Translations under genes and position numbers: made by a program | Notes under the pieces: generated by a model | Seen by the model: only the letters and a program-made list of their open reading frames with translations | What the model was told of the DNA's origin: nothing | The model's database searches: none | In this document: positions 1 through 20,803 of the stretch, one piece after another | How positions within the stretch are numbered: position 1 is the first letter of the stretch | Layout of the letters: every line of letters starts with the position of its first letter | Source of the DNA: a virus | Taxonomy: Duplodnaviria > Heunggongvirae > Uroviricota > Caudoviricetes | Virus record (IMG/VR): IMGVR_UViG_2579778622_000006 | Location: 1 to 20,803 of that record | DNA length: 20,803 nucleotides | Reading direction: 5' to 3' (one strand)

Positions 1-257
1 AAAAATAAAATAAATACAACAACCTTACGGTGTATTTTGATGTCATTAATGTGAAAAAATTCAATGATATCAAATGGTTTTGTAAAAACACATGGTTGTT
101 GTATCGCGTATTTGATGGCGTAACAGAAAGTGATTTTTAACTTTACCGCTCTGTAACTACGGATTATTCCATGCTGGCACGGAGAACGGCTACGGCATGA
201 CGCCACCCAGCCTATACAGAACAGTAAAGCCGATAAATTGTTAATCACGCGCAGCAA

Positions 258-452
258 TGCGTGTGATTTTTGCACACTTCCGGTTAACGGGTACGATGTC
301 CGGTTTGTTTGTACATTTTTTGCACATGTCCGGTTCGCAGAAAGCATGTTTTTATATTTTTCATATAGTTAACTTGCAGAGAAACCGGACATGGATCCCG
401 AAAAATTTTCATAAATAGTGAAAACGCGCGAGGTCGACGCCCCGTAACGGGT
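258..452 (-). other. cos: lambda-type cos site: cosN-like 12-mer (431-442, GGGCGTCGACCT on minus strand) plus cosB-like repeat region (266-392)
   Basis: Minus-strand read CCGTTACGGGGCGTCGACCTCGCGCGTTTTCACTATTTATGAAAATTTTT is near-identical to the lambda left-end cos as I recall it (GGGCGGCGACCTCGCGGGTTTTCGCTATTTATGAAAATTTTCCGG). Followed by an AT-rich stretch and repeated ATGTCCGGTT motifs (296-305, 326-335, inverted at 383-392). Confidence 0.7.
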
Positions 453-473
453 CCACATGCCGGAAAGGACCCG

Positions 474-497
474 CAAAAAAAGCCGGATTTCTCCGGC
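474..497 (-). terminator. rho-independent terminator ending the capsid operon
   Basis: Hairpin GCCGGA-tttc-TCCGGC (482-497) with an A-run at 474-481 on plus, giving a U-tract after the stem on minus. Lies 7 nt past the stop of the 504-917 gene. Confidence 0.6.
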
Positions 498-503
498 CTT
501 GTC

Positions 504-917
504 TCAGATGGTTTTCAGTATGCGATCGATGTTGCCGTCATCGACCGGGTTTCTGCCATCGTATGCCATGCCAGCTGATACGGCTTTCGGGCTGTGCATG
601 TCCATAAAGTTTTCAAAGGCTGAAGTAAGCTGTGGTGCAACCTTCGGGCGTTCCTGCTCTATGGTCATGCTAAGGATGCTTTTAGCCGTACCAACATCGA
701 TACAAGGCACGTTAGCCATTGCACGTAACAGCGGCTGGTAGTCGTCAGATTCATGAAGCGCCATAATCGCATCAGCGCGCTGCTTGTCCTGTTCTTCCAG
801 TTTGTTTAGTCGGTGTATGGCCTCGTAGGTTGATAAACCTCTGTCAGCCATTGCCCGCGCTTCGGCTTTAAATTTACTCGCCAGCGGTAGCGTCATGATA
901 CTTTCATTCGTTGCCAT
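504..917 (-). CDS. hypothetical protein, last gene of capsid operon (occupies the position of a lambda FI-like packaging protein)
   Basis: 137-aa ORF co-oriented with the capsid genes and followed by a terminator; protein-like acidic composition. No family recognised. Confidence 0.5.
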   Translation of the reverse strand: MATNESIMTLPLASKFKAEARAMADRGLSTYEAIHRLNKLEEQDKQRADAIMALHESDDYQPLLRAMANVPCIDVGTAKSILSMTIEQERPKVAPQLTSAFENFMDMHSPKAVSAGMAYDGRNPVDDGNIDRILKTI

Positions 918-929
918 CGTTCCCCCTGC

Positions 930-1265
930 TTATCGGGCCAGCGGCTGAACGGATACGCCGGAACCCGCAAAGGCGGCGCATTTTTTCGCATCGGTGTCGA
1001 CGCTGTCAGGCCAGTTAACGGCGGCAATATTGAATATCCCCGTTTTGTAACACTGTGCTGATTTCTGCTTTGACGTGTCCACGGGGTGCGAAGTCAGATA
1101 AACAGCTTTGCCAGATTCCTGACCATCCCACGCCTTAAACTCGCCATTGTCTGCCAGCATCAGCGGGGTAAATTCCTGAATAACGCCAGCATCAGCGGCA
1201 AAATGTACCAGCGTCGTGGATACCTGCTGGCTGCCTGCAAATAACTCAATATATGGAGCGTCCAT
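930..1265 (-). CDS. head decoration protein, lambda gpD family
   Basis: 111 aa. Shares TPLMLxD, AWDG, YKTG and AFAG motifs with recalled lambda gpD. GGGGGA RBS. Confidence 0.85.
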   Translation of the reverse strand: MDAPYIELFAGSQQVSTTLVHFAADAGVIQEFTPLMLADNGEFKAWDGQESGKAVYLTSHPVDTSKQKSAQCYKTGIFNIAAVNWPDSVDTDAKKCAAFAGSGVSVQPLAR

Positions 1266-1276
1266 AGAATCCCCCG

Positions 1277-2332
1277 TTAAGCAATTTTGACGGTAACAAA
1301 TTTGCGAATATCTGCCGGTACCGGCTGCGGTGCGCTGTGCGTCTGCACGTACTCAATCGCCGGATCGCCGTCCTCAATCCAGTTTTTCGGGTAGTACATG
1401 TTTTGCGTTGCGCCCGTTCTTACCGCTTCCTGATCCATAATCGCACCATAGGCCACCAGCCCTTTATTATTGGTGTTACCCAGGACCAGCAAATCAGGCT
1501 CAAGGAAATATTTTTCGGTGCCGTCGCTGTCAGTGTATTTGCCGGAATAGACGATAAGGGCCAGATCACCAAGATAGCCTTTAAAGCTCACCACTTCGCC
1601 CAGGTTTTTACAGGCCAGCTCGGCGGCGGATTCTGATCCACGGGAAAGATCGTACAGTTCACGGAATTTTTTAAAGCTGCGTAATGTGCGCCATACCTCA
1701 CCGCCCATAATCATGACGTTGGCGGGGCAACCTGCCTGATCAGCATAAAGCTCGATGTCATAGATTGGGTCGTGCATGTCTTTATCCTGCTGGGACCATT
1801 TTTTACCACTGGCCTGCTGTATGATGCAGTTTTCCGGTATTTTCCAGTCGATTTCATAGCGTTCTATGCCTTCGCCCTCAATGATGTTTTTTCCGGTCGT
1901 TACCGCATTCACCGCCAGCCATTCCACGCGCGCCTTAATGGCGTTTATCTGGCGGCGCATGTTGCCAGTAATCAGGCGCATACGGCGGTAAGTTGGATCG
2001 TTAAGCTGTGCCGGATCTTCTCCAGCCATGCGCATGATGGTCTTTGTTGGATCGATTTCGTGCTTTGGCTTCATGTAGCCAGGTTTAATCGTGCTGGTTT
2101 CGTACCCTTTATCGCGCTGGACCTGACTACCCACCATAGGCGAACAGAAAGCCGACATCGTAACCTCTTCAATGTCCAGGGTGTCCAGCATGATGTTTTG
2201 GGTGTTGAAGGTCGCCACGTTCGGGAAAAACAGCGTGGTAAACAGCGGACTAAATTTAAATTCCGAAATATCCCCGCGATTCAGGTACGCGAAAAGCTGG
2301 TTAGTTGTAAGTGCCGTTGCTTTGCCTGTCAT
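1277..2332 (-). CDS. major capsid protein, lambda gpE family
   Basis: 351 aa. Matches recalled lambda gpE in several blocks: EFKFSPLF, PGYMKPKHE, EDPAQLNDPTYRRMR, YPKNWIEDGDPA. GGAGG RBS. Confidence 0.9.
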   Translation of the reverse strand: MTGKATALTTNQLFAYLNRGDISEFKFSPLFTTLFFPNVATFNTQNIMLDTLDIEEVTMSAFCSPMVGSQVQRDKGYETSTIKPGYMKPKHEIDPTKTIMRMAGEDPAQLNDPTYRRMRLITGNMRRQINAIKARVEWLAVNAVTTGKNIIEGEGIERYEIDWKIPENCIIQQASGKKWSQQDKDMHDPIYDIELYADQAGCPANVMIMGGEVWRTLRSFKKFRELYDLSRGSESAAELACKNLGEVVSFKGYLGDLALIVYSGKYTDSDGTEKYFLEPDLLVLGNTNNKGLVAYGAIMDQEAVRTGATQNMYYPKNWIEDGDPAIEYVQTHSAPQPVPADIRKFVTVKIA

Positions 2333-2538
2333 TATTCACCTCCGTGAACCTGATTCATACCCAGCGCCGCACGTAAATAGGTACGCACCTGCCAGCCTGT
2401 TGACGGCTCAACCATCGCCAGCGGATCAAGTCCTGCCGCAATGCCTGCTTTTACATTCTGCTGGTGGCGTTCCTTGAGCGCCTCCACGATGTCGGGGCTT
2501 ATGTAGACCGTCACCCCGCCTTTTTTCTCTTCTGCCAT
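2332..2538 (-). CDS. hypothetical small protein, first gene of capsid operon
   Basis: 68-aa ORF with AGAGGA RBS; its stop overlaps the MCP start (TAATG), suggesting translational coupling. Confidence 0.5.
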   Translation of the reverse strand: MAEEKKGGVTVYISPDIVEALKERHQQNVKAGIAAGLDPLAMVEPSTGWQVRTYLRAALGMNQVHGGE

Positions 2539-2573
2539 AGTCAGAAATTCCTCTTTGACTTAAAAAATCATAA

Positions 2574-2623
2574 CTGGATGTTCATCCAGTCCTGATTATA
2601 ATCATGATTGCATTTTGCGCAAC
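2574..2623 (-). promoter_or_regulatory. candidate sigma70 promoter of capsid operon with a 16-bp palindromic operator
   Basis: On minus strand: -35 TTGCGC (2617-2622), 16-nt spacer, -10 TATAAT (2595-2600), then perfect palindrome CTGGATG-TT-CATCCAG (2574-2589) at the predicted start region. Confidence 0.35.
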
Positions 2624-2703
2624 AATATTGAGTTACGTTGCAAATTATGAAATGATTATCCCGATCATGTGTGCCAGTGCACCATAAAAAACCTCGTATA
2701 CAA

Positions 2704-2743
2704 AAGCCCGATAAGCCCCCTGTGACCTTATCGGGCTTTTTTT
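2704..2743 (+). terminator. strong intrinsic terminator hairpin on plus strand with no upstream plus-strand CDS
   Basis: 10-bp stem CCCGATAAG(G)/CTTATCGGG with an 11-nt loop, followed by TTTTTTT (2737-2743). Confidence 0.5.
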
Positions 2744-2748
2744 AGGCG

Positions 2749-2771
2749 TAAAAAAGCCGGATTGCTCCGGC
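2749..2771 (-). terminator. rho-independent terminator after the ProQ/FinO gene
   Basis: Hairpin GCCGGA-ttgc-TCCGGC (2756-2771) with an A-run at 2749-2755 on plus (U-tract on minus). Confidence 0.55.
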
Positions 2772-2796
2772 TTCGTCTCTTCATGTGGTCAGGGTT

Positions 2797-3381
2797 TTAT
2801 GCTTTCCGTACGCCCGAGGAACTGGCATTTTTCAGAATAATATTATGCCCTGCTGGTGGCTTACCGTTATGCTTATTTTCTGCCTTCATGTTTCTGCGCT
2901 CCTGCTGTTTTTTCTTCATCTCATCCAGTCGCTTCCCCGCGTTCAACTGGTGCTCCTGTGTCACCTCCCCGCACGGATGGCCTTTCAGGTCGTAACGCAC
3001 GCCACCAGCCATCAGGGAACGGTAATATCGCACTGAACTGACATAATACGCCAGCGTTGCGCGAAGCGCTCCCTGACCTAATGAAATACCTCTCGCAGTA
3101 ATATCCTCCATCAGGTCATCAAATATGCCAACCTTAAGCGGTCTGGGCGATTCCTGGCTGAAAAGTTCAGGCCAGAGCGCGGCAAGGCGTTCAACGCGTC
3201 TGATATTTTTTTTCCGGCTCTTTTCTGATTTGCGTTTTGCTGCCGTCTTCTGTTGTGTTTTCTGCTCGCGGCTCTGCTTTTGCGCTGGTGTGGTTTTATC
3301 CGGCTGTTCAGCCTCCTGCGTCTTTTTCTGCGGTGTGCCGTATATGCCTTTTGGTTTTCGGTTAATGGTCAGCTTTGTCAT
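2797..3381 (-). CDS. ProQ/FinO-domain RNA-binding protein with lysine-rich N-terminal tail
   Basis: 194 aa from the ATG at 3381 (GGGGGAG RBS). C-terminal PLKVGIFDDL...LRATLAYYVSSVRYYRSL...RYDLKGHPCGEV matches the recalled E. coli ProQ N-terminal FinO domain (PLKIGIFQDL...RVDLDGNPCGEL). Confidence 0.75.
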   Translation of the reverse strand: MTKLTINRKPKGIYGTPQKKTQEAEQPDKTTPAQKQSREQKTQQKTAAKRKSEKSRKKNIRRVERLAALWPELFSQESPRPLKVGIFDDLMEDITARGISLGQGALRATLAYYVSSVRYYRSLMAGGVRYDLKGHPCGEVTQEHQLNAGKRLDEMKKKQQERRNMKAENKHNGKPPAGHNIILKNASSSGVRKA

Positions 3382-3460
3382 GTTCTCCCCCTTTGTGCTG
3401 TTCCACCAGCGGCATCTGCTACCCCGTGTCGCTCCCGCTGGTGTCGTGTTTCCCCGCCTG

Positions 3461-3781
3461 TTAATAACCGTCATCATTTACGTTATCAGGGTAATCACGC
3501 CATATTTCATCAGTAAGCGACGGTAGCCCCATCTGTTGTATTGTCCTGTCTGCGGCCCTTCTGACTGCGTGAACATCATAACGGTTTTCAGGTATCGGGC
3601 GCTTTGCCTTCCTGATACATTCCCTTGCTCTCATTGCCGCAAGTTCTCTGTGCCTGTCTTCCTGAAGAGTAATCATCACATCCTGCCACCTTCTGGCAGC
3701 CCGTCGCCACAGTCCCCTGCTCTCGAGTTCTTCTGCTGTCGCGTCGCTTATTGTCCGGTTCTTCGGTGTGCTGTTGTTCAT
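3461..3781 (-). CDS. PerC-family-like transcriptional regulator
   Basis: 106-aa ORF containing AEELESRGLWRRAARRW, the motif I associate with PerC/Pch-type regulators. Assigned from memory of the motif only. Confidence 0.5.
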   Translation of the reverse strand: MNNSTPKNRTISDATAEELESRGLWRRAARRWQDVMITLQEDRHRELAAMRARECIRKAKRPIPENRYDVHAVRRAADRTIQQMGLPSLTDEIWRDYPDNVNDDGY

Positions 3782-3798
3782 GTTGCTCCCCGCCTGAT

Positions 3799-4209
3799 TC
3801 AGAAGGGTATATCATCTCCGTAGGGGTCATCGCCTCCCGCTGGTGGCTCATTCCCCTGTGTGCCTGTGGTTTTGCGTCTGTTCCCGCCATGACGTGCCGC
3901 ACGCGCACTGATTACGCTGTCTGCGATAACCTGCCAGCCCTGCCGCGTTTCCCCGTTCTGTCCGGTCCACTGGCTCACCTGCATGTTACCCGCCACGCTC
4001 AGGAGTTCACCTTTGCGGTGCTTTGCCAGTGCTTCGGCCTGTCTGCCAAACGCCAGCACAGATAACCACATCGTCGCCGTTCCGTCATCTGCCTGGCTGC
4101 ACGGAAGGGGGACCGCCATACTCGCCATCGCCATTTGTGTCCCCTTGCTGGTGGTCTTTAACTGCGGGTCAGCCACCAGCCGCCCGTAAGCCGCTATCTG
4201 TGCTGTCAT
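3799..4209 (-). CDS. ssb: single-stranded DNA-binding protein (short SSB)
   Basis: 136 aa with OB-fold-like core (WLSVLAFGRQAE...KGELLSVAGNMQVSQWTGQNGETR), a Gly-rich linker and the canonical acidic C-terminal tip DDIPF. Confidence 0.85.
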   Translation of the reverse strand: MTAQIAAYGRLVADPQLKTTSKGTQMAMASMAVPLPCSQADDGTATMWLSVLAFGRQAEALAKHRKGELLSVAGNMQVSQWTGQNGETRQGWQVIADSVISARAARHGGNRRKTTGTQGNEPPAGGDDPYGDDIPF

Positions 4210-4457
4210 GCTGTATGCTCTCCGGTTTTAACGTTGATGGTTGTCACCTGTTCCGCTCCGGCAATCTCCCGTTCTGTCAGCGTGGCAAAATTTGCCGCTA
4301 CCGTTGTCATGAATGCGCTTATCAGTTCGGGATGTGCTTTCGCGTATCCTTCTCCCGCGTGGCGGTCTATCGTTCTGATTGCCACCTTTAAGGCGTGCTC
4401 TGTCATGTCTAACGCTTTATATTTTGGCGCTGTCTTATCTCTGGTTTTTCTGTTCAT
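4206..4457 (-). CDS. hypothetical protein
   Basis: ORF 4206-4487; the upstream extension translates the iteron repeats (GEWWG), so the ATG at 4457 is preferred. Overlaps the ssb start. Confidence 0.4.
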   Translation of the reverse strand: MNRKTRDKTAPKYKALDMTEHALKVAIRTIDRHAGEGYAKAHPELISAFMTTVAANFATLTEREIAGAEQVTTINVKTGEHTA

Positions 4458-4458
4458 T

Positions 4459-4670
4459 CCCCACCACTCCCCACTTTTGCTCCCCACTTTTTAAATTCCC
4501 CACTTGCTCCCCACCTCGTTTTTTGAGTGAATCTAATGCTTTGTTTTTCATTGCGTTTTTTACTCCCCACTTTTTTGGATATATACAGGTGGGAAAGTGG
4601 GGAATTATGTTTCAATTTTGTTAAATTCCCCACTCTCCCCACTTTTACTACCCACTTTTTACAGTGGGTA
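4459..4670. repeat. iteron array, putative satellite replication origin
   Basis: At least 9 copies of TCCCCAC(TTTT) in direct orientation (4459, 4468, 4481, 4496, 4508, 4563, 4626, 4635, 4649) plus inverted copies (GTGGGAAAGTGGGGAA at 4588-4604; CAGTGGGTA at 4662-4670), flanking an AT-rich core (4570-4585). Sits immediately 3' of the helicase gene. Confidence 0.6.
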
Positions 4671-6074
4671 AACATCATCCCCATCGACACAAATCACGCC
4701 GTCTTTTTCCAGCTTGGACAGCCAGCGCCGGAAGTGCTTCATCTCATACCCCAGCTTTTTCATATCGTCGCGGAGAAGGGCGATAGTGCATGGCTCTTTG
4801 TGTGCCGTCCGCGTTCTGATGCACTGCCATAGCGCGGTATGGTTTTCCGTCTTGTTGCCTGCCTCCTCGATGCGCTCCAGTTCAACGGGAGAGCGCGGCT
4901 TATCAACCACCACCAGCGACGTGATTAACTCCCCGTCAGCGTCGGTAAAAAGCTCCACCACGCGTAAATCGTAGGCGGCCTCTTTCAGTTCCTCCGCGTC
5001 CTTCATTTTGGTGCAGGATATAACCAGGGCTTTACTGTCTGCACCTTCTCGGCGAATACGGTATTCAGCGTCCAGAGATGCACGAAATGCACTGGAACCA
5101 CGCGCCCCCTTTGTTTCATCCTTGCCGGAATGGTGGACCACCAGCACCGTGGCCCCTGTGCGTCGTTTCAGGTCGTCACATCCACGGATAAACGCCCCCA
5201 TATCCCGCGCGTCATTTTCATCATTACCGCCAAAGCAACGCGCCAGCGTATCCAGAATAATCATGCGTACCGGTTTACCCGTTTCCCGTTCAACCTGGCG
5301 GGAAGCGATAACCATTTCATCAACATCAAGCGGGGCTGCCGGAAAAATCGGGCGGTTTACCAGGTACAGATTTTTCACCCGTTCATCATTAACGATTTCC
5401 CATGCCTTGATACGACGGGGGACACCAATGCCACCTTCACCGACAACATACATCACCGAACCATGCGCCACCCTGCGGCCTCCCCAGTGGCGCCCCGTGG
5501 CAACATGACACGCCCAGGAACACGCAAGGAATGATTTATAGGAACCGCTCGCACCGTATGTGCTGCACAATGAATTAGCCGGAATCACGCCCTTAACGAC
5601 ATAATCAAGCTGTGTGTCGTATCCTGCAGATCCAATGCTCATGGGTAGCGTGGTTTTTCGCTGGCTGTATTGCTCATCAGTAAGTATTTCCCCGCGCTCT
5701 GCCTGTTCGCGGATCCGTTGCAGGTAGTCGCGCCATTCCTCCCGCTTCTGGCTGTGCATTCCCTCGGGGTAATAACTCGCATCCCGTACACCTGCCGCCG
5801 CCAGTTTTTGCCCGATGGCATTAATATTTGATGGCTTGATGTGGCCTGCCTTGTACAGCCGGACACAATAGCGACCATCGTCGATAATTTTCAGGTCTGC
5901 CAGTTCGTCAAGCTGACTGTCTCCCAGCCATACTGGCGGGACGTTATCGCCAGCAAGTCGCCCGTCCTGTTCCTGCCATTGTTTTGCGTGCGCCCAGGCA
6001 TCACTACCTGCAAAAATAATGACTTCGGTCATTTTGTTGTGTGGCTGTTTTTTTAAGTTCGGTGCCAGTTTCAT
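4659..6074 (-). CDS. replication protein: RecA-fold (AAA_25/DnaB-like) helicase with C-terminal winged-helix
   Basis: 471 aa. Walker A GASGSYKS; Walker B-like ILDTLARCF; VLVVHHSGKD motif typical of RepA/DnaB-like ATPases; C-terminal basic wHTH-like segment. Confidence 0.8.
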   Translation of the reverse strand: MKLAPNLKKQPHNKMTEVIIFAGSDAWAHAKQWQEQDGRLAGDNVPPVWLGDSQLDELADLKIIDDGRYCVRLYKAGHIKPSNINAIGQKLAAAGVRDASYYPEGMHSQKREEWRDYLQRIREQAERGEILTDEQYSQRKTTLPMSIGSAGYDTQLDYVVKGVIPANSLCSTYGASGSYKSFLACSWACHVATGRHWGGRRVAHGSVMYVVGEGGIGVPRRIKAWEIVNDERVKNLYLVNRPIFPAAPLDVDEMVIASRQVERETGKPVRMIILDTLARCFGGNDENDARDMGAFIRGCDDLKRRTGATVLVVHHSGKDETKGARGSSAFRASLDAEYRIRREGADSKALVISCTKMKDAEELKEAAYDLRVVELFTDADGELITSLVVVDKPRSPVELERIEEAGNKTENHTALWQCIRTRTAHKEPCTIALLRDDMKKLGYEMKHFRRWLSKLEKDGVICVDGDDVYPL

Positions 6075-6370
6075 TTTTTATCCCTGAATCCGTTAATCAT
6101 GGTTTTCATCTTCTGAATATTGGCGCGTGCTTTCTCCCTGCTGGTTGGTTTACTGCGGGGCGCTGCCTGTACCAGAGAAAAATCACGCCGGAACTGATAA
6201 ACAGGCATCACGCAGTCATATTCGTAGCCATCACGGCGGTAAGTGATGCGCCGTTCTGCCACGCCTTTAATCGTTACCGTACCGCCGTAGTTATCACGGA
6301 AAATATCGCCGGGACGGATTTCAGGCCGAGCGGGGCCGCTGGCAGTAAAGCCAGAATTTTTCTTTTTCAT
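6071..6370 (-). CDS. hypothetical protein
   Basis: 99-aa ORF with AGGAAA RBS; its stop overlaps the helicase start (ATGA). Confidence 0.5.
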   Translation of the reverse strand: MKKKNSGFTASGPARPEIRPGDIFRDNYGGTVTIKGVAERRITYRRDGYEYDCVMPVYQFRRDFSLVQAAPRSKPTSREKARANIQKMKTMINGFRDKK

Positions 6371-6374
6371 GGTT

Positions 6375-6575
6375 TTATTTTCCTGTCAGTGATTCCGGCT
6401 TTATTCCGGCGCGAATACAGGCTTCAGAAAAAAAAGCCAGAGAACCAATAACCTCATTATTTCTAAGGCGGCATTGCGATTTCACTTTCCCTTTATCCAG
6501 GAATATCAAAACGCGCCCCGTATAATCAGATGGCACATTAAGCACTACAGGTAAGTGCGCTTCATGATTATTCAT
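6375..6575 (-). CDS. hypothetical protein
   Basis: 66 aa from the ATG at 6575, preceded by a perfect AGGAGG (6585-6590). The longer ORF start at 6644 lacks an RBS. Confidence 0.5.
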   Translation of the reverse strand: MNNHEAHLPVVLNVPSDYTGRVLIFLDKGKVKSQCRLRNNEVIGSLAFFSEACIRAGIKPESLTGK

Positions 6576-6855
6576 GGCTAACCACCTCCTGGAATTTTCT
6601 TCTGTAACGCGCCTCTGCCACATATTCAGCATAGTCCGACGCAATATTGAGAATATCGCTACCCGTTCCTGAATGTTCGGCGGTTTCCAGTAAAAAACAT
6701 GCAGCTTTTACCATGTCAGCAACACATAACAGCGCAATATCTGTATCTTCCGGTGTGCCATCAAATTCCTGTTTCAGGGCATTAAAACGATCATCACGCA
6801 TAACCCCATATTCACAATCAGCAATCAGGATGGCTTTGGCCTCATTCAGTGCCAT
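6568..6855 (-). CDS. hypothetical acidic protein, first clear gene of the leftward replication operon
   Basis: Protein-like C-terminal 95 aa of the 6568-7809 ORF; the stop overlaps the next start by 8 nt. Start is uncertain because the ATG at 6855 has no clear RBS. Confidence 0.45.
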   Translation of the reverse strand: MALNEAKAILIADCEYGVMRDDRFNALKQEFDGTPEDTDIALLCVADMVKAACFLLETAEHSGTGSDILNIASDYAEYVAEARYRRKFQEVVSHE

Positions 6856-7009
6856 ATCAGCGGTAAGCTGTGCGTAGGCCAGCAAATGCGGGATTATTGC
6901 CCCTGTATATTCCGGCTCTCTGATAATGTGGTCGGATGTGTTGATTAAATAGTTTGTGCGAAAAATGCACCTGTAACCATCAGTTAACAACGGATATACA
7001 GGGGGGACC

Positions 7010-7180
7010 ATGAATGATAAGGGGGTGCCGTTTGATGTGCTCCTGCAAAAGCTGAATGCTGCACGCGCCGCAAGGGAACGTGAGCGCATGAGTAATAACC
7101 CTGTCCCTCCTGAATTACCTCGCCCTGAACATTTTCCGCTTGAGGATTTCATCAGGGGACGAATCCGAACAAAACGATAA
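7010..7180 (+). CDS. hypothetical small protein (56 aa)
   Basis: ATG preceded by a G-run; shares the motif FPLE(D/R)FI with the 7424-7618 ORF. Ambiguous: the opposite strand is one long open frame. Confidence 0.25.
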   Translation: MNDKGVPFDVLLQKLNAARAARERERMSNNPVPPELPRPEHFPLEDFIRGRIRTKR

Positions 7181-7231
7181 CCGCCGCCGTGATATGAGGC
7201 ATCACGACGCAATGCATTACAGGTGAGCACC

Positions 7232-7348
7232 ATGAACAAATCCATATTATCCCCCACAGTTCTGGACGTAAACACAAAGCAGCGACAGATATTATTACGC
7301 GCCGTCATTAAAGCCAGACACGAGAAATTAAACCAAATCTTAAAATAA
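7232..7348 (+). CDS. hypothetical small protein (38 aa)
   Basis: AGGTGA RBS 5 nt upstream of the ATG; amphipathic, protein-like sequence. Confidence 0.3.
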   Translation: MNKSILSPTVLDVNTKQRQILLRAVIKARHEKLNQILK

Positions 7349-7423
7349 GATACGCCGCTACCGCTGTAAGTCTTCATCAGAAACAGAAAACGCCAGAGCA
7401 GATGAGCACGGAGGTAACTCTTT

Positions 7424-7618
7424 ATGAAAATAAACGAATCAGGGGAAATTACCGAAGCCAGCGTGGTACGCCAGCGGAGGCGGGAACGACGGGTACGGCC
7501 CCCCGCGCCATCCGATAATTTCCCGCTTGAGCGCTTCATCAGTGAACGGCCCCGCATACGCTGGAACGGCACAACCCCATACCCCGAGGAGAGACAGACA
7601 AAAAACAAACAGCGATGA
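7424..7618 (+). CDS. hypothetical small basic protein (64 aa)
   Basis: GGAGGT RBS 8 nt upstream of the ATG; Arg-rich; FPLERFI motif paralogous to the 7010 ORF. Confidence 0.3.
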   Translation: MKINESGEITEASVVRQRRRERRVRPPAPSDNFPLERFISERPRIRWNGTTPYPEERQTKNKQR

Positions 7619-7897
7619 TGAAATCTGGAGGCCAATACCATCACGCAGCCATCAGGAGATTGCTGACGCGCTTCCTGTTCGCTGGTGGCCTCGATGGTAA
7701 TCACGCGCGGTTGTGCAGTGCTCAGGGCGATAAAACGCCACACAAAGGCCGTTTGTGTGTGCGCCAGGCGTGGGGTATGCTGTCTTACAGCCATAAAACT
7801 ACCTCTCATAACGGTTTGTGGTTAGAAGCCCCGTTACTGCTCCAACAGTGCGGGGCTTCGTCGTTTCAATTGCTGAATTGCATGTATCAGCCCTTGT

Positions 7898-7951
7898 GGT
7901 ATTCAGATTACGTTTTGGTGAATAACATTTCAAGTCTTTTTTGGTATTCAC
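7898..7951 (+). promoter_or_regulatory. candidate operator repeats upstream of the RHH gene
   Basis: TGGTATTCA at 7898-7906 and 7942-7950, with an inverted partner GGTGAATAA at 7916-7924 (TATTCA-N12-TGAATA dyad), in the AT-rich region upstream of the 7995 start. Confidence 0.35.
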
Positions 7952-7994
7952 TTTTGTATTACACTGCATCACGTTATTAATCGGAGGTGCAAAC

Positions 7995-8300
7995 ATGTCC
8001 ACGAGTTCTGTTAACAATAAGTCACAGCAACTGAATGCCAGATTTCCACATGAAGTAGTGAGTGGCATTGAGGCATCCCTACAGCCGGGGGAAACTAAAG
8101 CGAATTTTATAGTTACGGCTGTACGCGGAGAGATCGCCCGCCGCCAGGCAGAAGGAAGAGGAGAAAATCCCCTAGTTTCTTCGCTCGATGCACTGGCGCA
8201 GGTGGAAAAAATCGGTGTCAAAGCTGCCGAGGAGATCGGGCAACTCGTCGCCGTTGCGCGTGAAGAACTCCAGCGGCGCAAAGCCAAAGAGCAGGAATAG
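7995..8300 (+). CDS. ribbon-helix-helix-like DNA-binding protein with coiled-coil C-terminus
   Basis: 101 aa from the ATG at 7995 (GGAGGTG RBS). N-terminal beta-strand/helix pattern (LNARFPHEVVSGIEAS...KANFIVTAVRGEIARR) typical of RHH/Arc-type regulators; followed by a terminator. Confidence 0.6.
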   Translation: MSTSSVNNKSQQLNARFPHEVVSGIEASLQPGETKANFIVTAVRGEIARRQAEGRGENPLVSSLDALAQVEKIGVKAAEEIGQLVAVAREELQRRKAKEQE

Positions 8301-8331
8301 CCCACCAGCAAGCCACCACACTGATCACATT

Positions 8332-8360
8332 GGCCACCGTGACAGGTGGCCTTTGTTTTG
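8332..8360 (+). terminator. rho-independent terminator after the RHH gene
   Basis: GGCCACC-gtgaca-GGTGGCC followed by TTTGTTTTG. Confidence 0.6.
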
Positions 8361-8454
8361 CCTGTTATCCGGCAATTGTGGAGCTTCGTCACACGGTTGA
8401 TATAATTCCCCTGCTCAGATTCATTTTTTGCGCGGCAGGTAAATTGTTCAGAAA

Positions 8455-8482
8455 GGCGGCTCCTTATCGGGGCCGCTTTTTT
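8455..8482. terminator. second hairpin with T-tract between the convergent RHH and alpA genes
   Basis: GCGGC-tccttatcgg-GCCGC followed by TTTTTT (8477-8482) on plus; possibly bidirectional. Confidence 0.4.
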
Positions 8483-8508
8483 CGTGTTTGTCATATCTGT
8501 GATACCCG

Positions 8509-8715
8509 TTAAGCAGCCGTTCCGCGTGCTTCCTGTTCGCGTTCTTTCTGCCAGGCCAACACATCATCCTCATACCATCCGCGACGGCGTAAACCAACGC
8601 GAAAACCCTGCGGAAATTCTCCGGCGTTGATCATGCTTTGCAGCGTGCTGTCTGCCTTGATGTGGATAATTTTTTTTACTTCCTGGCGAAAGATAATTTT
8701 TCTGATTGCTTCCAT
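8509..8715 (-). CDS. alpA: AlpA-family phage transcriptional regulator / excisionase-like HTH protein
   Basis: 68 aa; pattern IIFRQEVKK...GEFPQGFRVGLRRRGWYEDDVLAW matches the AlpA/Vis HTH_17 architecture. Confidence 0.8.
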   Translation of the reverse strand: MEAIRKIIFRQEVKKIIHIKADSTLQSMINAGEFPQGFRVGLRRRGWYEDDVLAWQKEREQEARGTAA

Positions 8716-8848
8716 CGTGATTTACCTTGTGAATCCGGTGTATTCCGGTGACAAATACGGTAAATCATCGGATATGGGTAAAAACAGTTCCCACCGTTTT
8801 TAAACGGTATACACCGTTTTTTATATTGATGATTTGAAATGGAATTAT

Positions 8849-8872
8849 AAAAAAAGCGGCATTTCTGCCGCT
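8849..8872 (-). terminator. rho-independent terminator after the orf83/int transcript
   Basis: AGCGGCA-gaaa-TGCCGCT on minus followed by TTTTTTT (plus 8849-8855 is an A-run); 10 nt past the stop at 8883. Confidence 0.55.
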
Positions 8873-8882
8873 TCCAGGATTG

Positions 8883-9134
8883 TTACCGCCATTTTTTGGG
8901 CCTGCCTCCGATCTTCATAGATGCCGGACGTACGACCTTATCAATACTTACCGCCAGATTTCTGGAAGCGCCACGGGATACCAGAAAATCTACTACCTGT
9001 TTTTTTGATGGGGCCGTCGTCCTGTCCTCCGGATCGTAGGTTGACCAAAATTCATGCTGAACCATCAGGGCCAGTTGCAGCCCGTCGCAATTGCATCTGA
9101 TATTTTTTTGCATCTTAACGGTTTCATGTTTCAC
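8883..9134 (-). CDS. hypothetical protein between int and alpA
   Basis: 83-aa ORF (GTG at 9134 or ATG at 9113) with a terminator directly downstream. Start uncertain. Confidence 0.45.
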   Translation of the reverse strand: MKHETVKMQKNIRCNCDGLQLALMVQHEFWSTYDPEDRTTAPSKKQVVDFLVSRGASRNLAVSIDKVVRPASMKIGGRPKKWR

Positions 9135-9211
9135 GGCCTTGTCGTTAAATTTGATGCAATTATACGACGGTTTTACATGGTTTTCGTAGTTTTTACTGGT
9201 TTTCTGTACAG

Positions 9212-10453
9212 CTACACGGCTCGGATACCCCTTTTACCACTGGCGAGGGTTACGCCCGTCGCCGCAGCCTCGACAAATTCGCCCCACCAGCGCATCAGCA
9301 CGATGCGTTTTTCTATGTAGTTGCTCCGGTTGTATGCCCGTCTAACTTCGTTGGTGTCGACGTGGGCAAGTGCCGCCTCTATTACGTCCGGCTCGAATCC
9401 TTCCTCGTTCGCTGCTGTGCTGAATATGGCGCGTAATCCATGAGACACCAGCACGCCAGCGAATCCCATACGCCGCAATGCTGCGTTAGCTGTCTGGCTG
9501 TTCATCGGCTGCTGTGGGTCTTTCAGACTTGGGAAAACGTAATTGCGGTGGTGGCTGATTGGTTTCATGGCCTCCAGCACCGCCATAGCCTGACCGGAAA
9601 GCGGGATAACGTGATCCCTGCGCATCTTCATGCGTCCGGCAGGTATCGTCCATTGCTTCGCGTCCAGGTTGATTTCATCCCACCGCGTTGATGACGCTTC
9701 GGCGGGACGGGTTACGGTCAGTAACTGCCATTCAATCAGTAATCTGGTCTGCCGTTCTGTTGCCGATACTGATAAAGCCTGCATAAGCTCGGGCAGCTGT
9801 TCGGGGCGGATTGTTGGCATATGTTTTTTTACAGGTGAGGGAAACGCCTTACGCACATTCATAGCCGGATTGGCATCAATCAGCCCACTGTTGGCGGCGT
9901 AATCCATTACCTCATTAACGCGCTGTAAAACCCGCTTGAGTGTTTCCAGGTTGCCGCGCTCCTTGATGGGGGTAAGCACTTCAACGAACCTTCGGGCGGT
10001 GAGGGTATCTATTGGCGTGTTGCCGATGAACGGGAATACATATTTATCCAGCGAACGCCAGATGTCTTTAATCGTGTTGGGGGCCAGATTCTGGCTGATT
10101 TTCACCTGGTACCATGCCGCCGCCACATTTTCGAACGTGTTCCCTTGTCTTCGGGCCTCTGTCTCTCTTTTTTGCCTCTCGTGGTCCTGCGGGTCAGTTC
10201 CGGCACTGATTAACGTCCTGTACTCGCTACGGCGTTTTCTGGCATCAGCCAGGGAAACATCTTCAAGCGATCCAAAACTCAGCAATATTCTTTTTTTGTC
10301 CGATGGTCGGTAGTAGGAAAATCTCCAGAGTTTTGATCCAGACGGTTTGACCAGGAGAAAAAGCCCTCCGCCGTCCTGCAGGGTGTACTCCTTTTGCGCT
10401 GGTCTGGCTGCTTTGATCTGCACTGTGGTTAATGGGTGTGTTTTTCTCGCCAT
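9212..10453 (-). CDS. int: tyrosine recombinase, P4-type integrase
   Basis: N-terminal arm-binding-like domain (LTTVQIKAARPAQKEYTLQDGGGLFLLVKPSGSKLWRFSYY), catalytic C-terminus with R...HGLR and terminal RAYNRSNY (Tyr). Adjacent to the tRNA 3' remnant. ATG at 10453 preferred over the GTG at 10471. Confidence 0.9.
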   Translation of the reverse strand: MARKTHPLTTVQIKAARPAQKEYTLQDGGGLFLLVKPSGSKLWRFSYYRPSDKKRILLSFGSLEDVSLADARKRRSEYRTLISAGTDPQDHERQKRETEARRQGNTFENVAAAWYQVKISQNLAPNTIKDIWRSLDKYVFPFIGNTPIDTLTARRFVEVLTPIKERGNLETLKRVLQRVNEVMDYAANSGLIDANPAMNVRKAFPSPVKKHMPTIRPEQLPELMQALSVSATERQTRLLIEWQLLTVTRPAEASSTRWDEINLDAKQWTIPAGRMKMRRDHVIPLSGQAMAVLEAMKPISHHRNYVFPSLKDPQQPMNSQTANAALRRMGFAGVLVSHGLRAIFSTAANEEGFEPDVIEAALAHVDTNEVRRAYNRSNYIEKRIVLMRWWGEFVEAAATGVTLASGKRGIRAV

Positions 10454-10485
10454 ATGTCTATGATTCCACACGAAAAAACAGGGTT

Positions 10486-10539
10486 TTAGTTATACGGCTT
10501 TAGTTATACGTCAGCCCGTATAACTAAACGTATAACTAA
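10486..10539. repeat. integrase arm-type site candidates: four 11-mers TTAGTTATACG (two direct, two inverted)
   Basis: Direct copies at 10486-10496 and 10500-10510; inverted copies CGTATAACTAA at 10517-10527 and 10529-10539; between the int start and the att core. Confidence 0.5.
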
Positions 10540-10590
10540 AAAATCCGGCTGATAGCTTATAAATCCGGTGATGTTCGGTGACTAAAAAAC

Positions 10591-10625
10591 ATAAAAAAAC
10601 CCGCCAATCAAGTGATTAGCGGGTT
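10591..10625 (-). terminator. hairpin with U-tract downstream of the tRNA 3' remnant (weak terminator)
   Basis: AACCCGC/GCGGGTT stem with a 14-nt loop; the A-run at 10593-10599 on plus gives a U-tract on minus. Confidence 0.35.
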
Positions 10626-10636
10626 ATCCCTGTCTT

Positions 10637-10664
10637 ATCCGGTGCTTTCCGGTGATATCCGGTG
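10637..10664. repeat. three tandem (A/T)TCCGGTG heptamer-core repeats at 10-bp period next to the att core
   Basis: ATCCGGTG (10637-10644), TTCCGGTG (10647-10654), ATCCGGTG (10657-10664). Related copies at 10564-10580 and at 8731-8750 in the alpA promoter region. Confidence 0.45.
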
Positions 10665-10671
10665 GGCGATT

Positions 10672-10720
10672 TGGTCGGCACGAGAGGATTTGAACCTCCG
10701 ACCCCCGACACCCCATGACG
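10672..10720 (-). other. tRNA-Pro (GGG-type) 3'-end fragment, 49 nt, not an intact gene; integration (att) junction
   Basis: Minus-strand read CGTCATGGGGTGTCGGGGGTCGGAGGTTCAAATCCTCTCGTGCCGACCA equals the anticodon-loop-to-CCA portion of E. coli tRNA-Pro as recalled; the sequence 5' of it cannot form the acceptor or D arm. Confidence 0.65.
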
Positions 10721-10912
10721 CCGCTTGTAAAACGCTGAGAGCCGCGCTATTGCTGGTTAGAAGTACCATTTGCATGTATAAACAAACAGTGCTTTTTCGA
10801 CATAATCTGCTCTATATACTTCAATGGCTTACATGGTGGTTTCTCCCCATGTTTGAATAGTTTCGAAGAGTTGTGTGACATAATGCCAGAATAAACTACT
10901 AGAGGCTGGATA

Positions 10913-11764
10913 ATGAAAAAAAGAACTAAAAAAGGCAGTAACATTCGTTTCCGAGAACACACTGAGGTTGAGAGGTCTTACATTAGCCTTTATAAGATCT
11001 TCTGCCGCGCTTGTGAAATTTCCGCGGCCATATCACTGAATCAAAGCGGAATTAAGACTGACGGCAGGGGAATACGGGCTGCAAATATTTTCACTCGTCA
11101 AGTGTTGACTGCGCATAGTCTTAAGAAACTACTACCAGTACTGCGAAACGGAGTTAATCCCGATGATACAGTATGGGATGTAACCACTATCGCACTTGTG
11201 TCCAGAAGTGTGATGGAAAATTTTCAGGCGCTTTTTTATTACGGAACGGAAACGGTCTCGGAAGCGGAGGCTGACTTTCGTTTTCGAATTTTCCAGAAAG
11301 ACAGAAATGTTAAATGGCGTGATATCAGACTGAAGGCTGGTGAATCTGAAGAATCACTGGAGGAGTTTTTCACCGGCATACCAAAGCAGCAGGAGGAGAT
11401 AGTGAACCATGAATTCTATAGTTCACTATCTAAAGAACAAAAGAATAGTCTCAAAAACAGGGCCGAAATGTATTATACCAAAGCTGAGTTCGAAGCTCGC
11501 TGCCCGCGGTTAGCCGACATTGCACTACATCACCAGTTACTATCAAATCTGGCTCATCCATTGCCACTGGCTATCCACAGGATTGATGAATTTAGCGGTC
11601 ATGGTGCACCCAGTGAAGCTGACATCTGCTTAGTCATAATATCCCTGAAGGTTGCTACAGACTGCCTAATTGCGTCAGTTGAGGGGATGGGCGAAAAATT
11701 TGCCGATAGTATCGGTATACATTATCGGTCAATGATTGAAGAACTCTCCAATTACTCACTTTGA
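10913..11764 (+). CDS. hypothetical protein, AT-rich cargo gene (candidate accessory or defence function)
   Basis: 283-aa ORF, the only plus-strand gene between the att remnant and the lambdoid int; visibly lower GC than its flanks; convergent terminator hairpin downstream; R-x6-H motif (RLADIALH) in the C-terminal third. Confidence 0.6.
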   Translation: MKKRTKKGSNIRFREHTEVERSYISLYKIFCRACEISAAISLNQSGIKTDGRGIRAANIFTRQVLTAHSLKKLLPVLRNGVNPDDTVWDVTTIALVSRSVMENFQALFYYGTETVSEAEADFRFRIFQKDRNVKWRDIRLKAGESEESLEEFFTGIPKQQEEIVNHEFYSSLSKEQKNSLKNRAEMYYTKAEFEARCPRLADIALHHQLLSNLAHPLPLAIHRIDEFSGHGAPSEADICLVIISLKVATDCLIASVEGMGEKFADSIGIHYRSMIEELSNYSL

Positions 11765-11792
11765 AATTAATACATTCCTCAACTTCCAACAC

Positions 11793-11821
11793 AGAGCAAC
11801 CCGTCCAATTTGGTTTGCTCT
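11793..11821. terminator. hairpin between the convergent 283-aa gene and int
   Basis: AGAGCAA...TTGCTCT stem (with extension) followed by GCTTTATAC. Confidence 0.4.
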
Positions 11822-11857
11822 GCTTTATACTAAAGCAATAAAGGGAGTAATTTATTA

Positions 11858-13036
11858 TTAGCTGGCTTTAATTTCTCCATGGGGAACGACAACCCAATCT
11901 ATATGATTTTGCGTGTAGATCTTGGTTGACTTCGCATCGCTGTGCGCCATTCGTCCTTGTGGATCGATACCCTGCTGATCGAATAGATGCGCTGCTAGTG
12001 CTCGAATTTCGTGAAAGGTTGGTCTTTCATCCATTGGTAGATTGTCGCATAAACCTAGTTTGTCCCGTGTAGCTGAAAACGACCTACTCAAATAGTCCGG
12101 TGCAACTTGAGTAGGATGTGAAACCTCTTTGCTGCGTTTAACTTGGCGTTCTGGGATCCTGTGAACGACAAACGGACTGGCCACATTATCTCGGCTATCG
12201 TCAATTATCCGTTTCAACTCTTCACCAATTGGTATTGCAACGTGTGACGCCTCTTTTTGTTGCACTTTTTGCCTGTGGATGTAAAGCGTCCCATATATGC
12301 CATTTTGTGGTTGTTCGAACCAGACACATCCACATATACCGTCTTTAGGTTCGCGAATTGAGTAACGGATTCGCGATACTTCGAGTCGTGCATGTGTAGT
12401 CTGCAATGCTAGGTCCATTGCTGTTCTTAACCATGGTGCAGCGGCCTGCCTGATAGCTATAAAATGCTCGAGTGACAGGCGCCGTCTTTTCTTCTCATCA
12501 GTCCTACGCATTTTTTTTCTGATGGCCGGGTTATCCAGCATTAGTGATTCATCGACCGCATAAGAGAACAACTTTTTAAGAAAGCTGACCTTTCTGTTCT
12601 GCACATTTGCGGATGCGCTGGCATGATATTTGTTGATGTAGGTATTAACGTGTTCAAGTTCGATATCGCATGCCGGAACATTTACGAAAAACGCTTTTAC
12701 GCGTAGAGCGTCATTTTTCCAGTCATCTAAGGTGCTCTGGGAAGGACGTTCGTCTTCGATAATTCGGGCCATTATGTGATCAACATGTTCAGCAAATGGT
12801 TTTGCTTCTCCGATAACACCGCCAGATTCTCTAATAAGATTATCTACTGATGGAGATAATTCTGGTCGCATCCTCAGGTTGTACTCTCTGGCGATTGCAA
12901 TGGCTATTGCCCTATCCTTACCTATATTTTTCTTCTTTCCGGTAATAAGTGTGAATTTATAAACACCTCGATCTTTATCAAAAATCAGATAATCAGGAAG
13001 ATGTCTGTATTCTTTTTTACGTGGCCTTGCCGCCAT
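11858..13036 (-). CDS. int: tyrosine integrase, lambda Int family
   Basis: Aligns to recalled lambda Int in several blocks (LSLEHFIAIRQAA..WLRTAMDLA vs LTADEYLKIYQAA..WLRLAMELA; RPTFHEIRALAAHLF vs PPTFHELRSLSARLY). ATG at 13036 with GAGGGGTGA RBS; the ORF-track start at 13042 is a GTG. Confidence 0.9.
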   Translation of the reverse strand: MAARPRKKEYRHLPDYLIFDKDRGVYKFTLITGKKKNIGKDRAIAIAIAREYNLRMRPELSPSVDNLIRESGGVIGEAKPFAEHVDHIMARIIEDERPSQSTLDDWKNDALRVKAFFVNVPACDIELEHVNTYINKYHASASANVQNRKVSFLKKLFSYAVDESLMLDNPAIRKKMRRTDEKKRRRLSLEHFIAIRQAAAPWLRTAMDLALQTTHARLEVSRIRYSIREPKDGICGCVWFEQPQNGIYGTLYIHRQKVQQKEASHVAIPIGEELKRIIDDSRDNVASPFVVHRIPERQVKRSKEVSHPTQVAPDYLSRSFSATRDKLGLCDNLPMDERPTFHEIRALAAHLFDQQGIDPQGRMAHSDAKSTKIYTQNHIDWVVVPHGEIKAS

Positions 13037-13038
13037 GG

Positions 13039-13248
13039 TCACCCCTCATTTATTAACTTGCGAACAGCTTGACTAACCATTGAGTCGACTCCCCATTTTT
13101 CTGTTTCGCAGACAAAAACAGAACCGTCCACGATACGCCCCATGAGCAGACCGTTCTCGACCCAGCGTTTTATCGTTCGGTTGTCAGGAATTGAGCCATT
13201 AGAGAATTCACGGCGTCCCCATTGGCTCGCTTTCATTAGTTTTGCCAT
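13039..13248 (-). CDS. xis: excisionase (Xis-like)
   Basis: 69 aa from the ATG at 13248 (GGAGAAA RBS). Pattern ASQWGRREF...RTIKRWVENGLL...DGSVFV resembles lambda Xis (LQEWNARQ...ETVRRWVRE). Lies immediately upstream of int. Confidence 0.7.
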   Translation of the reverse strand: MAKLMKASQWGRREFSNGSIPDNRTIKRWVENGLLMGRIVDGSVFVCETEKWGVDSMVSQAVRKLINEG

Positions 13249-13309
13249 GGCTGTTTCTCCACTTAACCCGCTGCACACGGGCAGTAATATCAAATTTCAG
13301 TCCTGATAA

Positions 13310-13525
13310 TTAATTTTGTTCTATGGTTGCTACCTGTTTAATTGGCCTGATGCTGTCCAGGAGCAGTCGGCGGCGCGTATTTTCTGCAAAGTGGCGGCGT
13401 CCGGTTTCTTTGTGGTAAAACTCGTTTTTTCCGACGACCCACATCCGCTTTGTCTGGTGCAGTTTTTTTACCTGCGGACCGTTTCGGGTAATAACAATTC
13501 CTGTATGAGTTTTTATCACGCTCAT
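13310..13525 (-). CDS. hypothetical protein
   Basis: 71-aa ORF with GGAGAA RBS; start overlaps the upstream stop (ATGA). Confidence 0.5.
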   Translation of the reverse strand: MSVIKTHTGIVITRNGPQVKKLHQTKRMWVVGKNEFYHKETGRRHFAENTRRRLLLDSIRPIKQVATIEQN

Positions 13526-13884
13526 TTCTTATTCTCCGGTGCTTTCGGCATTACTGCCCAGTGAGTGATATTGACGTTTTCAAGGTCCCCGACCTGAAAT
13601 GTCCACTGCCATTCTCCGGTTTCTTTTTGCCCCCATGTGTACCAGAGAGAACGCCAGCCAATCAGCCAGCCTTCTCCGTTAGCATCAAATAACAGAACAC
13701 TTTCATTTGCTGGTGGCAGTTCAGCTGACACTGGTATTACTTTGTTTTCCAGTGCTGCACATTTAGCTTCAAGCGCATCTAATTTACGCACCAGGTATTC
13801 AGCATCCGTTTCATTCACTTTCAGGTCTCGTGGTACACATCTCCCGCGAAGAAACCCTTCCATTTCGAAAACATTCATGCGCAT
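13522..13884 (-). CDS. hypothetical prophage protein (Trp-rich C-terminal domain)
   Basis: 120-aa ORF, GGAG RBS 8 nt upstream of the ATG; coiled-coil N-terminus and Trp-rich C-terminus. Confidence 0.5.
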   Translation of the reverse strand: MRMNVFEMEGFLRGRCVPRDLKVNETDAEYLVRKLDALEAKCAALENKVIPVSAELPPANESVLLFDANGEGWLIGWRSLWYTWGQKETGEWQWTFQVGDLENVNITHWAVMPKAPENKK

Positions 13885-14411
13885 TTGCGTAACTCCGATA
13901 ACTCGTGAAAGCGTTCCATAAACATCCCGTAGGCATGGCCCGGTGGCATTGGAATCACGTTGAACATCTCTGTTGCCGGGATGCCTTCCAGTACAGGCCA
14001 GAAAGAGCCATCATCAAGCCCGAGATCGCGGCGTTCGGTTGCCAGCATAATGAGATCGGCATATTTCACTGGCGTGCTCATAACAGGAGGTAACCCGTAT
14101 TTCTCACGGATTACGGCGTCTATTTTTTCTTCCATCCGTTTATAGTCAGGAAGAAGGCGTTTCAGTGGAGCGGGGATGTCCTGGCAATACGCTTCTGTTG
14201 CATCATGCATTAACGCTTCAAAAGCAAATTCCTGCGGTACCAGCTGGCTGCAAAGAACCGCATGTTGGGCGACGCTGTAGAAGTGTGAAAGATGTCCTGC
14301 AAAGCGACAGATATTTGAAAGGGAAACCGCGATATCGTTAATATCGATGTTGTCTTTATTTATCCGGTCATAATAAAAATGCTTCCCGGAAAAAGTTTTA
14401 ATAAATGACAT
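13875..14411 (-). CDS. HD-domain metal-dependent phosphohydrolase
   Basis: 178 aa from the ATG at 14411 (GGAG RBS); H...HD signature (VAQHAV ... ALMHDATEAY). Confidence 0.7.
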   Translation of the reverse strand: MSFIKTFSGKHFYYDRINKDNIDINDIAVSLSNICRFAGHLSHFYSVAQHAVLCSQLVPQEFAFEALMHDATEAYCQDIPAPLKRLLPDYKRMEEKIDAVIREKYGLPPVMSTPVKYADLIMLATERRDLGLDDGSFWPVLEGIPATEMFNVIPMPPGHAYGMFMERFHELSELRKCA

Positions 14412-15082
14412 TTCGTTCTCCACGTTATATGCGCTGCACCGCGTTGAATTTTGGTTGCAAGAATCCCTCGCCATCCGGCGATTATTGAGTCAATTACGTT
14501 TCCATAAATGCCCCCGCAGGGGCGGTTAGTTTCTCCACAAAACAGAGAAGAACACCTACGGTAGTCACTGCCGGATGGATTGGGTTATGAGCCCATCGTC
14601 CGGTGATGCTCTTCTCTGTTTTGTAAAAAGGGCGGTGCCAGAAAGGACTAAGGAAAAAACTGGTACCGCCAAAGCAATGGCAGTTGTGGTGGGGTTGTCA
14701 CTCAGGCGTATGGTCAACCTGACAACCCGGTGTCCTCAACGGGGAAAGAGTAACCCCGCCATACTTACCGCCGCGCCATTTCGCGGATTACCACAACGCA
14801 GAGAGCACTTAGCCAGTTACGGCACCACACTTTGTCGCGGTTCCATAAATGCCCTCATCGTTGCACCCTGGTCTCTTCCCAGGCGTCAAACCGAATCGCC
14901 ACGCTGGTTAGGCGTCTTATCAGCATCCTCATTGACTTGCACATTCCGGCTACCTGGTTTGTTTGCCCGAGCAAGGAGTGGATTGTCCCCTTTAACGTCT
15001 CCAGACCGCTAACGACGCATGTGCCATACGCCGTGTTACAACCAAATTTTGTTTGAATCTTGCCTGCTTCATGTTTCTTTTG

Positions 15083-15109
15083 GGTACATTATGTATCTCA
15101 AAGGTACAT
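15083..15109. promoter_or_regulatory. candidate left operator (O_L) dyads
   Basis: GGTACAT-t-ATGTATC (15083-15097) overlapping ATGTATC-tcaaa-GGTACAT (15091-15109); same half-site family as the dyads flanking the cI start. Confidence 0.45.
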
Positions 15110-15153
15110 TGTCAAGTATAAAAAAACCTGCCGAAGCAGGTTCATAACATTGA

Positions 15154-15828
15154 TTAGGCTTTGATTTTGTATCTTCTTGGTTTTCCTGAGAAAATTACTG
15201 TACCAATTATAGAGCAATTACCGTTGATCTTAATGTAAGGCTCAGGCCAGTTTGGGTTTAATGCTTTGAGATAACGCTGTGTTCCATCTTCTATCAATCG
15301 CTTGAAGGTGGTTTCGCCTGTATCGTGCATCAACGCAATAACGTCGTCACCGTGGCAAGCAGGGACTTCAGGATCAACAAAAATCATGTCTCCCGGGCGG
15401 TACTCATCAATCATTGAATCACCAATCACCCGCAAGATATAAGTCATTTCGCCACAGGGTACAGGGCAGGGATACGTTTCCGCTGTGCTCAAATCAACCT
15501 CAGAATAACCAACTTCTTTCCATGCTCCGGCCTGTACCCATGATATGACAGGAACTAACGTAATTTGTTTGTTAGTGATTGAAACATCAGGTTTTTTTGT
15601 GATGTTTGTTGTCTGGTGTTCTTGATCAAGCCATCCGACAGGCAGGTCGAAGCATTTTTCGATGTGCCGTGCCATGCTGTCACCGATATTTTTAGTGGCG
15701 CCATCCCCCATAAACCTGCTGGTTTGGGTTGGCTCGCGATCAATCATGGTGGCAAAGGAAGAATTCCCGCCAACACCATCTCTCAGTTTTCTGGCGTTAG
15801 ACCGCCGGATGTCATGGACTGTTTTCAT
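15154..15828 (-). CDS. cI: CI-like prophage repressor with S24 (LexA-type) autopeptidase domain
   Basis: 224 aa. C-terminal S24 signature with catalytic Ser in VIGDSM and Lys in TFKRL; N-terminal HTH-type region; divergent from the cro-like gene across palindromic operators; no strong SD. Confidence 0.85.
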   Translation of the reverse strand: MKTVHDIRRSNARKLRDGVGGNSSFATMIDREPTQTSRFMGDGATKNIGDSMARHIEKCFDLPVGWLDQEHQTTNITKKPDVSITNKQITLVPVISWVQAGAWKEVGYSEVDLSTAETYPCPVPCGEMTYILRVIGDSMIDEYRPGDMIFVDPEVPACHGDDVIALMHDTGETTFKRLIEDGTQRYLKALNPNWPEPYIKINGNCSIIGTVIFSGKPRRYKIKA

Positions 15829-15844
15829 AACGAAATTAAAACCT

Positions 15845-15915
15845 TTGTACCGTTAAGGTACAAGTATCTTGAAGGTTCATTTCAATCATGTAATATGTAT
15901 ACCGGGGGTACATAT
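15845..15915. promoter_or_regulatory. right operator region (O_R) with two palindromes between cI and cro-like starts
   Basis: TTGTACC-gttaa-GGTACAA (15845-15863) and ATATGTATACC-ggg-GGTACATAT (15893-15915). Confidence 0.5.
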
Positions 15916-15918
15916 TGT

Positions 15919-16119
15919 ATGAAAGCGTATTGGAACTCTTTAACCAAAGAACAGCAGGGCGATTTGGCCGGAAAAGTTGGTTCAACACCTGGCTACTTAC
16001 GGCTGGTTTTCAATGGCTATAAAAAAGCCAGCTTTGTACTGGCTAAAAAACTTGAGCAATGCACATCAGGAGCAATTACGAAATCTGACTTAAGACCGGA
16101 TATCTATCCGAAAGATTAG
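15919..16119 (+). CDS. Cro-like HTH regulator (Cro/YdaS-like)
   Basis: 66 aa from the ATG at 15919, immediately after the O_R dyad; HTH-like segment LAGKVGSTPGYLRLVFNGYKKAS; divergent from the repressor. Confidence 0.6.
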   Translation: MKAYWNSLTKEQQGDLAGKVGSTPGYLRLVFNGYKKASFVLAKKLEQCTSGAITKSDLRPDIYPKD

Positions 16120-16150
16120 CAGAAGACCTTCAATTTTTAACCACAGAACG

Positions 16151-16714
16151 ATGAGGCTAACCGTGGGTAAGCATCACTGGAAAGTAAAAAAACAGCCTGA
16201 GTGGTATGTGAAAGCGGTCAGAAAAACTATCGCGGCGTTGCCGGGTGGTTATGCTGAGGCTGCTGACTGGCTGGATGTAACAGAGAACGCATTATTTAAC
16301 CGCCTTCGTGCAGATGGCGATCAGATTTTCCCGCTGGGATGGGCAATGATTTTGCAACGTGCTGGTGGCACTCACTTCATTGCTGACGCTGTGGCGCAGT
16401 CTGCAAATGGCGTCTTTGTGTCTCTTCCTGATATCGAGGATGTGGACAACGCCGATATTAACCAGCGCTTGCTGGAAGTCATTGAACAGATTGGCAGTTA
16501 TTCCAAACAGATTCGTTCGGCAATCGAAGACGGTGTGGTGGAACCGCATGAGAAGACAGCAATTAACGACGAGCTGTACCTGTCAATTTCGAAGCTGCAG
16601 GAGCATGCAGCACTGGTCTACAAAATTTTTTGCGTTTCAGAAAGTAATGACGCCCGCGAGTGTGCAGCTCCGGGCGCCGTGGCGTGTCGTGACTGTGGAG
16701 AAACTAACGCATGA
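16151..16714 (+). CDS. hypothetical early protein (position of a CII-like regulator)
   Basis: 187-aa ORF. The ATG at 16151 lacks an SD; the GTG at 16163 has a GAGG RBS. Stop overlaps the next ORF start (ATGA). Confidence 0.5.
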
Positions 16715-17049
16715 ACAGTTTAACAACACACTACCGTCGCTCGCAACTGATTGCGCTTCCTGTACCGGGTGGAAAAGCGAAGGTGGAATATTGCTATGCA
16801 GTGAATGTACCAGGTGACAGGGAAATTGTAACCCACAGCTTTGCAGAGTGGGCTGTGGGTGATTTCAACCGGCAGAAGGAGACAGTCCTTTGCGACAAGT
16901 TAACCGCTGGTTCAAAGATCACTACGGAGTGCCCGTCAGAGTCATTCGTTGGGAGCCGGAAACACAACGGGTTATCTACCTCCGCGAAGGTTATGAGCAT
17001 GAATGCTTCAGTCCGCTCGAACAGTTTCGTCGTAAATTCAGGGAAATAG
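16711..17049 (+). CDS. hypothetical protein; 3' half doubtful (possible frameshift or overlapping small gene)
   Basis: ORF start coupled to the upstream stop; the first 57 aa are protein-like, the rest is Ser-rich, while an alternative frame (16890-17069) is protein-like. Confidence 0.3.
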
Positions 17050-17058
17050 AGGTCGGTC

Positions 17059-18000
17059 ATGAGCACTAAATTAACCGGCTATGTATGGGATGGTTGCGCT
17101 GCATCAGGCATGAAGTTATCCAGCGTGGCAATTATGGCCCGCCTGGCTGATTTCAGTAATGACGAAGGTGTGTGCTGGCCATCAATTGAAACCATTGCCC
17201 GCCAGATTGGCGCGGGGATGAGTACCGTCAGAACGGCTATCGCACGGCTGGAAGCAGAAGGCTGGTTAACGCGTAAGGCGCGTCGCCAGGGTAACCGCAA
17301 TGCGTCGAATGTTTATCAGCTTAACGTTGCGAAGCTTCAGGCAGCGGCATTTTCTCAACTGTCAGATTCTGACCCGTCAAAATCTGACGCATCAAAATCT
17401 GACCCGTCAAAATTTGATGCGTCGAAATCTGGCAAAAAAGCGGGTTTTCACCCGTCAGAATCTGGCGGGGATCCGTCAGTAAAATCAAAACATGATCCGT
17501 CAGATAAAAATACTTCTCGTCCGGACGCTTCGCAACCGGACACGCAGACGGCTGAACAGGAGTTTTTAACTCGCCATCCTGATGCGGTTGTATTCAGCCC
17601 TAAAAAGCGCCAGTGGGGAACGCAGGATGATTTGACCTGCGCACAGTGGCTCTGGAAAAAAATCATCGCCCTGTACGAGCAGGCCGCCGAATGTGACGGC
17701 GAGGTGGTTCGTCCCAAAGAACCGAACTGGACAGCCTGGGCAAACGAAATTCGCCTGATGTGTGTGCAGGATGGTCGTACTCACAAACAAATCTGCGAGA
17801 TGTACAGCCGCGTCAGCCGCGATCCGTTCTGGTGCCGTAACGTGCTCAGCCCGTCGAAGTTGCGGGAAAAATGGGATGAGCTTTCCCTGCGCTTATCACC
17901 GTCCGTCAGCACGTACACCGAAAAACGCGAAGACCCGTACTTCAAATCCAGTTACGACAACGTGGACTACAGCCAGATCCCGGCAGGATTCAGGGGGTGA
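17059..18000 (+). CDS. replication initiation protein (lambda O-like; N-terminal HTH origin-binding domain)
   Basis: 313 aa. N-terminal HTH-like domain (VAIMARLADFSNDEGVCWPSIETIARQIGAGMSTVRTAIARLEAEGWL), a repeat-encoded linker and a C-terminal domain; iterons inside the gene. Confidence 0.7.
   Translation: MSTKLTGYVWDGCAASGMKLSSVAIMARLADFSNDEGVCWPSIETIARQIGAGMSTVRTAIARLEAEGWLTRKARRQGNRNASNVYQLNVAKLQAAAFSQLSDSDPSKSDASKSDPSKFDASKSGKKAGFHPSESGGDPSVKSKHDPSDKNTSRPDASQPDTQTAEQEFLTRHPDAVVFSPKKRQWGTQDDLTCAQWLWKKIIALYEQAAECDGEVVRPKEPNWTAWANEIRLMCVQDGRTHKQICEMYSRVSRDPFWCRNVLSPSKLREKWDELSLRLSPSVSTYTEKREDPYFKSSYDNVDYSQIPAGFRG
17361..17465 (+). repeat. iteron array inside the O-like gene (putative prophage ori)
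   Basis: Four tandem 15-bp units TCTGAC(C/G)C(G/A)TCAAAA at 17368-17427, plus degenerate copies to about 17465, followed by an A-rich stretch; encodes SDPSK/SDASK pentapeptide repeats. Confidence 0.5.
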
Positions 18001-18002
18001 TC

Positions 18003-18491
18003 ATGAGTCTTTTGAATGAAGTTCAGAAATTCATTGAAGCCCATCCGGGGTGTACTTCCGGAGACATTGCGGATGCTTTTGCAGGTTACTCACGGCAGCG
18101 CGTTCTGCAGTCAGCAAGCAAGTTACGTCAGAGTGGGCGTGTAGCTCACCGTTGTGAAGGAGATACACGCAGACATTTCCCACGCCTGACTGAGAGAGCG
18201 CAGAAGCCGGAACCACAACCAGTTCGTGAAACCAGACCTGTGCGCAATTTCTATGTCGGCACTAACGATCCCCGGGTGATTTTGTGCCTGACCCGCCAGG
18301 CGGAAGAACTGGAGTCCAGGGGCTTATACCGTCGTGCTGCAACGGTGTGGATGGCGGCATTCCGTGAAAGCCACTCCCAGCCAGAACGAAACAATTTTCT
18401 GGCGCGTCGTGAGCGGTGCTTACGGAAAAGCAGCAAGCGCGCTGCATCGGGTGAAGAGTGGTATCTGTCAGGGAATTACGTGGGGGCTTAA
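18003..18491 (+). CDS. winged-helix plus PerC-like domain protein
   Basis: ATG at 18003 with AGGGGG RBS. N-terminal wHTH-like region; C-terminal AEELESRGLYRRAATVW, the same motif as the satellite PerC-like gene at 3461-3781. Confidence 0.5.
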   Translation: MSLLNEVQKFIEAHPGCTSGDIADAFAGYSRQRVLQSASKLRQSGRVAHRCEGDTRRHFPRLTERAQKPEPQPVRETRPVRNFYVGTNDPRVILCLTRQAEELESRGLYRRAATVWMAAFRESHSQPERNNFLARRERCLRKSSKRAASGEEWYLSGNYVGA

Positions 18492-19144
18492 TGAGTAATA
18501 AATATTGCCAGGCGCTGGTGGAGCTGCGGAACAAACCAGCCCATGAACTGAAGGAAGTGGGCGATCAGTGGCGCACGCCGGATAACATTTTCTGGGGAAT
18601 TAACACCCTGTTTGGCCCGTTTGTTCTGGATCTGTTCACTGATGGTGATAACGCCAAATGTGCCGCTTATTACACTGCGGAAGACAACGCGCTGGCGCAT
18701 GACTGGTCTGAACGTCTTGCGGAGCTTAAAGGTGCTGCCTTTGGTAATCCCCCATACAGCCGCGCCAGTCAGCATGAGGGGCAATACATCACCGGCATGC
18801 GTTACATCATGAAGCATGCCAGTGCCATGCGTGATAAAGGCGGGCGCTATGTTTTCCTGATCAAAGCTGCCACCAGCGAAGTGTGGTGGCCGGAAGATGC
18901 AGATCATATTGCTTTTATTCGCGGGCGTATTGGTTTTGAACTGCCTGTCTGGTTTATCCCGAAAGACGAGAAGCAGGTGCCGACAGGAGCGTTCTTCGCT
19001 GGTGCTATTGCTGTTTTCGACAAGACCTGGAAGGGACCGGCAATCAGCTACATCGGGCGCGATGAACTTGAGGCATGTGGTGAGGCCTTTCTGGCGCAGG
19101 TTCGCCAGCAGGCAGAAAAACTTGTCAGGGAGATGGCGGCATGA
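18491..19144 (+). CDS. phage N6-adenine DNA methyltransferase (Dam-type)
   Basis: 217 aa from the ATG at 18491 (overlaps the upstream TAA); catalytic NPPY motif (GNPPYS). Confidence 0.8.
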   Translation: MSNKYCQALVELRNKPAHELKEVGDQWRTPDNIFWGINTLFGPFVLDLFTDGDNAKCAAYYTAEDNALAHDWSERLAELKGAAFGNPPYSRASQHEGQYITGMRYIMKHASAMRDKGGRYVFLIKAATSEVWWPEDADHIAFIRGRIGFELPVWFIPKDEKQVPTGAFFAGAIAVFDKTWKGPAISYIGRDELEACGEAFLAQVRQQAEKLVREMAA

Positions 19145-19467
19145 CGACGTTAACTCAATGCCAGCAGCAGGTGCTGGATATGCTGATTTCTTACCAGAAA
19201 GAGCGTGGCTTTCCGCCAACCAATCAGGAGGTGGCAACCATGCTGGGATACCGTTCAGTGAATGCAGCAGTGGAGCATCTTCGCGCACTGGAGAAAAAAG
19301 GCGTCATCACGATAAAGCGTGGCGTGGCCCGGGGCATCACGCTTCATACCGCGGTGAAGGACGACGACAGCGAGGCGGTCGGGATTATCCGCTCACTGCT
19401 TGCCGGTGAGGAAAACGCCAGGCTGCGTGCAGCCCACTGGTTACATGAGAGGGGCCTGAAAGTATGA
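19141..19467 (+). CDS. LexA N-terminal DNA-binding-domain-like protein lacking the S24 peptidase domain
   Basis: 108 aa; LTQCQQQVLDMLISYQKERGFPPTNQEVATMLGYRSVNAAVEHLRALEKKGVITIKRGVARGITL aligns residue-for-residue with the recalled E. coli LexA N-terminal domain. No GDSM/K catalytic region. Confidence 0.65.
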   Translation: MTTLTQCQQQVLDMLISYQKERGFPPTNQEVATMLGYRSVNAAVEHLRALEKKGVITIKRGVARGITLHTAVKDDDSEAVGIIRSLLAGEENARLRAAHWLHERGLKV

Positions 19468-19853
19468 AGCTGATTCTGCCGTTTCCGCCCAGCGTGAACA
19501 CGTACTGGCGACACCCCAACAAAGGGGCGTTTGCTGGTAAGAGCCTGATAAGCACGGCGGGACGCAAATTCCAGGGCGCGGCGTGTGCCGCCATCATTGA
19601 GCAGTTACGTCGTCTGCCGAAACCAACGTCGGCACCTGCTTCAGTGGAGATCGTGTTGTTTCCACCGGACAACCGGATCCGCGATCTGGACAACTATAAC
19701 AAGGCACTGTTTGACGCCCTGACCCACGCGGGTGTGTGGGAAGACGACAGTCAGGTGAAAAGGATGCTGGTGGAGTGGGGACCGGTTATCCCGGAAGGGA
19801 AGGTCGAGATCACCATCAGTAAGTACGAGAAAACGGCGGGTGCAGCCGCCTGA
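19464..19853 (+). CDS. rusA: RusA-family Holliday junction resolvase
   Basis: 129 aa; LPFPPSVNTYWRH ... RDLDNYNKALFDALTHAGVWEDDSQV matches RusA (LPWPPSNNRYYRH ... [26 protein letters not shown]). Confidence 0.85.
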   Translation: MKLILPFPPSVNTYWRHPNKGAFAGKSLISTAGRKFQGAACAAIIEQLRRLPKPTSAPASVEIVLFPPDNRIRDLDNYNKALFDALTHAGVWEDDSQVKRMLVEWGPVIPEGKVEITISKYEKTAGAAA

Positions 19854-19872
19854 TCAAGAGGAGAAACGAAGT

Positions 19873-20682
19873 ATGAATAATCTGATGGTCATTGATGGTA
19901 TTGAAGTTCGTCGTGATGCTTATGGGCGTTACAGCCTGAACGATTTGCATCGCGCAGCAGTAGCATCTGGTGCAAATGCCAGAACCAAGGAGCCGGGAAA
20001 GTTTCTTTCCAGCCAACAGACTGTTGAGCTTGTTCATGAATTGACCAACACCCAGAATTTGGGTGTTGACCCGGTGAGTGTGATTCATGGGGGAAATGAA
20101 CGGGGAACGTATGTCTGCAAGGAACTGGTGTATGCCTATGCAATGTGGATCAGCCCGTCATTCCATCTGAAGGTGATCCGTACTTTCGATATGGTAACCA
20201 GCGCACCGGAAAAATTATCCGGGCAGGCTGCTGACAAGATGCAGGCTGGAGTGATTCTGCTGGACTTTATGCGCAGGGAGTTAAACCTGTCTAACTCTTC
20301 AGTGCTTGGGGCCTGTCAGAAACTCCAGGAGGCTGTTGGCTTACCGAATCTGGCACCGCGCTATGCCATTGATGCTCCTGCTGATGCACACGATGGCTCA
20401 AGTCGCCCGACACTGTCACTGAGTGCATTGCTGAAACAGTATGGTATCCGCCTGACGGCTAATCAGGCATATCACCAGATGGCGAAGCTGGGGATCGTCG
20501 AACAGCGCGAACGATACAGCCGTACCGCGATTAACAACATTAAAAAATTCTGGTCGCTGACGGCGAAAGGCTGCATGTTCGGCAAGAACATCACCAGTCC
20601 CGCAAATCCGCGCGAGACGCAGCCGCATTTCTTCGAATCCCGGTTCCCTGAGCTGTTAAAGCTGCTCGATACCGTTCATTGA
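19873..20682 (+). CDS. KilA-N domain protein (antirepressor-like)
   Basis: 269 aa from the ATG at 19873 (AGAGGAGAAA RBS); N-terminal KilA-N signature (GTYVCKELVYAYAMWISPSFHLKVI). Confidence 0.7.
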   Translation: MNNLMVIDGIEVRRDAYGRYSLNDLHRAAVASGANARTKEPGKFLSSQQTVELVHELTNTQNLGVDPVSVIHGGNERGTYVCKELVYAYAMWISPSFHLKVIRTFDMVTSAPEKLSGQAADKMQAGVILLDFMRRELNLSNSSVLGACQKLQEAVGLPNLAPRYAIDAPADAHDGSSRPTLSLSALLKQYGIRLTANQAYHQMAKLGIVEQRERYSRTAINNIKKFWSLTAKGCMFGKNITSPANPRETQPHFFESRFPELLKLLDTVH

Positions 20683-20689
20683 GGTGACC

Positions 20690-20803
20690 GTGAGAGCACT
20701 ACTGCCCCCTGAAATTGCCCCGCGTATGGGGATCGTATTGTTCAGACCAGGTTCAGAGCTGATGCCCCTGTTTATGCAGGGGCGTGTCCTGCTGGAGCCT
20801 GAG
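20690..20803 (+). CDS. partial CDS (5' end only), unknown function, continues past window end
   Basis: Open frame from GTG 20684/20690 to the window edge; protein-like (ALLPPEIAPRMGIVLFRPGSELMPLF). Confidence 0.3.
   Translation, partial: MRALLPPEIAPRMGIVLFRPGSELMPLFMQGRVLLEPE

Follow-up and report, generated by a model that had tools for sequence, protein, structure and literature searches.

The window, by which we mean the whole 20,803-nucleotide stretch of DNA analysed here, carries on its minus strand a set of capsid genes (504–2332, assigned by Pfam and PHROG) upstream of a lambda-like cohesive-end site. The genes encode a major capsid protein (1277–2332; Pfam Phage_cap_E, 2.4e-50), a head decoration protein (930–1265; Pfam HDPD, 1.7e-17) and a 137-aa protein (504–917) that matches the C-terminus of PHROG 53, a head maturation protease; by Pfam, the capsid protein is of the lambda E type and the decoration protein of the D type. 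The operon ends at a terminator-like hairpin, GCCGGA-GAAA-TCCGGC (479–500, minus strand), with a T-run at 473–479, which we recognized as an inverted repeat and by direct reading. This hairpin is absent from the output of the terminator consensus scan; a hairpin of the same type also precedes cos in EcCICFT073, EcPF5 and strain 142.

In a genome comparison, positions 1–10600 of the window matched a locus in E. coli B771 with 100% identity, and the unlike right flanks show that the window comes from a different source genome. The RefSeq genes of the B771 locus encode an integrase, an HTH regulator, a RepA-family helicase, SSB, PerC and ProQ/FinO proteins, together with the major capsid protein, the head decoration protein and small hypothetical proteins, and the locus adjoins tRNA-Pro. 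A tRNA search found no tRNA within the window itself. A 16-bp direct repeat (L005 11380 and 22526) is a tentative att core only. Judged from the B771 annotation, Pfam and gene order, the element combines the characters by which EcCICFT073-family elements are recognized: an integrase, an AlpA-like regulator, a primase/helicase, an E-like capsid protein, a D-like decoration protein, a cos site, a size of ~10–11 kb and a tRNA gene alongside. Its gene order is that of EcCICFT073 as we located it in CFT073, and the order of the capsid genes matches c1499/c1500, the capsid and decoration genes published for EcCICFT073 (PMC6092414, PMC6739421). By sequence, then, the host element is assigned to the EcCICFT073 family of PICIs, a published type of satellite.

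We numbered the cos site from its own cosN, with bp 1 at window position 442 on the minus strand. The cosN 12-mer, GGGCGTCGACCT (431–442, minus strand), matches the lambda sequence GGGCGGCGACCT at 11/12 positions in an in-register alignment with the circularised lambda cos, and the single difference, G6T, creates GTCGAC. The same G6T variant occurs in the prophage cos of GF4, B771 and AR_0085 and in the second cos of the island (see below). The alignment gave 37/40 identities over bp 1–40, most of which belong to a conserved cosN-proximal flank (399–430, bp 13–44, minus strand), and 8/10 over bp −10 to −1. On the other side of cosN, the block GGGTCCTTTCCGG (460–472, bp −30 to −18, minus strand) is identical to lambda at 13/13 positions; it contains the heptamer GGGTCCT (466–472, bp −30 to −24, minus strand), which corresponds in position to the cosQ of lambda. 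The cosQ element is conserved among lambda-like phages (PMC4669245). Past about bp 45, the identity to lambda is at chance level, with 0–3/10 matches in most bins. An earlier reading of the sequence alone had recognized a lambda-like cosN with one change creating GTCGAC and had proposed the alignment with lambda as a check; the alignment bears this out, the similarity being strong in cosQ and cosN and gone from about bp 45. That reading had drawn the cos interval as 258–452, which holds the site but stops just short of cosQ. Together with the cosB described below, the segment 258–472 on the minus strand is predicted to be a complete lambda-type packaging site, composed of cosQ, cosN and a tripartite cosB.

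The cosB consists of repeats that differ in sequence from those of lambda. A repeat search paired TTTTTGCACACTTCCGGTT (267–285) with TTTTTGCACATGTCCGGTT (317–335), which are 89% alike, and found ATGTCCGGTT at 296–305 and 326–335, with an inverted copy at 383–393. The exact 10-mer AACCGGACAT has three copies in the 20.8-kb window (296–305, 326–335 and, inverted, 383–392), all within 296–392, as compared with the ~0.04 copies expected in the window by a simple count. Thus, the repeats lie at the places given by the sequence-only reading, but the conserved unit is a core of 10–11 nt rather than the 20-mer described there. On the minus strand, R3′ (CCATGTCCGGTTTC; 381–394, bp 49–62, core bp 50–60) is the proposed proximal TerS-binding site, at the same distance from cosN as lambda R3, which lies at bp 50–65 (PMC9026076). 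It is followed by an A+T-rich spacer (336–380, bp 63–107) and by R2′ (AACCGGACATG; 325–335, bp 108–118), which is inverted relative to R3′. The third site, R1′ (AACCGGACAT; 296–305, bp 138–147), is oriented as R2′; R2′ and R1′ were each identified by both repeat and core matches. R2′ has about the position of lambda R2, in our own reading of the lambda sequence, and exactly that of the corresponding site, R2″, in the second cos of the island (bp 108–118). The suggestion of a lambda-like R3–I1–R2–R1 layout is therefore upheld for R3′ (bp 50–60) and the inverted R2′ (bp 108–118), but R1′ has the opposite orientation.

A degenerate fourth copy, AACCGGAAGT (276–285, bp 158–167, minus strand), was found in the core scan with two mismatches. 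Its TTTTT is part of a terminator-like structure on the plus strand (243–270), a hairpin at 246–263 followed by a T-run, detected by both the inverted repeat and the terminator scan. The copy appears as AACCGAAAGT in the second cos of EcCICFT073 and EcPF5 and is missing from prophages. The repeat noted earlier at 266–285 is present, but as a degenerate copy confined to islands. We also regarded a 53-aa open reading frame at 257–418 on the plus strand as spurious, because it spans cosB itself.

We compared 8 island and phage cos sites column by column. Variable columns numbered 0/14 in R3′, 1/11 in R1′ and 4/15 in R2′, those in R2′ lying mostly at the edges, with the core kept in phages and islands. 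In bp 63–95 of the spacer 4/33 columns vary, and the linkers are 41–100% variable. Nearly invariant R sites separated by variable linkers are the pattern expected of protein-binding sites, as far as a small sample of 8 copies can suggest. The A+T content of the spacer (71% versus 73% in lambda) is that of a possible IHF bend site; the best match in the spacer to the IHF consensus WATCAANNNNTTR has 2 mismatches, as compared with 1–2 in lambda I1, and the consensus scan found no match in the spacer with 1 mismatch or fewer. An IHF site between R3′ and R2′ is plausible on these grounds.

The island carries a second cos, convergent with the first; its cosN begins 93 bp to the left of the window, and its distal cosB occupies 1–125 on the plus strand. 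Numbered from its own cosN, it has GGTTGTTGT cores at bp 51–59, bp 108–118 (inverted) and bp 198–208. The latter two lie within the window as core matches on the plus strand: R2″ (ATACAACAACC, inverted; 14–24) and R1″ (GGTTGTTGTAT; 104–114). The R3 of N15 is GAGGTTGTTGTTTAAT, and the TerS encoded beside this cosB type in prophages, which we call class B, has a DNA-binding domain that closely resembles that of N15 TerS. We assign the second cos to the N15/Monarch specificity class, with a predicted complex, Monarch-like layout of the kind described by Feiss and colleagues (PMC4669245). This cosB type was present in 299 genomes in a search of complete E. coli genomes; it had no match in the phage collection and was found only in prophages.

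We then asked where else the first cosB occurs. In a sensitive blastn search of 50,697 phage records, most lambdoids aligned only over cosQ and cosN, and the PhiR12 phages aligned over 184 bp at 88.6% identity, through R1′. In PhiR12_1, the site lies between lysis genes and a gene annotated as ‘terminase subunit Nu1’. Among complete E. coli genomes, 1185/5426 matched the R3′-to-R1′ segment, and 1151/5426 (~21%) had at least 80% of a 496-bp prophage segment comprising cos and terS. Every prophage copy that we inspected has the same order, namely lysis genes, cos, the gene for a 169-aa TerS (WP_000235436) and the gene for the large terminase, with terS beginning ~50–80 bp past R1′; in one O157:H7 prophage, terS is broken by an IS. 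The predicted cosB of the window is thus the standard cosB of a common lambdoid prophage lineage of E. coli, which we name class A and whose carriers include PhiR12_1 and prophages of O157:H7, O55:H7, O104:H4, GF4 and B771.

The class A TerS matches Pfam Phage_Nu1 over residues 49–150 only, leaving the N-terminal domain unmatched. Over its first 55 residues it shares 18% identity with lambda Nu1, and its DNA-binding domain is 22–23% identical to that of 21-type TerS and 17–22% to that of N15-like TerS; a PDB search with the protein returned nothing significant, lambda gpNu1 included. We considered assigning the cosB to the lambda, 21 or N15 class and rejected this, as neither the R-site sequences nor the DNA-binding domains of TerS agree. 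The DNA-binding domain of class A TerS is thus a putative further specificity class, a description of which we did not find in the literature searched. A comparison of class A with class B TerS showed that their C-terminal halves are 93–94% identical and their N-terminal domains 17–22% identical, and this combination suggests that the DNA-binding domain and cosB have been exchanged as a module; the two appear to have been swapped together in front of a shared TerL-binding half. The sequence-only reading had anticipated packaging by a lambda-like large terminase with a small subunit of another specificity, and the class A TerS encoded beside this cosB in prophages is just such a subunit.

Its further proposal, that the terminase-binding region had been replaced by one specific to the satellite, did not hold, because the same cosB is found in prophages beside their own TerS. 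The prophage of GF4 and B771 has the G6T cosN and a cosB that is identical at 105/105 positions to window 296–400 (bp 43–147). Over bp −7 to 147, the island site and the resident prophage have two differences, both between cosN and R3. The 496-bp cos and terS segment, with the GF4 sequence as reference, is 100% identical in B771, GF4, LH50-c and Ch1; only 7 genomes carry it at 99% identity or more, and the four named are among the five genomes that have the island at 99.5% or more, although they may be related strains and so not independent. Expressed by island genome, cosN and bp 43–147 are identical to the prophage in 4/5, and no TerS or adaptor is encoded by the island. A cosB at least 99% identical to window 296–400 occurs in 10 genomes; in GF4 and AR_0085, whose prophages both have G6T, the best copy is the prophage cos and not that of the island. 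Strain 135 has the island, and its sole cosB match is the island copy; co-residence is therefore not obligatory. In B771, the matching prophage lies ~416 kb from the island.

The homology between the island and prophage cos sites stops at R1′, beyond which the sequence is island-specific, and the island site as a whole is a mosaic of three parts: one, made up of the terminator, cosQ and the cosQ–cosN spacer, resembles the Rpp-side cos seen in related islands, the middle part (bp −7 to 147) resembles the resident prophage, and the distal part resembles the second cos of EcCICFT073. We infer that a co-resident class A prophage would be the actual helper. The sequence-only reading had allowed that an identical cosB in the neighbouring prophage would make this simply a shared helper cos, and it is such in substance, but the prophage in question is not the neighbouring one. 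The latter (window ~10.9–20.8 kb) is an unlikely cognate helper. The window excludes its late region, so we took its terminase type from the closest relatives found at that tRNA-Pro site; these combine HNH and a P27-family TerS with a head of the HK97 type and a contractile tail, and a terminase of the HNH and P27 type is not expected to use a lambda-type cos.

EcPF5, strain 142 and Nissle 1917 served as references for mapping the rearrangement. Along the gene strand, EcCICFT073, EcPF5 and strain 142 have, in this order, capsid genes, cos, rpp, the inverted second cos and the gene for a 93-aa protein, with rpp ~100 bp from cos. The 144-aa protein of EcPF5 is homologous to Rpp (E = 4.5e-31 against RppC, PDB 6hlk), and the Nissle 1917 island has the gene for a 180-aa TerS in place of rpp. 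The capsid-side cos of those three relatives has GTGACACCACCACCAC... at the R3 position; the R3-PICI sequence (bp 48–65) is not present in the window, which has CCATGTCCGGTTTC where EcCICFT073 has GGTGACACCACCACCAC. The second cos of EcCICFT073 and EcPF5 has a class A cosB, ~91% identical to the window over ~250 bp, and that of strain 142 has a different cosB. EcCICFT073 is known to have two cos sites, with lambda-like cosQ and cosN and non-lambda cosB (PMC6092414, PMC6739421); what the sequence-only reading had noticed is thus already known in general. The second, inverted site is presumably the published ‘cos2’, since RppA acts on the other one.

In the window and in B771, the class A segment is inverted and directly follows the capsid-side cosQ; the site has, by this comparison, apparently been flipped into the position where the relatives carry the Rpp-type cos and rpp. 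Of rpp itself, there remains a 72-bp stretch (141–212, minus strand) that encodes ...AGWRHAVAVLRASME* and is 83% identical by blastn to the 3′ end of EcPF5 rpp; it lies inside a 386-bp tract that is 88% identical to and collinear with strain 142 and runs on to the second, convergent cos. The 243–270 hairpin is homologous to the sequence right after the rpp stop codon in EcPF5 and EcCICFT073 and has been kept without the gene. A small terminase or Rpp-like gene left of the site, for which the sequence-only reading had recommended a search, is not there: in the stretch from cos to the next island gene, tblastn detected neither a terS nor an rpp homologue, blastn left of cos found the 72-bp tail of rpp only, and no terminase-like gene was found among the other annotated genes of the island (RefSeq annotation, Pfam, PHROG). 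The collinear window-type arrangement was present in 14/5426 genomes, 11 of them at 95–100% identity, and in one of these (H42) the island has a primase instead of a helicase. Occurrence in 14 genomes, with some copies at 95–97%, points to a variant that has become established rather than a one-off event.

Our preferred reading is that the island carries a helper-type cos and is probably packaged directly by the unmodified terminase of a class A helper. When such a helper is induced, its own TerS would bind R3′, R2′ and R1′ on the replicating island and place the lambda-like TerL of the helper on cosN; the island would then be cut and packaged leftward from cosN, and neither an Rpp adaptor nor an island TerS would be needed. 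The site would have originated as a homologue of the second EcCICFT073 cos that was flipped to the position of the Rpp-type cos, rpp being cut to 72 bp, and the stretch from cosN to R1′ would later have become almost identical to the cos of the co-resident class A prophage. The N15/Monarch-class cos would give the island a second class of helper. It is quite improbable, by comparison, that the cosB is satellite-specific and is read by an island factor, either an Rpp-like adaptor or a TerS of its own, that diverts a lambda-like helper terminase from the phage, in the manner of the Rpp-type cos of EcCICFT073. Close relatives do work with such factors, as shown by the rpp genes near cos in three of them and the TerS of the Nissle 1917 island, and three small proteins of the island (137, 93 and 68 aa) lack a functional assignment. 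However, rpp is reduced to a remnant and terS is missing here, and prophages carry an identical cosB next to their own TerS. In addition, RppA proved unable to promote transfer via the cosB of the second cos of EcCICFT073 (PMC6739421). Islands whose cosB is of another type, moreover, encode the 137-aa and 93-aa proteins as well, so these proteins do not co-vary with cosB.

The inverted segment, the rpp remnant and the orphan terminator are scars that would also fit a non-functional relic, in which recombination between two inverted cos sites scrambled the module, deleted rpp and left the island poorly mobile or immobile; the loss of rpp could equally mark a decaying island, and the arrangement is rare. 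We consider this unlikely, given that cosQ, cosN and the three R cores are all intact and match the prophage cos exactly, that the arrangement persists as 95–97% copies across strains and within at least one island that has another replication module, and that the integrase, helicase and capsid genes are apparently intact. Least probable of all, in our estimate, is that cos on a multicopy island acts as a decoy that titrates or misdirects the helper terminase, in replacement of Rpp interference, with packaging through the other cos or not at all. The presence of two convergent cos sites of different classes is in line with a decoy, and deletion of the second cos raised lambda-mediated transfer of EcCICFT073 (PMC6092414), showing that a second cos can hinder transfer. 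The idea is nonetheless purely speculative and compatible with packaging, and a fully cognate cos, once bound, is expected to be packaged. Direct packaging by a class A helper also agrees with the finding that each of the two cos sites of EcCICFT073 promotes the transfer of plasmids by phages (PMC6092414, PMC6739421).

A broader and more tentative idea, which we regard as possible but doubtful, is that EcCICFT073-family islands hold a packaging cassette between inverted copies of cosQ–cosN, with exchangeable cosB. Such a cassette might flip by recombination between the cosN repeats or by terminase cutting and rejoining, and gene conversion with prophages might keep the match to the helper. If this were true, islands could switch among Rpp hijacking, the use of their own TerS and mimicry of one or two helper classes, and the window would represent a dual mimic, of class A and the N15/Monarch class, without an adaptor.

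Helper-cos carriage and lambda-like PICI cos sites have both been published, so no new principle is involved, and the published EcCICFT073 already contains, without explanation, a site of the class A type. In an incomplete survey of the literature, we found no account that ties this cosB, as the cognate site, to a major prophage lineage whose TerS has a DNA-binding domain of its own, and none of an Rpp-less variant with two head-to-head cos sites of the helper type. Our reading offers a role for the second EcCICFT073 cos, left open by the two original papers, as the predicted cognate site of a common helper lineage, and it predicts which prophages mobilise EcCICFT073-family islands. It would mean that one satellite family has arrived at three packaging solutions at the same locus, namely the Rpp adaptor, its own TerS and helper-cos mimicry, and that, in lambdoid prophages with a common TerL-binding half, cosB and the TerS DNA-binding domain move together as a matched pair. 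This is relevant to predicting the spread of virulence islands in E. coli and to the design of cos-based delivery particles with chosen helper specificity.

Among the closest known systems is the second cos of EcCICFT073, which aligns with the window site (~91%) from cosN through R3′, spacer, R2′, R1′, degenerate fourth copy and hairpin and belongs to the same island family, with the 137-aa and 93-aa genes likewise on its flanks. The window site differs in its opposite orientation relative to the capsid genes, its location at the Rpp-type position, the deletion of rpp and G6T. The Rpp-type cos of EcCICFT073 (‘cos1’) likewise has lambda-like cosQ and cosN, a non-lambda cosB and a location after the capsid genes. 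Its cosB, however, has a single proposed R3 (GTGACACCACCACCAC...) without I1, R2 and R1, and rpp begins near bp 100 (PMC9026076), whereas the window has a three-site cosB of another sequence and no rpp. Lambda cos shares with the window site cosQ, cosN, the distances of R3 and the inverted R2 and the A+T-rich spacer, but its R sites are unrelated in sequence, its R1 is oriented oppositely and it is followed by Nu1, which has no counterpart downstream of the site in the island. The class A prophage cos is essentially the same site, identical over bp 43–147 in GF4/B771 and more distant in PhiR12_1; unlike the island, class A prophages have terS shortly after R1′.

The strategy proposed here, a satellite bearing a helper-type cos, is known in other settings. 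SaPIbov5, as cited in PMC6092414, is a satellite that carries a helper-type cos without terS, but it belongs to an HNH-dependent staphylococcal cos system. In E. coli, a PICI with a 258-bp cos segment common to its helper prophage was noted earlier: 11capE and its helper 50icd share 258 bp at 90% in the cos region (PMC10111431), and the pairing of convergent helper-type cos sites with loss of rpp is undescribed there. In the phage 21 and N15/Monarch classes, too, a lambda-type cosN is accompanied by R sites that can be exchanged and that correspond to the DNA-binding domain of TerS (PMC4669245). The R core of class A shares the motif CATGTC with the R sites of 21-type prophages.

A second lambda-type cos, convergent with the main one, lies at the left edge of the window on the plus strand (positions 1–125) and extends about 125 bp further left (locus L005, 11880–12000). 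A cosN, a cosQ block and a cosB are all present: the cosN, which begins 93 bp beyond the window's left end, has the G6T variant here too, the cosQ block (GGGTCCTTCCTGG) is slightly degenerate, and the cosB is tripartite with GGTTGTTGT as its cores. This cosB is a member of the N15/Monarch class. Prophages of 299 E. coli genomes have the same cosB, located upstream of terS.

Two prophage small terminases (terS at L014 3183–3692 and L018 2681–3187) are 93–94% identical in the C-terminal half, and their N-terminal DNA-binding domains are only 17–22% identical. Since each of the two pairs with its own cosB, the TerS DNA-binding domain and the cosB appear to swap together as a module. In the sister island of E. 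coli Nissle 1917, which occupies the same tRNA-Pro site as the window island, a gene for a full 180-aa small terminase (L006 2359–2901) stands in place of rpp. The DNA-binding domain of this TerS shares 54–56% identity with the N15-like class, and the cosB adjoining its gene is similar to that of the second cos in B771's island.

In the window, a 72-bp remnant of the rpp 3′ end (ending in AGWRHAVAVLRASME and the stop) is found at 141–212 on the minus strand. Directly beside this remnant the region of the rpp stop recurs in inverted orientation (around 208–229), so that an imperfect 22-bp inverted repeat is formed, a scar left by the rearrangement that deleted rpp.

The cos of the O157:H7 F3113 prophage (L013, around 1560–1600) lacks 30 bp of the R2′–R1′ interval, leaving a two-site cosB, as if its two direct repeats had undergone unequal crossing-over; a parallel is the way in which the simple cosB of N15 has been proposed to arise. 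A 53-aa ORF (window 257–418, plus strand) and an annotated "hypothetical protein" of PhiR12_1 (L001 4062–4184, minus strand) both lie entirely inside cosB and are probably spurious gene calls.

Adjoining the main cos, a 137-aa protein (504–917, minus strand) has a match (E = 9e-8) to PHROG 53, "head maturation protease", in the C-terminal part of that family, and this points to a Nu3-like scaffold domain. In some RefSeq genomes it is annotated as "head-tail connector".

The island is adjoined by a different prophage (around 10600–20803), whose relatives have an HNH plus P27-type terminase and a contractile tail. No tRNA was found within the window. Because this different prophage flanks the island where B771 has tRNA-Pro and yejM directly after it, the window derives from a strain other than B771, with tandem integration at the tRNA-Pro site.

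Follow-up and report, generated by a model that had tools for sequence, protein, structure and literature searches.

Why should a phage satellite carry genes for the shell and decoration proteins of a lambda-type head, and none for portal, protease or terminase? The question is raised by a four-gene block in a window of 20,803 nucleotides (the whole stretch of DNA analysed here), which represents IMG/VR record IMGVR_UViG_2579778622_000006 of a virus of the Caudoviricetes. A first-pass annotation, made from the sequence alone, had described the block as a minus-strand operon flanked by a satellite replication module and a cos site, and this description is borne out. The ORF list gives four co-directional, tightly packed reading frames at 504-2538 on the minus strand: a 68-aa gene that opens the operon (2332-2538), a 351-aa coat gene (1277-2332), a 111-aa decoration gene (930-1265) and, as the last, a 137-aa gene (504-917). 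The 68-aa gene is translationally coupled to the coat gene, its stop codon and the coat ATG overlapping by one base, and the other intergenic gaps are 11 and 12 nt. As had been noticed, the order of E then D reverses that of lambda, which is Nu3-D-E. A ProQ/FinO gene (2797-3381; annotation and Pfam) does lie upstream, along with genes for PerC, SSB and a RepA-type helicase, and a lambda-type cosN is found on the other side, at 431-442.

The same annotation took the operon for a satellite strategy not yet described, and this cannot be upheld. The counterpart of the block in EcCICFT073, the prototype of Gram-negative PICIs, is c1498-c1501, with 93.7% nucleotide identity over 2377 bp, promoter region included (blastn); the proteins are 91-96% identical to their EcCICFT073 counterparts, and the gene order in CFT073 is identical. 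The capsid genes of that island are already in the literature: c1499 was reported as a capsid protein and c1500 as a head decoration protein (Fillol-Salom 2018, PMC6092414), the capsid homolog is discussed in PMC6893505, and capsid genes are present in 21 of the 29 reference Gram-negative PICIs (PMC10111431). The genes are thus real, conserved and already published, and the feature is a rediscovery, not a new satellite strategy. Very probably, positions 504-2622 represent the late "capsid" operon, of the c1498-c1501 type, in a classical Gram-negative PICI of the EcCICFT073 type; it would be an accessory module whose effect depends on helper or condition. The points added here are a truncated scaffold of the Nu3 type, an old satellite lineage of coat and decoration proteins, purifying selection on that lineage, and the in-operon marking of the islands in the published assays found.

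The assignment of the two shell genes, proposed earlier as gpE-like and gpD-like, stands both in Pfam and in direct alignment. The 351-aa protein matches PF03864 (E 2.4e-50, 171.9 bits vs. a gathering cut-off of 22.9) and aligns over its full length with lambda gpE at 43% identity (E 1e-93). In the PDB it finds 3BQW (E 2.5e-230) and 7VI9 (E 1.7e-81). The first of these is a crystal structure of the EcCICFT073 coat protein itself, with 351 of 351 residues identical, and the equivalent gene is c1499. The protein can be assigned, by homology, as a satellite major capsid protein of the lambda gpE family with the HK97 fold. Similarly, the 111-aa protein matches PF02924 (E 1.7e-17, 64.1 bits vs. a gathering cut-off of 29.1), has 36% identity to lambda gpD, and finds 1TD0 (E 4.6e-13) and 1C5E (E 3.9e-9) in the PDB; these matches identify it as a predicted satellite head decoration protein of the lambda gpD/phage 21 SHP family, equivalent to c1500. 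An NCBIfam search returned nothing for any of the four operon proteins.

Comparison of the four proteins with the lambda families by HMM and BLAST, which the first-pass annotation had suggested, upholds E and D and also shows the 137-aa protein to be of the Nu3 type. The earlier statement that the operon has no scaffold gene therefore has to be corrected, since this protein shares homology with the C-terminal portion of Nu3, the lambda scaffold. It matches phrog_1999 (E 8e-61) and the C-terminus of phrog_53 (E 9e-8), and phrog_1999 is in turn matched by residues 117-200 of lambda Nu3 (E 2.7e-26) and residues 355-438 of gpC (E 1.5e-25). A phmmer search of 1.84 billion proteins gave a match to the Nu3-like P0041 (E 6.9e-6); the hhalign match was weak when lambda Nu3 was used as a single sequence (E 0.013, probability 3%). 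The homology to Nu3 and gpC is limited to the C-terminal ~85 residues. In the alignment the protein consists of two scaffold repeats and a C-terminal tail, and the N-terminal ~115 residues of Nu3 are missing. The AF2 model is all-helical and of low confidence (pLDDT 64); a PDB search with a profile of the family found no match, nor did tblastn against 50,697 phage records. We regard the protein as a truncated homolog of Nu3-type scaffolds ("mini-Nu3") with a presumed role in scaffolding; going by the numbering, its counterpart is c1501. Two other identities were considered. An Rpp protein was rejected, as the 137-aa protein has no PDB match whereas true RppA matches 6HLK, and no support was found for "phage head-tail connector protein", the name that the family bears in some NCBI records.

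The first protein of the operon is the least defined. It belongs to phrog_3255, of unknown function, forms a narrow enterobacterial family, and is 94% identical to the CFT073 copy, to be equated with c1498 by numbering. Its AF2 model is beta-alpha-alpha (pLDDT 76). A ribbon-helix-helix regulator of the palindrome described below was considered for this model, and a Foldseek search of the PDB produced no match below E=2. Lambda gpW, which also has 68 aa, was rejected as an identity: it does not align with the protein and falls in other PHROGs. The conserved core of the operon is 68aa-E-D; mini-Nu3 lies outside this core, because an Edwardsiella relative is devoid of it.

The operon has a control region of its own. 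The claim of a promoter with a palindromic operator holds in part: a candidate promoter can be read by eye on the minus strand (2622-2595), with a weak -35 TTGCGC (2622-2617), a 16-nt spacer and an invariant -10 TATAAT (2600-2595), and the palindrome is conserved, but a consensus promoter scan found none upstream of the operon. The inverted-repeat search places the 32-bp palindrome, AATCAGGACTGGAT-GAAC-ATCCAGTTATGATT followed by T6, at 2597-2562 (minus strand). As RNA it folds into a hairpin of -15.9 kcal/mol (z -3.3), and it may be either an operator or a 5' terminator. A ribosome-binding site, AAGAGGA, can be read from the sequence at 2555-2549 on the same strand. Positions 2562-2622 are nearly invariant in an alignment of four PICIs with differing upstream genes, and nothing similar was found among 50,697 phage records, which speaks against a copied phage late promoter. 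The control region is conserved and satellite-specific. Upstream of it, the inverted-repeat search detects two minus-strand hairpins, both conserved in the alignment: a bidirectional terminator, AAAAGCCCGATAAG/CTTATCGGGCTTTT, at 2702-2740 and a terminator hairpin, GCCGGAGCAATCCGGC plus T6, at about 2750-2773. These predicted hairpins (2702-2773) would isolate the operon from the ProQ/FinO gene that lies upstream. The terminator that had been attributed to the operon is located directly after the last gene, at 475-498 on the minus strand (GCCGGA-GAAA-TCCGGC, then T7; -19.1 kcal/mol, z -2.5), and is also conserved in CFT073 and DEC9B.

The operon belongs to an island of ~11.2 kb that adjoins a proL (tRNA-Pro) site and forms a tandem with a lambdoid prophage. 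No tRNA was detected by ARAGORN or Rfam, because tRNA-Pro is represented by its 3' part alone. The island has an integrase (9212-10453; ORF list and annotation), an AlpA-like protein annotated only as an HTH regulator (8509-8715), a RepA helicase with an AAA_25 domain (4659-6074; Pfam) and CTCCCCAC iterons (4448-4661; sequence scan), besides genes for DUF4222, SSB and PerC. Annotation and Pfam analysis of the whole island revealed no tail, lysis, portal, protease or large-terminase genes. The left flank was read from E. coli strain B771, which matches positions 1-10600 of the window with 100% identity, and not from the window's own genome. In B771 the att sites form a 16-bp direct repeat 11.16 kb apart, and the island ends ~620 bp left of the window with a second, inverted cos, a 93-aa gene and att, followed by the chromosomal yejO. 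The sequence to the left had been named as the place to look for missing head genes; in B771, portal, protease and terminase genes are absent there too, as the first-pass annotation held for the operon itself. That the operon is an ordinary prophage head module continuing beyond the window, a reading to which the E and D homologs lend themselves and nothing further, is refuted for B771 and altogether hardly credible, given this flank and the B771-like layout of 60 related loci. In 80 related loci, matches to lambda portal, protease and terL lie only outside the island.

Integrase and att, size, an alpA-type regulator, a replicase with an iteron origin, the lack of tail, lysis, portal and terL genes, and a helper-type cos as packaging determinant are all features of Gram-negative PICIs of the EcCICFT073 type; helper induction, packaging and high-frequency transfer have been demonstrated experimentally for EcCICFT073 only. 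The two islands share the four genes with their order and lengths, the control region, the terminator, the first cos and the downstream 93-aa gene, as well as a common plan of int, alpA-like gene, DUF4222, replicase with ori, SSB and PerC (Fillol-Salom 2018, 2019). They differ in that the window's island has a RepA-type helicase where EcCICFT073 has a primase, another integrase and att site (by proL), and an extra ProQ/FinO gene.

Further differences concern packaging. The cos site (286-470, minus strand) comprises a cosQ-like left flank, cosN at 431-442 and a phage-type cosB at 286-430. The cosN, GGGCGTCGACCT, has one mismatch to lambda and lambda-like flanks; it shows a G-to-T change with respect to EcCICFT073, in which, moreover, the phage-type cosB belongs to cos2 and not to the first cos. 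The region shares 86.6% identity with the cos/cosB that precedes terS in a lambdoid prophage of EDL933, and 89.4% with the cos region of PhiR12-type lambdoid phages. Rpp-dependent cos PICIs have an intact rpp beside a PICI-specific cosB, and in the published model an EcCICFT073-type island is packaged in helper capsids through Rpp-TerS. In the window, tblastn of RppA (query identity confirmed against PDB 6HLK, E 5e-31) finds only a remnant of rppA, the gene by which EcCICFT073 redirects packaging: its last 22 codons (RppA residues 123-144), at 146-211 on the minus strand. The rppA-less junction also occurs in 14 of 5426 genomes and in 8-9 of 60 IMG/VR loci. Because rppA is lost, we propose that the phage-type cosB would most likely be recognised directly by the TerS of a helper of the PhiR12 or EDL933-prophage type. 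The adjacent prophage does not appear to be an obvious cos-compatible helper: its late genes lie outside the window, and its closest sequenced relative, LP50-1, from which the head type is taken, has an HK97-type head, not a lambda-type one, with a P27-family TerS and a contractile tail.

The shell proteins have a history separate from that of helper phages. Satellite coat proteins are 63-73% identical to one another across E. coli, Salmonella and Edwardsiella and 43-47% identical to phage gpE, and this divergence holds even for the prophage in which one satellite is embedded. The closest phage homolog of the 351-aa coat has 47% identity (best of 411 phage matches). Values of pN/pS are 0.15 for the coat, 0.105 for the decoration protein, 0.30 for the 137-aa protein and 0.32 for the 68-aa protein, and the pairwise dN/dS of the coat gene is 0.07-0.15. 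Such comparisons indicate that the coat and decoration proteins of satellites constitute an old, separate lineage under purifying selection. That the genes are functionless remnants left by a decaying prophage or capsid-forming PICI might be read from the missing phenotype in published assays, from the use of the module as a cargo slot and from a frameshifted decoration gene, seen in one genome. We consider it very improbable, given a coat gene intact in 80 of 80 IMG/VR loci, pN/pS of 0.10-0.15 for coat and decoration, a lineage conserved across three genera and a conserved control region.

What the module does has been approached genetically in EcCICFT073, whose block is 94% identical. Deletion of c1499 or c1500 leaves transfer and lambda interference unchanged, and islands without c1499, c1500 or all of c1498-c1501 are transferred at equal or higher frequency. 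EcCICFT073 DNA packaged with lambda is phage-sized, with no small DNA band. Islands carrying c1498-c1501::cas9 or ::melA are still transferred by phi80, and the block serves as a cargo slot in synthetic islands; in one published construct c1499 is replaced by cat. Only c1503, cloned alone, blocks lambda, and no single gene of the c1498-c1502 type inhibits it. Others have thus shown the block to be dispensable for induction, for packaging in phage-sized lambda or phi80 heads, for transfer and for lambda interference. Since lambda-packaged DNA is phage-sized and the block can be removed without stopping phi80 transfer, any role in assembly is non-essential and so far without phenotype. In the published EcCICFT073 assays found, the marker always lies inside the operon (c1501::tetA, c1499::cat or c1498-c1501::cargo), and capsid size was therefore never scored with the module intact.

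Other systems offer partial parallels. With lambda (C/Nu3-D-E) the island shares the homologous coat (43%), decoration protein (36%) and C-terminal third of the scaffold, besides cosN and its flanks; it differs in the order E-D-mini-Nu3, in a scaffold without the N-terminal ~115 residues of Nu3, and in lacking the protease domain, portal, terminase, W, FI and FII. The capsid-forming PICI EcCIEDL933 likewise has its own HK97-fold coat and a similar left arm (int, alpA, rep). Capsid-forming PICIs, however, encode portal, prohead protease, head-tail connectors or adaptors, HNH, TerS and TerL, none of which is found on the window's island, and they demonstrably build small capsids of their own. 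Among staphylococcal satellites, SaPIbov5 has a coat homolog, Ccm, which would be a functional analogy only, with no sequence relationship. SaPI1 CpmB, likewise unrelated in sequence, is described, in the introduction of the capsid-forming PICI paper, as an alternative scaffold sharing the coat-binding C-terminus of the helper scaffold, much as the C-terminal part of Nu3 recurs in the 137-aa protein. In contrast to Ccm and CpmB, which redirect capsid size, EcCICFT073 with lambda showed no size change, and the window's operon also encodes a cognate decoration protein. PmCI172 of Pasteurella, to which we liken the island by description, is a Gram-negative PICI with a coat homolog and without other head genes; it differs in having a Mu-like helper and in that small capsids were observed.

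Several roles may be weighed against this background. By analogy with Ccm and CpmB, the module might interfere with capsid size or assembly in helpers other than lambda and phi80, as the retained C-terminal part of Nu3, which follows the logic of CpmB, the coat homolog reminiscent of SaPIbov5 and the conservation of the module suggest. The lack of lambda inhibition by any c1498-c1502-type gene cloned alone, the unrelieved interference in the two deletions and the missing small DNA band make such a device rather unlikely. Somewhat less probable is that the satellite normally spreads in a shell of its own coat and decoration protein, built on helper portal, protease, scaffold and terminase, which is how the first-pass annotation saw it as an intermediate strategy. 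A cognate decoration protein and a mini-scaffold do travel with the coat gene, all under purifying selection; the coat is only ~45% identical to helper coats, arguing against simple mixing; PmCI172, likewise with a capsid homolog, makes small capsids; and in the published assays found the marker of the island (c1501::tetA or c1499::cat) sat inside the module. That this is how the satellite mainly spreads is not supported, given the deletions, the phage-sized DNA, the replacements transferred by phi80 and the published model of helper capsids via Rpp-TerS. Own-shell building may still be a conditional function: the lineage is old and subject to purifying selection, and none of the published assays found used an intact module.

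It is more doubtful still that the genes are a backup set, the satellite coat serving while a head gene (E, B or A) of the helper is interrupted. This was proposed in PMC10111431, with 201 satellites in gene E, and relatives in Edwardsiella, Salmonella and several IMG/VR loci are indeed embedded in the portal or terL of lambda-like prophages. Yet the embedded relatives found disrupt portal or terL, for which the satellite has no substitute, the satellite coat shares only 48% identity with the coat of its own helper, and both the window's island and EcCICFT073 occupy chromosomal sites, not a helper gene.

We therefore return to the accessory module. Its products would assemble together, the coat with its own decoration protein, and the mini-scaffold would guide coat assembly via the coat-binding C-terminal part common to Nu3. 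Assembly would take place on a portal and protease that a helper of the lambda type provides, and the module would have an effect only with certain helpers or under certain conditions, for example through a changed capsid size or composition; substitution for an interrupted helper coat gene may be an alternative use. More tentatively, and with little confidence, 68aa-coat-decoration(-mini-Nu3) may be a working shell kit that forms satellite-specific, possibly smaller capsids on helper portal and protease with suitable lambda-type helpers. The published null results would then be due to markers inside the block and to the ability of lambda and phi80 heads to carry island multimers.

Why should a coat and decoration pair, dispensable in each assay so far, be kept as a satellite-specific lineage across at least three enterobacterial genera under purifying selection? 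The truncated Nu3, the ~45% identity between satellite and helper coats and the in-operon markers of the published constructs make this question testable. Should the module indeed build or reshape capsids with some helpers, classical and capsid-forming PICIs would be the ends of a continuum, and the common practice of placing cargo in c1498-c1501 of engineered PICIs would have to be re-examined.

The capsid operon on the minus strand consists of four co-directional ORFs: a 68-aa ORF (2332-2538), a 351-aa ORF for a lambda gpE-family coat protein (1277-2332), a 111-aa ORF for a gpD-family decoration protein (930-1265), and a 137-aa ORF (504-917). The stop of the 68-aa ORF and the coat start overlap by one base, while 11 and 12 nt separate the remaining genes. 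The coat protein matches Pfam PF03864 (E 2.4e-50) and is 43% identical to lambda gpE over its full length. The decoration protein matches PF02924 (E 1.7e-17) and the phage 21 SHP structure, PDB 1TD0 (E 4.6e-13), and is 36% identical to gpD. The first-pass annotation was therefore right to see gpE-like and gpD-like genes here, and its reversed gene order is borne out, the operon having E then D as compared to Nu3-D-E in lambda. This observation is genuine, well above what chance would give.

The same annotation took the module to be without scaffold. This does not hold, since the 137-aa protein is, on profile evidence, a truncated Nu3-type scaffold homolog (hereafter mini-Nu3). It hits the C-terminal end of phrog_53, the gpC-type protease/scaffold family (E 9e-8), and its own family profile, phrog_1999, is matched by lambda Nu3 residues 117-200 (E 2.7e-26) and by gpC residues 355-438 (E 1.5e-25). 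Only nine matches came from an exhaustive phmmer search against 1.84 billion proteins, one of them a 195-aa Nu3-like protein (E 6.9e-6). Two scaffold repeats and the C-terminal tail are common to the aligned proteins. The homology rests on sequence profiles, because hhalign of the family against the single lambda Nu3 sequence gave a weak match and the AF2 model is helical with low confidence. A literature search found no paper connecting Nu3 with PICIs. The core conserved across genera is 68aa-E-D; mini-Nu3 occurs in the E. coli copies, is absent in Edwardsiella and is uncertain in Salmonella.

Satellite coat proteins from E. coli, Salmonella, and Edwardsiella are 63-73% identical to one another and the decoration proteins 50-65%, as compared to 43-47% and 31-38%, respectively, between satellite and phage proteins. 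The best of 411 phage coat homologs reaches 47%, and the Edwardsiella satellite coat is 48% identical to that of its surrounding lambda-like prophage. Judged by these identities, coat and decoration proteins of satellites constitute an old lineage of their own. The coat gene is intact in 80 of 80 related IMG/VR loci, where pN/pS is 0.15 for coat, 0.105 for decoration, 0.30 for the 137-aa gene and 0.32 for the 68-aa gene; pairwise dN/dS of the coat gene is 0.07-0.15. The operon genes are thus maintained. In the relative from E. coli MFDS1022581 (L007, 2533-2867), otherwise intact, the decoration gene is frameshifted, which shows that the module decays occasionally. Among divergent relatives of the island, that of Edwardsiella tarda (L089, 810-11120) is embedded within the portal gene of a lambda-like prophage and those of Salmonella (L091 and L092) within terL of such prophages, so that satellite E-D genes lie a few kb from helper D-E genes.

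Upstream of the operon are a ProQ/FinO-family gene (2797-3477, between PerC and the operon), two terminators and a conserved control region. The latter, read from sequence and conservation on the minus strand, consists of a weak -35, TATAAT at 2600-2595, which is invariant, and a palindrome of 32 bp with T6 (2562-2597). It escaped a consensus promoter scan, and nothing resembling it was found in phage records. The ProQ/FinO gene is a rare accessory insertion, because it is missing from EcCICFT073, the prototype Gram-negative PICI, and occurs in a single one of the 80 related IMG/VR loci; its longest ORF starts 32 codons N-terminal of the RefSeq start. The 137-aa gene is followed by a GC hairpin with T7 (475-498), confirmed by folding and missed by the terminator scan, and then by a lambda-type cosN, GGGCGTCGACCT (431-442), with lambda-like flanks.

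This cos, which bears a phage-type cosB, shares 86.6% identity with the cos preceding terS in a lambdoid prophage of EDL933 and 89.4% with that of PhiR12-type phages, which also carry the nearest phage coat homologs. Two inverted cosN copies, both with the same G-to-T variant, enclose a segment of 512 bp that contains AT-rich filler (window 141-442; L001, 14907-15442). The common variant suggests either concerted change or a helper-specific cosN. In EcCICFT073 the two inverted cosN sites flank the packaging-redirection gene rppA, whereas the window copy retains only its last 22 codons. A survey of the region between the 137-aa and 93-aa genes in IMG/VR relatives (L009-L088) showed that the cassette between the two inverted cos sites is swappable: among 60 loci it encodes Nu1-like TerS in 33, RppA in 18 and nothing in 8-9. 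The inverted cos repeats appear to mediate inversion, since the segment without a cassette is found in either orientation (e.g., L073 vs. L088). The window copy is probably packaged via direct recognition by TerS of a putative helper.

Positions 1-10600 match an island in the E. coli B771 chromosome at 100% identity; this island encodes an integrase, HTH regulator, DUF4222, RepA-type helicase, SSB, PerC, and ProQ/FinO ahead of the operon. Iterons containing repeated CTCCCCAC (4448-4661), immediately downstream of the helicase gene, are a likely satellite replication origin. In the annotation of the identical B771 copy an Icd-like gene (7624-7870) is a frameshifted pseudogene, and an overlapping 413-aa ORF (6568-7809) looks spurious. 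The first-pass annotation had proposed checking the left flank for portal or terminase genes. Read in B771, from which the window's source genome departs on the right side, that flank contains no portal, protease or terminase gene; the island runs on for ~620 bp left of the window, through a second, inverted cosN and the 93-aa gene to a 16-bp att repeat, beyond which lies chromosomal yejO. On the right, tRNA-Pro is reduced to its 3′ ~48 nt (about 10672-10719), hence no tRNA was detected by ARAGORN or Rfam. The right half of the window (10672-20803) is not B771 chromosome; from 10.75 to 20.8 kb it carries a lambdoid prophage's early arm, with a lambda-type integrase (11858-13042), S24 CI-like repressor (15154-15828), CII (16151-16714), O-like HTH protein (17059-18000), PerC-domain protein (17997-18491), and KilA-N (19840-20682). 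Satellite and prophage are thus tandem neighbours at proL. In the nearest relative of this prophage the head is of HK97 type.

The system is already known. From control region to cos, the operon is 93.7% identical to EcCICFT073 over 2377 bp, and its four proteins are 91-96% identical to the EcCICFT073 copies, c1499 (coat), c1500 (decoration), and c1498 and c1501 (68-aa and 137-aa genes, assigned by consecutive numbering). The earlier interpretation, partly right in anatomy, was wrong in calling the arrangement undescribed: the equivalent has been published repeatedly. Of 29 reference Gram-negative PICIs, 21 have capsid genes (PMC10111431), the Dokland review treats the EcCICFT073 capsid homolog (PMC6893505), and the coat protein of EcCICFT073 is identical at 351 of 351 residues to PDB 3BQW ("putative capsid protein of prophage"). 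Fillol-Salom et al. named c1499 a capsid and c1500 a head decoration protein and reported that deleting c1499 or c1500 neither relieves lambda interference nor affects transfer, and that packaged EcCICFT073 DNA is phage-sized (PMC6092414). Just one singly cloned gene, c1503 (RppA), blocks lambda. In the synthetic islands c1498-c1501::cas9 and ::melA exactly the four-gene block is swapped for cargo, and phi80 transfer persists.

Given these deletions and cargo replacements, the satellite cannot depend on the block to enter particles, and a self-made, obligatory shell is disfavoured. Transfer independence is solid, because every EcCICFT073 construct assayed in three papers carried its marker or cargo within the block: c1501::tetA, c1499::cat or c1498-c1501::cargo (PMC6092414, Table 1 and Packaging section; PMC10530653; PMC10460865). 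Capsid size and composition in these three studies were accordingly scored with the operon disrupted, never intact. A relic is likewise disfavoured, being opposed by selection on the operon genes. Alternatively, by analogy with Ccm (the SaPIbov5 coat homolog) and CpmB (the SaPI1 scaffold), the module could be a size-redirection or interference device, or it could be a backup for helper-embedded satellites. We infer instead that the operon serves as an accessory capsid module, in which the coat, the decoration protein cognate to it and the mini-scaffold, acting via the C-terminal part it has in common with Nu3, would assemble together on portal and protease supplied by the helper. Such a module may matter only with certain helpers or under certain conditions.

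Follow-up and report, generated by a model that had tools for sequence, protein, structure and literature searches.

In the FinO/FinP/traJ system of F-like plasmids, FinO serves as the chaperone for FinP over traJ, and in the terminators of FinP and RepX the closing pair sits above a purine-purine mismatch and the tail is unpaired (PMC12001967). FopA, a plasmid FinO-domain protein, is the chaperone of an antisense RNA by which the replication initiator is controlled (PMC9977716). Proteins with this domain bind U-tailed terminator hairpins; the signature of ProQ ligands is a G-C pair at the base of the stem, an A-rich 5' flank and at least four U residues (PMC7367173). The essential RNA-binding residues of ProQ, R58, Y70 and R80, lie on its concave face (PMC10168233). 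FinO-domain genes in satellites have so far been noted only as unexplained cargo (PMC13612085, PMC13230959). Regulation of a satellite late operon is represented by SaPI operon I, the packaging operon of staphylococcal PICIs, for which LexA control is cited in PMC6092414 (its reference 7).

The window analyzed here, a stretch of 20,803 nucleotides, contains an E. coli phage satellite in which a FinO/ProQ-type gene lies beside an opposite-strand terminator (Table 1). Using criteria for Gram-negative PICIs taken from PMC6092414 and PMC10111431, we assigned the satellite to the EcCICFT073 type by its gene content and order: int, an alpA-like regulator, primase/helicase, unidirectional genes, small size and phage late-gene homologues. 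The replication/accessory operon is arranged in the order primase/helicase, ssb, perC, proQ. In Sakai, a cf-PICI late module occupies the corresponding site. Domain identity, structures, orientation, conservation and lack of co-inheritance were computed. The interpretation to which we incline, with some confidence, is that three separable PICI units lie side by side: the ProQ gene as cargo, a LexA-controlled capsid operon, and a hairpin (hairpin 1) that ends a divergent RNA of ~80 nt. On this view modular recombination juxtaposed the three in an EcCICFT073-type PICI.

Table 1. Features of the region between the replication and capsid modules, in window coordinates
Feature	Position	Strand	Basis
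FinO/ProQ-domain protein gene, 194 aa	2797..3381	-	Pfam, PDB sequence matches, AlphaFold model and Foldseek
Layout of the FinO/ProQ-domain protein: disordered basic N-terminus 1-44; long N-terminal helix 45-69; FinO core ~80-140; long C-terminal helix 142-171			
Hairpin 2, intrinsic terminator at the end of the replication/accessory operon, to which the ProQ gene belongs	2750..2771	-	Discriminant and recurrence across loci
Hairpin 1, predicted intrinsic terminator of the capsid module	2702..2743	+	Folding, discriminant and six lineages
Predicted non-coding RNA, ~80 nt	2663..2743	+	Folding, comparable lineages
Predicted plus-strand promoter	2628..2656	+	Top plus-strand PWM hit; lineage and variant conservation
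Predicted capsid-operon promoter	2594..2622	-	PWM 10.5; variant and lineage conservation
LexA-operator-like site AACTGGATGTTCATCCAGTC, spanning the predicted capsid start	2572..2591	.	PWM, variants, lineages
Capsid-operon leader and first gene	2332..2588 (leader ~2588-2539)	-	Pfam, phrog matches
Major capsid E-like gene	1277-2332	-	Pfam PF03864, 2.4e-50
Decoration D-like gene	930-1265	-	Pfam PF02924, 1.7e-17

The FinO/ProQ-domain gene and its terminator

The gene encodes a FinO-domain protein, as the first-pass annotation had proposed; RNA binding by the protein is predicted. Residues 63-163 match PF04352 with an E-value of 1.3e-26 and 93.2 bits, the curated cut-off being 27 bits. Sequence matches in the PDB include the N-terminal domain of ProQ (4e-18), FinO (2e-15), RocC (2e-12) and NMB1681. 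In the AlphaFold model the core has a pLDDT of 90-96, and the top matches of a Foldseek comparison with the PDB are FinO (1DVO, E 7.7e-8) and RocC (3.6e-7), with a probability of 1.00. R107, Y119 and R129 align with R58, Y70 and R80 of ProQ. Across 37 PICI homologues, Y119 and R129 are conserved in at least 90%, and R107 is the consensus residue at below 90%. The positions of ProQ K54 and R62 are occupied by Q and A.

A search of the phage collection with the protein gave four weak matches, in Sodalis and Shewanella phages. The PICI-borne FinO-domain proteins form a sizeable family, and their genes are found just after the replication genes in all eight architectures examined (after ssb in seven of them). 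In PICIs with several other late modules, the gene preceding a related ProQ gene is ssb or that of the primase (six architectures), and homologues are also present in PICIs without the capsid E/D module. In the eight architectures examined, no RNA element co-occurring with the FinO-domain genes was seen. The gene would be cargo at the end of the replication/accessory operon, which would stop at hairpin 2.

Hairpin 2, which the first-pass annotation did not mention, has the stem GCCGGA/TCCGGC at 2756-2771 and a U6 tract encoded at 2755-2750. With the terminator discriminant formula of d'Aubenton-Carafa et al., its minus- and plus-strand values are +23.2 and -17.9. It bears the ProQ-ligand signature given above. 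At loci L002-L007 hairpin 2 stands behind the last gene, whichever this is (ProQ, a 74-aa ORF or SSB). It is also found in PICIs with other late modules: in L092 and Sakai Sp7 without hairpin 1, and in L090 and L091, where a 99-100% identical ProQ allele and hairpin 2 are followed by a different late module, again without hairpin 1. The cf-PICI L111, which lacks hairpin 1, has a same-strand analogue of hairpin 2 with a different stem. Hairpin 2 travels with the replication/accessory operon. We considered whether hairpin 1 is the ProQ gene's own terminator and rejected this, since the gene already ends at hairpin 2 and since other ProQ loci have no hairpin 1.

Hairpin 1 is inherited with a different partner. 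It is present in 658 of 5426 complete E. coli genomes, and ProQ adjoins it in only five of the 658. Carriers of the module include strains LH50-c, O103:H2 12009 and O157:H7 E32511. The megablast matches in these genomes end at window position 2742 or 2772, with only five extending into ProQ. Among 75 IMG/VR capsid loci, ProQ is present in one, PerC in 47 and SSB in 72. Hairpin 1 travels with the capsid module, independently of the ProQ gene, and there is no genetic tie between the RNA predicted to end at this hairpin and the satellite's FinO-domain protein.

The capsid operon and the opposing terminator

The predicted capsid promoter comprises a -35 element TTGCGC (2622-2617), a 16-bp spacer and a -10 element TATAAT (2600-2595), with a predicted start at ~2588. 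Its -10 element is invariant in 47-48 of 48 variants, and the equivalent promoter is the top hit in lineages L101, L102 and L104. The -10 element sits inside the palindrome GATTATAATC (2594-2603), giving divergent predicted start sites ~21 bp apart; bidirectional promoters are defined by divergent starts 7-25 bp apart that have a common symmetric -10. Symmetric -10 elements commonly yield divergent, often non-coding transcripts (PMC10268837). Salmonella L101 and L104 no longer have this symmetry. Within the leader, the Shine-Dalgarno sequence GAGG is at 2553-2550, and the first gene (2332-2538, minus strand) encodes 68 residues that match phrog_3255, a family whose function is unassigned.

Directly downstream of the capsid -10 element, the leader contains a perfect 18-bp palindrome at 2573-2590, absent from the first-pass annotation. 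It has the form CTG-N10-CAG, the E. coli type of LexA box. Scored with a PWM built from known boxes (20 known boxes score 13.4-26.9 bits), the site reaches 18.6 bits, the best in the window, a score attained in one of 200 shuffles. LexA-like boxes are found at the equivalent place in Salmonella L101, and a consensus box is found there in Lelliottia L106; no such box is present in L102-L105. We also considered the palindrome as an attenuator or terminator hairpin. This was rejected: the discriminant is negative on both strands, and variants that change CTGG to CTGT break the hairpin and bring the box closer to the LexA consensus. The leader hairpin is best read as a predicted LexA operator. The capsid operon would have its own sigma-70 promoter with the start covered by this operator, and therefore would probably be off until the SOS response. 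To our knowledge direct LexA control has not been reported for EcCICFT073-type PICIs, and our literature search found no report of it.

Upstream of the capsid promoter, hairpin 1 faces the other way. It consists of an A4 run (2702-2705), a 10-bp stem GCCCGATAAG/CTTATCGGGC (2706-2715/2727-2736), a pyrimidine-rich loop of 11 nt and a T7 run (2737-2743). The simple terminator scanner overlooked it for the sole reason that the loop exceeds the scanner's limit of 8 nt. The hairpin folds with a dG of -19.8 kcal/mol (z -4.7), and none of 200 shuffles is as stable. Six diverged capsid-module lineages have six different stems, with a T6-T9 run always on the plus strand, opposite to the PICI genes. Their plus-strand discriminants are +13.9 (the window), +20.0, +39.2, +37.0, +33.5 and +22.3, and those on the gene strand are +8.0 (the window; median -1.0 across 48 E. 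coli variants), -11.3, -6.5, -8.5, -56.6 and -32.3. The T-run is 6-7 nt long in all 48 E. coli variants. Stem changes that give G-U pairs on the plus strand give A-C on the other (an L036 variant; L107). Because the stem is invariant within E. coli, there is no true covariation among these variants, and RNAalifold on 41-44 of them gave almost no covariation term. TTGCA inverted repeats in the E. coli variants look like DNA sites.

No credible plus-strand ORF lies upstream of hairpin 1; the only ORFs are antisense ones inside the capsid genes and a tiny one at 2652-2687 (MIIPIMCASAP), which we rejected as a small peptide gene because its frame and stop are not conserved. The strong orphan plus-strand terminator described in the first-pass annotation is real, and the hairpin looks functional in this role, with predicted 3' ends. 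The closing pair is G-C with four A-U pairs beneath it, and by the criteria of PMC12001967 this context follows the pattern of chromosomal-ProQ ligands, not the FinP/RepX type. With these ligand features, host ProQ, or here its satellite paralogue, could bind an RNA ending at the hairpin. As part of the capsid module, hairpin 1 would stop transcription running against all PICI genes.

A predicted divergent RNA and alternative explanations

The transcripts, LexA binding and protein-RNA binding discussed here are inferred. The most likely source of this opposing transcription is a predicted promoter of the extended -10 type, conserved and lying ~75 bp upstream of the capsid start, which would give an RNA of ~80 nt (~2663-2743). 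The promoter has a -35 element TTGAGT (2628-2633), a 17-bp spacer, a TG at 2648-2649 and a -10 element AATGAT (2651-2656); its PWM score of 9.2 bits is only at about the 90th percentile of the window background. The same arrangement of -35, 17 bp and TGn-10 is the top hit in four lineages, including Salmonella L101, Edwardsiella L102 and E. coli L104. The two hexamers and the TG show little or no variation in 48 variants, and conservation collapses right past 2656. No positionally equivalent promoter is evident in L107 and L109. The candidate promoter lies in A/T-rich DNA between -40 and -68 relative to the capsid promoter, and this block could instead owe its conservation to an UP element or an activator site.

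The predicted RNA begins with a small 5' stem-loop and ends with hairpin 1; the linker between them is A-rich and contains an invariant CCUC. The RNA folds with -25.2 kcal/mol (z -5.3), the terminator contributing most; the 5' part is not significantly structured (z -1.8 to +0.3). In other lineages the predicted RNAs are 67-93 nt long and have the same layout. Rfam searches of 2540-2800 at gathering and permissive thresholds gave no match, no P4 CI/C4-like RNA was found by Rfam anywhere in the satellite, and the intergenic DNA matched none of 50,697 phage records. Compared with 29 translation-start regions in the window, the RNA has no convincing target. Literature searches on PICI and LexA, EcCICFT073 and transcripts, and PICI and sRNA or ProQ returned no earlier description of the region. 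From the comparative data, a short plus-strand RNA ending at hairpin 1 is plausible. The predicted plus-strand starts are ~2663 and ~2609, and the capsid transcript is predicted to run downward from ~2588; the RNAs would therefore be divergent and non-overlapping, and the predicted RNA is most likely divergent from the capsid leader rather than antisense to it. Such a divergent RNA would be found in hundreds of PICIs without a FinO-domain gene.

Hairpin 1 may instead be an insulator only, making no discrete regulatory RNA and blocking backward transcription into the replication/accessory operon and the origin. The transcription would come from the symmetric late promoter or from antisense starts in the capsid genes, and the hairpin might act as a weak gene-strand backup of hairpin 2. 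We regard this as possible, if doubtful. Hairpins 2 and 1 are back-to-back, oppositely oriented terminators, and symmetric -10 elements are a common source of divergent RNAs (PMC10268837). The body between promoter and terminator is the region's least conserved part, its lack of significant structure and the want of a standout target fit the same explanation, and L107 and L109 keep the terminator without a recognizable conserved promoter. Against a mere insulator stand the extended -10 promoter, which four lineages conserve at the same distance, and the invariant CCUC in the linker together with the pyrimidine-rich loop; moreover, cf-PICI late modules, which are also co-directional, lack an opposite-facing terminator of this kind.

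A broader proposal, which we consider improbable, is that between their replication and capsid modules EcCICFT073-type satellites bear an undescribed small RNA gene that runs against all satellite genes, from an extended -10 promoter of its own to a terminator of the ProQ class. Its RNA would pair with read-through transcripts of the upstream operon or, by way of its pyrimidine-rich loop, with the capsid ribosome-binding site and, together with LexA, silence the capsid genes until induction; the FinO-domain proteins encoded beside ssb in many PICIs would be the satellites' own chaperones and would take over this and further terminator-bearing RNAs of satellite or helper from host ProQ.

Quite improbable is a modified FinOP-like arrangement in which the plus-strand RNA acts in trans: its terminator loop would kiss the loop holding the leader Shine-Dalgarno sequence and block translation, assisted by host ProQ or the satellite paralogue. 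The loop CCUCCUCUUGACG of Salmonella L101 forms 12 bp, with one bulge, with the sequence CGUCAAAGAGGGG at the ribosome-binding site (energy -19.3 kcal/mol; p 0.02 relative to shuffles), and two E. coli variants give p 0.01-0.03. The minus-strand fold shows a small GUCA/UGAC hairpin with the leader Shine-Dalgarno sequence in its loop or at the loop's edge, and the terminator flanks are of the ProQ type (PMC7367173). Yet the complementarity is not significant in the window (p 0.16), L004 (0.29), L102 (0.76) or L104 (0.58), and CCUC/GAGG matches are common by chance. Moreover, close E. coli relatives differ freely in the loop but share a constant ribosome-binding site; therefore the two do not co-evolve.

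Least tenable is the original antisense model, in which a plus-strand RNA starting at 2560-2610 and ending at hairpin 1 would be antisense to the capsid leader, with the adjacent FinO-domain protein as its dedicated chaperone: it can draw on a genuine FinO-domain protein that keeps residues matching the three essential ones of ProQ (PMC10168233), a good plus-strand terminator of the U-tailed kind such proteins bind (PMC7367173) and a candidate start at ~2609 from the palindromic -10, but no candidate plus-strand promoter starts within the leader (2663, 2609 and at best 2589, the leader being 2588-2539), the -10 symmetry is lost in Salmonella and L104, protein and hairpin are inherited independently (5/658, 1/75), PICIs are found that combine a ProQ homologue with an unrelated late module and have no hairpin of this kind, and the hairpin flanks are not of the FinP type (PMC12001967). 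Given the independent inheritance and the predicted lack of overlap between the RNAs, a FinO/FinP-style antisense switch is not supported, and a specific circuit of this type at the satellite locus is unlikely. What stands of the first-pass annotation is the domain, the orphan terminator and a plausible short plus-strand RNA; the antisense circuit over the capsid leader is unsupported.

The analysis leads to three predictions: an orphan plus-strand RNA of ~80 nt from a module that ~12% of the complete E. coli genomes carry, a capsid operon under direct LexA control in a Gram-negative PICI, and ProQ-ligand-type terminators at both module boundaries. The satellite family concerned is widely distributed. 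If the predictions are true, an RNA layer would be added to satellite-helper regulation; if they are false, the region amounts to the usual promoters and terminators that separate one exchangeable module from the next.

Comparison with known systems

Like EcCICFT073, the model Gram-negative PICI, the satellite has int, an alpA-like gene, primase/helicase and ssb, followed by capsid E-like and decoration D-like genes, all co-directional (PMC6092414; PMC10111431). The copy described here differs in bearing PerC and ProQ cargo. It lacks terS, which is present in O157 and O103 relatives. LexA control of its capsid operon would parallel that of SaPI operon I as cited in PMC6092414 (reference 7), a satellite packaging or capsid operon with its own promoter and a LexA operator, the latter predicted here; the host in this case is Gram-negative, and the box is of the E. 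coli CTG-N10-CAG type.

With chromosomal ProQ of E. coli and Salmonella, the satellite protein shares its closest core sequence, that of the N-terminal domain (4e-18), and the residues equivalent to R58, Y70 and R80; hairpins 1 and 2 show the ligand signature of that protein (PMC7367173). Unlike ProQ, it has neither the linker nor the Tudor-like C-terminal domain, does not conserve K54 and R62, and is encoded on a satellite, after ssb. FopA/Inc of plasmid pCol1B9 offers another FinO-domain protein of a mobile element alongside replication functions, although in this satellite no RNA antisense to the replication genes was detected.

The likeness to FinO/FinP/traJ lies in a FinO-domain protein on a mobile element, whose fold best matches FinO 1DVO including both long helices, and in a short, terminator-ended RNA, predicted here, near the start of a late-function operon. 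FinP, however, is fully complementary to the traJ leader, inside which it is transcribed, whereas the predicted RNA of the satellite and the capsid leader do not overlap. In place of the purine-purine mismatch below the FinP and RepX stems, hairpin 1 has A-U pairs (PMC12001967). FinO and FinP travel together, while the satellite protein and its neighboring hairpin are inherited independently. The predicted RNA also resembles lambda OOP RNA and the divergent non-coding transcripts of bacterial promoter regions, in that a short RNA would run against the operon flow and end at its own terminator. Lambda OOP overlaps the 3' end of cII; for the satellite RNA, overlap would be restricted to transcripts that read through from the upstream operon.

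Satellite layout and the FinO-domain protein

Positions 1 to ~10,500 of the window make up a phage satellite whose genes all lie on the minus strand, and an annotated locus in E. coli LH50-c is essentially identical to it. Its genes are arranged as in EcCICFT073, the model phage-inducible chromosomal island (PICI) of Gram-negative bacteria, where c1499 and c1500 are the homologues of the capsid and decoration genes (PMC6092414; PMC10111431). A lambdoid prophage directly adjoins the integrase end and could be a helper in tandem with the satellite. There is no tRNA gene in the window; the otherwise identical LH50-c locus sits at tRNA-Pro.

Genes and non-coding features of the satellite and the adjoining prophage
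Feature	Element	Positions	Strand
Integrase	satellite	9212-10471	-
LexA-box-like site	satellite	9194-9213	
alpA-like excisionase/regulator	satellite	8509-8715	-
alpA-side terminator-like hairpins	satellite	8450-8482; 8332-8351	+
Icd-like region	satellite		-
DUF4222 gene	satellite	6071-6370	-
RepA-type helicase	satellite	4659-6074	-
SSB	satellite	3799-4209	-
PerC-family regulator	satellite	3461-3781	-
perC-proQ inverted repeat	satellite	3404-3443	-
FinO/ProQ-domain protein	satellite	2797-3381	-
Hairpin 2	satellite	2756-2771	-
Hairpin 1	satellite	2702-2743	+
TTGCA(T/A) half-sites	satellite	2604-2650 (2609-2614; inverted, 2615-2620; 2638-2643)	
Leader palindrome	satellite	2572-2591	
68-aa protein, late operon	satellite	2332-2538	-
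Lambda E-like major capsid protein, late operon	satellite	1277-2332	-
D-like decoration protein, late operon	satellite	930-1265	-
137-aa protein, late operon	satellite	504-917	-
Lambdoid prophage (11.8-20.8 kb)	prophage	11858-20803	
Lambda-type integrase	prophage	11858-13042	
S24 CI-like repressor	prophage	15154-15828	
O-like replication protein	prophage	17059-18000	

That the satellite encodes a FinO-domain protein is confirmed by a PF04352 match (E 1.3e-26). Its sequence matches among solved structures are the ProQ N-terminal domain, FinO and RocC. In a structure model based on 37 homologues the core is confident and superposes best on FinO (1DVO) and RocC; as in FinO, a long helix is predicted to flank the core on each side. 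Homologues of 160-215 aa occur in E. coli, Shigella, Salmonella and Citrobacter, just after the PICI replication genes in all eight architectures examined; the preceding gene is ssb in seven and a primase gene in the other (L112). The neighboring late regions vary: E/D capsid, HK97-type capsid-forming PICI (cf-PICI), or none. Salmonella PICIs L097-L099 (4001-5115) carry two FinO-domain genes, of 213 and 152 aa, in tandem; ssb and a DUF2158 gene precede them. The family is almost missing from phage genomes. FinO-domain genes in satellites have already been listed with no function given (PMC13612085; PMC13230959), and this PICI-borne family is still of interest. The perC-proQ gap contains, directly before the start codon of ProQ, a 9-bp inverted repeat, CACCAGCGG...CCGCTGGTG. 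In the intercistronic RNA it folds into a stable stem-loop (-21 kcal/mol, z -2.9) that could be a processing or translational-control element.

Two hairpins and their owners

The first-pass annotation had also described an orphan plus-strand terminator, and we find it as stated. Hairpin 1 consists of A4, a 10-bp stem (2706-2715/2727-2736) and T7, folds with -19.8 kcal/mol (z -4.7), and has no credible plus-strand coding sequence upstream. A second hairpin, with a U6 tract on the minus strand, had been overlooked. With a d'Aubenton-Carafa-type discriminant, the values for hairpin 2 are +23.2 (minus strand) and -17.9 (plus strand); this hairpin terminates the ProQ gene and the operon to which it belongs. 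For hairpin 1 the plus-strand value is +13.9; its minus-strand value is +8.0 in the window, with a median of -1.0 over 48 E. coli variants.

Within E. coli the stem of hairpin 1 is nearly invariant while the loop varies, so no covariation is seen there. We therefore widened the comparison to distant capsid modules (capsid identity 54-69%), those of Salmonella, Edwardsiella and Serratia and of two more E. coli lineages. In six lineages a hairpin lies 150-330 nt upstream of the capsid operon, its stem sequence different in each, and in all six a long T-run (T6-T9) is opposite to the PICI gene strand. The discriminants are +13.9 to +39.2 on the plus strand and -56.6 to +8.0 on the gene strand. 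Three changes (an L036 variant, L107, L109) give G-U on the plus strand and would give A-C on the other. This six-lineage comparison is the strongest evidence that plus-strand transcription would pass this spot and stop at hairpin 1. Elsewhere, the alpA-like gene has two strong terminator-like hairpins of the plus strand a short way downstream, likewise oriented against the satellite genes. P4-like CI/seqA immunity RNAs have been suggested for PICI Bro regions (PMC10111431); an Rfam search gave no confirmation of them here.

Comparative data tell the two hairpins apart. A megablast search with window 2300-3500 had matches in 658 of 5426 complete E. coli genomes, almost all of them ending at 2742 or 2772 and only 5 extending into ProQ. 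Upstream DNA is long enough in 75 IMG/VR capsid-module loci, of which 72 encode SSB, 47 PerC and 1 a FinO-domain protein. Hairpin 1 occurs in 84 of a set of 100 loci, all 84 with the E/D capsid module. The gene preceding hairpin 2 is ProQ in the window, a 74-aa ORF in O157/O103 and ssb in others. Hairpin 2 is found without hairpin 1, after accessory genes and with other late modules, in L092, Sakai Sp7 and L090/L091; in the last two a ProQ allele 99-100% identical is followed by hairpin 2 and then a different module. cf-PICI L111 has only a same-strand analogue with a different stem. Sp7 (L100; E. coli O157:H7, 1594711-1610171), annotated 'untypable prophage', is a capsid-forming PICI with an HK97-type late module. 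The O157 E32511 satellite has the same ssb-pchE(PerC)-74-aa module and hairpin 2 but not this late module, which shows that late modules are exchanged at the hairpin boundary. The ProQ gene and hairpin 1 are unlinked, and an RNA ending at hairpin 1 would go with the capsid module. Some elements, including many E. coli relatives, have ~165 nt extra between the hairpins. This insert (e.g. L005 (PA45B) 3441-3620, and L007) includes a GC-rich structured stretch, ATGATGATGATG repeats and a small GCGC hairpin followed by a T-run; a further small gene or RNA may lie here.

A predicted plus-strand RNA and the antisense model

A simple sigma-70 matrix gives two plus-strand promoter candidates: candidate 1, TTGAGT-17-TGn-AATGAT (predicted start ~2663), and candidate 2, the palindromic GATTATAATC (~2609). 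The capsid promoter, TTGCGC-16-TATAAT, is predicted to start at ~2588, heading to 2539. Neither candidate RNA would overlap this leader, contrary to the proposal that the RNA is antisense to it. Equivalents of candidate 1, equally far from the capsid ATG, are the top plus-strand match in Salmonella (TTGACT/AATGAT), Edwardsiella (TTGTTC/AATAAT) and a 64%-identity E. coli lineage (TTGACT/AATCAT). The hexamers and TG of candidate 1 vary hardly, if at all, over 48 E. coli variants, and conservation falls away directly after its -10. The RNAs predicted from candidate 1 and its equivalents measure 62-93 nt; a small stem-loop at the 5' end is followed by an A-rich linker and then by the terminator. 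A symmetric -10 is a known origin of divergent transcription (PMC10268837); the symmetry of candidate 2 is gone in Salmonella and in E. coli L104. The plus-strand promoters score only at the ~90th percentile of background, and the candidate 1 block could alternatively serve the capsid promoter, as an UP element or as an activator site. Three TTGCA(T/A) half-sites upstream of the capsid promoter resemble an array for protein binding; their conservation extends from E. coli to Edwardsiella. It is plausible that hairpin 1 ends a short plus-strand RNA, and the chances are about even that there is a discrete RNA of ~80 nt divergent from the capsid leader. This testable candidate small RNA is one point of remaining interest.

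ProQ ligands are terminators that have G-C basal pairs, four or more U, and an A-rich 5' flank that pairs with the tail (PMC7367173; PMC12001967); the FinO ligands FinP and RepX have instead a purine-purine mismatch beneath the stem (PMC7367173; PMC12001967). Hairpin 1 in every lineage, and also hairpin 2, resembles the ligands of chromosomal ProQ, so binding of the hairpin 1 RNA by host ProQ or the satellite paralogue is plausible. The pattern is generic and makes no specific tie between the satellite protein and this RNA. The loop of hairpin 1 is pyrimidine-rich. In Salmonella L101 the loop (CCUCCUCUUGACG, upstream of 2277) is complementary over 12 bp, apart from one bulge, to the ribosome-binding site of the gene that opens the capsid operon (p 0.02); the complementarity is not significant in the window (p 0.16) or in two other lineages, an intriguing but inconsistent signal. 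Both halves of the original observation stand and a short plus-strand RNA is plausible, but a FinO/FinP-like antisense circuit over the capsid leader is very unlikely: the RNA would be divergent from the leader and unlinked to the FinO-domain gene.

The palindrome in the capsid leader

The first-pass annotation overlooked a perfect 18-bp palindrome inside the capsid "leader". On a LexA matrix made from 20 known E. coli boxes, AACTGGATGTTCATCCAGTC scores 18.6 bits, the top site in the window, a score equalled in 1 of 200 shuffles of the window. It resembles a ruvAB-type CTGG-N8-CCAG box. As a terminator the palindrome fails on either strand by the discriminant. In four loci CTGT replaces CTGG, breaking the hairpin and improving the LexA box. 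The CTGG-N8-CCAG box is kept at the equivalent place in Salmonella L101, and a consensus CTGT-N8-ACAG box precedes the capsid operon in Lelliottia L106. Based on the score, the non-terminator result, the CTGT variants and these two boxes, we read the site as a putative LexA operator. It is not universal, since L102-L105 have no LexA-like box.

Second best in the window, at 16.6 bits, is another LexA-box-like site, TACTGGTTTTCTGTACAGCT. It overlaps the stop codon of the integrase gene and lies ~80 nt upstream of the first post-int gene (8883-9134), with a TATAAT ~30 nt beyond. It suggests a possible direct SOS input into the satellite early operon.

LexA control of the late (capsid) operon in this Gram-negative PICI is probable, judged from sequence, and is a further point of remaining interest. 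A parallel would be SaPI operon I, for which LexA control has been reported (as cited in PMC6092414).

Follow-up and report, generated by a model that had tools for sequence, protein, structure and literature searches.

Does a phage satellite carry its own single-stranded DNA-binding protein (SSB), a PerC-like regulator and a ProQ/FinO-domain protein as one functional set, or do these neighboring genes serve different ends? The question is raised by a 20,803-nucleotide stretch of viral DNA (the window), in which the three genes lie downstream of a helicase gene and a putative replication origin. The first-pass annotation had read them as co-operonic with a satellite's replication module; it had proposed that the SSB supports island replication or interferes with helper or host proteins, and that the regulator, as a member of a family of virulence-operon activators, couples host regulation to satellite induction. 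The coordinates of all features are given in Table 1.

Table 1. Coordinates and supporting matches of the island's features in the window
Feature	Position	Strand	Details
Packaging module	504-2538	-	hyp68, lambda-E-like MCP, gpD-like decoration protein, hyp137 (Nu3/scaffold-like)
Tandem intrinsic terminators T1 + T2	2702-2774	-	just past the ProQ/FinO stop codon, at the operon end
ProQ/FinO-domain protein, 194 aa (RefSeq start)	2797-3381	-	PF04352, E 2.1e-26, 92.5 bits (cut-off 27)
Stem-loop in the PerC-ProQ/FinO spacer	3404-3443	-	9-bp stem; -21 kcal/mol; z = -2.79
PerC-family protein, 106 aa	3461-3781	-	PF06069, E 9.5e-27, 93.5 bits (cut-off 22.6)
Compact SSB, 136 aa	3799-4209	-	PF00436, E 6.7e-16, 58.7 bits (cut-off 26)
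hyp83, 83 aa	4206-4457	-	ATGA overlap with the SSB start
Putative replication origin, iteron cluster	4456-4660	-	TCCCCAC(T) units in both orientations
RepA-family replicative helicase, 471 aa	4659-6074	-	PF13481 (AAA_25), E 8.5e-44; phrog_2850, E 9e-249
DUF4222 protein, RgdR (ECs1581/c1493) ortholog	6071-6370	-	PF13973, E 1.7e-25; 74% identical to c1493
68-aa HTH protein	8509-8715		PF05930, 17.6 bits (cut-off 21); 28% identical to the CFT073 HTH protein
Integrase (int)	9212-10471		one end of the island

Judged by its gene order and by its identities to EcCICFT073, the segment 1-10720 of the window belongs to the EcCICFT073 type of phage-inducible chromosomal islands (PICIs) and lies at tRNA-Pro, which agrees with the earlier reading of the element as a phage satellite. 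EcCICFT073 is a well-studied E. coli phage satellite and the prototype of the Gram-negative PICIs. In E. coli B771, the tRNA-Pro between yejM and yejO holds an island of ~11.5 kb that is 100% identical to the window's PICI, and its RefSeq annotation agrees with our gene calls for the SSB, PerC and ProQ/FinO. Of the characteristics listed for PICIs by Fillol-Salom 2018, several are present: a length of ~11.5 kb (expected ~10-15 kb), an att site at tRNA-Pro, int at one end, and a replication protein followed by an iteron origin, here a RepA-family helicase and a TCCCCAC cluster. No lysis or tail genes are annotated in the island, its B771 counterpart included. In the place of the AlpA-family regulator expected after the integrase, the island has the 68-aa HTH protein, whose PF05930 score of 17.6 bits is below the cut-off of 21. 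A packaging-redirection gene (rpp or terS) is missing. RppA is reduced to a 22-aa remnant at 146-211, and no TerS was found in the window or in the B771 island, while close relatives of the island carry one. Lacking rppA, the island may be transfer-defective. [quoted passage not shown]

Two characterized islands frame the comparison, EcCICFT073 and EcCIEDL933, for both of which others have shown helper-dependent induction, replication and transfer. EcCICFT073 is located between roxA and phoQ in E. coli CFT073 (Fillol-Salom 2018, 2019), whereas the window's island is located at tRNA-Pro. They have in common the order int, small HTH regulator, YlcI/YnfO, Icd-like, DUF4222/RgdR, replication protein, hypothetical gene, SSB, PerC, hyp68, E-like MCP, D-like decoration protein, hyp137 and a 93-aa gene, the last of which falls just outside the window and is found in the B771 island. 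Identities are highest for the MCP (96%), decoration protein (95%), hyp68 (94%) and hyp137 (91%), and lower for the SSB (82%), RgdR (74%) and hyp83 (71%). In contrast, the integrases are 24% identical, and the EcCICFT073 replication protein is of the primase family; the window's RepA-type helicase shares only its own N-terminal 134 aa with it (61% identity). The EcCICFT073 PerC is 82 aa long and 45% identical to the window's 106-aa protein, ProQ/FinO is an extra gene in the window, and rppA (c1503) has been deleted from the window's island except for the remnant. We regard the element, on these identities, as a new mosaic version of a known PICI type and an ordinary relative of EcCICFT073. The second comparison is with an island at roxA-phoQ in O157:H7 strain F8952, whose gene layout is as described for EcCIEDL933 (O-island 51/CP-933C/Sp7), the prototype cf-PICI. 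It carries hyp83-SSB-PerC directly after its replication protein, a DUF927 primase-helicase, together with an HK97-type MCP, protease, portal, connectors, HNH, TerS and TerL. Its SSB and its hyp83 are each 82% identical to the window's, its PerC is 48% identical, and it has no ProQ/FinO gene.

The genes in question are all located on the minus strand, in the order RepA-type helicase, iteron region, hyp83, SSB, PerC and ProQ/FinO, with the gene for the RgdR ortholog directly preceding, and overlapping, that of the helicase. The 471-aa protein, named 'helicase RepA family protein' in RefSeq, contains no recognizable full primase domain and is, by its profile matches, the island's replication protein. 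Directly after its gene, where other PICIs have their origin, the iteron region contains repeat families D1-D4 and inverted pairs I1-I7; the putative origin function is assigned solely from this position and repeat structure. The hyp83 stop codon and the SSB start codon overlap as ATGA, and the two genes are apparently translationally coupled. The SSB-PerC gap is 17 nt long with the Shine-Dalgarno sequence GGGGAG, and the PerC-ProQ/FinO gap is 79 nt long with GGGGGAG. The stem-loop within the latter gap lacks a U tract and is therefore not a terminator.

A pattern scan listed no minus-strand terminators between 7739 and 2591, but the same scan missed both terminators located after ProQ/FinO, and by itself it is weak evidence. 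T1 (2774-2753) has a U6 tract and T2 spans 2740-2702; their region folds with -41.9 kcal/mol (z = -4.65), and none of 200 shuffled sequences was as stable. An A run and a U run flank T2, which may therefore act in both directions. TUM9803, which lacks ProQ/FinO, has an identical T2 sequence ahead of its capsid module, indicating that T2 belongs to the capsid-side junction and not to a ProQ/FinO cassette; beyond this case, the exact matching used to search relatives for the terminators was too strict to be informative. Because the genes overlap or are separated by short gaps with Shine-Dalgarno sequences, and because the double terminator occurs only after ProQ/FinO, the set forms one operon that T1 and T2 end. 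The co-operonic, same-strand arrangement downstream of helicase and origin had thus been correctly read, although the ProQ/FinO gene lies beyond the interval 3461-4209 that the first-pass annotation had delimited. The packaging module (PF03864, E 2.4e-50; PF02924, E 1.7e-17), in which hyp137 aligns with the C-terminal portion of the head maturation protease family phrog_53, is by inference a separate transcription unit. A sigma-70-like promoter candidate before it (TTGCGC, 16 nt, TATAAT; 2622-2595, minus strand) matches the -35 element at only three of six positions and was not called by the scan; we rejected it.

We now turn to the SSB itself. Besides its Pfam match, it scores above the TIGR00621 cut-off (57.4 versus 53.95 bits) and matches 27 solved SSB structures in the PDB (best E 1.4e-13), and its C-terminus reads DDPYGDDIPF, confirming both the family and the DDIPF tip that had been noticed earlier. 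Its OB fold takes up ~105 residues, and a linker of ~25 connects the fold to the acidic DDIPF tip. The E. coli chromosomal SSB is longer, at 178 aa with a linker of ~60 residues; what the two proteins share is the OB fold, the C-terminal DDIPF and, as far as the alignment shows, three of the four aromatics that stack on ssDNA. In that alignment they are 27% identical, W48, F53 and W81 of the window SSB correspond to W54, F60 and W88, W40 has no counterpart, and Leu49 aligns with His55. In E. coli SSB, W40, W54, F60 and W88 stack on ssDNA, and His55 is important for the tetramer.

The tails of 80 relatives show how far the tip is maintained: 63 end in (D/N/G)IPF, 14 in DDISF and one in DNVPF, one is truncated, and one has no recognizable MTAQ start. 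The Pro-to-Ser change in DDISF is that of E. coli ssb-113, an allele with weakened partner binding. Its presence in 14 of the 80 relatives suggests that tip-mediated recruitment may not be essential. SSB identity is 82-94% among the PICIs compared and 70-99% among the relatives, whereas none of the SSBs in 50,697 phage records reaches 34% identity to the window SSB. The combination of 70-99% identity within PICIs with 27% to the host SSB and <34% to phage SSBs points to a dedicated PICI lineage. The homology search that the first-pass annotation had suggested for the SSB consequently places it in a PICI-restricted lineage, remote from host and phage SSBs.

How widely do these genes travel together? 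DNA matching hyp83 and the SSB is present in 1747 of 5426 complete E. coli genomes, about a third. In 74 of 77 IMG/VR loci hyp83 lies immediately upstream of the SSB, and 79 of 79 retain the ATGA overlap. The replication protein directly before the pair varies across the IMG/VR loci, being of the primase family in 46, a RepA helicase in 23 and a DUF927 protein in five, and the pair occurs alongside three packaging types (lambda E/D-like, HK97 cf-PICI and a ClpP-capsid fusion). The SSB is present whether or not the replication protein includes a primase, so a specific need for 'primase recruitment' is not indicated. A helicase-anchored scan of one genome per species gave 80 Enterobacterales loci that share the helicase domain, mostly longer ORFs adjoining an integrase, and none has hyp83 or this SSB downstream. 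The pair is consequently no general companion of the helicase family, and those loci are uninformative for co-occurrence.

Downstream of the pair, the genes are far less constant. A PerC gene lies 3′ of the SSB in 51 of the 77 IMG/VR loci; ProQ/FinO is present in two of the 77 and, at coverage of at least 80%, in 19 of the 5426 E. coli genomes. Across these loci, hyp83 and the SSB are core, PerC is common but optional, and ProQ/FinO is rare. Megablast similarity to relatives without PerC stops inside the region that codes for the SSB linker, at ~3896-3905. Of the proposal that SSB, PerC and ProQ/FinO form one set, the shared operon stands and the single functional unit does not. The hyp83-SSB-PerC arrangement is standard in E. 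coli PICIs and not particular to this island, in which only ProQ/FinO is an uncommon extra. The main value of the analysis is to correct expectations, since E. coli PICIs routinely carry a PerC-family gene behind an SSB gene. The hyp83-SSB pair spans unrelated replication and packaging modules in about a third of the genomes, yet it is undiscussed in the satellite literature that we searched, which makes no mention of an SSB in Gram-negative PICIs.

From the observed gene identities, order, coupling, operon end, distribution and modularity we infer a division of labor, which we hold with moderate confidence: hyp83 and a PICI-specific SSB form a conserved unit behind the replication protein and origin, followed by a variable regulator slot, and the SSB would serve island replication. 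The SSB is then probably a core replication accessory, and PerC and ProQ/FinO are probably swappable regulatory cargo. After helper induction, the helicase would open the origin and the SSB would coat the island's DNA where it is bared as single strands. Its tip, identical to the last five residues of the host SSB, could recruit the chi subunit of Pol III, the DnaG primase and PriA, with hyp83 probably acting as the partner or loader of the SSB. PerC and ProQ/FinO would be interchangeable cargo transcribed at the operon's end, the former a small helical, ANR-like regulator that may act on host (or island) transcription through protein contacts instead of a classical DNA-binding domain, and the latter an RNA chaperone expected to bind terminator-type hairpins.

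The PerC assignment withstands a database search. The PF06069 match spans profile positions 2-90 of 90, and R26, R27, A28 and W32, invariant in a 56-sequence family alignment, are all present, as are D13, A16, L19, E20, G23, R31, C55 and G85 from its invariant or near-invariant columns. An AF2 model has four helices (pLDDT 80). EPEC PerC and EHEC PchA/B/C, which activate ler/LEE1, belong to the same Pfam family. The window's allele is distinct from the PchE-type allele usual at this position, and is found in 52 of the 5426 E. coli genomes and in two of the 52 PerC-bearing IMG/VR loci, both of which also carry ProQ/FinO. It is 34-48% identical to other alleles at the position, except for the allele of strain 98232 (87%), and mostly <46% identical to plasmid-borne family members. 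An exhaustive search returned 123 representative clusters of homologs, versus eight matches from a word-indexed search; all clusters are named simply 'PerC family transcriptional regulator', which does not place the allele among PchA-E/PerC. A further PerC-domain protein is encoded at 17997-18491 (PF06069, 7.7e-9), after the replication gene of an unrelated prophage that neighbors the island in the window.

What such genes do on PICIs has been studied elsewhere. The presence of PerC on Gram-negative PICIs is already published (PMC6092414), and PerC and ProQ appear among PICI accessory genes in PMC13612085. LEE1 fusions were unaffected by the PerC-like genes of EcCIEDL933 and EcCICFT073 (Porter 2005, as cited in PMC11773190). 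PchE, encoded by pchE (ECs1588) and assigned to EcCIEDL933/O-island 51 in PMC1890555, is a repressor of csgD/curli and of adhesion that is expressed at a lower level once SOS is induced (PMC6265319). Pick et al. 2025 (PMC11773190) describe EcCIMP1_025, a PerC-family gene of the PICI EcCIMP1; ~40% identical to the CFT073 and EDL933 PICI alleles, it silences a LEE1-lux fusion in Citrobacter rodentium. The PICI-borne homologs tested so far are thus not LEE activators, having either no effect on LEE1 or a repressive one, and the expectation that PerC proteins are usually virulence-operon activators fails for them. The window's protein is only 45-48% identical to the EcCICFT073 and EcCIEDL933 alleles, and consequently their functions are not transferable to it.

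These studies bear on a different reading, in which PerC and ProQ/FinO are lysogeny-expressed 'morons' that constitutively rewire host transcription and RNA stability (curli, flagella, type III secretion, T3S) outside the satellite cycle, the SSB being merely adjacent. Transcripts of pchE occur in O157:H7 without induction, and curli increases slightly when the gene is deleted (PMC6265319), PchE is also reported to control flagella (PMC7369912), EcCIMP1_025 silences LEE1, and RgdR, from the same islands, regulates T3S and motility (PMC3378721). Expression of pchE without induction, and its decrease on SOS, argue against a simple co-regulation with replication, at least for the PerC gene. However, the 17-nt gap between SSB and PerC contains no recognizable promoter, strong PchE effects appear mainly under over-expression from a plasmid (PMC6265319), the window's allele is distant from both tested proteins, and the hosts listed for the B771-type island are human fecal and poultry-associated isolates. 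We consider this reading unlikely.

Alternatively, PerC, alone or together with ProQ/FinO, might be a late regulator of the island itself that activates or stabilizes the capsid operon, which starts ~260 nt downstream, instead of acting on host genes. Wherever it occurs, PerC is positioned after the SSB and before the packaging module; the prophage protein at 17997-18491 likewise follows a replication gene; the PHROG families matched by PerC are labeled transcriptional activators; and the terminators set the capsid operon apart from the operon upstream. Yet of 40 islands that share the lambda-E-type capsid module, 11 have no PerC. In E2, both PerC and ProQ/FinO are missing and the capsid genes come straight after the SSB. 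PerC is also absent from all 14 loci without a detected capsid type or TerS, of which the two looked at have a ClpP-capsid fusion. Capsid modules that are ~95% identical adjoin PerC alleles that are 45% identical, unlike a cognate activator-promoter pair, and we judge this role improbable. The idea that PerC tracks the presence of a packaging module was dropped, since Pfam revealed in the capsid-negative loci L123 and L161 another kind of packaging module, the third, in which a ClpP-capsid fusion is accompanied by DUF1441 and a GpA nuclease.

The ProQ/FinO gene is the uncommon part of the operon, and its family assignment stands, with PDB matches to ProQ (5nb9, 4e-18) and FinO (1dvo, 2e-15) in addition to its Pfam match. 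The protein's FinO domain, at ~63-164, is preceded by a tail rich in Lys and Gln and followed by a basic one. Only the first 133 residues of E. coli ProQ are matched, and the C-terminal Tudor-like domain of ProQ is absent; the Lys/Gln-rich N-terminal extension also occurs in FinO of F-like plasmids. Scores of 76.4 bits for ProQ (cut-off 127) and 75.6 bits for FinO (cut-off 136) are below both NCBIfam equivalog cut-offs, pointing to a separate island-borne branch. In every case examined the gene adjoins the window-type PerC allele, although in SA53-3 and 24AR0180 the order of the two genes is swapped. ProQ/FinO-domain RNA chaperones are thus satellite cargo, found beside an unusual PerC allele. 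Rfam searches of the island, in gathering and E-value modes, found no RNA family that could be a target. The sole match, to BTnc005 at the att junction (26.7 bits versus a gathering threshold of 174.8), is due to chance.

The preferred reading has a bolder version, in which hyp83-SSB is a replisome-hijacking device and the rare PerC and ProQ/FinO genes are a linked two-gene cassette; we consider this version improbable. On it, the PICI-confined pair would draw chi, DnaG and PriA to the satellite origin through a minimal SSB whose tip matches that of the host, with hyp83 as the loader. The cassette would add transcriptional and post-transcriptional control of curli, flagella and T3S and, through these surface structures, would also control phage adsorption or colonization. 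Neither the hyp83-SSB observation nor the ProQ/FinO observation overturns the current view of satellites.

A role of the SSB as weapon or shield, titrating host SSB partners away from the helper, or decoying or blocking defenses that sense phage SSBs or single-stranded DNA, is the kind of function that a host-identical DDIPF tip on a very divergent OB fold, a satellite-restricted lineage and the frequent interference and defense cargo of satellites (PMC10085698) might suggest, but it is very improbable, as EcCIEDL933 does not lower helper titers or plating while the SSB of the O157:H7 island of the same layout is 82% identical to the window's, RppA-TerS accounts for the interference by EcCICFT073, PADLOC returned no defense-system matches for the SSB, PerC, ProQ/FinO, hyp83, helicase or RgdR, and the SSB is fixed in position beside the origin, away from known cargo hot spots. 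The earlier suggestion of helper interference via the SSB therefore finds no support.

For the favored role of the SSB in island replication, there is one further reservation. High conservation at the module boundary could in part reflect a recombination anchor, as opposed to selection on the SSB as a protein.

The annotation of the SSB, PerC-like and ProQ/FinO genes is right, and the biology attached to it by the first-pass annotation is mostly either already known or contradicted for the nearest tested relatives. As claimed, the three genes follow the helicase gene and the ori on one strand; that strand is the minus strand, and the ProQ/FinO gene lies outside the interval of 3461-4209 assigned to the operon. 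The stop of hyp83, encoding an 83-aa hypothetical protein, overlaps the SSB start as ATGA, the spacers are 17 nt (SSB to PerC) and 79 nt (PerC to ProQ), and each gene is preceded by a Shine-Dalgarno sequence, the SSB, PerC and ProQ spacing being read from the sequence. A terminator scan listed no minus-strand terminators between 7739 and 2591, which is weak evidence alone because the scan also missed both terminators after ProQ. When folded, these form two strong tandem hairpins 3′ of the ProQ stop (z = -4.65), and the PerC–ProQ spacer forms a stem that has no U tract. The spacing, the Shine-Dalgarno sequences and a double terminator found only after ProQ bear out the observation at the sequence level, and reading the genes from helicase to ProQ as one operon appears reasonable.

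Coordinates of the replication and SSB-PerC-ProQ genes of the island
Feature	Position in the window	Strand	Details
ProQ/FinO	2797-3381	minus	PF04352 E 2.1e-26; beyond 3461-4209
PerC-like	3461-3781	minus	106 aa; PF06069 93.5 bits versus cut-off 22.6; complete gene
SSB	3799-4209	minus	136 aa; PF00436 E 6.7e-16; complete gene
hyp83	4206-4457	minus	83-aa gene; directly upstream of SSB
TCCCCAC iteron cluster	about 4456-4660	minus	upstream of hyp83
RepA-family helicase	4659-6074	minus	upstream of SSB

By homology, the SSB reading frame is a bona fide SSB, compact and with the DDIPF tip that had been described: besides PF00436, it matches TIGR00621 at 57.4 bits (curated cut-off 53.95) and 27 solved SSB structures, and it ends in GDDIPF. 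A homology search placed it in what its identities indicate is a lineage of its own, since its identity is 27% to E. coli SSB and below 34% to any SSB in 50,697 phage records, with PICI SSBs being 70-99% identical among themselves. In the alignment with E. coli SSB, three of four stacking aromatics align and Leu replaces His55; the disordered linker is only ~25 residues long. The tip in 80 IMG/VR relatives reads DDIPF (32), DNIPF (20), DDISF (14), DGIPF (11) or DNVPF (1), with one further SSB truncated and one lacking a recognisable start. DDISF is a recurrent natural variant, present in these 14 of 80 loci and at 9001-9411 of comparison locus L085 (O157:H7 DEC4E); the E. coli ssb-113 allele has the same Pro-to-Ser change, which weakens partner binding.

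In E. coli SSB, chi, DnaG, PriA, RecQ and other partners dock at the tip. The island's SSB is most economically read as a replication accessory: the island helicase would open the ori, and the SSB would connect the opened ori to host enzymes. The proposal that the SSB interferes with helper phages is without support, as EcCIEDL933, the prototype cf-PICI, has no effect on its helpers, an O157:H7 island with the EcCIEDL933 gene layout carries an SSB 82% identical to that of the window, and the interference caused by EcCICFT073 is due to RppA. The satellite literature searched makes no mention of this SSB. Megablast similarity to PerC-less relatives ends at about 3896-3905, within the region coding for the SSB linker, and the SSB itself is a mosaic, with an E2/SA53-3-like OB fold and a CFT073/TUM9803-like tail, so that the conserved SSB gene seems to be a recombination joint between modules.

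DNA encoding hyp83 and SSB is present in 1747 of 5426 complete E. coli genomes. Annotated examples place the unit behind three unrelated replication proteins, namely a RepA helicase (B771, E2, SA53-3, TUM9803 and DEC4E), a DUF927 primase-helicase (F8952 and 24AR0180) and a primase-family protein (CFT073 and ECCNB12-2), and in front of differing packaging modules. From IMG/VR, we sampled 80 contigs with the SSBs closest to that of the window, 77 of which extend at least 1.5 kb downstream of SSB; counts are of raw loci, uncorrected for duplicates and kinship. Across these 77 loci, hyp83 is directly upstream of SSB in 74, a PerC-family gene is directly downstream in 51 and a ProQ/FinO gene is present in 2. 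Their replication proteins are primase-family (46), RepA (23) or DUF927 (5), and their packaging genes are lambda-E-like (40), HK97 cf-PICI (21), TerS only (2) or neither detected (14); both examined loci of these 14 have a ClpP-capsid fusion module. The ATGA overlap is preserved in 79 of 79 IMG/VR relatives. The pattern is a hyp83-SSB core anchored at the ori end of the replication module, often but not always accompanied by PerC and rarely by ProQ/FinO; SSB followed by PerC is the standard layout of EcCICFT073-type PICIs. The function of the very widespread, PICI-restricted hyp83-SSB pair is the one question of real interest. A third PICI packaging type follows hyp83-SSB at comparison loci L123 (9054-13484) and L161 (4780-8704), comprising a 630-aa ClpP-protease/capsid fusion, a DUF1441 protein and a protein with a GpA-nuclease domain; neither locus has a PerC gene.

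The PerC-like assignment was upheld by the database search: the protein matches the whole PF06069 profile and keeps all invariant and near-invariant columns in an alignment of 56 family members. The literature already describes PerC homologues on PICIs of E. coli (PMC6092414). By location, the PerC gene after SSB in the O157:H7 cf-PICI is PchE (ECs1588), because PchE was placed in OI-51/Sp7 (PMC1890555) and F8952 has an island of like layout there. As PMC11773190 cites Porter 2005, neither PchE nor the CFT073 homologue affected LEE1 fusions. PchE represses csgD/curli and adhesion, and its expression, present without induction, drops upon SOS induction (PMC6265319); EcCIMP1_025, the PerC-family gene of PICI EcCIMP1, silences LEE1 (PMC11773190). 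The expected role of PerC proteins as activators of virulence operons is thus contradicted for the nearest tested relatives. An AF2 model of the window protein has four helices (pLDDT 80) and matches generic TPR-like hairpins in solved structures, and an ANR-family regulator is among its best viral-model matches, at non-significant E-values, a likeness similarly remarked upon in PMC11773190. These are hints, offered as a lead, that PerC may act through protein contacts.

A PerC gene follows SSB in 52 IMG/VR loci, 50 of them with the PchE-type allele; the 106-aa allele of the window occupies the other two, both also with ProQ/FinO, and is found in 52 of 5426 complete E. coli genomes. In the three places examined, it adjoins an identical ProQ/FinO gene (B771, ECCNB12-2) or a ProQ/FinO fragment (98232). 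A 92%-identical allele, at 7749-8635 of comparison locus L087 (E. coli 98232), occurs in 42 genomes; in 98232, one of the 42, an IS-flanked cassette fragment (partial SSB, PerC, partial ProQ/FinO) sits within a different genomic island.

The ProQ/FinO protein matches solved structures of ProQ (4e-18) and FinO (2e-15) and scores under the equivalog cut-offs of both. Such genes are very rare in isolated phages (5 records); 19 of the 5426 genomes carry the island's allele at ≥80% coverage, and 1076 carry related chromosomal genes, with examples both on PICIs and on other islands. Every examined ProQ-bearing PICI has a PerC gene beside ProQ, in either order, an adjacency that is not significant because the PerC background is 66%. 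The cassette of 106-aa PerC allele and ProQ/FinO is the island's only uncommon feature. No RNA families were detected in the island. Because ProQ-type proteins bind terminator hairpins, the operon's double terminator and the PerC–ProQ spacer hairpin are candidate ligands.

The island (window 1-10720) shows 100% identity to an ~11.5 kb island of E. coli B771, inserted at tRNA-Pro between yejM and yejO. Gene order and similarity relate it to EcCICFT073, the prototype Gram-negative PICI. Identities between the two are 96% for the lambda-E-like capsid protein, 95% for the gpD-like decoration protein, 94% and 91% for the hypothetical proteins hyp68 and hyp137, 82% for SSB, 74% for the DUF4222 protein (RgdR) and 71% for hyp83, whereas PerC, at 45%, is a different allele. 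The island also differs in its integrase and att site, in having a RepA helicase instead of a primase-family protein, in its extra ProQ/FinO gene and in the loss of rppA; among the EcCICFT073-type PICIs it is a new mosaic. RppA (c1503, 144 residues) is needed by EcCICFT073 to steer TerS of the helper towards the EcCICFT073 cos site; the island retains a 22-aa remnant, 73% identical (window 146-211, minus strand). Because rppA is lost and a TerS gene is also absent from the island, it may be transfer-defective and incapable of having itself packaged.

Over its N-terminal 134 aa (window 5682-6074, minus), the helicase shares 61% identity with the N-terminal end of the primase-family protein of EcCICFT073; this domain, common to two otherwise different proteins, adjoins the conserved DUF4222 gene (window 6071-6370, minus), whose product is the orthologue of RgdR (ECs1581/c1493). 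RgdR regulates type III secretion and motility, with residue 20 functionally critical (PMC3378721); residues 20-22 of the island orthologue are PGD, not RGD. A 413-aa open frame (window 6568-7809, minus) runs across an Icd-like pseudogene and ~700 nt that are not protein-like, and the stretch from about 6575 to 7624 carries no annotation in RefSeq. Two small paralogous plus-strand ORFs (7010-7180 and 7424-7618) have the common motif ...FPLE(D/R)FI...R(I/P)R, which indicates an internal direct repeat.

Window 10670-20803 belongs to another, unrelated temperate prophage, which shares the tRNA-Pro site in tandem with the island. It encodes a lambda-type integrase, an S24 repressor, a CII-like protein, an O-like replication protein, Dam and KilA-N, and has a DUF4222-like stretch at 16911-17057. 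Right after its replication gene lies a 164-aa PerC-domain protein (17997-18491), so the PerC family looks native to the early regions of phages and satellites.

Follow-up and report, generated by a model that had tools for sequence, protein, structure and literature searches.

A candidate iteron origin beside the RepA-family helicase gene of an Escherichia coli PICI, and a helicase residue that covaries with the iterons

The closest described systems are the replication modules of PICIs and SaPIs. In the PICI EcCICFT073, the iteron region next to rep was established as the origin by experiment (PMC6092414). The rep-ori of this island maintains a temperature-sensitive plasmid, while a rep mutant does not (Fillol-Salom et al. 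2018, PMC6092414). SaPI Reps are self-loading helicases whose C-terminal winged helix reads iterons of 5-6 nt just downstream of rep (PMC9371898). The Pri-Rep of EcCICFT073 has a P4-family/SF3 core and matches the primase_Cterm profile TIGR01613, and its iterons have the form GGTAGA(C/T)AG. Satellite P4 encodes the initiator alpha, which combines a primase with an SF3 helicase and needs a second cis region, crr, located kilobases away. The C-terminal winged-helix domain of P4 alpha reportedly binds octamer iterons. In the IncQ plasmid RSF1010, iteron binding and priming fall to two further proteins, RepC and RepB, besides the helicase RepA.

The window analysed here is a stretch of 20,803 bp, of which positions 1-10720 are 99.99% identical to an island at tRNA-Pro/yejM of E. 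coli B771. The element is an E. coli PICI of ~11 kb and belongs to the EcCICFT073/EcCIO42 family. Its PICI context comprises an integrase, AlpA, a unidirectional operon, cos, the length of ~11 kb and a specific att site. The gene order follows that of EcCICFT073 and EcCIO42 (int, alpA, icd-like, DUF4222, rep, ori, an ORF of 83-85 aa, ssb, perC, capsid, decoration, cos). The main features of the island are as follows.

395-475, minus strand: lambda-like cos region, with GGGCGTCGACCT at 431-442 (one mismatch to lambda cos)
3799-4209, minus strand: ssb, island-encoded single-strand DNA-binding protein (Pfam SSB, E=6.7e-16)
4206-4457, minus strand: conserved 83-aa ORF (phrog_1231, function unknown), the first gene past the candidate origin
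4659-6074, minus strand: rep, encoding a 471-aa RepA-family helicase with a RecA fold (Pfam AAA_25, E=8.5e-44)
4662-4889, minus strand: coding region of the Rep C-terminal domain (residues 396-471), a predicted winged helix-turn-helix
6071-6370, minus strand: DUF4222 gene, which shares 4 bp with the start of rep and is translationally coupled to it
8509-8715, minus strand: AlpA-like HTH regulator
9212-10471, minus strand: tyrosine integrase

The rep product is named 'helicase RepA family protein' in RefSeq. It consists of an N-terminal domain of ~134 aa, an ATPase core (~150-390) and a C-terminal winged helix (408-471), and its sole sequence match in the PDB is a weak one to RSF1010 RepA (1g8y). 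The Pri-Rep of EcCIO42 is also a RepA-family helicase and is 86% identical to the window Rep, but it falls into a class with Asn at residue 447 and CTCAC iterons, whereas the window has His447 and CCCAC iterons. The Pri-Rep of EcCICFT073 shares only the N-terminal 134 aa with the window Rep (residues 1-134, encoded at 5673-6074 on the minus strand; 61% identity), the remainder being unrelated. Unlike that protein, the window Rep has no primase or P4-family profile match, and the iterons of the two islands are unrelated. Neither profile nor fold searches detected a primase domain in the window Rep. Its N-terminal domain is predicted as a confident alpha/beta fold (pLDDT 76-90), for which the fold search returned no primase signature or function.

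Past the 83-aa ORF, the gene order is ssb, perC, a ProQ/FinO gene, major capsid and head-decoration. The ProQ/FinO-family RNA chaperone gene (2797-3477, minus strand) lies between perC and the capsid genes, and both EcCICFT073 and EcCIO42 lack it at this position. A 413-aa ORF (6568-7809, minus strand) combines an Icd-like/HTH N-terminus with a phrog_2512 C-terminus. The RefSeq annotation of the identical island has no single gene there; PGAP instead reports an Icd-like pseudogene with a frameshift. The neighbouring 231-aa ORF (7799-8494, minus strand) has no match in Pfam, PHROGs or NCBIfam, and relatives carry several small ORFs in the 6568-8494 position. Each of these two ORFs may represent cargo with an accessory or defence function, or may be an artefact of annotation. 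Beyond the integrase gene, TAGTTATACG occurs four times, twice direct and twice inverted (10487-10538 and 10672-10720), and the copies resemble arm-type sites of an integrase. The next feature is a 3' fragment of tRNA-Pro, in which the identity to B771 ends 48 nt into the tRNA; ARAGORN found no whole tRNA. After the fragment comes a prophage (10913-20803) with an integrase, KilA-N, a LexA-like ymfK and yfdQ. A single tRNA-Pro site seems to hold both the PICI and the prophage, one after the other in tandem.

The 201-bp gap between the helicase stop and the 83-aa ORF is filled by a repeat array, and the flanking genes are all on the minus strand. As the helicase gene is also on this strand, 3' of the gene means lower coordinates. 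The original prediction of an array directly 3' of the helicase gene proved correct, with the array beginning 2 bp past the rep stop (4659-4661) in gene sense. It had further placed the array across the ends of both neighbouring genes. Overlap with rep is marginal, since only the outermost inverted copy lies inside the last codons (..Y-P-L-stop), and overlap with the next ORF holds only for a longer version with a GTG start that reaches 4487. RefSeq relatives annotate the ATG of this ORF at 4457-4455, so the array abuts it without overlap. The components of the array are listed below.

4458, 4468, 4481, 4497, 4508, 4564, 4627 and 4636, plus strand: starts of exact TCCCCAC copies
4597-4603, minus strand: exact TCCCCAC copy
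17613 and 19775: TCCCCAC copies outside the array, both within the adjacent prophage, with none elsewhere in the island
4458-4516, plus strand: rep-distal iteron cluster, with direct TCCCCAC copies at 4458, 4468, 4481, 4497 and 4508
4517-4563: AT-rich spacer 1, 47 bp, peaking at 73% A+T over 30-mers; a candidate site of unwinding
4564-4603: candidate origin core, a perfect 10-bp inverted iteron pair of TCCCCACTTT (4564-4573) and AAAGTGGGGA (4594-4603)
4604-4626: AT-rich spacer 2, with a 30-mer peak of 73% A+T
4627-4660, plus strand: rep-proximal iteron cluster, with TCCCCAC at 4627 and 4636 and TACCCAC at 4649
4663-4670, minus strand: inverted CCCAC copy in the last rep codons

The window contains 11 exact copies of TCCCCAC, nine of them within 185 bp (4458-4642). 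Shuffling the whole window with dinucleotides preserved gave a mean of 2.36 copies and a maximum of 7, and none of the 100 shuffles reached the observed 11. Three degenerate copies share the CCCAC core, namely TACCCAC at 4649 on the plus strand and inverted copies at 4589-4593 and 4664-4668, bringing the total to 12 cores over 4458-4670. At least nine direct copies plus inverted ones had been predicted, a count that is reached if the degenerate direct copy at 4649 is included; the exact copies number eight on the plus strand and one on the minus strand. A T-run is present on six copies (4468, 4481, 4564, 4597 on the minus strand, 4636 and 4649), and the full iteron unit of ~13 bp with the T-run reads ACTCCCCACTTTT on the plus strand and AAAAGTGGGGAGT in gene sense. 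The two copies with a T-run are 13 bp apart in the rep-distal cluster (4468 and 4481) as well as in the rep-proximal cluster (4636 and 4649). A longer repeat of 18 nt, TTTTrCTCCCCACTTTTT, recurs at 4475, 4558 and 4643 with spacings of 83 and 85 bp, or ~8 helical turns.

The arms of the inverted pair are 100% complementary and stand 20 nt apart, bracketing TTTGGATATATACAGGTGGG. The interior holds a central TATATAC (4580-4586) and the additional inverted CCCAC at 4589-4593. A short AT-rich core had been predicted, and AT-rich DNA does lie between the repeats, but it is divided into two spacers that are only moderately AT-rich. Both spacers are ~2 SD below the mean stability of the window, the least stable DNA of which is found elsewhere. 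The strand is C/T-rich (GC skew -0.27). No DnaA box (up to one mismatch) and no GATC occur in 4430-4690, and scans of the origin region for IHF and Fis sites returned no convincing site. The inverted copy at 4663-4670 is probably not a working site, as judged from its sequence, because it alone among the copies stays the same whatever the iteron type of a relative, showing no G-to-A switch in elements of the N447 class, and is constrained by the codons of ..P-L-stop. Two further elements were considered and dropped. The TATATAC box was tried as a -10 element, and the scan of 4100-5000 gave no promoter in the gap. The hairpin at the rep stop (ACCCACT-N6-AGTGGGT) was tried as a terminator; no T-run follows it, and it is lost in CTCAC-class elements.

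The array at 4458-4660 is very likely the Rep-dependent origin of this EcCICFT073/EcCIO42-family PICI, read by the predicted winged helix of Rep. As in other Gram-negative PICIs, the candidate origin is located directly 3' of rep and has iteron sets around AT-rich DNA. The window origin is a new allele (H447/CCCAC) of a described kind of origin, with a layout already published for PICIs. The only functional proof concerns the SF3-type allele of EcCICFT073 (PMC6092414) and not the Rep/iteron type of the window.

The array might instead be an operator only, through which Rep or another regulator controls transcription of the 83-aa ORF, ssb, perC and the capsid genes while replication starts elsewhere. 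The array stops one base short of the ATG that starts the next ORF, and its iteron is GTGGGGA in the coding strand; binding would therefore affect the expression of this ORF. Many plasmid iterons also autoregulate. However, the scan of 4100-5000 revealed neither a sigma-70-like promoter nor a terminator in the gap, and the palindromic TATATA core, the AT-rich gaps and the 6-12 sites over 200 bp go beyond the needs of an operator. The syntenic region of EcCICFT073 is a proven origin (PMC6092414). Control of transcription would moreover be compatible with origin function rather than exclusive of it, and an operator without origin function appears improbable.

The origin reading gains from comparison with relatives. 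Among 5,426 complete E. coli genomes, 344 contain the intergenic array region, with identities of 75-100%. A broader comparison covered 160 further loci with a relative of the helicase (80 from contigs of one genome per species and 80 from IMG/VR); 139 loci were non-redundant. With at least four copies of the locus' own core just 3' of rep as the criterion, an array was found in 126 of the 139, from more than 15 enterobacterial genera. The absence of the repeats from homologous elements had been named beforehand as an observation that would speak against an origin. The repeats are conserved across relatives instead, so this test does not refute the origin.

The order of sites within the array is kept from Escherichia to Xenorhabdus, Kosakonia, Serratia, Morganella, Pectobacterium and Erwinia. 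Starting from the rep stop, it runs through 2-3 direct sites, an inverted site, the (TG)TATATA spacer, a direct site, an AT-rich gap of 45-50 bp and then 2-5 direct distal sites. The inverted pair with a core-to-core spacer of 24-26 bp and a central (TG)TATATA is found in nearly all of 70 distinct origins, and this core occurs in all three iteron classes and in every genus. In the rep-proximal cluster, relatives keep the positions of the sites while the bases switch in concert.

The replication module also occurs in other surroundings. In three E. coli loci, rep-ori-ssb is joined to a fusion gene of a ClpP-like prohead protease and a major capsid protein. The fusion gene is as in capsid-forming PICIs and replaces the lambda E/D-like pair of capsid and decoration genes. 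This arrangement of capsid genes indicates that the replication module moves between PICI subtypes. Deposited phage genomes gave no match to the rep module in a megablast search.

The iteron core switches in concert within each element, in direct and inverted strong copies alike, and reads CCCAC, CTCAC or CGCAC. In gene sense the classes are GTGGG, GTGAG and GTGCG (GTG[N]G, with base 4 variable). Residue 447 of the helicase follows base 4, with His or Lys for G, Asn for A and Ser for C, and there are no exceptions among the 126 non-redundant loci with at least four own-core copies. The window Rep belongs to the H447/CCCAC class and carries His447 (codon at 4734-4736) in the motif K446-H447-F-R-R450-W451. 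Among the 471 helicase columns, 447 alone reaches an MI/H of 1.00, with a runner-up of 0.53. The best columns of flanking proteins reach 0.49 in the 83-aa protein, 0.27 in DUF4222 and 0.18 in SSB. The pairing of His or Lys with G and of Asn with A fits common preferences between side chains and bases.

Close relatives sharpen this association. In the closest cross-class pairs, H447N and one further change are the only differences within the last 90 aa, and no difference except that at residue 447 is shared by all of these pairs. A tree of 87 distinct Rep C-terminal domains, for which residue 447 was masked, requires at least nine changes of iteron class, compared to a mean of 33 for shuffled traits. 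Linkage between the codon of residue 447 and the iterons (~75-280 bp) could inflate the covariation. Variable residues encoded nearer to the iterons (453, 457 and 462-469) do not covary, though, which argues against mere linkage. Within the RepA type, the Rep N-terminal domain exists in two mosaic versions that are independent of iteron class. Three loci encode helicases that are ~65% identical overall to that of the window, differ from it at 0-1 of the C-terminal 32 residues and share its TCCCCAC iterons.

The predicted structure of the C-terminal domain fits a role in DNA binding. In the AF2 model, the last 76 residues have a mean pLDDT of 87 and form helices at 410-424, 431-440 and 448-457 and a beta hairpin at 461-470. 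The top PDB matches in Foldseek are all winged-helix DNA binders (DtxR/IdeR, HrcA, LexA, Fur and MecI), with TM scores of 0.6-0.67 and probabilities above 0.9; their E-values are weak, which is to be expected with 70 residues. The third helix (448-457) is the recognition helix of the predicted winged helix, and residue 447 forms its N-cap. On balance, a single contact between residue 447 and base 4 probably sets origin specificity in RepA-type PICI replicons, by the pairs H/K-G, N-A and S-C. The covariation at residue 447 and the predicted winged helix both lend support to the claim of the original prediction that the C-terminal domain of Rep reads the iterons. Together with synteny and conservation, they also support its reading of the array as an origin of the SaPI/PICI type.

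A separate protein (DUF4222, the 83-aa protein or AlpA) might read the iterons and recruit the helicase, much as RepC does for RepA at the IncQ oriV. The ATPase core of the window Rep is homologous to that of RSF1010 RepA, a helicase that relies on another protein for iteron binding, and DUF4222 is translationally coupled to rep. Yet the DUF4222 protein and the 83-aa protein of EcCICFT073 are 74% and 81% identical to those of the window despite the unrelated iterons, which argues against either of them as the iteron reader. The best columns of the 83-aa protein and DUF4222 explain no more than 0.49 and 0.27 of iteron class, respectively, against 1.00 for residue 447, and Rep itself has a predicted winged helix. 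A reader other than Rep is therefore highly unlikely.

There is very little to recommend the array as a packaging site, such as a cos or pac with repeats bound by the terminase small subunit. Genes for capsid and decoration proteins are present on the island, which needs to be packaged, but the iterons covary with Rep and with no packaging protein. The lambda-like cos at 431-442 with its conserved flanks (395-475), as in the published EcCICFT073 cos, argues that the array does not have this function. These flanks agree with the 'CFT073 cos.1' sequence given in the supplementary material of PMC6092414, and the sequence of the cos region implies that a lambdoid helper terminase packages the island. 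An origin of the repeats by chance, in low-complexity DNA rich in pyrimidines, or their role in a structured RNA can practically be dismissed, since the C/T-rich strand and the weak, sub-threshold Rfam matches given by the inverted repeats are set against the shuffling result and against sites that are conserved and switch in concert over many genera, while the Rfam matches at 4300-4800 are to eukaryotic families only and far below gathering scores, and the 3' hairpin is not kept in CTCAC-class elements.

The candidate origin resembles several known systems in layout more than in its proteins. The similarity to SaPIs (Rep1, Rep2 and PriRep5; PMC9371898) includes an initiator-helicase with a C-terminal winged helix and the reading of short iterons, both predicted for the window, as well as 6-12 iterons directly downstream of rep, an AT-rich middle and the absence of DnaA boxes. 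SaPI ATPases are of the SF3 or MCM-like AAA+ type, while the window Rep is a RecA-fold RepA/AAA_25 protein, and SaPI iterons form 'two opposed sets', while those of the window are mostly direct with one inverted pair around a TATATA centre (PMC9371898). There is no sequence relationship between the two. With P4 alpha, the window Rep shares the satellite-encoded initiator and an iteron-binding C-terminal winged helix, again predicted. The suggested P4-type layout, however, applies by analogy only, as the window Rep has no P4-type primase or SF3 domain and the island has no second iteron cluster that could act as a second cis site.

The ATPase core of Rep is homologous to RepA of IncQ RSF1010 (PF13481), but in the window the helicase itself carries the predicted DNA-binding domain. 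No RepB or RepC homologues were recognised among the island genes scanned. The locus also differs from iteron plasmids with WH1-WH2 initiators (pPS10, R6K and RK2), which combine a Rep that is not a helicase with DnaA boxes and the loading of host DnaB at the origin, given that the candidate initiator is itself a helicase and a DnaA box is absent. In the cores of the SV40 large T antigen and papillomavirus E1 origins, inverted sites for the initiator-helicase bracket a short AT-rich element. The inverted sites around the AT-rich element of the window are alike by analogy only, with unrelated proteins, a different kingdom and a different helicase superfamily. By this analogy, the palindromic core suggests a head-to-head assembly of a double ring.

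Combining these observations, replication of the island might proceed as follows. After induction, the rightward operon on the minus strand would express the 471-aa Rep. The winged helix of Rep would bind the ~13-bp iterons, and His447 would read base 4 of GTG[G]G, as suggested by the covariation and the fold prediction. Two Rep assemblies could then form head to head on 4564-4573 and 4594-4603, with the TATATAC box between them. Cooperative binding or wrapping may be contributed by the direct arrays on either side, which are phased at ~84 bp. Melting would take place at the TATATA box, at the adjacent 47-bp AT-rich spacer or at both, and rings of the RecA-fold, RepA-type ATPase would self-load without DnaA. 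Single strands would be coated by the island SSB, and the primase and polymerase of the host would complete replication. Assembly of Rep into rings is assumed here because the full-length model is poor (pLDDT 64); its fold search returned generic RecA/Rossmann-like matches only. Self-loading on duplex DNA is not known for RSF1010-type RepA helicases, nor has it been described for the class of RecA-fold RepA helicases. The palindrome-TATATA core points to a possible place where a RecA-fold helicase might self-load on duplex DNA.

On one and the same island backbone, Rep alleles come from two helicase superfamilies, RecA-fold RepA and SF3/P4-type. The N-terminal domain fused to them is common to the two types, whereas the iterons are particular to each. 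If the contact between residue 447 and base 4 does set specificity, a single amino acid change and a concerted change of ~6 sites would have created a new orthogonal replicon at least nine times. Such a contact would represent a natural, programmable code between origin and initiator, and could be the basis for satellite incompatibility groups. Within the RepA type, the residue-base rule would tell which origin a given Rep fires, and sequence would then suffice to predict how satellites cross-talk, which are incompatible and which can reside together. A literature search found no description of the residue-base rule or of the palindrome-TATATA core.

Several relatives depart from the three simple classes. 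One IMG/VR locus encodes an N447 Rep and has mostly CTCAC strong iterons, while its first two distal copies (aligned to 4458-4478 of the window) still read CCCAC. This origin may contain a joint left by recombination, or may represent an evolutionary intermediate in a switch of specificity. A series of loci from Serratia, Pectobacterium, Morganella, Erwinia and others encodes Lys447 Reps (K-K-F-x-R-W) with AAGTGGGGGAA iterons, which have one G more than those of the His class. Reps with the motif D-T-K-H-L-K-R-W are accompanied by GTGGGC in place of GTGGGG. The sequences of these two groups hint at a second covarying pair of residue and base beyond 447. Four Xenorhabdus loci encode N447 Reps and have the repeats AAATGAGGA, with ATGAG rather than GTGAG. 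They were scored as 'weak' because the counter for GTGNG misses ATGAG, and may constitute a further specificity class in which base 1 has changed.

Follow-up and report, generated by a model that had tools for sequence, protein, structure and literature searches.

Which strand carries the genes between positions 6856 and 7860 of the DNA analyzed here (hereafter the window, the whole stretch of 20,803 nucleotides)? The window contains a ~11-kb E. coli phage satellite of the PICI type, with the minus strand encoding everything from integrase to capsid, and region 6856‒7860 carries a cassette of small genes in the opposite orientation, two of them intact and one decayed. A preliminary description regarded the coding strand of this region as ambiguous, with three short plus-strand ORFs facing one long open minus-strand frame. 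The ambiguity is real, and the answer is not a choice between the strands: the plus-strand ORFs form a gene family, and selection holds the minus frame open.

Small genes of the plus strand

The plus-strand ORFs of 56, 38, and 64 aa named in the preliminary description are all present, and all lie in the same frame. Paralogue 1 (7010‒7180, plus strand, 56 aa) carries a C-terminal FPLEDFI motif followed by a basic tail, and its product is identical to an E. coli database protein (P0007) annotated "hypothetical protein". Paralogue 3 (7424‒7618, plus strand, 64 aa) has the motif FPLERFI and a GGAGG ribosome-binding site. It shares 42% identity with paralogue 1, with the basic stretch and the motif in common, and its 3′ end meets the 3′ end of an Icd-like domain encoded on the opposite strand. 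The middle ORF (7223/7232‒7348; 41 aa from GTG, 38 aa from ATG) is part of a decayed third paralogue (7232‒7405, plus strand), which consists of the 38-aa ORF 7232‒7348 and a remnant of the motif region, and which two in-frame TAA codons interrupt, the first at residue 39 and the second in place of the E of P-L-E. This decayed copy aligns without gaps over 55 residues with an intact gene of a related satellite (locus L005, 3067‒3270), with a score of 109 as compared with 25 ± 5 (maximum 52) for shuffled sequences.

When a family HMM was built without window-type sequences, the two intact ORFs and the decayed copy were the top window matches among all six-frame segments. Paralogue 1 was the best of 405 segments (E = 7e-7), paralogue 3 was the second best unique match (E = 1.5e-3), and the decayed paralogue was borderline (E = 0.046; next background segment, 0.49). 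The family proteins are 56‒94 aa long, with an N-terminal helix, a short amphipathic helix over the motif, and then a basic tail. When 5.8 billion proteins were searched with a profile, and 1.84 billion representatives exhaustively with HMMER, either search returned only ~20 short proteins, all of them E. coli or Shigella "hypothetical proteins" with the motif in common, and a subfamily scan of species-representative genomes found E. coli and Shigella only. Comparison of the family with NCBIfam, PHROGs, PADLOC, and PDB sequences gave no significant match. The sole Pfam match, of the 56-aa ORF to CRF, stays below threshold (18 bits; cutoff 22.1; E = 0.0031) and is almost certainly spurious. The plus-strand ORFs of the family are conserved in length, start context, and motif. 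These comparisons of sequence show that paralogues 1 and 3 are members of a genuine orphan family of small proteins with the C-terminal signature F-[PA]-L-[ED]-x-F-[ILV], which is confined to satellites of E. coli and Shigella, and we infer that the small proteins are expressed in this element. Most genes of the family have only a weak AGG-type ribosome-binding site, and a TTACAGG-type motif precedes most of them. In the window, a conserved intergenic element (7166‒7223, plus strand) contains the hairpin CGTGAT-N7-ATCACG, and its terminal TTACAGG lies immediately before the following small gene. It is 84.5% identical to positions 3001‒3058 of L005, as compared with ~60% for the flanking DNA, and recurs in that locus 23 nt upstream of two small genes.

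The 25-bp direct repeat reported earlier is also present and is slightly longer than described. Its copies at 7131‒7161 (plus strand, encoding HFPLEDFIRGR) and 7518‒7548 (plus strand, encoding NFPLERFISER) are identical at 25 of 31 positions and lie 387 nt (129 codons) apart, and a degenerate third copy (7361‒7380) is found in the decayed paralogue. The match is above chance, as none of 100 dinucleotide shuffles of 6856‒7860 gave a 31-nt direct match better than 22 (mean of the best matches 19.7). Since the motif is conserved at the protein level and its Ala codon is variously GCC, GCT, GCG, or GCA, the repeat is the DNA footprint of a peptide motif in two paralogues and not an RNA target.

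Minus-strand frame and its stop codons

The minus-strand ORF of 413 codons at 6568‒7809 is present as first described and has 0 internal stops, whereas the remaining minus frames have 22 and 26. This stop-free, eta-like read-through frame is a composite of an Icd/Kil-like domain, a stretch antisense to the small genes, and a truncated phrog_2512-family gene. The preliminary description rightly saw protein-like content in the first ~60 residues, which are Icd-like, but missed the phrog_2512 match of the last ~120. The Icd/Kil-like domain (7618‒7794, minus strand) has its own GAGAGG ribosome-binding site and an ATG at 7794, and matches NF033153 (E = 4.9e-16 and 2.4e-14; 58.5 bits against a curated cutoff of 25) and phrog_6196 (E = 1e-24). 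It lacks its own stop codon and the usual last ~8 residues, and its C-terminus departs from the canonical ...AARIRQEV.... In a tblastn search of a phage collection, Icd matched one satellite-like record only. The phrog_2512-family gene (6568‒6939, minus strand) is 5′-truncated, its first ~30‒35 codons being replaced by cassette sequence. Residues 291‒412 of the ORF match positions 31‒153 of the 154 of the profile (E = 2.6e-49), with possible internal starts at 7011 or 6856, and an intact homologue in locus L053 begins MCNNIRPDAAAE... The middle of the frame is rich in Cys, Ser, Arg, and Phe, has no family match, and carries no sequence-specific protein information.

The frame is a link in a tightly packed chain. 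Directly upstream of the read-through frame lies an alpA/vis-like gene (8509‒8715, minus strand), whose PHROG matches, phrog_66 (E = 5.5e-7) and phrog_2790 (E = 3e-6), are annotated "excisionase and transcriptional regulator", and which matches Pfam Phage_AlpA at E = 0.0035, under the curated cutoff. An upstream read-through segment of 231 codons (7799‒8494, minus strand) starts 14 nt past the alpA-like stop, and its TAG stop overlaps the ATG at 7809. The 413-codon frame in turn shares 8 nt at its stop with the start of the next gene, the ORF starting at 6575; this overlap, ATGAATAA, is preceded by AGGAGG. Going from the alpA-like gene through the 231-codon and 413-codon ORFs to the next gene, the first two are separated by 14 nt, and the following pairs overlap by 11 nt and 8 nt. 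The 231-codon segment runs antisense through a leader and a YlcI/YnfO-family gene (7995‒8300, plus strand; NF041551, E = 1.3e-16; phrog_6522, E = 1.6e-45), which is divergent from icd and embedded within the read-through frame; its product is probably a ribbon-helix-helix regulator.

The relatives arrange the same parts somewhat differently. Their long ORF usually begins with a Shine-Dalgarno sequence and an ATG 10‒19 nt past the alpA-like stop, or overlaps the upstream gene by 8 nt. The 231-codon segment is in a different frame from icd in the window, and forms one continuous frame with icd in L004 and L055. In most relatives, the cassette lies upstream of icd, which sits at the C-terminal end of the long frame and shares its stop; in the window, the Icd-like domain precedes the cassette and has lost its stop, and the frame continues for ~350 codons to 6568. 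PGAP annotates 410‒540-aa "Icd-like proteins" on the 413-codon frame in other strains and a "frameshifted" one in an identical strain, and in related strains the long frame is labeled "Icd-like", "Ash family", or a frameshifted Icd-like pseudogene.

Stop codons were counted in 63 non-redundant related satellites, with the test genes defined independently of the open frame. In the antisense register that shares third codon positions with the sense gene, 58 of 58 motif genes had 0 stops (total 0), as did 52 of 53 YlcI-like genes (total 1). The YlcI-like gene of the window also has 0 stops in this register. The other two antisense registers contained 189 and 99 stops in the motif genes, and 151 and 207 in the YlcI-like genes. 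The same shared-third-position register of 126 ordinary satellite genes has 2.69 stops per 100 codons, and the register-specific depletion is ~100-fold relative to neighboring genes. With one sequence per cluster of <80% identity, 0 stops were found against 11.8 and 12.0 expected (P < 0.0005 each). The depletion extends to DNA between the genes. Spacers from the YlcI-like gene to the small gene are 42, 57, or 252 nt long, a multiple of 3 in 40 of 40 cases, and leaders of seven length classes hold the frame in 45 of 52 loci and break it in 7. Among 46 unique leaders, 40 are stop-free in the icd frame, which contains 16 stops in all as compared with 191 and 277 in the other frames, and the 120 nt past the small gene are stop-free in 36 of 36 segments. 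In the window, each of the other two minus frames has 10 stops over 7012‒7620; in the open-frame regions of five related loci, the corresponding counts are 16‒45 each. The decayed middle paralogue has gained two stops in the plus frame and none in the minus frame. Outside the satellite context, ynfO of K-12 also has 0 antisense stops, but this single gene is uninformative (n = 1, P ~0.12). On the evidence of the satellite counts, the openness of the minus frame is not due to chance, and selection keeps it stop-free.

The comparison of homologous satellites thus gave a different kind of answer for each strand: the plus-strand family is conserved at the protein level, and the minus frame is stop-free in the antisense register. 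A conventional long multidomain protein (Icd, linker, phrog_2512), with the plus-strand ORFs as chance shadow ORFs, would agree with the PGAP annotation of long Icd-like proteins, and at a density of 2.7 stops per 100 codons, antisense stretches that stay open for 60 codons are not unusual. However, the Cys/Ser/Arg/Phe-rich middle has no family match, the real domains are N-terminal, central, or C-terminal depending on the element, and the frame in relatives crosses C4 RNA genes, terminator hairpins, and promoter regions. A check of codon positions showed that variability in the sense frames follows position 2 < position 1 < position 3, so that conservation in the plus-strand families is highest at second positions, opposite to the pattern expected of a minus-strand protein, and pN/pS is lower in the plus frames. 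Together with the conserved length, start context, and motif of the plus-strand ORFs, which argue against shadow ORFs, these observations make a single long protein improbable. Base composition might also be suspected, since the plus strand is purine-rich, with a strongly positive AT skew across 7100‒7700, and could leave the antisense strand poor in stops by chance. We practically dismiss this cause because stops abound in the two remaining minus frames, and the effect is confined to one register and recurs in 63 non-redundant loci.

Hairpin and candidate antisense RNA

A GC-rich hairpin (7825‒7860) lies between the divergent ribbon-helix-helix gene and icd, with a U-rich tail on the plus strand. 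Compensatory changes at 10 pairs among 20 relatives support the fold, and the covariation leaves its strand undecided because the hairpin is symmetric. The hairpin looks like a terminator of plus-strand transcripts, which would include a candidate cis-antisense RNA of ~75 nt over the ribosome-binding site and ATG of icd. This candidate has a conserved TATGAT/TATAAT box and, being encoded in cis, full complementarity to its target. A stringent sigma-70 scan of 6500‒8800 returned no promoter. At the hairpin site, the window weakly matches sar (17.5 bits; gathering threshold 43), and at the same place L051 and L053 weakly match SymR (33.3 bits; gathering threshold 61). Since such weak matches recur at the same position in separate loci, we keep the resemblance as a lead. 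A cmscan of 6500‒8600 at the gathering threshold and at E ≤ 10 returned no C4, CI, or isrK RNA, and only weak sar, RsaJ, and isrD matches.

The locus had been suggested to recall P4 immunity, with the repeats pairing with a regulatory RNA derived from the hairpin. The likeness holds for the layout, which resembles P4 vis-eta/kil, and some relatives carry a C4 RNA in the same frame; the proposed pairing found no support. The complementarity of the repeats to the hairpin was examined, and neither strand showed an excess: duplex energies of the repeats with the hairpin and leader gave z = -0.3 to +0.6 for the minus RNA and -0.7 to -1.7 for the plus RNA, within the expectation from shuffles. No inverted repeat links the direct repeats with the hairpin.

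Relation to known systems and proposed working

The nearest parallel is P4 (NC_001609), in which eta (8761‒8168) starts right after vis (Phage_AlpA, E = 1.7e-20). The C-terminal 65 aa of eta are Kil, which is Icd-like (E = 1.6e-21), residues 20‒144 are Pfam Phage_ASH, and the C4 and isrK RNAs lie inside eta. According to PMC10111431, which cites Forti et al. 1999 (J Bacteriol 181:5225), translation of eta is reported to prevent termination, and upstream helper-induced transcripts reach the replication genes. Both systems place a gene of the alpA/vis type immediately before a long ORF that is poor in protein-like content, holds a small Icd/Kil-like gene in frame, and is joined to its neighbors by short gaps or overlaps. 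They differ in that P4 eta has 197 codons, contains Phage_ASH and the CI (C4) RNA, and stops at the kil stop, whereas the 231 and 413 codons of the window run antisense through opposite-strand protein genes and continue past the Icd-like domain. Pfam Phage_ASH and the Rfam families C4/CI and isrK are absent from the window; ASH and C4 are present in L005, L008, L066, and P4, and some relatives carry a1/b1 targets together with the C4 RNA.

The immI region of P1 (c4 RNA, icd, ant) likewise has an Icd-like first gene whose translation the next gene needs; the P1 record calls icd "apparently required for expression of ant", and the two genes overlap by 4 nt. It also has antisense-RNA control at the icd ribosome-binding site, for which the window offers a candidate. 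In P1, however, a processed C4 RNA acts in trans and a promoter lies directly upstream, and the window is without C4 RNA. P1 also serves as a negative control, as the sequence before its icd ATG stays open in the icd frame for just 33 nt, and its c4 leader has three stops in that frame. In P22 immI (arc/ant, sar) and in SymR/symE, as in the window, a small regulator gene of the ribbon-helix-helix type adjoins the regulated gene. The candidate ~75-nt cis-antisense RNA over the ribosome-binding site and start resembles sar and SymR, and the sequence of the terminator hairpin resembles the sar terminator, but the Rfam scores are far under the gathering thresholds and the promoter in the window is suggested by the TATGAT/TATAAT box only.

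Gram-negative and capsid-bearing PICIs (EcCICFT073, EcCIEDL933, EcCIMP1, 11capE) share with the window an integrase, alpA, a "Bro/Ash zone", a RepA-type helicase, SSB, a PerC-family gene, and a capsid gene, in one orientation over ~11 kb integrated at a tRNA gene (PMC10111431, PMC11773190). Opposite-strand small genes and stop avoidance are not described in these PICI accounts. The "icd" that appears in PMC10111431 is isocitrate dehydrogenase, not Icd. Ordinary shadow ORFs resemble the minus frame in being long, opposite real genes, and in the register where synonymous choice on the sense strand removes antisense stops. Such ORFs are by-products of composition, whereas the depletion in the window is register-specific and ~100-fold, spans non-coding spacers, and has a plausible function.

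Because stops are selected against and the layout is homologous to that of P4, we consider it probable that the small plus-strand genes are real genes inside a minus frame kept stop-free, as in eta, for carrying ribosomes through an early transcript. A helper phage would switch on alpA, the helper-induced master regulator of PICIs (10.1101/2022.09.08.507074, PMC11773190). Ribosomes would then trail RNA polymerase without gaps, starting in alpA, passing along the frames of 231 and 413 codons, and moving on to the overlapping genes that follow. In this way they would shield ~1.9 kb of RNA that is antisense to other genes and would go untranslated without such read-through. The minus frame would accordingly be translated, and the event prevented would be termination, probably Rho-dependent, a role to which the selection against stops and the P4 literature (PMC10111431) point. 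The bridging RNA has C and G fractions of 0.235 and 0.236, and is not C-rich and G-poor like classic Rho loading sites.

Two other readings accept the plus-strand genes or the P4 likeness. In one, the plus-strand genes are real, the minus frame at 7012‒7620 has no function here and is a legacy of the usual place of the cassette upstream of icd, and the in-frame junctions are luck. Among the 10 E. coli genomes with the cassette, its copies are 99.8‒100% identical and sit in satellites with differing integrases and primases, which argues for recent movement, and by the same near-identity its stop-free state in the window could be inherited from the upstream location. With the insertion, icd lost its end and the phrog_2512 gene its start, which looks like a recombination scar, and in L074 an indel terminates the frame early. 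Against a legacy, the reading frame is preserved across both junctions, the fused ORF still ends in an overlap with the ATG of the next gene, the decayed paralogue has two plus-frame stops and zero in the minus frame, and ~600 nt left untranslated would interrupt a chain of coupled ORFs that has no other gap. We regard a functionless legacy as rather unlikely. Far less credible is an RNA immunity of the P4 type, in which the repeats would be seqA/seqC-like leader targets of a processed RNA derived from the hairpin. The layout homologous to the P4 immunity region and the C4 RNA and a1/b1 targets of some relatives speak for it, but the window has no C4, CI, or isrK RNA at E ≤ 10, the repeat-hairpin duplexes are no better than shuffles, and the repeats, which are in frame within ORFs, code for a motif whose conservation is at the protein level.

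Read-through of the minus frame would extend the principle of P4 eta/kil, in which a long ORF is translated to keep transcription going, to many E. coli PICI-type satellites. New relative to P4 are the real opposite-strand genes inside the read-through ORF and, as a signature, the ~100-fold depletion of antisense stops in one register, which provides a simple computational marker for frames that are translated but not constrained in sequence. The analysis also settles a recurring conflict in annotation, in which one strain has this DNA as "Icd-like" and others have it as "Ash family", as a frameshifted pseudogene, or without any label, and in which annotation often overlooks the small genes on the opposite strand. 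We tentatively raise the possibility that an ORF needing only translation is a permissive cradle, in which the ribbon-helix-helix regulator genes and the orphan genes settled antisense, or in which the orphan family, which is Escherichia-restricted, fast-evolving, and largely disordered, arose de novo. Equally speculative is the rule of co-evolution that such a cradle would impose, namely that T never precedes a CAN or TAN codon, nor C a TAN codon. If the cradle did exist, the locus would be a clean natural case of dual-strand coding, with one strand constrained only to lack stops.

The analysis also points to an orphan family of small proteins beside a satellite regulatory switch and a cell-division inhibitor. 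The AlphaFold model of paralogue 3, of modest confidence (pLDDT 67), has a helix at residues 6‒22 and a short helix at 34‒41 over the motif, with the remainder disordered. The motif (L-E-D-F-L-K-Q) may resemble the C-terminal peptide of FtsZ (I-P-A-F-L-R-K-Q), and we mention this likeness as a lead only.

Two overlapping, probably coding strands in a phage satellite

In the window, the minus-strand ORF at 6568‒7809 (413 codons) contains no internal stop codon, compared with 22 and 26 stops in the other two minus frames. Opposite it, the three plus-strand ORFs noticed in the preliminary description are present in one common frame: ORF56 (7010‒7180), a middle ORF (7223/7232‒7348), and ORF64 (7424‒7618), which together form a small-gene cassette. 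The coding-strand ambiguity described there is real and the annotation confusing, since PGAP already gives conflicting calls on the same DNA: in the identical strain, 6576‒7623 is left unannotated and the Icd-like piece is a frameshifted pseudogene, while in other strains the same frame is named "Icd-like protein" with 410 or 540 aa.

The 413-codon product is composite. Residues 8‒64 form an Icd-like domain (NF033153; phrog_6196), and residues 291‒412 match phrog_2512 (E 2.6e-49), from profile position 31 only. The middle, rich in Cys, Ser, Arg, and Phe as first described, has no match in Pfam, NCBIfam, or PHROGs. Antisense to icd, a 121-aa plus-strand ORF (7615‒7980) matches phrog_4106 (E 1.2e-10). 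Since the members of phrog_4106 are probably shadow ORFs that lie opposite icd genes, this PHROG match alone is not evidence of a gene. A terminator-like hairpin on the minus strand (7739‒7759; CACACAAACGGCCTTTGTGTG then GCGTTTTATC) falls where the Icd-like sequence encodes the conserved TAFVWRF motif.

Positions 1‒10720 are 99.99% identical to the E. coli B771 chromosome, where the counterpart is an ~11-kb island adjoining tRNA-Pro. The listed island genes, all on the minus strand, encode an integrase, a small AlpA-type excisionase/regulator, an Icd-like protein, DUF4222, a RepA-family helicase, and SSB, together with PerC-family, ProQ/FinO-family, major capsid, and head-decoration proteins. 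This organization is that of Gram-negative PICI-type phage satellites, in which alpA acts as master regulator and is induced by the helper (10.1101/2022.09.08.507074; PMC11773190). The identity ends at 10720, within tRNA-Pro of B771; ARAGORN found no tRNA in the window. Positions 10720‒20803 are not part of the satellite but of a lambdoid prophage arranged in tandem with it, which carries an integrase (11858‒13042, minus strand), an S24 CI-like repressor (15154‒15828, minus strand), a CII-like protein (16151‒16714), an HTH replication-type protein (17059‒18000), a Dam methylase (18458‒19144), and a KilA-N protein (19840‒20682). This prophage, at the same attachment site, is a possible helper of the satellite.

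An orphan family of small plus-strand proteins

The direct repeat, first given as 25 bp, was confirmed between 7131‒7161 and 7518‒7548 (25 of 31 positions identical, 129 codons apart), while dinucleotide shuffles of the region stayed at or below 22/31. A third, degenerate copy lies at 7361‒7380. ORF56 and ORF64 are 42% identical and have in common a basic stretch, a proline-rich stretch, and FPLE(D/R)FI. In the related satellite L005, this C-terminal motif recurs in four tandem plus-strand genes (as PPLEVFL, FALEDFV, FALEDFL, and FALDNFL). A family profile search retrieved 18 matching proteins among 5.8 billion, and an exhaustive HMMER search retrieved 20 among 1.84 billion representatives; the proteins from either search are all 56‒94 aa long, come only from E. 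coli or Shigella, and are all named "hypothetical protein". No significant match to this motif family was found in Pfam, NCBIfam, PHROGs, PADLOC, or PDB sequences, and we conclude that it is a new orphan small-protein family.

Several features point to translation of the motif family. All four GCN codons occur at the Ala position of the motif, changes that would swap Arg and Ser in the antisense frame, and second codon positions are the most conserved (variability.38/.34/.44 at positions 1/2/3). Gene length and a TTACAGG-type start context are both conserved, and an HMM built without window-type sequences recovers ORF56 (E 7e-7), ORF64 (E 1.5e-3), and the middle ORF (E 0.046) ahead of every other six-frame segment of the window. 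Most of the small genes have weak ribosome-binding sites. When read through two TAA codons, the middle ORF gives a gap-free alignment with the first L005 gene (score 109 vs 25±5 for shuffles), which identifies it, on alignment, as a decayed paralogue. In the AlphaFold model of ORF64 (pLDDT 67), the protein begins with a helix, a second, short helix covers the motif, and the basic tail is disordered.

Similarity to the small-gene array, if only over a fragment, is found in 1,198 of 5,426 complete E. coli genomes, about a fifth. In O157:H7 (JEONG-1266, L007 2501‒2845; also L006), what is left of the array is ~76% identical and lies among IS fragments, and PGAP calls a minus-strand 90-aa ORF instead.

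Stop avoidance and a proposed eta/kil-type read-through ORF

The window, five annotated loci, and 80 further loci with an Icd-like gene were reduced to 63 sequences at 97% identity. In most of these, the stop-to-stop frame containing the Icd-like domain spans 300‒690 codons, while other frames hold 10‒45 stops. The usual layout is an alpA-like gene, the long frame with opposite-strand genes inside it (a YlcI/YnfO-like or Arc-like ribbon-helix-helix-type gene, then usually one motif-family gene), a 100‒200-nt leader, and icd.

Since a first stop test was circular, the opposite-strand genes were redefined independently of the frame. In the antisense register sharing third codon positions, 58/58 motif-family genes (total 0 stops) and 52/53 YlcI-like genes (total 1) are stop-free, compared with 189/99 and 151/207 stops, respectively, in the other two antisense registers. 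In 126 ordinary genes from the same satellites, this register contains 2.69 stops per 100 codons (minimum 1.21). When each <80%-identity cluster was represented by a single sequence, no stop was observed against 11.8 and 12.0 expected, and none of 2,000 simulations was as low. A T-ending codon precedes a CAN/TAN codon in 1/460 cases (188 FALE, i.e. motif-family, and 272 YlcI) against a background of 0.19‒0.22, a count that illustrates the rule and is not a test of it, the genes having been chosen inside the open frame. The stop-free constraint also reaches DNA outside any annotated gene. Spacers between the two opposite-strand genes measure 42, 57, or 252 nt; leader lengths fall into seven frame-keeping classes (45 loci) and four frame-breaking ones (7 loci); of 46 distinct leaders, 40 are stop-free in the icd frame (16 stops vs 191 and 277 in the others); and the 120 nt past the small gene contain no stop in 36/36 cases. 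At breaks in continuity, the upstream frame either runs into the icd frame or stops a few nt short of the icd ATG; in the window, its TAG and the ATG at 7809 overlap.

Set against canonical relatives, the cassette in the window stands in place of ~8 codons at the end of icd and ~30‒35 codons at the start of the gene that follows. It is carried by only 10 of 5,426 complete E. coli genomes and is 99.8‒100% identical among them, in satellites that differ in integrases and primases, and has therefore moved recently. Its stop-free state could thus have been inherited rather than maintained in place, which we consider unlikely. Across the relatives, the stop counts show that the open minus frame is kept by selection.

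In the K-12 YlcI/YnfO member, ynfO of the Qin prophage (L091, 4757‒4990), the shared-third-position antisense register has 0 stops vs 3 and 6, a single case that is not significant, and the open antisense frame ends with the gene without extending beyond it.

The long frame begins with a Shine-Dalgarno sequence and ATG 10‒19 nt past the alpA-like stop, or with an 8-nt overlap with the upstream gene, and its end overlaps the next gene. This arrangement is that described for satellite phage P4 in the part of PMC10111431 citing Forti et al. 1999, according to which Kil is a truncated Eta and the CI RNA and seqA are located within eta; translation of eta in P4 is reported to prevent transcription termination. 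In NC_001609, eta (8761‒8168) begins directly after vis, which encodes a Phage_AlpA protein, and holds the C4 and isrK RNAs; the last 65 residues of Eta (Kil) are an Icd-like domain (E 1.6e-21), and residues 20‒144 correspond to Pfam Phage_ASH. As a control, in phage P1, where the icd promoter lies directly upstream, the icd frame stays open over just 33 nt, and three stops in this frame lie within the c4 leader. We therefore propose that the 231-codon (7799‒8494, minus strand) and 413-codon frames make up an eta-like read-through ORF. Translation would start at its alpA-proximal start, and ribosomes would stay behind RNA polymerase across ~1.9 kb that is otherwise non-coding on the minus strand and antisense to other transcripts, so that the helper-induced transcript would escape early termination, which probably depends on Rho. 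The RNA bridging this stretch is not rich in C.

Unlike in P4, real protein genes adapted to the ORF lie on its other strand, the cassette sits behind the Icd-like domain with the frame continuing into the next gene, and the ASH region and C4 RNA are absent. The initial observation is real and largely explained: it combines the orphan family with a new variant of the P4 eta/kil-type read-through ORF, one that tolerates and shapes opposite-strand genes.

Phage_ASH (PF10554; NCBI "Ash family protein") corresponds to the N-terminal part of P4 Eta (L095 8168‒8761; also L005 2531‒2897) and directly overlies the C4/CI RNA gene; its conservation may reflect the RNA gene and a requirement to keep the frame open more than any role of the protein.

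A candidate antisense RNA and neighboring elements

The suggestion of P4-type RNA immunity found no support: the repeats pair with the hairpin or leader no better than shuffled sequences, and an Rfam search found no C4/CI RNA in the region. The hairpin at 7825‒7860 is itself conserved, with 10 pairs showing compensatory changes among relatives, and is followed on the plus strand by a U-rich tail. A conserved TATGAT/TATAAT (-10) box lies ~40 nt upstream, inside icd codons 3‒5 (TATGCT at 7776‒7781 in the window). Box, hairpin, and tail together predict a ~75-nt cis-antisense RNA (~7776‒7868, plus strand) covering the icd ribosome-binding site and start codon. The candidate occupies the same position in L011‒L090, has an invariant 5' stem-loop in relatives, and coincides exactly with weak sub-threshold Rfam matches to sar and SymR. 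The window hairpin would also terminate cassette transcripts, which are antisense to all of icd.

Some relatives have a second Icd-like gene, and a separate C4 RNA precedes each of the two (L066 2931‒3135; L005 2138‒2225 and 2619‒2706), so the satellite family uses either trans-acting C4-type control or C4-less leaders. In L066, the c4-a1b1 match is just below the gathering threshold (45.5 vs 46.7 bits), and an isrK match is also sub-threshold.

Downstream of the YlcI-like gene, two good plus-strand intrinsic terminators (8332‒8351 and 8450‒8482) lie inside the 231-codon minus frame; translated in reverse complement, they give a sequence (…NCRITGKTKATCHGG…) that is found again in many relatives and mimics protein conservation. 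Between the YlcI-like gene and the hairpin, TGGTATTCA occurs twice (7897‒7905 and 7942‒7950, 45 nt apart), and relatives carry other palindromes at this site, such as GGTGTTCAACACC; the ribbon-helix-helix protein may use these sequences as operators.

Follow-up and report, generated by a model that had tools for sequence, protein, structure and literature searches.

Which role does a small plus-strand gene play that is situated between alpA and the replication operon of a satellite island? The DNA analysed here is a stretch of 20,803 nucleotides (the window), and it contains a phage-inducible chromosomal island (PICI) of the EcCICFT073 type. AlpA is the helper-induced activator of this kind of island, and over-expression of AlpA alone induces EcCICFT073 (PMC6092414). 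The original prediction had described the locus as a self-contained unit of operator-like repeats, an RHH gene and a strong terminator, and had proposed that the product is either a master repressor with a Stl-like role or the antitoxin-like half of a small module. The coordinates of all relevant features are compiled in Table 1.

Table 1. Features of the alpA–replication operon interval (positions refer to the window).
Feature	Coordinates	Strand	Description
Site Oa	7897..7906		TGGTATTCAG; overlapping Pleft at its -10/+1 edge
Site Ob	7916..7925		TGGTGAATAA; core inverted relative to Oa; within the spacer of the leftward promoter
Site Oc	7942..7951		TGGTATTCAC; within the spacer of the gene's own (rightward) promoter
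Site Od	7964..7972		CTGCATCAC; degenerate; located at the -10/+1 edge of Pright
Predicted promoter Pleft	7905..7933	-	-35 TTGAAA (7933->7928), 17-nt spacer, -10 TAATCT (7910->7905)
Predicted own promoter Pright	7937..7965	+	-10 TACACT (7960-7965); inferred
Shine-Dalgarno sequence GGAGG	7983..7987	+	read from the sequence; ATG 7 nt further on
YlcI/YnfO-family (RHH) gene	7995..8300	+	ORF, 101-aa product
Intrinsic terminator of the RHH gene	8332..8359	+	stem 8332-8351, followed by UUUGUUUU; dG -18.8 kcal/mol, z -3.8
Second terminator	8450..8490	+	3' flank of alpA; dG -21.6, z -4.5, followed by UUUUUU
alpA	8509..8715	-	convergent with the RHH gene; Pfam Phage_AlpA E 0.0035, below the curated cut-off
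Leader hairpin of the leftward transcript	7825..7859	-	between Pleft and the Icd-like start codon; dG -23, z -5.0
ORF A, 231 aa	7799..8494	-	stop-free frame antisense to the whole cassette
ORF B	6568-7809	-	carries the Icd-like domain
Exchangeable cassette	7832..8344		replaced in E. coli LH50-c
Specificity module	7860..8120		operators and codons 1-42

The plus-strand open reading frame is a real small gene, as had been proposed. Its product belongs to the YlcI/YnfO family: the NCBIfam profile NF041551 (YlcI/YnfO_N) matches with 60.3 bits at a cut-off of 30 bits, residues 9-50 being aligned to positions 1-42 of the 42 profile positions. Sense-frame identity was higher than antisense identity in 105/105 pairs, and the mean BLOSUM62 score of mismatches was +0.13 for the sense frame versus -1.06 for the antisense frame, the latter being random-like. 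A purine-rich block is found at the Shine-Dalgarno position in all 16 aligned loci. Homologues of about 101 aa number 122, and the gene is present in 654 of 5426 complete E. coli genomes (~12%), including Nissle 1917. Its location relative to alpA was likewise predicted correctly: the two genes are convergent, and the RHH gene lies between alpA, whose product is named HTH regulator by PGAP (WP_000387478.1), and the Icd-like/DUF4222/RepA-helicase operon, which starts at ~7809 on the minus strand and is divergent from the RHH gene. Where both flanks are present, the gene order is int, alpA, RHH (on the opposite strand), small genes, DUF4222, and primase or helicase.

Mnt and Arc from the immI region of phage P22 are small RHH repressors that read the bases by means of an N-terminal strand. 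For the 101-aa protein, a strand at residues ~11-17 and helices 19-27 and 35-54 are predicted (pLDDT 81 for the single-chain model of the N-domain), followed by a single long helix 59-100 (AF2, pLDDT >90), which matches coiled coils only. According to these models, the N-terminal part appears to be RHH-like and of the Arc/Mnt kind, and its combination with helix 59-100 suggests a Mnt-like architecture. An hhalign comparison places Q12, N14 and R16 at Arc Q9, N11 and R13, with P values of 0.0047 for Arc and 0.044 for Mnt, neither sequence similarity being significant. R16 is invariant; positions 12 and 14 vary by type. The closest folds include the RHH antitoxins CopA_SO (6iya), VapB12 (7e4j) and Rv0298 (8u12). 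Sequence-based searches were less informative: no Pfam family was matched by the 101-aa protein and no RHH family by 25 N-domains at E<=10, PDB sequence searches gave nothing significant, and the N-domain profile retrieved from the PDB phi29 p16.7 alone (E 0.5). A match of the full-length profile to the helix-hairpin-helix of Hef (residues 45-86, E 0.027) was dropped, because AF2 predicts one continuous helix for these residues. Short YlcI/YnfO proteins possess the same N-domain (phrog_949, E 1.2e-19), and the relatives in this family have 45-65 aa in most of 78 clusters. A full-text literature search retrieved no functional study of the YlcI/YnfO family and no paper that pairs this family with PICIs.

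Upstream of the gene, the predicted cluster of TATTCA and TGAATA elements exists, with TATTCA at 7900-7905 and 7945-7950 and TGAATA at 7919-7924. The proposed spacing has to be corrected from 12 to 13 nucleotides, and the elements constitute one dyad plus a third copy and a degenerate fourth. Exact copies of TGGTATTCA occur at positions 7897 and 7942 only in the whole 20.8-kb window; if one mismatch is allowed, 12 matches are found compared to 4.7 +/- 2.0 in shuffled sequences, and three of them lie within 55 bp. Site Od was assigned solely by alignment, where it corresponds to CTGAATACC in locus L023 and to GTGAATCTC in L009. The four candidate sites bracket the -10 elements of both predicted promoters in a mirror-symmetric layout, Oa and Ob at Pleft and Oc and Od at Pright. 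Pleft is oriented toward the Icd-like/replication operon and is sigma-70-like; the TTG of its -35 and the TA of its -10 element are invariant columns in 16 loci. Its match to the consensus is poor (8/12) and below the threshold of the consensus scan, which therefore missed it. The -10 element of Pright aligns with TATACT or TATAAT of the relatives; its -35 element, which would fall in the T-tract 7937-7942, is poor and not recognisable.

A scan of genome contigs yielded 8 loci for comparison, and further diversity came from exact-protein look-ups. The arrangement of two back-to-back promoters, each with two flanking sites, recurs in 22 related loci, and the four variable blocks occupy fixed columns in 16 aligned loci. 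Distances between site sequences correlate with distances between the sequences of the N-terminal strands (Mantel r 0.45, p 1e-4); the corresponding controls gave r 0.16 (p 0.10) for the interleaved scaffold and r 0.12 (p 0.16) for the leader hairpin. What the site sequence tracks is the N-terminal strand of the protein; it does not track AlpA, the leader or the intervening bases. In types B, C and E, helices A and B are near-identical and the differences are almost confined to residues 2-17, with site cores reading GTGATTC in type B, GTGTTTC in type C (operator GTGTGTTTC) and GTGTAAG in type E. Members of the RHH superfamily dimerise by pairing their N-terminal strands, which enter the major groove, and alternating polar residues of the strand determine the specificity for short repeated sites; the variable positions 12 and 14 and the type-dependent cores agree with this indirectly. 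Identical pairs of core and strand exist in distant hosts, namely in E. coli and Photorhabdus/Xenorhabdus, in E. coli and Enterobacter, and in E. coli, Yersinia and Phytobacter. Since the operators adjoin the N-terminal codons, a part of the co-variation could be due to linkage, which the interleaved-scaffold control makes less likely.

At this position, islands that are otherwise nearly identical differ in their specificity modules or contain an unrelated RHH cassette. The specificity module of the window is 50-70% identical to that of locus L017, whereas identity rises to 90-100% in the flanks, a level that also applies to the leader and to the first leftward gene although the sites differ. 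In E. coli LH50-c, a 375-nt cassette is found instead, which encodes an unrelated 58-aa RHH-like protein and is embedded in flanks that are both 99% identical. This protein links YlcI_YnfO_N (E 0.0039) with NikR (E 0.0012) and RHH_1 (E 0.02). One and the same AlpA (WP_000387478.1) adjoins three different cassettes. In EcCICFT073, the corresponding position is occupied by a 59-aa form that lacks the long helix.

The strong terminator of the original prediction was confirmed. After the two hairpins, the minus strand reads AAUGUG (8332..8359) and CUUUCUG (8450..8490), which means that U-runs follow on the plus strand only; both terminators are therefore predicted to act exclusively rightward. On the opposite strand, the ATG of ORF A lies 14 nt past the alpA stop codon, its end overlaps the start of ORF B by 11 nt, and both ORFs are fused in LH50-c. 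The notion of a self-contained unit has to be corrected accordingly: the terminators serve the plus strand only, and an antisense frame (8494->7799) spans the whole unit. This frame is stop-free in 17 of 20 loci, and the stops in the other three (L003, L025 and L028) are close to the start of the RHH gene. The number of stop trinucleotides in the antisense frame compared to the other two frames is 12 versus 92 and 102 upstream of the gene, 0 versus 78 and 114 within it, and 1 versus 95 and 45 downstream. Within the type-specific site blocks, there are 0 versus 29 stops in the 13 aligned loci that have an open frame. Given the protein, the chance of a stop-free antisense frame inside the gene is 0.10-0.43 per gene; third codon positions coincide between the two frames. 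ORF A matches no Pfam family and its amino-acid sequence is unconserved; the minus frame is also open across the unrelated cassette of LH50-c, which fits a frame that is kept for translation rather than a conserved protein. As judged from the sequence, the cassette is nested antisense in a leftward frame that begins beside the alpA stop, contains a predicted internal early promoter and in this respect resembles P4 eta, which is a new finding. It is plausible to assume that AlpA-driven transcription can probably cross the cassette, because the terminators appear to be rightward-only and the leftward frame is free of stops.

The leader hairpin of the leftward transcript is retained in all loci, including the island with the alternative cassette, and some of the changes in it are two-sided. 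A search of the whole window with Rfam at gathering thresholds identified no C4, isrK or other family; at E<=10, nothing credible was found in the interval 6400-9300, the best hit (isrD-like, E 0.46) falling on the terminator hairpin. Small plus-strand ORFs are located at 7010-7618; this stretch occurs in only 10 of the 5426 genomes, with at least 99% identity in each case, and the ORFs have no homologues among the related loci compared and match no family.

Several other explanations have to be weighed against a repressor that acts on both promoters. The plus-strand ORF might be the shadow of a long minus-strand gene for an 'Icd-like protein' of 428-595 aa, so that no RHH protein would exist. 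One minus frame is indeed stop-free in most loci, PGAP annotates a 540-aa Icd-like protein in LH50-c, and a gene-caller predicts a 428-aa protein in Yersinia. However, amino-acid conservation resides on the plus frame in every pair, the plus-strand gene possesses a Shine-Dalgarno sequence, a conserved -10 element and two terminators, and the long minus ORFs match no Pfam family and stay open across an unrelated cassette as well, which renders this explanation scarcely credible. Hardly better placed is the proposal that the protein acts as the antitoxin in a two-gene module (type II toxin-antitoxin or similar), the repeats being purely autoregulatory. The fold similarity to CopA_SO, VapB12 and Rv0298 agrees with it, as do small co-directional ORFs found 3' of the gene in L019 (84 aa), L021 (75 aa) and EcCICFT073 (62 aa). 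In the window, however, the terminator stem starts 32 nt past the stop codon, no plus-strand ORF lies between the gene and this stem, and no partner ORF follows; the downstream ORFs of the relatives are non-homologous across loci and match no family. Moreover, Oa and Ob bracket the promoter that is oriented toward the opposite operon, and the long C-terminal helix is conserved without a partner gene. Due to the missing partner, the second alternative of the original prediction was rejected as highly improbable.

It is also conceivable that the repeats are bound by AlpA or by a host protein and that the RHH-like ORF has an unrelated role, AlpA being the sole regulator of these islands with experimental support. 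AlpA as the binder was rejected because an identical AlpA is found beside three cassettes with their three site sets; the differing sites of the window and L017 in otherwise conserved surroundings, and the co-variation of the sites with the N-terminal strand of the RHH protein, make any such binder very unlikely. Finally, the protein might bind the sites without repressing the operon, and might instead control only itself, activate Pleft, or participate in excision, origin choice or packaging. Mnt represses one promoter and activates another, and the short ylcI and ynfO genes, whose products share the N-domain, lie beside nohD/nohA in the DLP12 and Qin prophages; such short relatives near the terminase genes of lambdoid prophages might serve a comparable DNA transaction. 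Induction of EcCICFT073 by AlpA alone is compatible with such a role, too. In contrast, sites that occupy the spacer of a promoter and cover its -10/+1 edge represent the classic geometry of repression, and the arrangement is mirror-symmetric at both promoters. A tblastn search of 50,697 phage records with the protein gave no match, and a shared phage function is therefore not evident; the matches listed by a second protein search were all close relatives. We consider a non-repressing regulator unlikely.

The repressor interpretation is the one that we regard as probable, with some reservation: the locus would be an immunity or maintenance module, in which a Mnt-like protein represses the internal promoter of the operon, regulates its own synthesis and is bypassed by read-through from alpA. 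The N-terminal strand would read the DNA, and the long C-terminal helix probably joins dimers to tetramers. Oa and Ob would flank Pleft, the presumed internal promoter of the Icd-like, replication (DUF4222, RepA helicase, SSB) and capsid genes; Oc and Od would flank the promoter of the RHH gene itself. As the sites bracket the -10 elements of both promoters, the bound protein would hold the operon promoter closed and restrict its own production. Operators and the first 42 codons would be exchanged as one block, which would give rise to different immunity types. When a helper phage turns on alpA, leftward and co-translated transcription may cross the cassette, disturb expression of the convergently oriented repressor gene and extend into the operon irrespective of the state of Pleft. 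That AlpA alone suffices to induce EcCICFT073 implies that AlpA overrides or bypasses the protein; together with the short form present in that island, it indicates that the protein is insufficient to hold the island off against AlpA. The repressor alternative of the original prediction is partly supported, on comparative grounds, by the RHH-type protein, the geometry of the sites, the co-variation in 16 loci and the Stl/Rpr-like position; a role as the master switch is a further possibility. The 101-aa protein appears to be the best candidate so far for the unfound repressor of E. coli-type PICIs.

A more far-reaching version, which we put forward as a tentative and rather doubtful possibility, is that Gram-negative PICIs of the EcCICFT073 type do possess a master repressor, in the form of an exchangeable RHH immunity cassette nested antisense inside a ribosome-carrying spacer frame, and that the locus forms a two-state switch based on convergent transcription. 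The only function of the spacer frame would be to carry ribosomes, and hence RNA polymerase, from alpA to the replication operon. In the quiescent state, the RHH protein would close the internal promoter; once a helper has induced AlpA, translated read-through would shut down the RHH gene, either through collision or through antisense pairing, and the operon would be expressed. The highly conserved C-terminal helix could also be the target of a helper or AlpA-dependent anti-repressor.

If the protein is the operon repressor, it would explain the silence of the island without a helper phage. Pairs of operator and recognition strand would then define immunity types and should govern the cross-regulation between co-resident islands; they would also offer a compact orthogonal set of repressors and operators for engineered PICI delivery vehicles. 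The antisense frame represents a separate case of a frame whose openness apparently serves translation as such and not the encoded product.

Stl and Rpr of Gram-positive PICIs and SaPIs are larger HTH-type proteins, whereas the protein of the window is a 101-aa RHH-like one. In both cases, the gene is found between int and the replication module, divergent from the operon, and a regulatory region separates the divergent gene from the operon (PMC6092414). In contrast to the Gram-positive islands, int and alpA of the window are co-oriented with the operon; moreover, the defining property of Stl is its derepression when a helper-phage protein binds to it, whereas the helper of EcCICFT073-type islands acts via alpA expression. 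The YlcI/YnfO proteins of cryptic lambdoid prophages have the N-terminal domain of 42 residues in common with the satellite protein. The prophage proteins consist of this domain only and have no described function, whereas the satellite form adds a conserved helix of 45 residues and occupies a fixed regulatory position.

The immunity region of P4 (vis, eta/kil, PLE) resembles the locus as well, and the c4-icd-ant region of P1 is a second precedent. The cassette of the window directly follows alpA/vis and precedes the replication genes, an Icd-like coding element is present, and a long ORF with an internal early promoter is coupled to alpA/vis. P4 eta is coupled to an alpA homologue, includes an internal promoter and, when translated, keeps transcription from terminating (PMC10111431); for the window, a corresponding anti-termination of read-through from the upstream inducible promoter may be proposed by analogy. 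AlpA of P. aeruginosa is reported to be an antiterminator (PMC7969949, PMC9371919). The difference concerns the immunity itself, which in P4 is conferred by the CI RNA that causes premature termination (PMC10111431). The window has no C4 or isrK match in Rfam and contains on the opposite strand a candidate protein repressor with operators on the internal promoter, which would make the module a protein-based counterpart of the P4 region.

Another close parallel to the proposed repressor is immI of P22. The residues Q12, N14 and R16 are at the positions of Arc Q9, N11 and R13, and a Mnt-like C-terminal helix follows the RHH domain. In immI, too, operators overlap two close divergent promoters, one of which belongs to the repressor itself, and the system serves as a maintenance switch for a lytic-type function, which is the role proposed here. 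However, the window contains four sites with ~20-25 bp between their centres, whereas P22 has a single operator of 17-21 bp. The target in P22 is the antirepressor; in the window, it would be an operon for satellite replication and capsid functions, and the regulatory gene is embedded, in antisense orientation, in a long open frame.

The RHH gene lies on the plus strand, with a GGAGG 7 nt 5' of the ATG of its 101 codons. To its left, the minus strand encodes an Icd-like coding element, DUF4222, a RepA-type helicase, SSB, PerC and ProQ/FinO, and further the major capsid and head decoration proteins. Because this operon and alpA on the right are both read from the minus strand, the RHH gene is divergent from the replication operon and convergent with alpA; its proposed placement between the two is thus borne out by gene strands and positions. 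The gene content of the island, capsid and decoration genes included, matches that of EcCICFT073 (island of E. coli CFT073), the model Gram-negative phage-inducible chromosomal island (PICI). E. coli B771 is 100% identical over 7600-8800, and its island is located at a tRNA-Pro gene adjoining yejM. The att end of the island overlaps the end of a lambdoid prophage (region 10670-20803) by about 50 bp (10670-10720), so that at the tRNA-Pro site the satellite is in tandem with what may be a helper prophage; an intact tRNA was not found in the window.

Coordinates of features at the RHH locus and in related loci (window positions unless a locus is named)
Feature	Position	Strand	Remarks
RHH gene	7995-8300	+	YlcI/YnfO family, 101 aa
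Putative operators Oa-Od	7897-7906, 7916-7925, 7942-7951, 7964-7972
Leader hairpin	7825-7859	-	between predicted leftward promoter and Icd-like start codon; dG -23 kcal/mol, z -5.0
Terminator hairpin of RHH gene	8332-8351	+	7 bp, G+C-rich, then UUUGUUUU; dG -18.8 kcal/mol, z -3.8
ORF A	8494 to 7799	-	ATG 14 nt past alpA stop; 11-nt overlap with ORF B
ORF B	7809 to 6568	-	carries Icd-like domain
alpA	8509-8715	-
P4-type integrase	9212-10471	-
Prophage int	11858-13042
Prophage CI-like repressor	15154-15828
Prophage CII-like	16151-16714
Prophage O-like	17059-18000
Alternative cassette, E. coli LH50-c (L014)	1732-2106, ATG 1823		unannotated 58-aa RHH-like protein MSTNDNKKERFSVQLRLDADLFERL...; TGTCA-type repeats upstream
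Short-form locus, EcCICFT073 (L013)	NC_004431.1 1380242-1380652		59 aa; RHH domain joined directly to C-terminal tail, without long helix

Since a minus-strand frame is open across the RHH gene, the reality of the latter had to be asked. Amino-acid identity in the plus frame exceeds that in the antisense frame in 105 of 105 pairwise comparisons (15 loci). The mean BLOSUM62 score of mismatches is +0.13 in the plus frame, i.e. conservative, versus -1.06 in the antisense frame, as for random changes. The gene also possesses a Shine-Dalgarno (SD) sequence, a conserved -10 element and two plus-strand terminators. Judged by these sequence comparisons, the plus-strand gene is real.

Its product passes the NCBIfam YlcI/YnfO N-domain model with 60.3 bits (cut-off 30) and matches two PHROGs of unknown function; no Pfam family was found, and no solved structure matches by sequence. 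In a profile alignment of weak score (P 0.0047), residues Q12, N14 and R16 align with Q9, N11 and R13 of Arc, which are base-contacting residues. The scores are modest, and the RHH assignment is probably right. The 122 close homologues, nearly all of about 101 residues, stem from Escherichia, Salmonella, Yersinia, Citrobacter, Enterobacter, Serratia, Erwinia and other genera; screening species-representative genomes yielded further loci in Photorhabdus, Xenorhabdus, Enterobacter and Phytobacter. Of 5426 complete E. coli genomes, 654 carry the gene. A comparison with 1.84 billion cluster representatives gave no more than 78 matching clusters, about 15 at full length and the others with the N-domain only (45-65 aa). 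The C-terminal two thirds of the protein are strongly conserved; the first ~35 residues form discrete types.

The original prediction of a regulator gene with repeats and a terminator is confirmed with corrections. Operator-like repeats are indeed present at 7900-7950 (TATTCA at 7900-7905 and 7945-7950, TGAATA at 7919-7924), but the dyad gap is 13 nt and not the proposed 12. The only two exact copies of the 9-mer TGGTATTCA in the 20.8-kb window are found in this repeat region; if one mismatch is allowed, copies number 12, versus 4.7 ± 2.0 in shuffles, and three lie within 55 bp. A one-mismatch copy, TGGCATTCA at 8032-8040 (-), is located inside the RHH gene over the L13-N14-A15 codons of the recognition strand and is probably a coding coincidence.

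The upstream 200 nt of the 22 loci collected, 16 of which were aligned, share one plan. On the plus strand, the order is conserved leader hairpin, Oa, reverse-complement -10, Ob, GTCAAG (the reverse complement of a -35 TTGAC), T-tract, Oc, TGTG-TATA(A/C/T)T, Od, SD and ATG. The minus strand accordingly reads as a predicted sigma-70-like promoter facing the operon, Pleft, for example TTGACG-17-TAATAT in Photorhabdus, TTGACA-17-TAAAGT in Nissle, TTGACG-18-TATAGT in EcCICFT073 and TTGAAA-17-TAATCT in the window. In the -35, TTG is invariant across all 16 aligned loci, as is TA in the -10; the window's promoter matches 8 of 12 consensus positions and was missed by a consensus scan. One site lies in the spacer and another over the -10/+1 edge, and the predicted promoter of the RHH gene shows the mirror arrangement. 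The leader hairpin lacks a U-run and is therefore not an intrinsic terminator; it is conserved throughout the related loci, where a few changes are two-sided, and precedes the invariant TCTAACCA.

The positions of the four site blocks are fixed, and their sequence changes with the N-terminal type of the protein. The core [G/T]ATTCA/TGAAT accompanies the strand QQ(L/I)NARFP (window, Yersinia, Phytobacter), GTGATTC accompanies KQISIRIP, GTGTGTTTC/GAAACACAC accompanies QLTTVRVP (E. coli, Photorhabdus, Xenorhabdus), and GTGTAAG/CTTACAC accompanies QSLTARIP (Nissle, Enterobacter); the remaining strand types have other cores. In a Mantel test, site and strand distances are correlated (r 0.45, p 1e-4); the controls gave r 0.16, p 0.10 for the interleaved scaffold bases that separate the sites and r 0.12, p 0.16 for the leader hairpin. 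In types B, C and E, helices A and B are near-identical and differences are almost confined to residues 2-17; the cores differ nonetheless. The sites do not track AlpA, because the identical AlpA WP_000387478.1 adjoins three different cassettes: type A in B771, type E in Nissle and an unrelated one in LH50-c. Nor do they track the leader or the gene that comes first on the left: in both, the window and the related locus L017 share 90-100% identity, while their sites differ.

Identity of the window to L017 is 90-100% over 7720-7840 and 92-100% over 8120-8480, but only 50-70% over 7860-8120, which comprises the operators and codons 1-42. LH50-c is 99% identical to the window on both sides of 7832-8344, which is replaced by 375 nt. 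Its 58-aa protein matches the NikR RHH domain (E 0.0012), YlcI_YnfO_N (E 0.0039) and Pfam RHH_1 (E 0.02); in place of this protein, the PGAP annotation has a 540-aa "Icd-like protein" encoded by the other strand. These replacements mark the alpA/Icd-like interval as a place where putative RHH repressor cassettes are exchanged. EcCICFT073 has its short form of the protein in this same interval, with two GGTGTGGCCCAC sites flanking the -10 of its predicted leftward promoter; the short form may help to explain that no repressor had been recognised there. In Nissle 1917 the protein is full-length. The 59-aa gene of EcCICFT073 is followed by a 62-aa ORF in the same direction, which belongs to no known family.

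One minus-strand frame lacks stops inside the RHH gene in all 18 loci first examined (open stretch 149-635 codons); in 11 of them it joins the Icd-like ORF without a change of frame. Over terminator region, gene and operator/leader it is stop-free in 17 of 20 loci (L002-L028). Stop trinucleotides on the minus strand were counted in these 20 loci for the open frame versus the other two. Inside the gene there are 0 versus 78 and 114; the probability of such a frame given the protein sequence is 0.10-0.43 per gene, which is only mildly surprising. Stop depletion in the non-coding flanks, in contrast, is not expected: the 170 nt upstream (operator and leader) contain 12 stops versus 92 and 102, all 12 in L003, L025 and L028, and the 150 nt downstream (terminators) contain 1 versus 95 and 45. 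Within the type-specific site blocks, 0 stops compare with 29 (13 aligned loci with open frame). In LH50-c, ORF A and ORF B are fused (595 codons). No Pfam family was found for either ORF, and the amino-acid sequence of the antisense frame is not conserved among loci. This frame resembles one of the P4 eta type that is maintained open so that it can be translated.

The two hairpins located between the RHH gene and alpA carry U-runs on the plus strand only. The ~140-nt block between these terminators (8352-8490, +) is conserved across islands with differing alpA types and cassettes and has an extended -10, TGATATAAT, at 8398-8406, about 45 nt 5' of the second terminator. It is a candidate for a ~75-nt small RNA, antisense to the alpA 3' end and the ORF A start; Rfam gave no match. 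Farther left, 6930-7640 occurs in 10 of 5426 complete E. coli genomes, always at least 99% identical and with both strands open. A P..FPLE.FI..R motif is common to its plus-strand ORFs 7010-7180 and 7424-7618, which relate in frame to ORF B as the RHH gene does to ORF A; they may be true embedded genes or else shadow ORFs.

AlpA of EcCICFT073 is induced by helper phage, activates its own promoter and, when over-expressed alone, triggers excision and replication (PMC6092414). Together with a layout that is the same as that of P4, this leads us to propose the following scheme. In the quiescent island, the RHH protein would bind its operators, shut Pleft and limit its own promoter, and the two rightward-only terminators would shield alpA from antisense transcription. 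After induction by a helper, AlpA-driven leftward transcription would cross the cassette, sustained as the open frame is translated and perhaps helped by antitermination, an idea based on P. aeruginosa AlpA (PMC7969949, PMC9371919). This read-through would interfere with the convergent RHH gene and express the operon.

Of the two roles originally envisaged, the comparative evidence supports that of a repressor, with an Stl-like mechanism as a hypothesis; that of an antitoxin is not supported. Full-text searches, which left most subscription journals outside their scope, yielded neither functional work on YlcI, YnfO or DUF3950 nor papers pairing an RHH protein with PICIs; an earlier description elsewhere is possible. 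What appears new is a YlcI/YnfO-family protein as candidate repressor of EcCICFT073-type PICIs, its exchangeable strand/operator pairs, and the nesting of its gene antisense in a frame kept without stops. RHH repressors acting on divergent promoters are a known kind, exemplified by Mnt and Arc of P22, and in its predicted architecture, which combines an RHH domain with a long helix, the protein corresponds to Mnt. P4 offers a precedent for the eta-like frame, and its immunity is conferred by CI RNA (PMC10111431). In the present island a C4 or CI-like RNA was not detectable; it differs from P4 in having a candidate protein repressor gene antisense, with predicted operators on the internal promoter.

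Follow-up and report, generated by a model that had tools for sequence, protein, structure and literature searches.

What the short inverted repeats between int and alpA are for, and what reads them, was the question raised by a stretch of viral DNA of 20,803 nucleotides (the window, analysed at its full length). An initial annotation had described three heptamers here and had offered an operator, a switchable terminator/antiterminator or the 3' end of a short antisense RNA as explanations. The repeats are most likely an element of an ordinary kind, a predicted tandem operator at a regulatory gene. With a probability of roughly 0.6, four heptamers in the control region of alpA make up a tandem operator that works at the level of DNA, for which the first choice of binder is a dimeric regulator other than AlpA.

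The window contains a Gram-negative phage-inducible chromosomal island (PICI) of the EcCICFT073 type, an E. coli phage satellite. At one end int and alpA share an orientation, replication and capsid genes come next, and the island has a specific att site; the definition applied also included a size of about 10-15 kb. The order on the minus strand is a P4-type int (9212-10471), a 76-aa ORF (8883-9113), an intrinsic terminator (8852-8875), the palindromes, three direct repeats, a Shine-Dalgarno sequence and alpA (8509-8715). The product of alpA is an AlpA/excisionase-type winged-helix regulator of 68 aa according to Pfam, PHROG and RefSeq; its score against Pfam Phage_AlpA was 17.6 bits, under the cut-off of 21 bits, and it was named 'excisionase and transcriptional regulator' in PHROG and 'AlpA family transcriptional regulator' in RefSeq. 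To the left of alpA lie an Icd-like ORF and then a RepA/AAA_25 helicase gene, and further left, as annotated in identical relatives, genes for SSB, PerC, ProQ/FinO, major capsid protein E and head decoration. This gene order matches that of EcCICFT073 itself, the sequence of which was fetched for comparison. The alpA region was matched in 374 of 5426 complete E. coli genomes, and the island is usually located at tRNA-Pro/yejM, which it adjoined in every locus fetched. The copy in E. coli Nissle 1917 is 99.3% identical. The sole tRNA piece after int in the window is a 3' fragment of tRNA-Pro (10672-10696), the att core, and beyond it a temperate prophage starts.

alpA is the gene controlled by the palindrome region and the master switch of the PICI. 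It is isolated from upstream transcription by the terminator of the int/76-aa-ORF transcript (minus strand, GGAAGCGGCAGAAATGCCGCTTTT followed by TTT; -15 kcal/mol, z = -4.0), the position of which is occupied by a different hairpin plus T7 in a diverged clade of relatives. Between this terminator and the alpA start codon about 135 bp remain, and the palindromes lie within them, 67-104 nt upstream of the ATG.

Re-reading of the sequence placed the three annotated heptamers where they had been reported (ACCGTTT at 8793-8799, AAACGGT at 8802-8808 and ACCGTTT at 8813-8819). The repeat is not triple, however: a fourth half-site, AAACAGT at 8782-8788, had been overlooked, and the four together form two tandem 18-bp palindromes of the general form AAAC(N)GT-N4-AC(N)GTTT, arranged 7-4-7. 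The alpA-distal palindrome O1 (8802-8819) reads AAACGGT-ATAC-ACCGTTT on the plus strand and is perfect; in the alpA sense it consists of H1 (AAACGGT), GTAT and H2 (ACCGTTT), and it corresponds to the hairpin previously flagged as terminator-like. The alpA-proximal palindrome O2 (8782-8799) reads AAACAGT-TCCC-ACCGTTT on the plus strand with one mismatch, or H3 (AAACGGT), GGGA and H4 (ACTGTTT) in the alpA sense. Neither palindrome has a strand of its own. O1 and O2 can equally be described as a 20-nt direct repeat with a 20-bp period; their centres are exactly 20 bp apart, which is two helical turns and puts them on the same face of the helix. A search of the 20.8-kb window for AAACGGT-N4-ACCGTTT with at most one mismatch returned two matches, O1 and O2, against 0.01 expected, and none of 100 shuffles reached two. 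No further copy was found elsewhere in the window, even when three mismatches were allowed.

To examine conservation, 109 related loci were gathered from metagenomes, from IMG/VR contigs and from complete E. coli genomes. Once identical copies were merged, they represented the int-proximal region upstream of alpA by about 30 distinct sequences, which fall into two clades of approximately 78% identity. The palindrome pair was kept across these. Variable columns numbered 5 of 28 in the half-sites, mostly as singletons, versus 8 of 10 in the N4 spacers (Fisher p = 0.0009), and the two spacers took seven and four forms, respectively. The 40-bp palindrome stretch was free of indels in the 30 distinct sequences, whereas its flanks do carry them. 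H4 was invariant, H3 and H2 each differed in one sequence, and H1 was the most variable half-site (AAACAGT in 18, AAACGGT in 8, and AAATGGT, AAACTGT, AAACGAT and AAACGTT in one each). At half-site position 5 any of G, A and T may occur without the partner changing to match, so that in the alignment this position looks more like a degenerate contact than like one side of a base pair. In two loci (L077 and L078) exactly one repeat unit has been lost in a clean 21-bp deletion, which shows that the palindromes are built in modular fashion. Taken as a whole, the pattern is what would be predicted if dimers bound the half-sites and the phasing between them were fixed. A conserved nested RNA hairpin, too, would leave the half-sites conserved and the spacers variable. 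The relatives all come from a single family of E. coli islands and show little half-site variation, so the signal is one of conservation and not of protein co-evolution.

Searches beyond this family added little. A scan of genome contigs for wider AlpA relatives yielded four loci only, and the nearest of them, from E. albertii (63% identity), has quite different upstream repeats and therefore gave no added power to the comparison. BLAST of the alpA upstream region against 50,697 phage records returned no match. Single palindromes occurred in viral contigs as scattered lone matches at about the chance rate, and an array picked up in that scan (L198) was discarded as an unrelated 29-bp tandem repeat. 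A metagenome scan anchored on the conserved direct-repeat block recovered 36 loci and no new half-site variant.

Of the options left by the initial annotation, the operator fits dyad symmetry, conserved half-sites around a free central spacer, fixed helical phasing at two turns, the lack of indels and a location in the control region of alpA. O1 and O2 would each be bound by a dimer of the same sequence-specific regulator, probably cooperatively, and the bound regulator would decide whether RNA polymerase starts alpA in the gap that follows the terminator. The reader of the palindromes would be a dimeric non-AlpA regulator carrying the helper-phage signal that switches alpA on; this regulator might be an activator encoded or released by the phage, or a repressor inactivated by the helper. 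To our knowledge, the palindromes bear no convincing likeness to the motifs of LexA, CRP, IHF, NarL, KdgR, GntR-type and other E. coli regulators.

The sign of such regulation would depend on where transcription starts. On the alpA strand, a standard scan and a relaxed one both failed to find a conserved sigma-70 promoter of consensus type, which is consistent with factor-dependent transcription. The only positionally conserved -10-like element on that strand is TATAAA at 8820-8825 (CATAAA or TG-n-GATAAA in relatives), which abuts H1 and is a weak candidate for the alpA -10. If it is used, with a start at about 8813, the palindromes would lie at about -6 to +32, a repressor geometry; if transcription starts near 8745-8750, the palindrome centres would lie near -41 and -65, an activator geometry.

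A second class of repeat lies between O2 and the alpA Shine-Dalgarno sequence (8732-8763, minus strand). It comprises three head-to-tail repeats phased at 10-12 bp, TTACCGTATTT (8763-8753), CACCGGAAT (8750-8742) and CACCGGATT (8740-8732), which are essentially invariant in the 30 relatives; copies of the CACCGGAAT type number three in L005 and L042 and two elsewhere. Their consensus, CACCGGAWW, recurs on the minus strand upstream of int (10562-10664) in five copies that form two groups: three in tandem with a 10-bp period (10664-10636), starting 7 bp from the tRNA-Pro 3' fragment, and two further copies at 10580-10562. Phased CACCGGAWW pairs were observed four times in the window against 0.46 expected, and only upstream of alpA and in the int upstream region by the att core, whereas the palindrome is confined to the alpA upstream region. 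Comparison of sequences indicates that the sharing of repeats between the regions upstream of alpA and of int is a rule that also holds in two unrelated islands. EcCICFT073 carries upstream of alpA five distal copies of ACAAC at a 10-bp period and two proximal copies of GACACAAYCC, one common motif, and its repeats after int and near alpA have a 14-mer in common with the int upstream region; in island L256, GGGGGTAC is found upstream of both alpA and int.

Xis/AlpA-type winged-helix recombination directionality factors (RDFs) typically bind head-to-tail direct repeats about one turn apart, not 7-4-7 palindromes. The CACCGGAWW repeats have the layout of an excisionase-type RDF array, being head-to-tail, approximately one turn apart and near the att core; the palindromes, inverted and absent from the att arm, do not. 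The direct repeats were assigned to AlpA (or Int) because they have this layout by the att core and stand at the factor's own promoter. They are thus predicted to be AlpA/RDF or Int binding sites, and are probably a likelier AlpA/excisionase site than the palindromes. RdfS and BldC are examples of winged-helix proteins that use head-to-tail sites one turn apart (PMC11963761). AlpA would accordingly be expected to use the separate repeats by the ribosome-binding site, those that recur beside the att core and upstream of int.

According to the reports on EcCICFT073 and EcCIMP1, the alpA promoter region has two inputs, an unidentified helper-phage inducer and autoactivation by AlpA (PMC6092414, PMC11773190). 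The two motif classes described here would match these inputs, the palindromes receiving the helper signal and the direct repeats AlpA. It is possible, and put forward tentatively, that the palindrome pair is the entry point of the helper signal, either as a docking site for the inducer or as the operator of an unrecognised repressor inactivated by the helper, working with the conserved and so far undescribed int-X-alpA module. The current view is that Gram-negative PICIs have no master repressor; one of these reports calls its existence unclear (PMC6092414).

The alternative that survives best, although it is the doubtful one of the two protein readings, is that the palindromes are AlpA's own distal sites. 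AlpA would then read a CACCG core in both orientations and treat H1-H4 and the three direct repeats as one array; the element would still be a protein operator, with only its reader changed, and positive autoregulation would follow, as the two reports describe for PICI alpA promoters. The half-site (C)ACCGTTTT and the direct repeat CACCGGAWW do have the CACCG core in common, and the half-sites, read outward as (C/T/A)AC(C/T)GTTTT, are linked to CACCGGAWW by the first direct repeat, ACCGTATTT, which is intermediate; still, the two classes differ at four of nine positions. The use of one motif in both the distal and the proximal group of EcCICFT073 argues in the same direction, as does the observation that upstream repeats change with the alpA allele (E. 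albertii, CFT073 and L256 each having their own), which is expected of an island-encoded reader. Against AlpA as the reader stand the RDF preference for head-to-tail repeats and the fact that the att arm and the int upstream region, in both of which the direct repeat recurs, have no palindrome.

The product of the 76-aa ORF was considered as the palindrome reader and judged unlikely. The ORF is conserved and amounts to a free-standing version of a C-terminal domain that has no annotation (FWSTYD...TAPTK...LRP...GRPKK), 60 aa in length, which was found in 636 cluster representatives; in other islands, longer homologues take the X position of int-X-alpA. The ORF and the palindromes occur together, and both are missing from CFT073 and from the E. 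albertii relative. No Pfam, PHROG, NCBIfam or PDB sequence match was obtained, a profile comparison with AlpA was not significant, and the AF2 model (three helices and a basic tail, pLDDT 80) matched no known fold at E <= 0.001. Between islands the repeats in the X-alpA spacer differ while the domain hardly changes, and this speaks against its reading a specific sequence.

A non-AlpA regulator on DNA also has to be weighed against a role of the four half-sites in RNA. In the alpA leader they could form a nested hairpin on the minus strand, with H1:H4 outside, H2:H3 inside and U5 at its end, which would serve as an attenuator or as a 5' stability element and be overridden by a helper factor or by an antiterminator of the AlpA type. 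The sense-strand fold is stable (-17.2 kcal/mol, z = -3.3; none of 200 shuffles as stable), 98.9% of cells are paired across the 30 sequences, and in the diverged clade H1 has A for G, so that a G-U pair with H4 becomes A-U. The initial annotation had spoken of alternative hairpins, and the four half-sites can indeed pair with one another in RNA; such hairpins are an automatic outcome of four DNA half-sites, and covariation was seen in no pair. Neither H1:H2 nor the nested H1:H4 and H2:H3 pairs contained a double change among the roughly 30 distinct sequences, so the pairing is only what the dyad symmetry of the DNA gives; at the terminator, the columns of which are misaligned between the clades, a covariation count carries no information. 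The single variants AAACTGT, AAACGAT and AAACGTT break the outer stem uncompensated, the sole -10-like element abuts H1 and would put it at or before the transcript start, the U-run belongs to the stem, and the site fails the terminator scan on the minus strand; nor does any minus-strand terminator between the repeats and alpA satisfy that scan. A search against Rfam 15 returned nothing at the gathering score for the window and, for 8400-9200, nothing at E <= 1. AlpA of P. aeruginosa acts by antitermination, letting transcription run past a terminator that lies downstream of where AlpA is loaded (PMC7969949), but the ABE motif of that system, GGGACG-N5-GGTA, is absent from 8716-8880. The sense-strand leader hairpin is accordingly a minor rival, and an improbable one.

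A second stem may be present further down the leader (8718-8767, minus strand), where TGATTTACC (8767-8759) can pair with GGTAAATCA (8726-8718) over 9 bp, enclosing both CACCGG repeats and covering part of the Shine-Dalgarno sequence. Pairing holds in 99.6% of cells, and a single event, a compensatory swap from U-A to A-U between the clades, gives weak support to the stem, which is also a point for a structured leader. If the stem is real, transcription starts upstream of 8767.

The reading of AAACGGT-ATAC-ACCGTTT and its T-run as a plus-strand intrinsic terminator, ending a short RNA antisense to the alpA leader, is very unlikely, since the hairpin is weak, has no transcription unit upstream and is wrecked in several relatives without compensation; the antisense 3' end falls with it, as no plus-strand unit feeds the hairpin. 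A consensus scan does list 8802-8819 as terminator-like on the plus strand (a 7-bp stem with three G-C pairs and a 4-nt loop), as had been noted before. The tail, TTTATATT, is T-rich and gives T6 when the TTT of the stem is counted, but only three T directly follow the stem before mixed A/T (TTTATATTGA), which satisfies the lax scan rule of five T in eight. The fold reaches -6.6 kcal/mol (z = -1.7; 12 of 200 shuffles fold as well), compared with the -15 kcal/mol of the real terminator 40 nt away. It falls to -1.7, -1.2, -0.3 and -3.4 kcal/mol in L005, L042, L055 and L087, uncompensated, the palindrome that forms it is deleted in L077 and L078, and its 3' arm is formed by H1, which varies more than any other half-site. 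The stem does survive in the diverged clade, with a G-U pair. The central pair of H1:H2 is unpaired in 20 of 30 sequences on the alpA-sense strand, and 18 of these become G-U on the plus strand. The earlier remark that no plus-strand gene precedes the hairpin was borne out, and no plus-strand ORF or conserved promoter was found upstream of it; the nearest plus-strand gene, YlcI/YnfO-like within the ORF at 7941-8300, ends in its own strong terminator-like hairpins (8332-8351 and 8450-8482 on the plus strand, by the same kind of scan). A promoter-like TTTAAA-17-TATATT on the plus strand overlaps the hairpin, but it would fire away from it, and its -10 lacks conservation, reading TTATCT in the diverged clade.

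The interest of the tandem operator lies in the gene that it adjoins. alpA couples a Gram-negative PICI to its helper phage, and both the inducer and its DNA elements are unidentified in the PICI literature as far as it was retrieved, in which no mapping of cis elements at alpA promoters was found. For a widespread E. coli island family a map can now be given of two palindromes, three phased direct repeats, an insulating terminator and a possible leader stem, and the natural variants with one operator (L077 and L078) or with three repeats of one type (L005 and L042) are ready-made mutants. If the palindromes are the helper-responsive site, they could be used as bait for the inducer or for a hidden repressor; if they are AlpA sites only, the arrangement would be routine autoregulation.

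Several known systems resemble this region in part. In lambda, OR1 and OR2 are adjacent dyad sites of 17-18 bp, about two turns apart, on which dimers bind cooperatively at a switch promoter. The palindromes here are likewise adjacent 18-bp dyads two helical turns apart, but they have no sequence similarity to the lambda sites, and no CI/Cro-type gene adjoins them. In satellite P4, the promoter PLL upstream of vis, an alpA homologue, is activated by the helper through an upstream Delta/Ogr dyad, TGT-N12-ACA centred near -55, and is subject to negative feedback by Vis. Unlike PLL, the region studied here lacks TGT-N12-ACA, and a check of prophage genes in the window noted none of the Ogr/Delta type. 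The published PICI helpers are the lambdoid or P22-like phages lambda, phi80 and Kapi1 (PMC6092414, PMC11773190). P. aeruginosa offers an AlpA-named regulator with a promoter-region DNA element, the ABE, located between -35 and -10 (PMC7969949), and with downstream hairpins at the terminator tB (PMC7969949, PMC9371919); the module differs from that described here, which has no ABE, encodes a 68-aa AlpA below the Pfam cut-off and has no scan-grade terminator before alpA.

Among PICIs, helper-phage induction and transfer through alpA are known for EcCICFT073, EcCIEDL933 and EcCIMP1; for the alpA allele found here they are putative. Induction and transfer of EcCICFT073 require alpA (PMC6092414), and EcCIMP1 behaves in the same way with phage Kapi1 (PMC11773190). 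EcCICFT073 has a different alpA allele, no 76-aa ORF, no AAACNGT palindromes and direct repeats of its own; the alpA regions of EcCICFT073 and EcCIMP1 nevertheless resemble the one studied here in element type and gene order, and in CFT073, too, the repeats upstream of alpA recur upstream of int. A direct parallel in layout is the rdfS promoter of ICEMlSym R7A, where an inverted-repeat box for a separate dimeric activator, FseA, is combined with RdfS sites that are also present in attP (PMC11963761). That element is a rhizobial ICE with unrelated sequences and one box in place of a tandem pair, and its binding sites and transcription start have been mapped. Both promoters nevertheless serve a gene for an excisionase-type winged-helix protein, and both combine an inverted repeat with putative or established excisionase sites that recur in the att region upstream of int.

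Natural copy-number variants of the repeats between the 76-aa ORF and alpA occur among the related loci. A 21-bp deletion has left a single palindrome in two of them (L077, 1553-1728, and L078), and a 10-bp duplication has produced three CACCGGAAT-type units in two others (L005, 2705-2890, and L042). A possible 9-bp stem, TGATTTACC/GGTAAATCA, was located on the minus strand at 8718-8767; it encloses the CACCGG repeats, covers part of the alpA Shine-Dalgarno sequence and carries one compensatory swap, U-A to A-U, between the two clades. The alpA Shine-Dalgarno sequence of the unrelated island L256 is likewise overlain by an inverted repeat (4899-4908 / 4922-4931). In the Escherichia albertii locus L011, which is without the small ORF, the alpA homologue (63% identity) is preceded (2210-2368) by repeats of its own, with four copies of GGAGCCAATTT with an 11-bp period and three copies of a 22-bp unit, CCCATTATTTAAAGTCAGAAGA.

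Just upstream of int, TTTAGTTATACG is present in two direct and two inverted copies (10486-10539), and E. albertii has the motif too, ahead of its related int gene (L011, 843-899). In the diverged clade every one of the four copies has C in place of T (TTTAGCTA...); such concerted replacement is typical of protein sites that co-evolve. The copies may be Int arm-type sites or the int operator.

An unannotated domain of approximately 60 aa (FWSTYD-x5-TAPTK...LRP..LRK.GRPKK), C-terminal in longer proteins, stands alone as the 76-aa ORF that separates int from alpA (8883-9113, minus strand). The domain was recovered in 636 cluster representatives, mostly 'hypothetical' proteins of 190-300 aa that gave no Pfam, PHROG or NCBIfam match. 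Both long homologues whose context was inspected, from E. coli and Enterobacter islands (L256, 4001-4720; L260, 4001-4732), occupy the same slot between int and alpA. The PICI integration module thus seems to include a third gene that is conserved but undescribed. In one 90-aa protein, P0036, the first 42 residues of the small ORF run directly into the last 48 of AlpA, a deletion that takes out the whole small-ORF/alpA intergenic control region; its contig, attributed to Cooperia oncophora, is evidently bacterial contamination despite the nematode label.

Downstream of alpA (6568-8494, minus strand), the window has two ORFs, one of 413 aa whose N-terminus is Icd-like and one of 231 aa with an odd composition, in place of which a single 595-aa 'Icd-like' protein is annotated in the relative L001. 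This region appears degraded in the window copy, since a frameshifted pseudogene is annotated there in the identical strain B771. Downstream of the capsid module, two copies of AACCGGACAT and one of AACCGGAAGT lie on the minus strand at 279-334 with 20-30-bp spacing, each followed by a GTGCAAAAA- or GTAC-type sequence; these repeats could be a packaging or replication site.

No intact tRNA-Pro follows the island; of this tRNA there is just the 3' fragment (10672-10696), and no tRNA was detected with ARAGORN. A temperate prophage adjoins the island (11858-20803), with genes for a lambda-type int, an S24 CI-like repressor, CII/CP76, an HTH_36 replication protein and KilA-N. Island and prophage share one att site as a tandem satellite-prophage array, and the prophage may therefore be a resident helper.

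A short motif of the alpA upstream region reappears between the att core and int in each of three unrelated PICI-type islands. It is CACCGGAWW in the window (att core-int side, 10562-10664), an ACAAC-type motif in EcCICFT073 (L114, 1338-1365 and 2688-2742) and GGGGGTAC in island L256 (2592-2640 and 4811-4821). This recurrence suggests that a single protein, AlpA or Int, couples excision with alpA control.

Follow-up and report, generated by a model that had tools for sequence, protein, structure and literature searches.

A phage satellite and a lambdoid prophage probably in tandem at the Escherichia coli tRNA gene proL

Tandem arrays of mobile elements are standard at tRNA genes, as are two crossover subsites within such genes, one in the anticodon (A) and one at the T-stem/acceptor junction (J) (PMC7192596; PMC4383910, Table 1). 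In Islander/TIGER arrays (PMC4383910; PMC7192596), each element has its own integrase and a tRNA fragment oriented like the gene, an internal att site is common to both neighbors, and the tRNA gene survives intact at one end of the array. The locus described here resembles these arrays and differs from them in nothing essential; it would combine an A-type with a J-type element, with fragments of 49 nt and 13-15 nt, respectively. A second comparison is with the E. coli PICIs and cf-PICIs (PMC10085698; PMC10111431). Like them, our satellite is about 11 kb long, lies in a tRNA gene, carries an acceptor-stem deletion in its displaced tRNA-Pro fragment, and has the order int, alpA-like gene, replication genes, late genes. 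PICIs leave "damage" in tRNA-Pro fragments (PMC10111431), which the repeat at the far end of our satellite fits. Unlike in cf-PICIs, no portal, protease, terminase, or connector genes were found in the window copy of the satellite.

The stretch of DNA analyzed (the window) is 20,803 nt long and comes from IMG/VR virus record IMGVR_UViG_2579778622_000006. We are highly confident that it spans the internal junction between a satellite and a lambdoid prophage, which would sit in tandem in the E. coli proL gene for tRNA-Pro(GGG). At the center of this reading is a 49-mer at 10672-10720 on the minus strand, which matches exactly the final 49 nt of K-12 proL and which we assign as a displaced 3' remnant of that gene, the internal att site of the array. 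The identity stops right after 10720, where CATGACG is followed by CCGCTT in the window and by GTGCGC in proL. The 49-mer is single-copy in the window and had no match in 100 shuffles. ARAGORN found no intact tRNA in the window, and Rfam gave nothing at gathering score over its whole length; low-score Rfam matches around the junction were dismissed as chance matches. The initial annotation had described a perfect 49-nt tRNA-Pro 3' end on the minus strand, with no intact tRNA in the window, and K-12 proL identity and ARAGORN bear this out; all of its coordinates and distances were reproduced.

The satellite occupies 1..10671 on the minus strand, as delimited by 100% identity of window 1-10720 to E. 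coli B771. Its total size is about 11.4 kb, with the far end some 0.7 kb past the left window edge. Pfam and PHROGs place in it genes for an integrase, an AlpA-like HTH protein, an Icd-like protein, a DUF4222 protein, a RepA/AAA_25 helicase, SSB, PerC, ProQ/FinO, a lambda E-like capsid protein, a D-like decoration protein, and a 137-aa protein. The last resembles the C-terminal part of head-maturation proteases and is read as scaffold-like. Within 504-2538, the only head genes in these scans were those for capsid, decoration, and the scaffold-like protein. The identical B771 copy has one further gene before the far att site, encoding a 93-aa hypothetical protein. A complete cf-PICI head and packaging module (capsid, protease, portal, connectors, small terminase) was therefore not found in the satellite, whereas one close relative (L022) carries this module in full. 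The element is like satellite phage P4 in its type of integrase, in targeting a tRNA 3' end, and in having an Icd-like gene. It differs in having lambda-type capsid genes in place of the P4 hallmarks; psu, delta, sid, and the P4 alpha-type primase were absent from the satellite ORFs scanned against Pfam and PHROGs and from the genes that RefSeq annotates in the identical B771 copy.

The satellite integrase gene lies at 9212..10453 on the minus strand. The ORF extends to 10471, and RefSeq places the start at the ATG at 10453 (WP_000101718.1, 413 aa), 219 bp from the remnant at 10672. The protein scores above the Pfam cut-offs for Arm-DNA-bind_3 (DUF4102), Phage_int_M, and Phage_integrase, so that the P4/CP4-57 domain set is complete. 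It also matches NF007246 with 552 bits (cut-off 434), and its PDB matches are CP4-like integrase domains. Between this gene and the remnant lies the int-proximal att arm (10454..10671, minus strand), which also follows intact proL in satellite-only strains. It contains four CGTATAACTAAA repeats in two inverted pairs (10485-10540), TCCGGTG repeats with 10-bp spacing at 10638, 10648, and 10658, with another at 10564, and a terminator hairpin at 10598-10625 that takes the place of the native proL terminator. The sequence CGTATAAC(C/T)AAA is present in the far arm too (L004, 7371-7394), for which we record TAGTTTAATTGAG... The far-end repeat itself, TGGTC--CACGAGAG, adjoins yejO (L004, 7297-7309). 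The 49-nt core had been expected at this end; instead, the repeat in identical or related copies retains only 13 of the last 15 nt of the tRNA, 2 nt of the acceptor stem being deleted.

The second integrase gene (11858..13036, minus strand, 392 aa) belongs to the prophage and ends 1138 bp from the remnant edge at 10720. Its product scores 26.7 bits against PF09003, the lambda arm-binding domain (cut-off 22). Its sole PDB matches are lambda Int structures, with residues 4-359 aligned to 3-325 of 356 (E 5e-11). The catalytic domain falls under the Pfam cut-off for PF00589 (18.9 vs 27.1); the arm-binding N-terminal domain and full-length similarity that mark the lambda Int family are both present. 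The two integrases had been said to converge on the remnant, which describes their positions and not their transcription, as both genes are on the minus strand, with the remnant upstream of the left gene and downstream of the right one. A probable excisionase gene (13039..13248, minus strand, 69 aa) is assigned from its position directly upstream of int; it is kept beside int in all related prophages and has a weak HTH match only. From 13249 to 20803 the early region of the prophage continues past the right window edge. It includes genes for a YfdR-like protein, an S24 repressor, a CII-like protein, a replication protein, and PerC. Other ORFs correspond to genes for Dam methylase, RusA, and KilA-N in related prophages. 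The Pfam scan covered window proteins up to 18000, and names beyond that point are taken from related prophages.

For the prophage, the closest described att regions are those of the isolated phages Eeyore (PP925821) and Flotzy (PP925827). Their contiguous attP consists of a terminator-like arm (P'), 45-48 nt of tRNA-Pro, and a 130-nt arm, followed by an Int 77% identical to that of the window; in Eeyore the int gene thus adjoins a tRNA-Pro attP. The 130-nt arm is homologous to 10721..10850, the attP arm (P arm) of our phage, which is 100% identical to that of the prophage-only strain EC20-4B-2 and 75-78% identical to the segment from tRNA-Pro piece to int in Eeyore, Flotzy, and Phi06_2987. 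Eeyore and Flotzy differ in that no cargo separates the arm from int; elsewhere, too, their genomes are unlike the window prophage. The module also resembles that of lambda in its Int with an arm-binding domain, attP downstream of int, and xis upstream. Compared with lambda, the window prophage has a tRNA gene, not the gal-bio attB, as its target, leaves the 15-bp lambda core unused, and has cargo splitting int from attP.

Strains with one element show each half of the window on its own. In B771 the satellite lies alone between yejO and an intact proL. Identity to window 1-10720 is 100%, and past this stretch come the intact proL gene and yejM; nine other contexts have this layout. EC20-4B-2, which has the prophage alone, is 100% identical to window 10670-13300. 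Immediately to the left of this stretch it has the native proL terminator and yejO, a layout found in nine further contigs. Here, as in many draft genomes, the order is yejO, 49-nt remnant, 283-aa gene, int. A second copy of the 49-nt core, predicted in the initial annotation for the far prophage end within an intact tRNA gene, was indeed found in the two prophage-only loci that reach that end (L007 and L012), where it lies within intact proL beside yejM. The complete natural array in FORC_042 has yejO, satellite, remnant, prophage, proL, and yejM, with all three att sites.

Because single-element strains, phage attP sites, and the FORC_042 array fix the structure, the remnant can be assigned as a shared internal att site. 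The proposal of tandem integration at tRNA-Pro, with the remnant as shared junction, is thereby upheld. Each element has its own full-length integrase gene, from different families (9212-10453 and 11858-13036), as in Islander arrays. As for the tRNA fragments, the internal 49-nt one is in the window, whereas that of the satellite lies outside it and is visible in just two places, the 100%-identical B771 copy and FORC_042. An intact tRNA at the array end is seen in the analogous FORC_042 array and in the prophage-only loci L007 and L012. The satellite and prophage halves of the window have no DNA homology, and the array is therefore not a product of homologous recombination between the two elements. 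As a tandem array of mobile elements this is nothing unusual, the kind being already well documented at tRNA genes.

Our comparisons suggest the order yejO, short damaged tRNA repeat, satellite, 49-nt tRNA remnant, lambdoid prophage, intact proL, yejM, with the far satellite end and the intact proL of the source strain presumably lying where identical or related copies have them. The attP of each element would carry its own tRNA 3' end, such that integration rebuilds a whole tRNA and displaces the fragment. The P4-type Int of the satellite would need only about 15 nt, the T-stem/acceptor 3' end of proL, as indicated by an identity block to the proL 3' end at 10672-10686 (minus strand). The lambda-type Int would use a block of 45-49 nt starting at the anticodon stem-loop; in the phage/tRNA comparison its identity block is the whole 49 nt (10672-10720, minus strand) and begins inside the anticodon stem. 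Putative crossover positions of both elements are placed from the starts of these blocks. The segment 10672-10720 would then serve as int-proximal att site for satellite and prophage alike. Both integrases are presumably active, and separate excision of each element should be expected.

Between the P arm and int lies a cassette (10851..11836, plus strand). Eeyore and Flotzy lack it and have int directly beside the arm; in FORC_042 other genes take its place, and homology restarts exactly at 11837. The cassette holds the 283-aa gene (10913-11764, plus strand), a hairpin (11793-11821), and a 15-nt palindrome, GCTTTATACTAAAGC (11822-11836), which is the lambda-core-like sequence. The 283-aa protein had no match in Pfam, PHROGs, PADLOC, NCBIfam, or PDB sequences, and its all-alpha AlphaFold model (pLDDT 80) had no significant PDB fold match. 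A distant relation to DUF5677 is reached only through homologues at 39% identity. From these comparisons, the gene is phage cargo inserted between attP arm and int, and the 15-mer is a palindrome at the cargo edge, not an att site. Relatives have a candidate defense gene (PDC-S31, DUF2971) in the same slot, and an analogous slot at ssrA holds DarTG.

We give almost no credence to the alternative raised in the initial annotation, that the 15-mer is the true lambdoid attL and that the 283-aa gene and tRNA remnant form a separate small islet. The 15-mer does lie 22 bp past the int stop codon, about where lambda has its attP, and marks the right edge of the variable cassette; the chance expectation of GCTTTATACTAA in the window is only about 0.09. 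However, a lambda-type core would be repeated at both prophage-chromosome junctions, and the 15-mer is internal to the element and single-copy in all 10 loci having it (L001, L005-L014), including the two that reach the far prophage end, in which the 49-mer is duplicated. The 283-aa gene travels with int in every prophage-only strain, with yejO directly beyond the remnant. Free phages with the 77%-identical Int have a tRNA-Pro attP instead of the 15-mer, and FORC_042 has the same int without it. Moreover, two convergent genes flank the 15-mer, a perfect palindrome that stacks on a hairpin, and lambda-core-like strings (≤3 mismatches) occur four times in the window. An assembly or chimeric join over the shared tRNA, from satellite-bearing and prophage-bearing templates, is also very improbable. 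The two halves of the window are each 100% identical to different complete genomes and overlap by only 51 nt (10670-10720). The exact junction occurred in 0 of 5,426 complete E. coli genomes, a junction-spanning pattern had no matches in metagenome contigs or species-representative genome contigs, and no sequence in these collections spans the junction. Exact-protein look-ups with the 283-aa protein, the RepA helicase, and a 145-aa protein turned up neither the source contig nor a further array at proL. Against an artifact, finished genome FORC_042 has the same architecture and order with diverged sequence, and the join looks exactly as expected from site-specific recombination. Since proL is present only once in E. 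coli, any strain with both elements must carry them in tandem. Counting against the array itself, co-occupancy is rare: 425 genomes contain the satellite int and arm (280 of these at ≥90% identity) and 109 contain the lambdoid int, while a junction of the same kind occurred in 1 genome, compared with roughly 6-9 expected under independence.

For a real array, it had been supposed that the satellite arrived first. The arrival order cannot be told from structure, because the sequence at all three att sites would be the same whichever element came first, and flanks, core lengths, and the 2-nt deletion were dropped as order markers for the same reason. It is thus possible, if not the likelier course, that the prophage came first and the satellite then entered the 49-nt remnant on the yejO side, or that the whole array was acquired pre-assembled via homologous recombination of flanks. 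The remnant is a plausible attB for the satellite, as it keeps the full 15-nt satellite core and the native downstream flank; according to published work, a second element can integrate at either of the regenerated sites (PMC7192596), and the end structure would be identical to the satellite-first product. On the other side stands a weak 2:1 argument: prophage-first permits two outcomes, whereas satellite-first permits the observed order only, since the anticodon region needed by the phage is missing from the 13-nt far repeat.

The satellite has lambda-type capsid and decoration genes without portal, terminase, or tail genes, and this gene content is the basis of a further idea. The neighboring lambdoid prophage might be the satellite's helper, with nested, non-competing att cores keeping both linked, the satellite Int excising the satellite or, via the outer cores, the whole array, and the prophage shielding proL from the acceptor-stem deletion. 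We regard this as very improbable; were it true, helper and satellite would be co-inherited.

No open question hangs on the array, and it matters mainly for annotation: the remnant would mark the exact border of two mobile elements that automatic pipelines could merge. The 283-aa gene belongs to the prophage, where it fills a cargo slot of variable content that separates attP from int. The locus also offers a clean case of two integrase families on nested parts of one tRNA gene.

A 49-mer at window positions 10672-10720 (minus strand) is identical to the final 49 nt of E. coli K-12 proL, tRNA-Pro(GGG), with the match to the tRNA ending precisely past 10720. It occurs once in the window and in none of 100 shuffles. 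This is the perfect tRNA-Pro 3' end that the initial annotation had reported, and its claim that the window lacks an intact tRNA also held: ARAGORN found no tRNA and Rfam gave no match at gathering score. Two integrase genes, both on the minus strand, flank this remnant. The left int (9212-10453; start at the RefSeq ATG) begins 219 bp from the remnant, is transcribed away from it, and encodes the P4/CP4-57 domain set (NF007246 score, 552 bits). The right int (11858-13036) ends 1138 bp from the remnant, is transcribed towards it, and encodes a lambda arm-binding domain; its PDB relatives are lambda Int structures only. Both the families and the distances first proposed (219 bp and about 1.1 kb) were thus borne out.

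Strains carrying a single element locate both integrations. The chromosomal order is yejO, proL, yejM (lapC), and the site is empty in K-12. The satellite-only strain B771 matches window 1-10720 at 100% in a single piece, and continues with the 5' part of an intact proL and then yejM. Among further contexts of the satellite helicase gene (10 places listed, from 24 contigs read), the left int adjoins yejM directly in 10 of 10, nine of which carry the same satellite. Prophage-only EC20-4B-2 matches window 10670-13300 at 100%; on the left, its remnant is bordered by the native proL terminator and yejO. Nine other contigs share the prophage-only layout of yejO region, remnant, and 283-aa gene, followed by int in seven and by an internally deleted prophage in two (L007 and L012). 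These two loci reach the far end of the prophage, where an intact proL adjoining yejM contains the 49-mer a second time. The phage arm ahead of this copy mimics the native terminator and GGGATTTT flank.

The phage attachment site was recognized in free phages. Records of Eeyore, Flotzy, and Phi06_2987 share a 48-nt stretch with window 10670-10717 at full identity, and over the next ~130 nt they match window 10721-10850 at 75-78% identity. In Eeyore and Flotzy this tRNA-Pro/arm block lies directly 3' of the integrase gene. On the other flank of the tRNA piece come a terminator-like hairpin and genes for UmuD-like and DinI proteins. Across 390 residues, Eeyore Int and the lambdoid Int of the window share 77% identity. 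The lambdoid Int lineage therefore uses proL. Its P arm is window 10721-10850, and its identity block with the tRNA covers 45-49 nt, from the anticodon stem-loop onward.

For the satellite, far ends in B771 (L004 7297-7309) and FORC_042 (L003 9431-9443) read native terminator, GGGATTTT, TGGTC--CACGAGAG, and satellite DNA. Of the final 15 nt of the tRNA this repeat retains 13, so the satellite identity block is only ~15 nt, corresponding to window 10672-10686. The missing 2 nt, from the acceptor stem, agree with the 'damage' that PICIs are reported to leave in tRNA-Pro and other tRNA fragments (PMC10111431). Were the satellite to excise precisely from a strain that carries it alone, the proL left behind would presumably be defective. 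Between the satellite int and core, four exact CGTATAACTAAA repeats form two inverted pairs (10485-10540). The motif recurs in the satellite far arm (L004 7371-7394), and these repeats are likely arm-type Int sites. TCCGGTG repeats with 10-bp spacing adjoin the core (10638-10664) and occur also at 10564-10570 and upstream of an alpA-like gene (8734-8750). The motif is present 12 times in the window, where 2.3 copies would be expected, and a satellite protein for excision or regulation may bind it. The int-proximal arm also supplies a terminator hairpin of its own, placed behind the tRNA end.

The left element, which has a P4-type int, is a PICI-like satellite and not a P4-like one, since psu, delta, and sid genes are absent from it. 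Its late module (504-2538) is limited to genes for a 68-aa protein, lambda E-like capsid and D-like decoration proteins, and a 137-aa protein, similar to the C-terminal part of head-maturation proteases, which we read as scaffold-like. This partial lambda-type head module contrasts with the complete cf-PICI head and packaging module of L022, a relative with the same early genes. The Icd-like gene (6568-8494) is divided in the window between two overlapping ORFs, at 6568-7809 and 7799-8494; relatives L018-L020 have a single 595-aa ORF, and the annotation of the identical B771 copy calls it a frameshifted pseudogene. The right element is a lambdoid prophage, of which the window holds only the int-xis and early regions. 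No DNA homology was detected between the two halves.

The finished genome FORC_042 carries, in order, yejO, the 13-nt repeat, a related satellite, a 45-nt remnant, cargo, a lambdoid int, a lambda-like prophage of ~48 kb, intact proL, and yejM. That the window junction is instead an assembly join is unlikely, given this natural array of the same kind and that proL is a single gene in E. coli. Together with the single-element strains and the phage attP, FORC_042 upholds the proposed tandem integration with a shared remnant; we infer the outer ends of the window array from such identical or related copies. A lambda-core-like sequence, GCTTTATACTAAAGC (11822-11836), had been offered as an alternative lambdoid attL. 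It forms a perfect palindrome that stacks on the hairpin at 11793-11821, in the gap separating the 283-aa gene from the convergent int. The window has four strings with no more than 3 mismatches to the lambda core. It was rejected as an att site, being present once in each related locus that contains it, inside a phage-borne cassette, and absent from FORC_042.

As each element carries a copy of the tRNA 3' end, each integration rebuilds the gene and displaces a fragment. The blocks are nested: that of the phage begins at the anticodon stem-loop (subsite A), that of the satellite at the T-stem/acceptor junction (subsite J). The two subsites (PMC4383910 Table 1) and tandem arrays (PMC7192596) are standard, and this literature suggests that crossover takes place close to the 5' edge of each block. 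The initial proposal that the satellite came first is not supported: either order yields the same three att sites, so the order of arrival is irrecoverable. A phage arriving second would find no anticodon region in the 13-nt repeat and would be limited to the intact gene, giving the observed order. A satellite arriving second could enter the remnant or the intact gene, and choice of the remnant would give that order too. Each element is predicted to excise alone. Satellite Int should also recognize the core in intact proL, which could allow it to excise the array as a whole. With the prophage present, the functional proL would not be the copy receiving the satellite deletion.

In free phages int abuts the P arm; the window has an insertion between the two, at 10851-11836. 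FORC_042 holds other genes in this slot (L003 18150-21086), including a DUF2971 protein matching the PADLOC candidate defence system PDC-S31, and homology with the window restarts precisely at 11837. The slot between attP arm and int is a variable cargo site. A comparable arrangement lies at ssrA (L029 4446-8509, GCA_961209035.1): a CP4-57-type int, a ~30-nt tmRNA 3' remnant (5842-5871; partial Rfam tmRNA match to the last model position), DarT-NADAR (DarTG) cargo in the slot (6000-7307), and a lambdoid int of another family (Arm-DNA-bind_2), followed by the same early genes as in the window. The 283-aa protein (10913-11764) had no family, defence-model, or PDB match. Its relatives form 25 clusters, those with named sources being Enterobacteriaceae, and the farthest reach DUF5677. 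Its AlphaFold model is all-alpha (pLDDT 80), with no significant PDB fold match. Because the slot holds the PDC-S31 match and DarT-NADAR elsewhere, by analogy this protein may be a candidate defence gene.

Across 5,426 complete E. coli genomes, the exact window junction was found in none and a satellite-prophage junction of the FORC_042 kind only in FORC_042. The satellite int and arm occurred in 425 genomes (280 at >=90% identity) and the lambdoid int in 109. Arrays are uncommon, since one double occupancy of proL was seen against ~6-9 expected under independence, ignoring population structure. This shortfall could reflect that structure or interference between the elements. The analogous ssrA array shows that the int-remnant-cargo-int pattern is generic. 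The window structure is an ordinary tandem array at a tRNA gene, built from two elements that are both common in E. coli.
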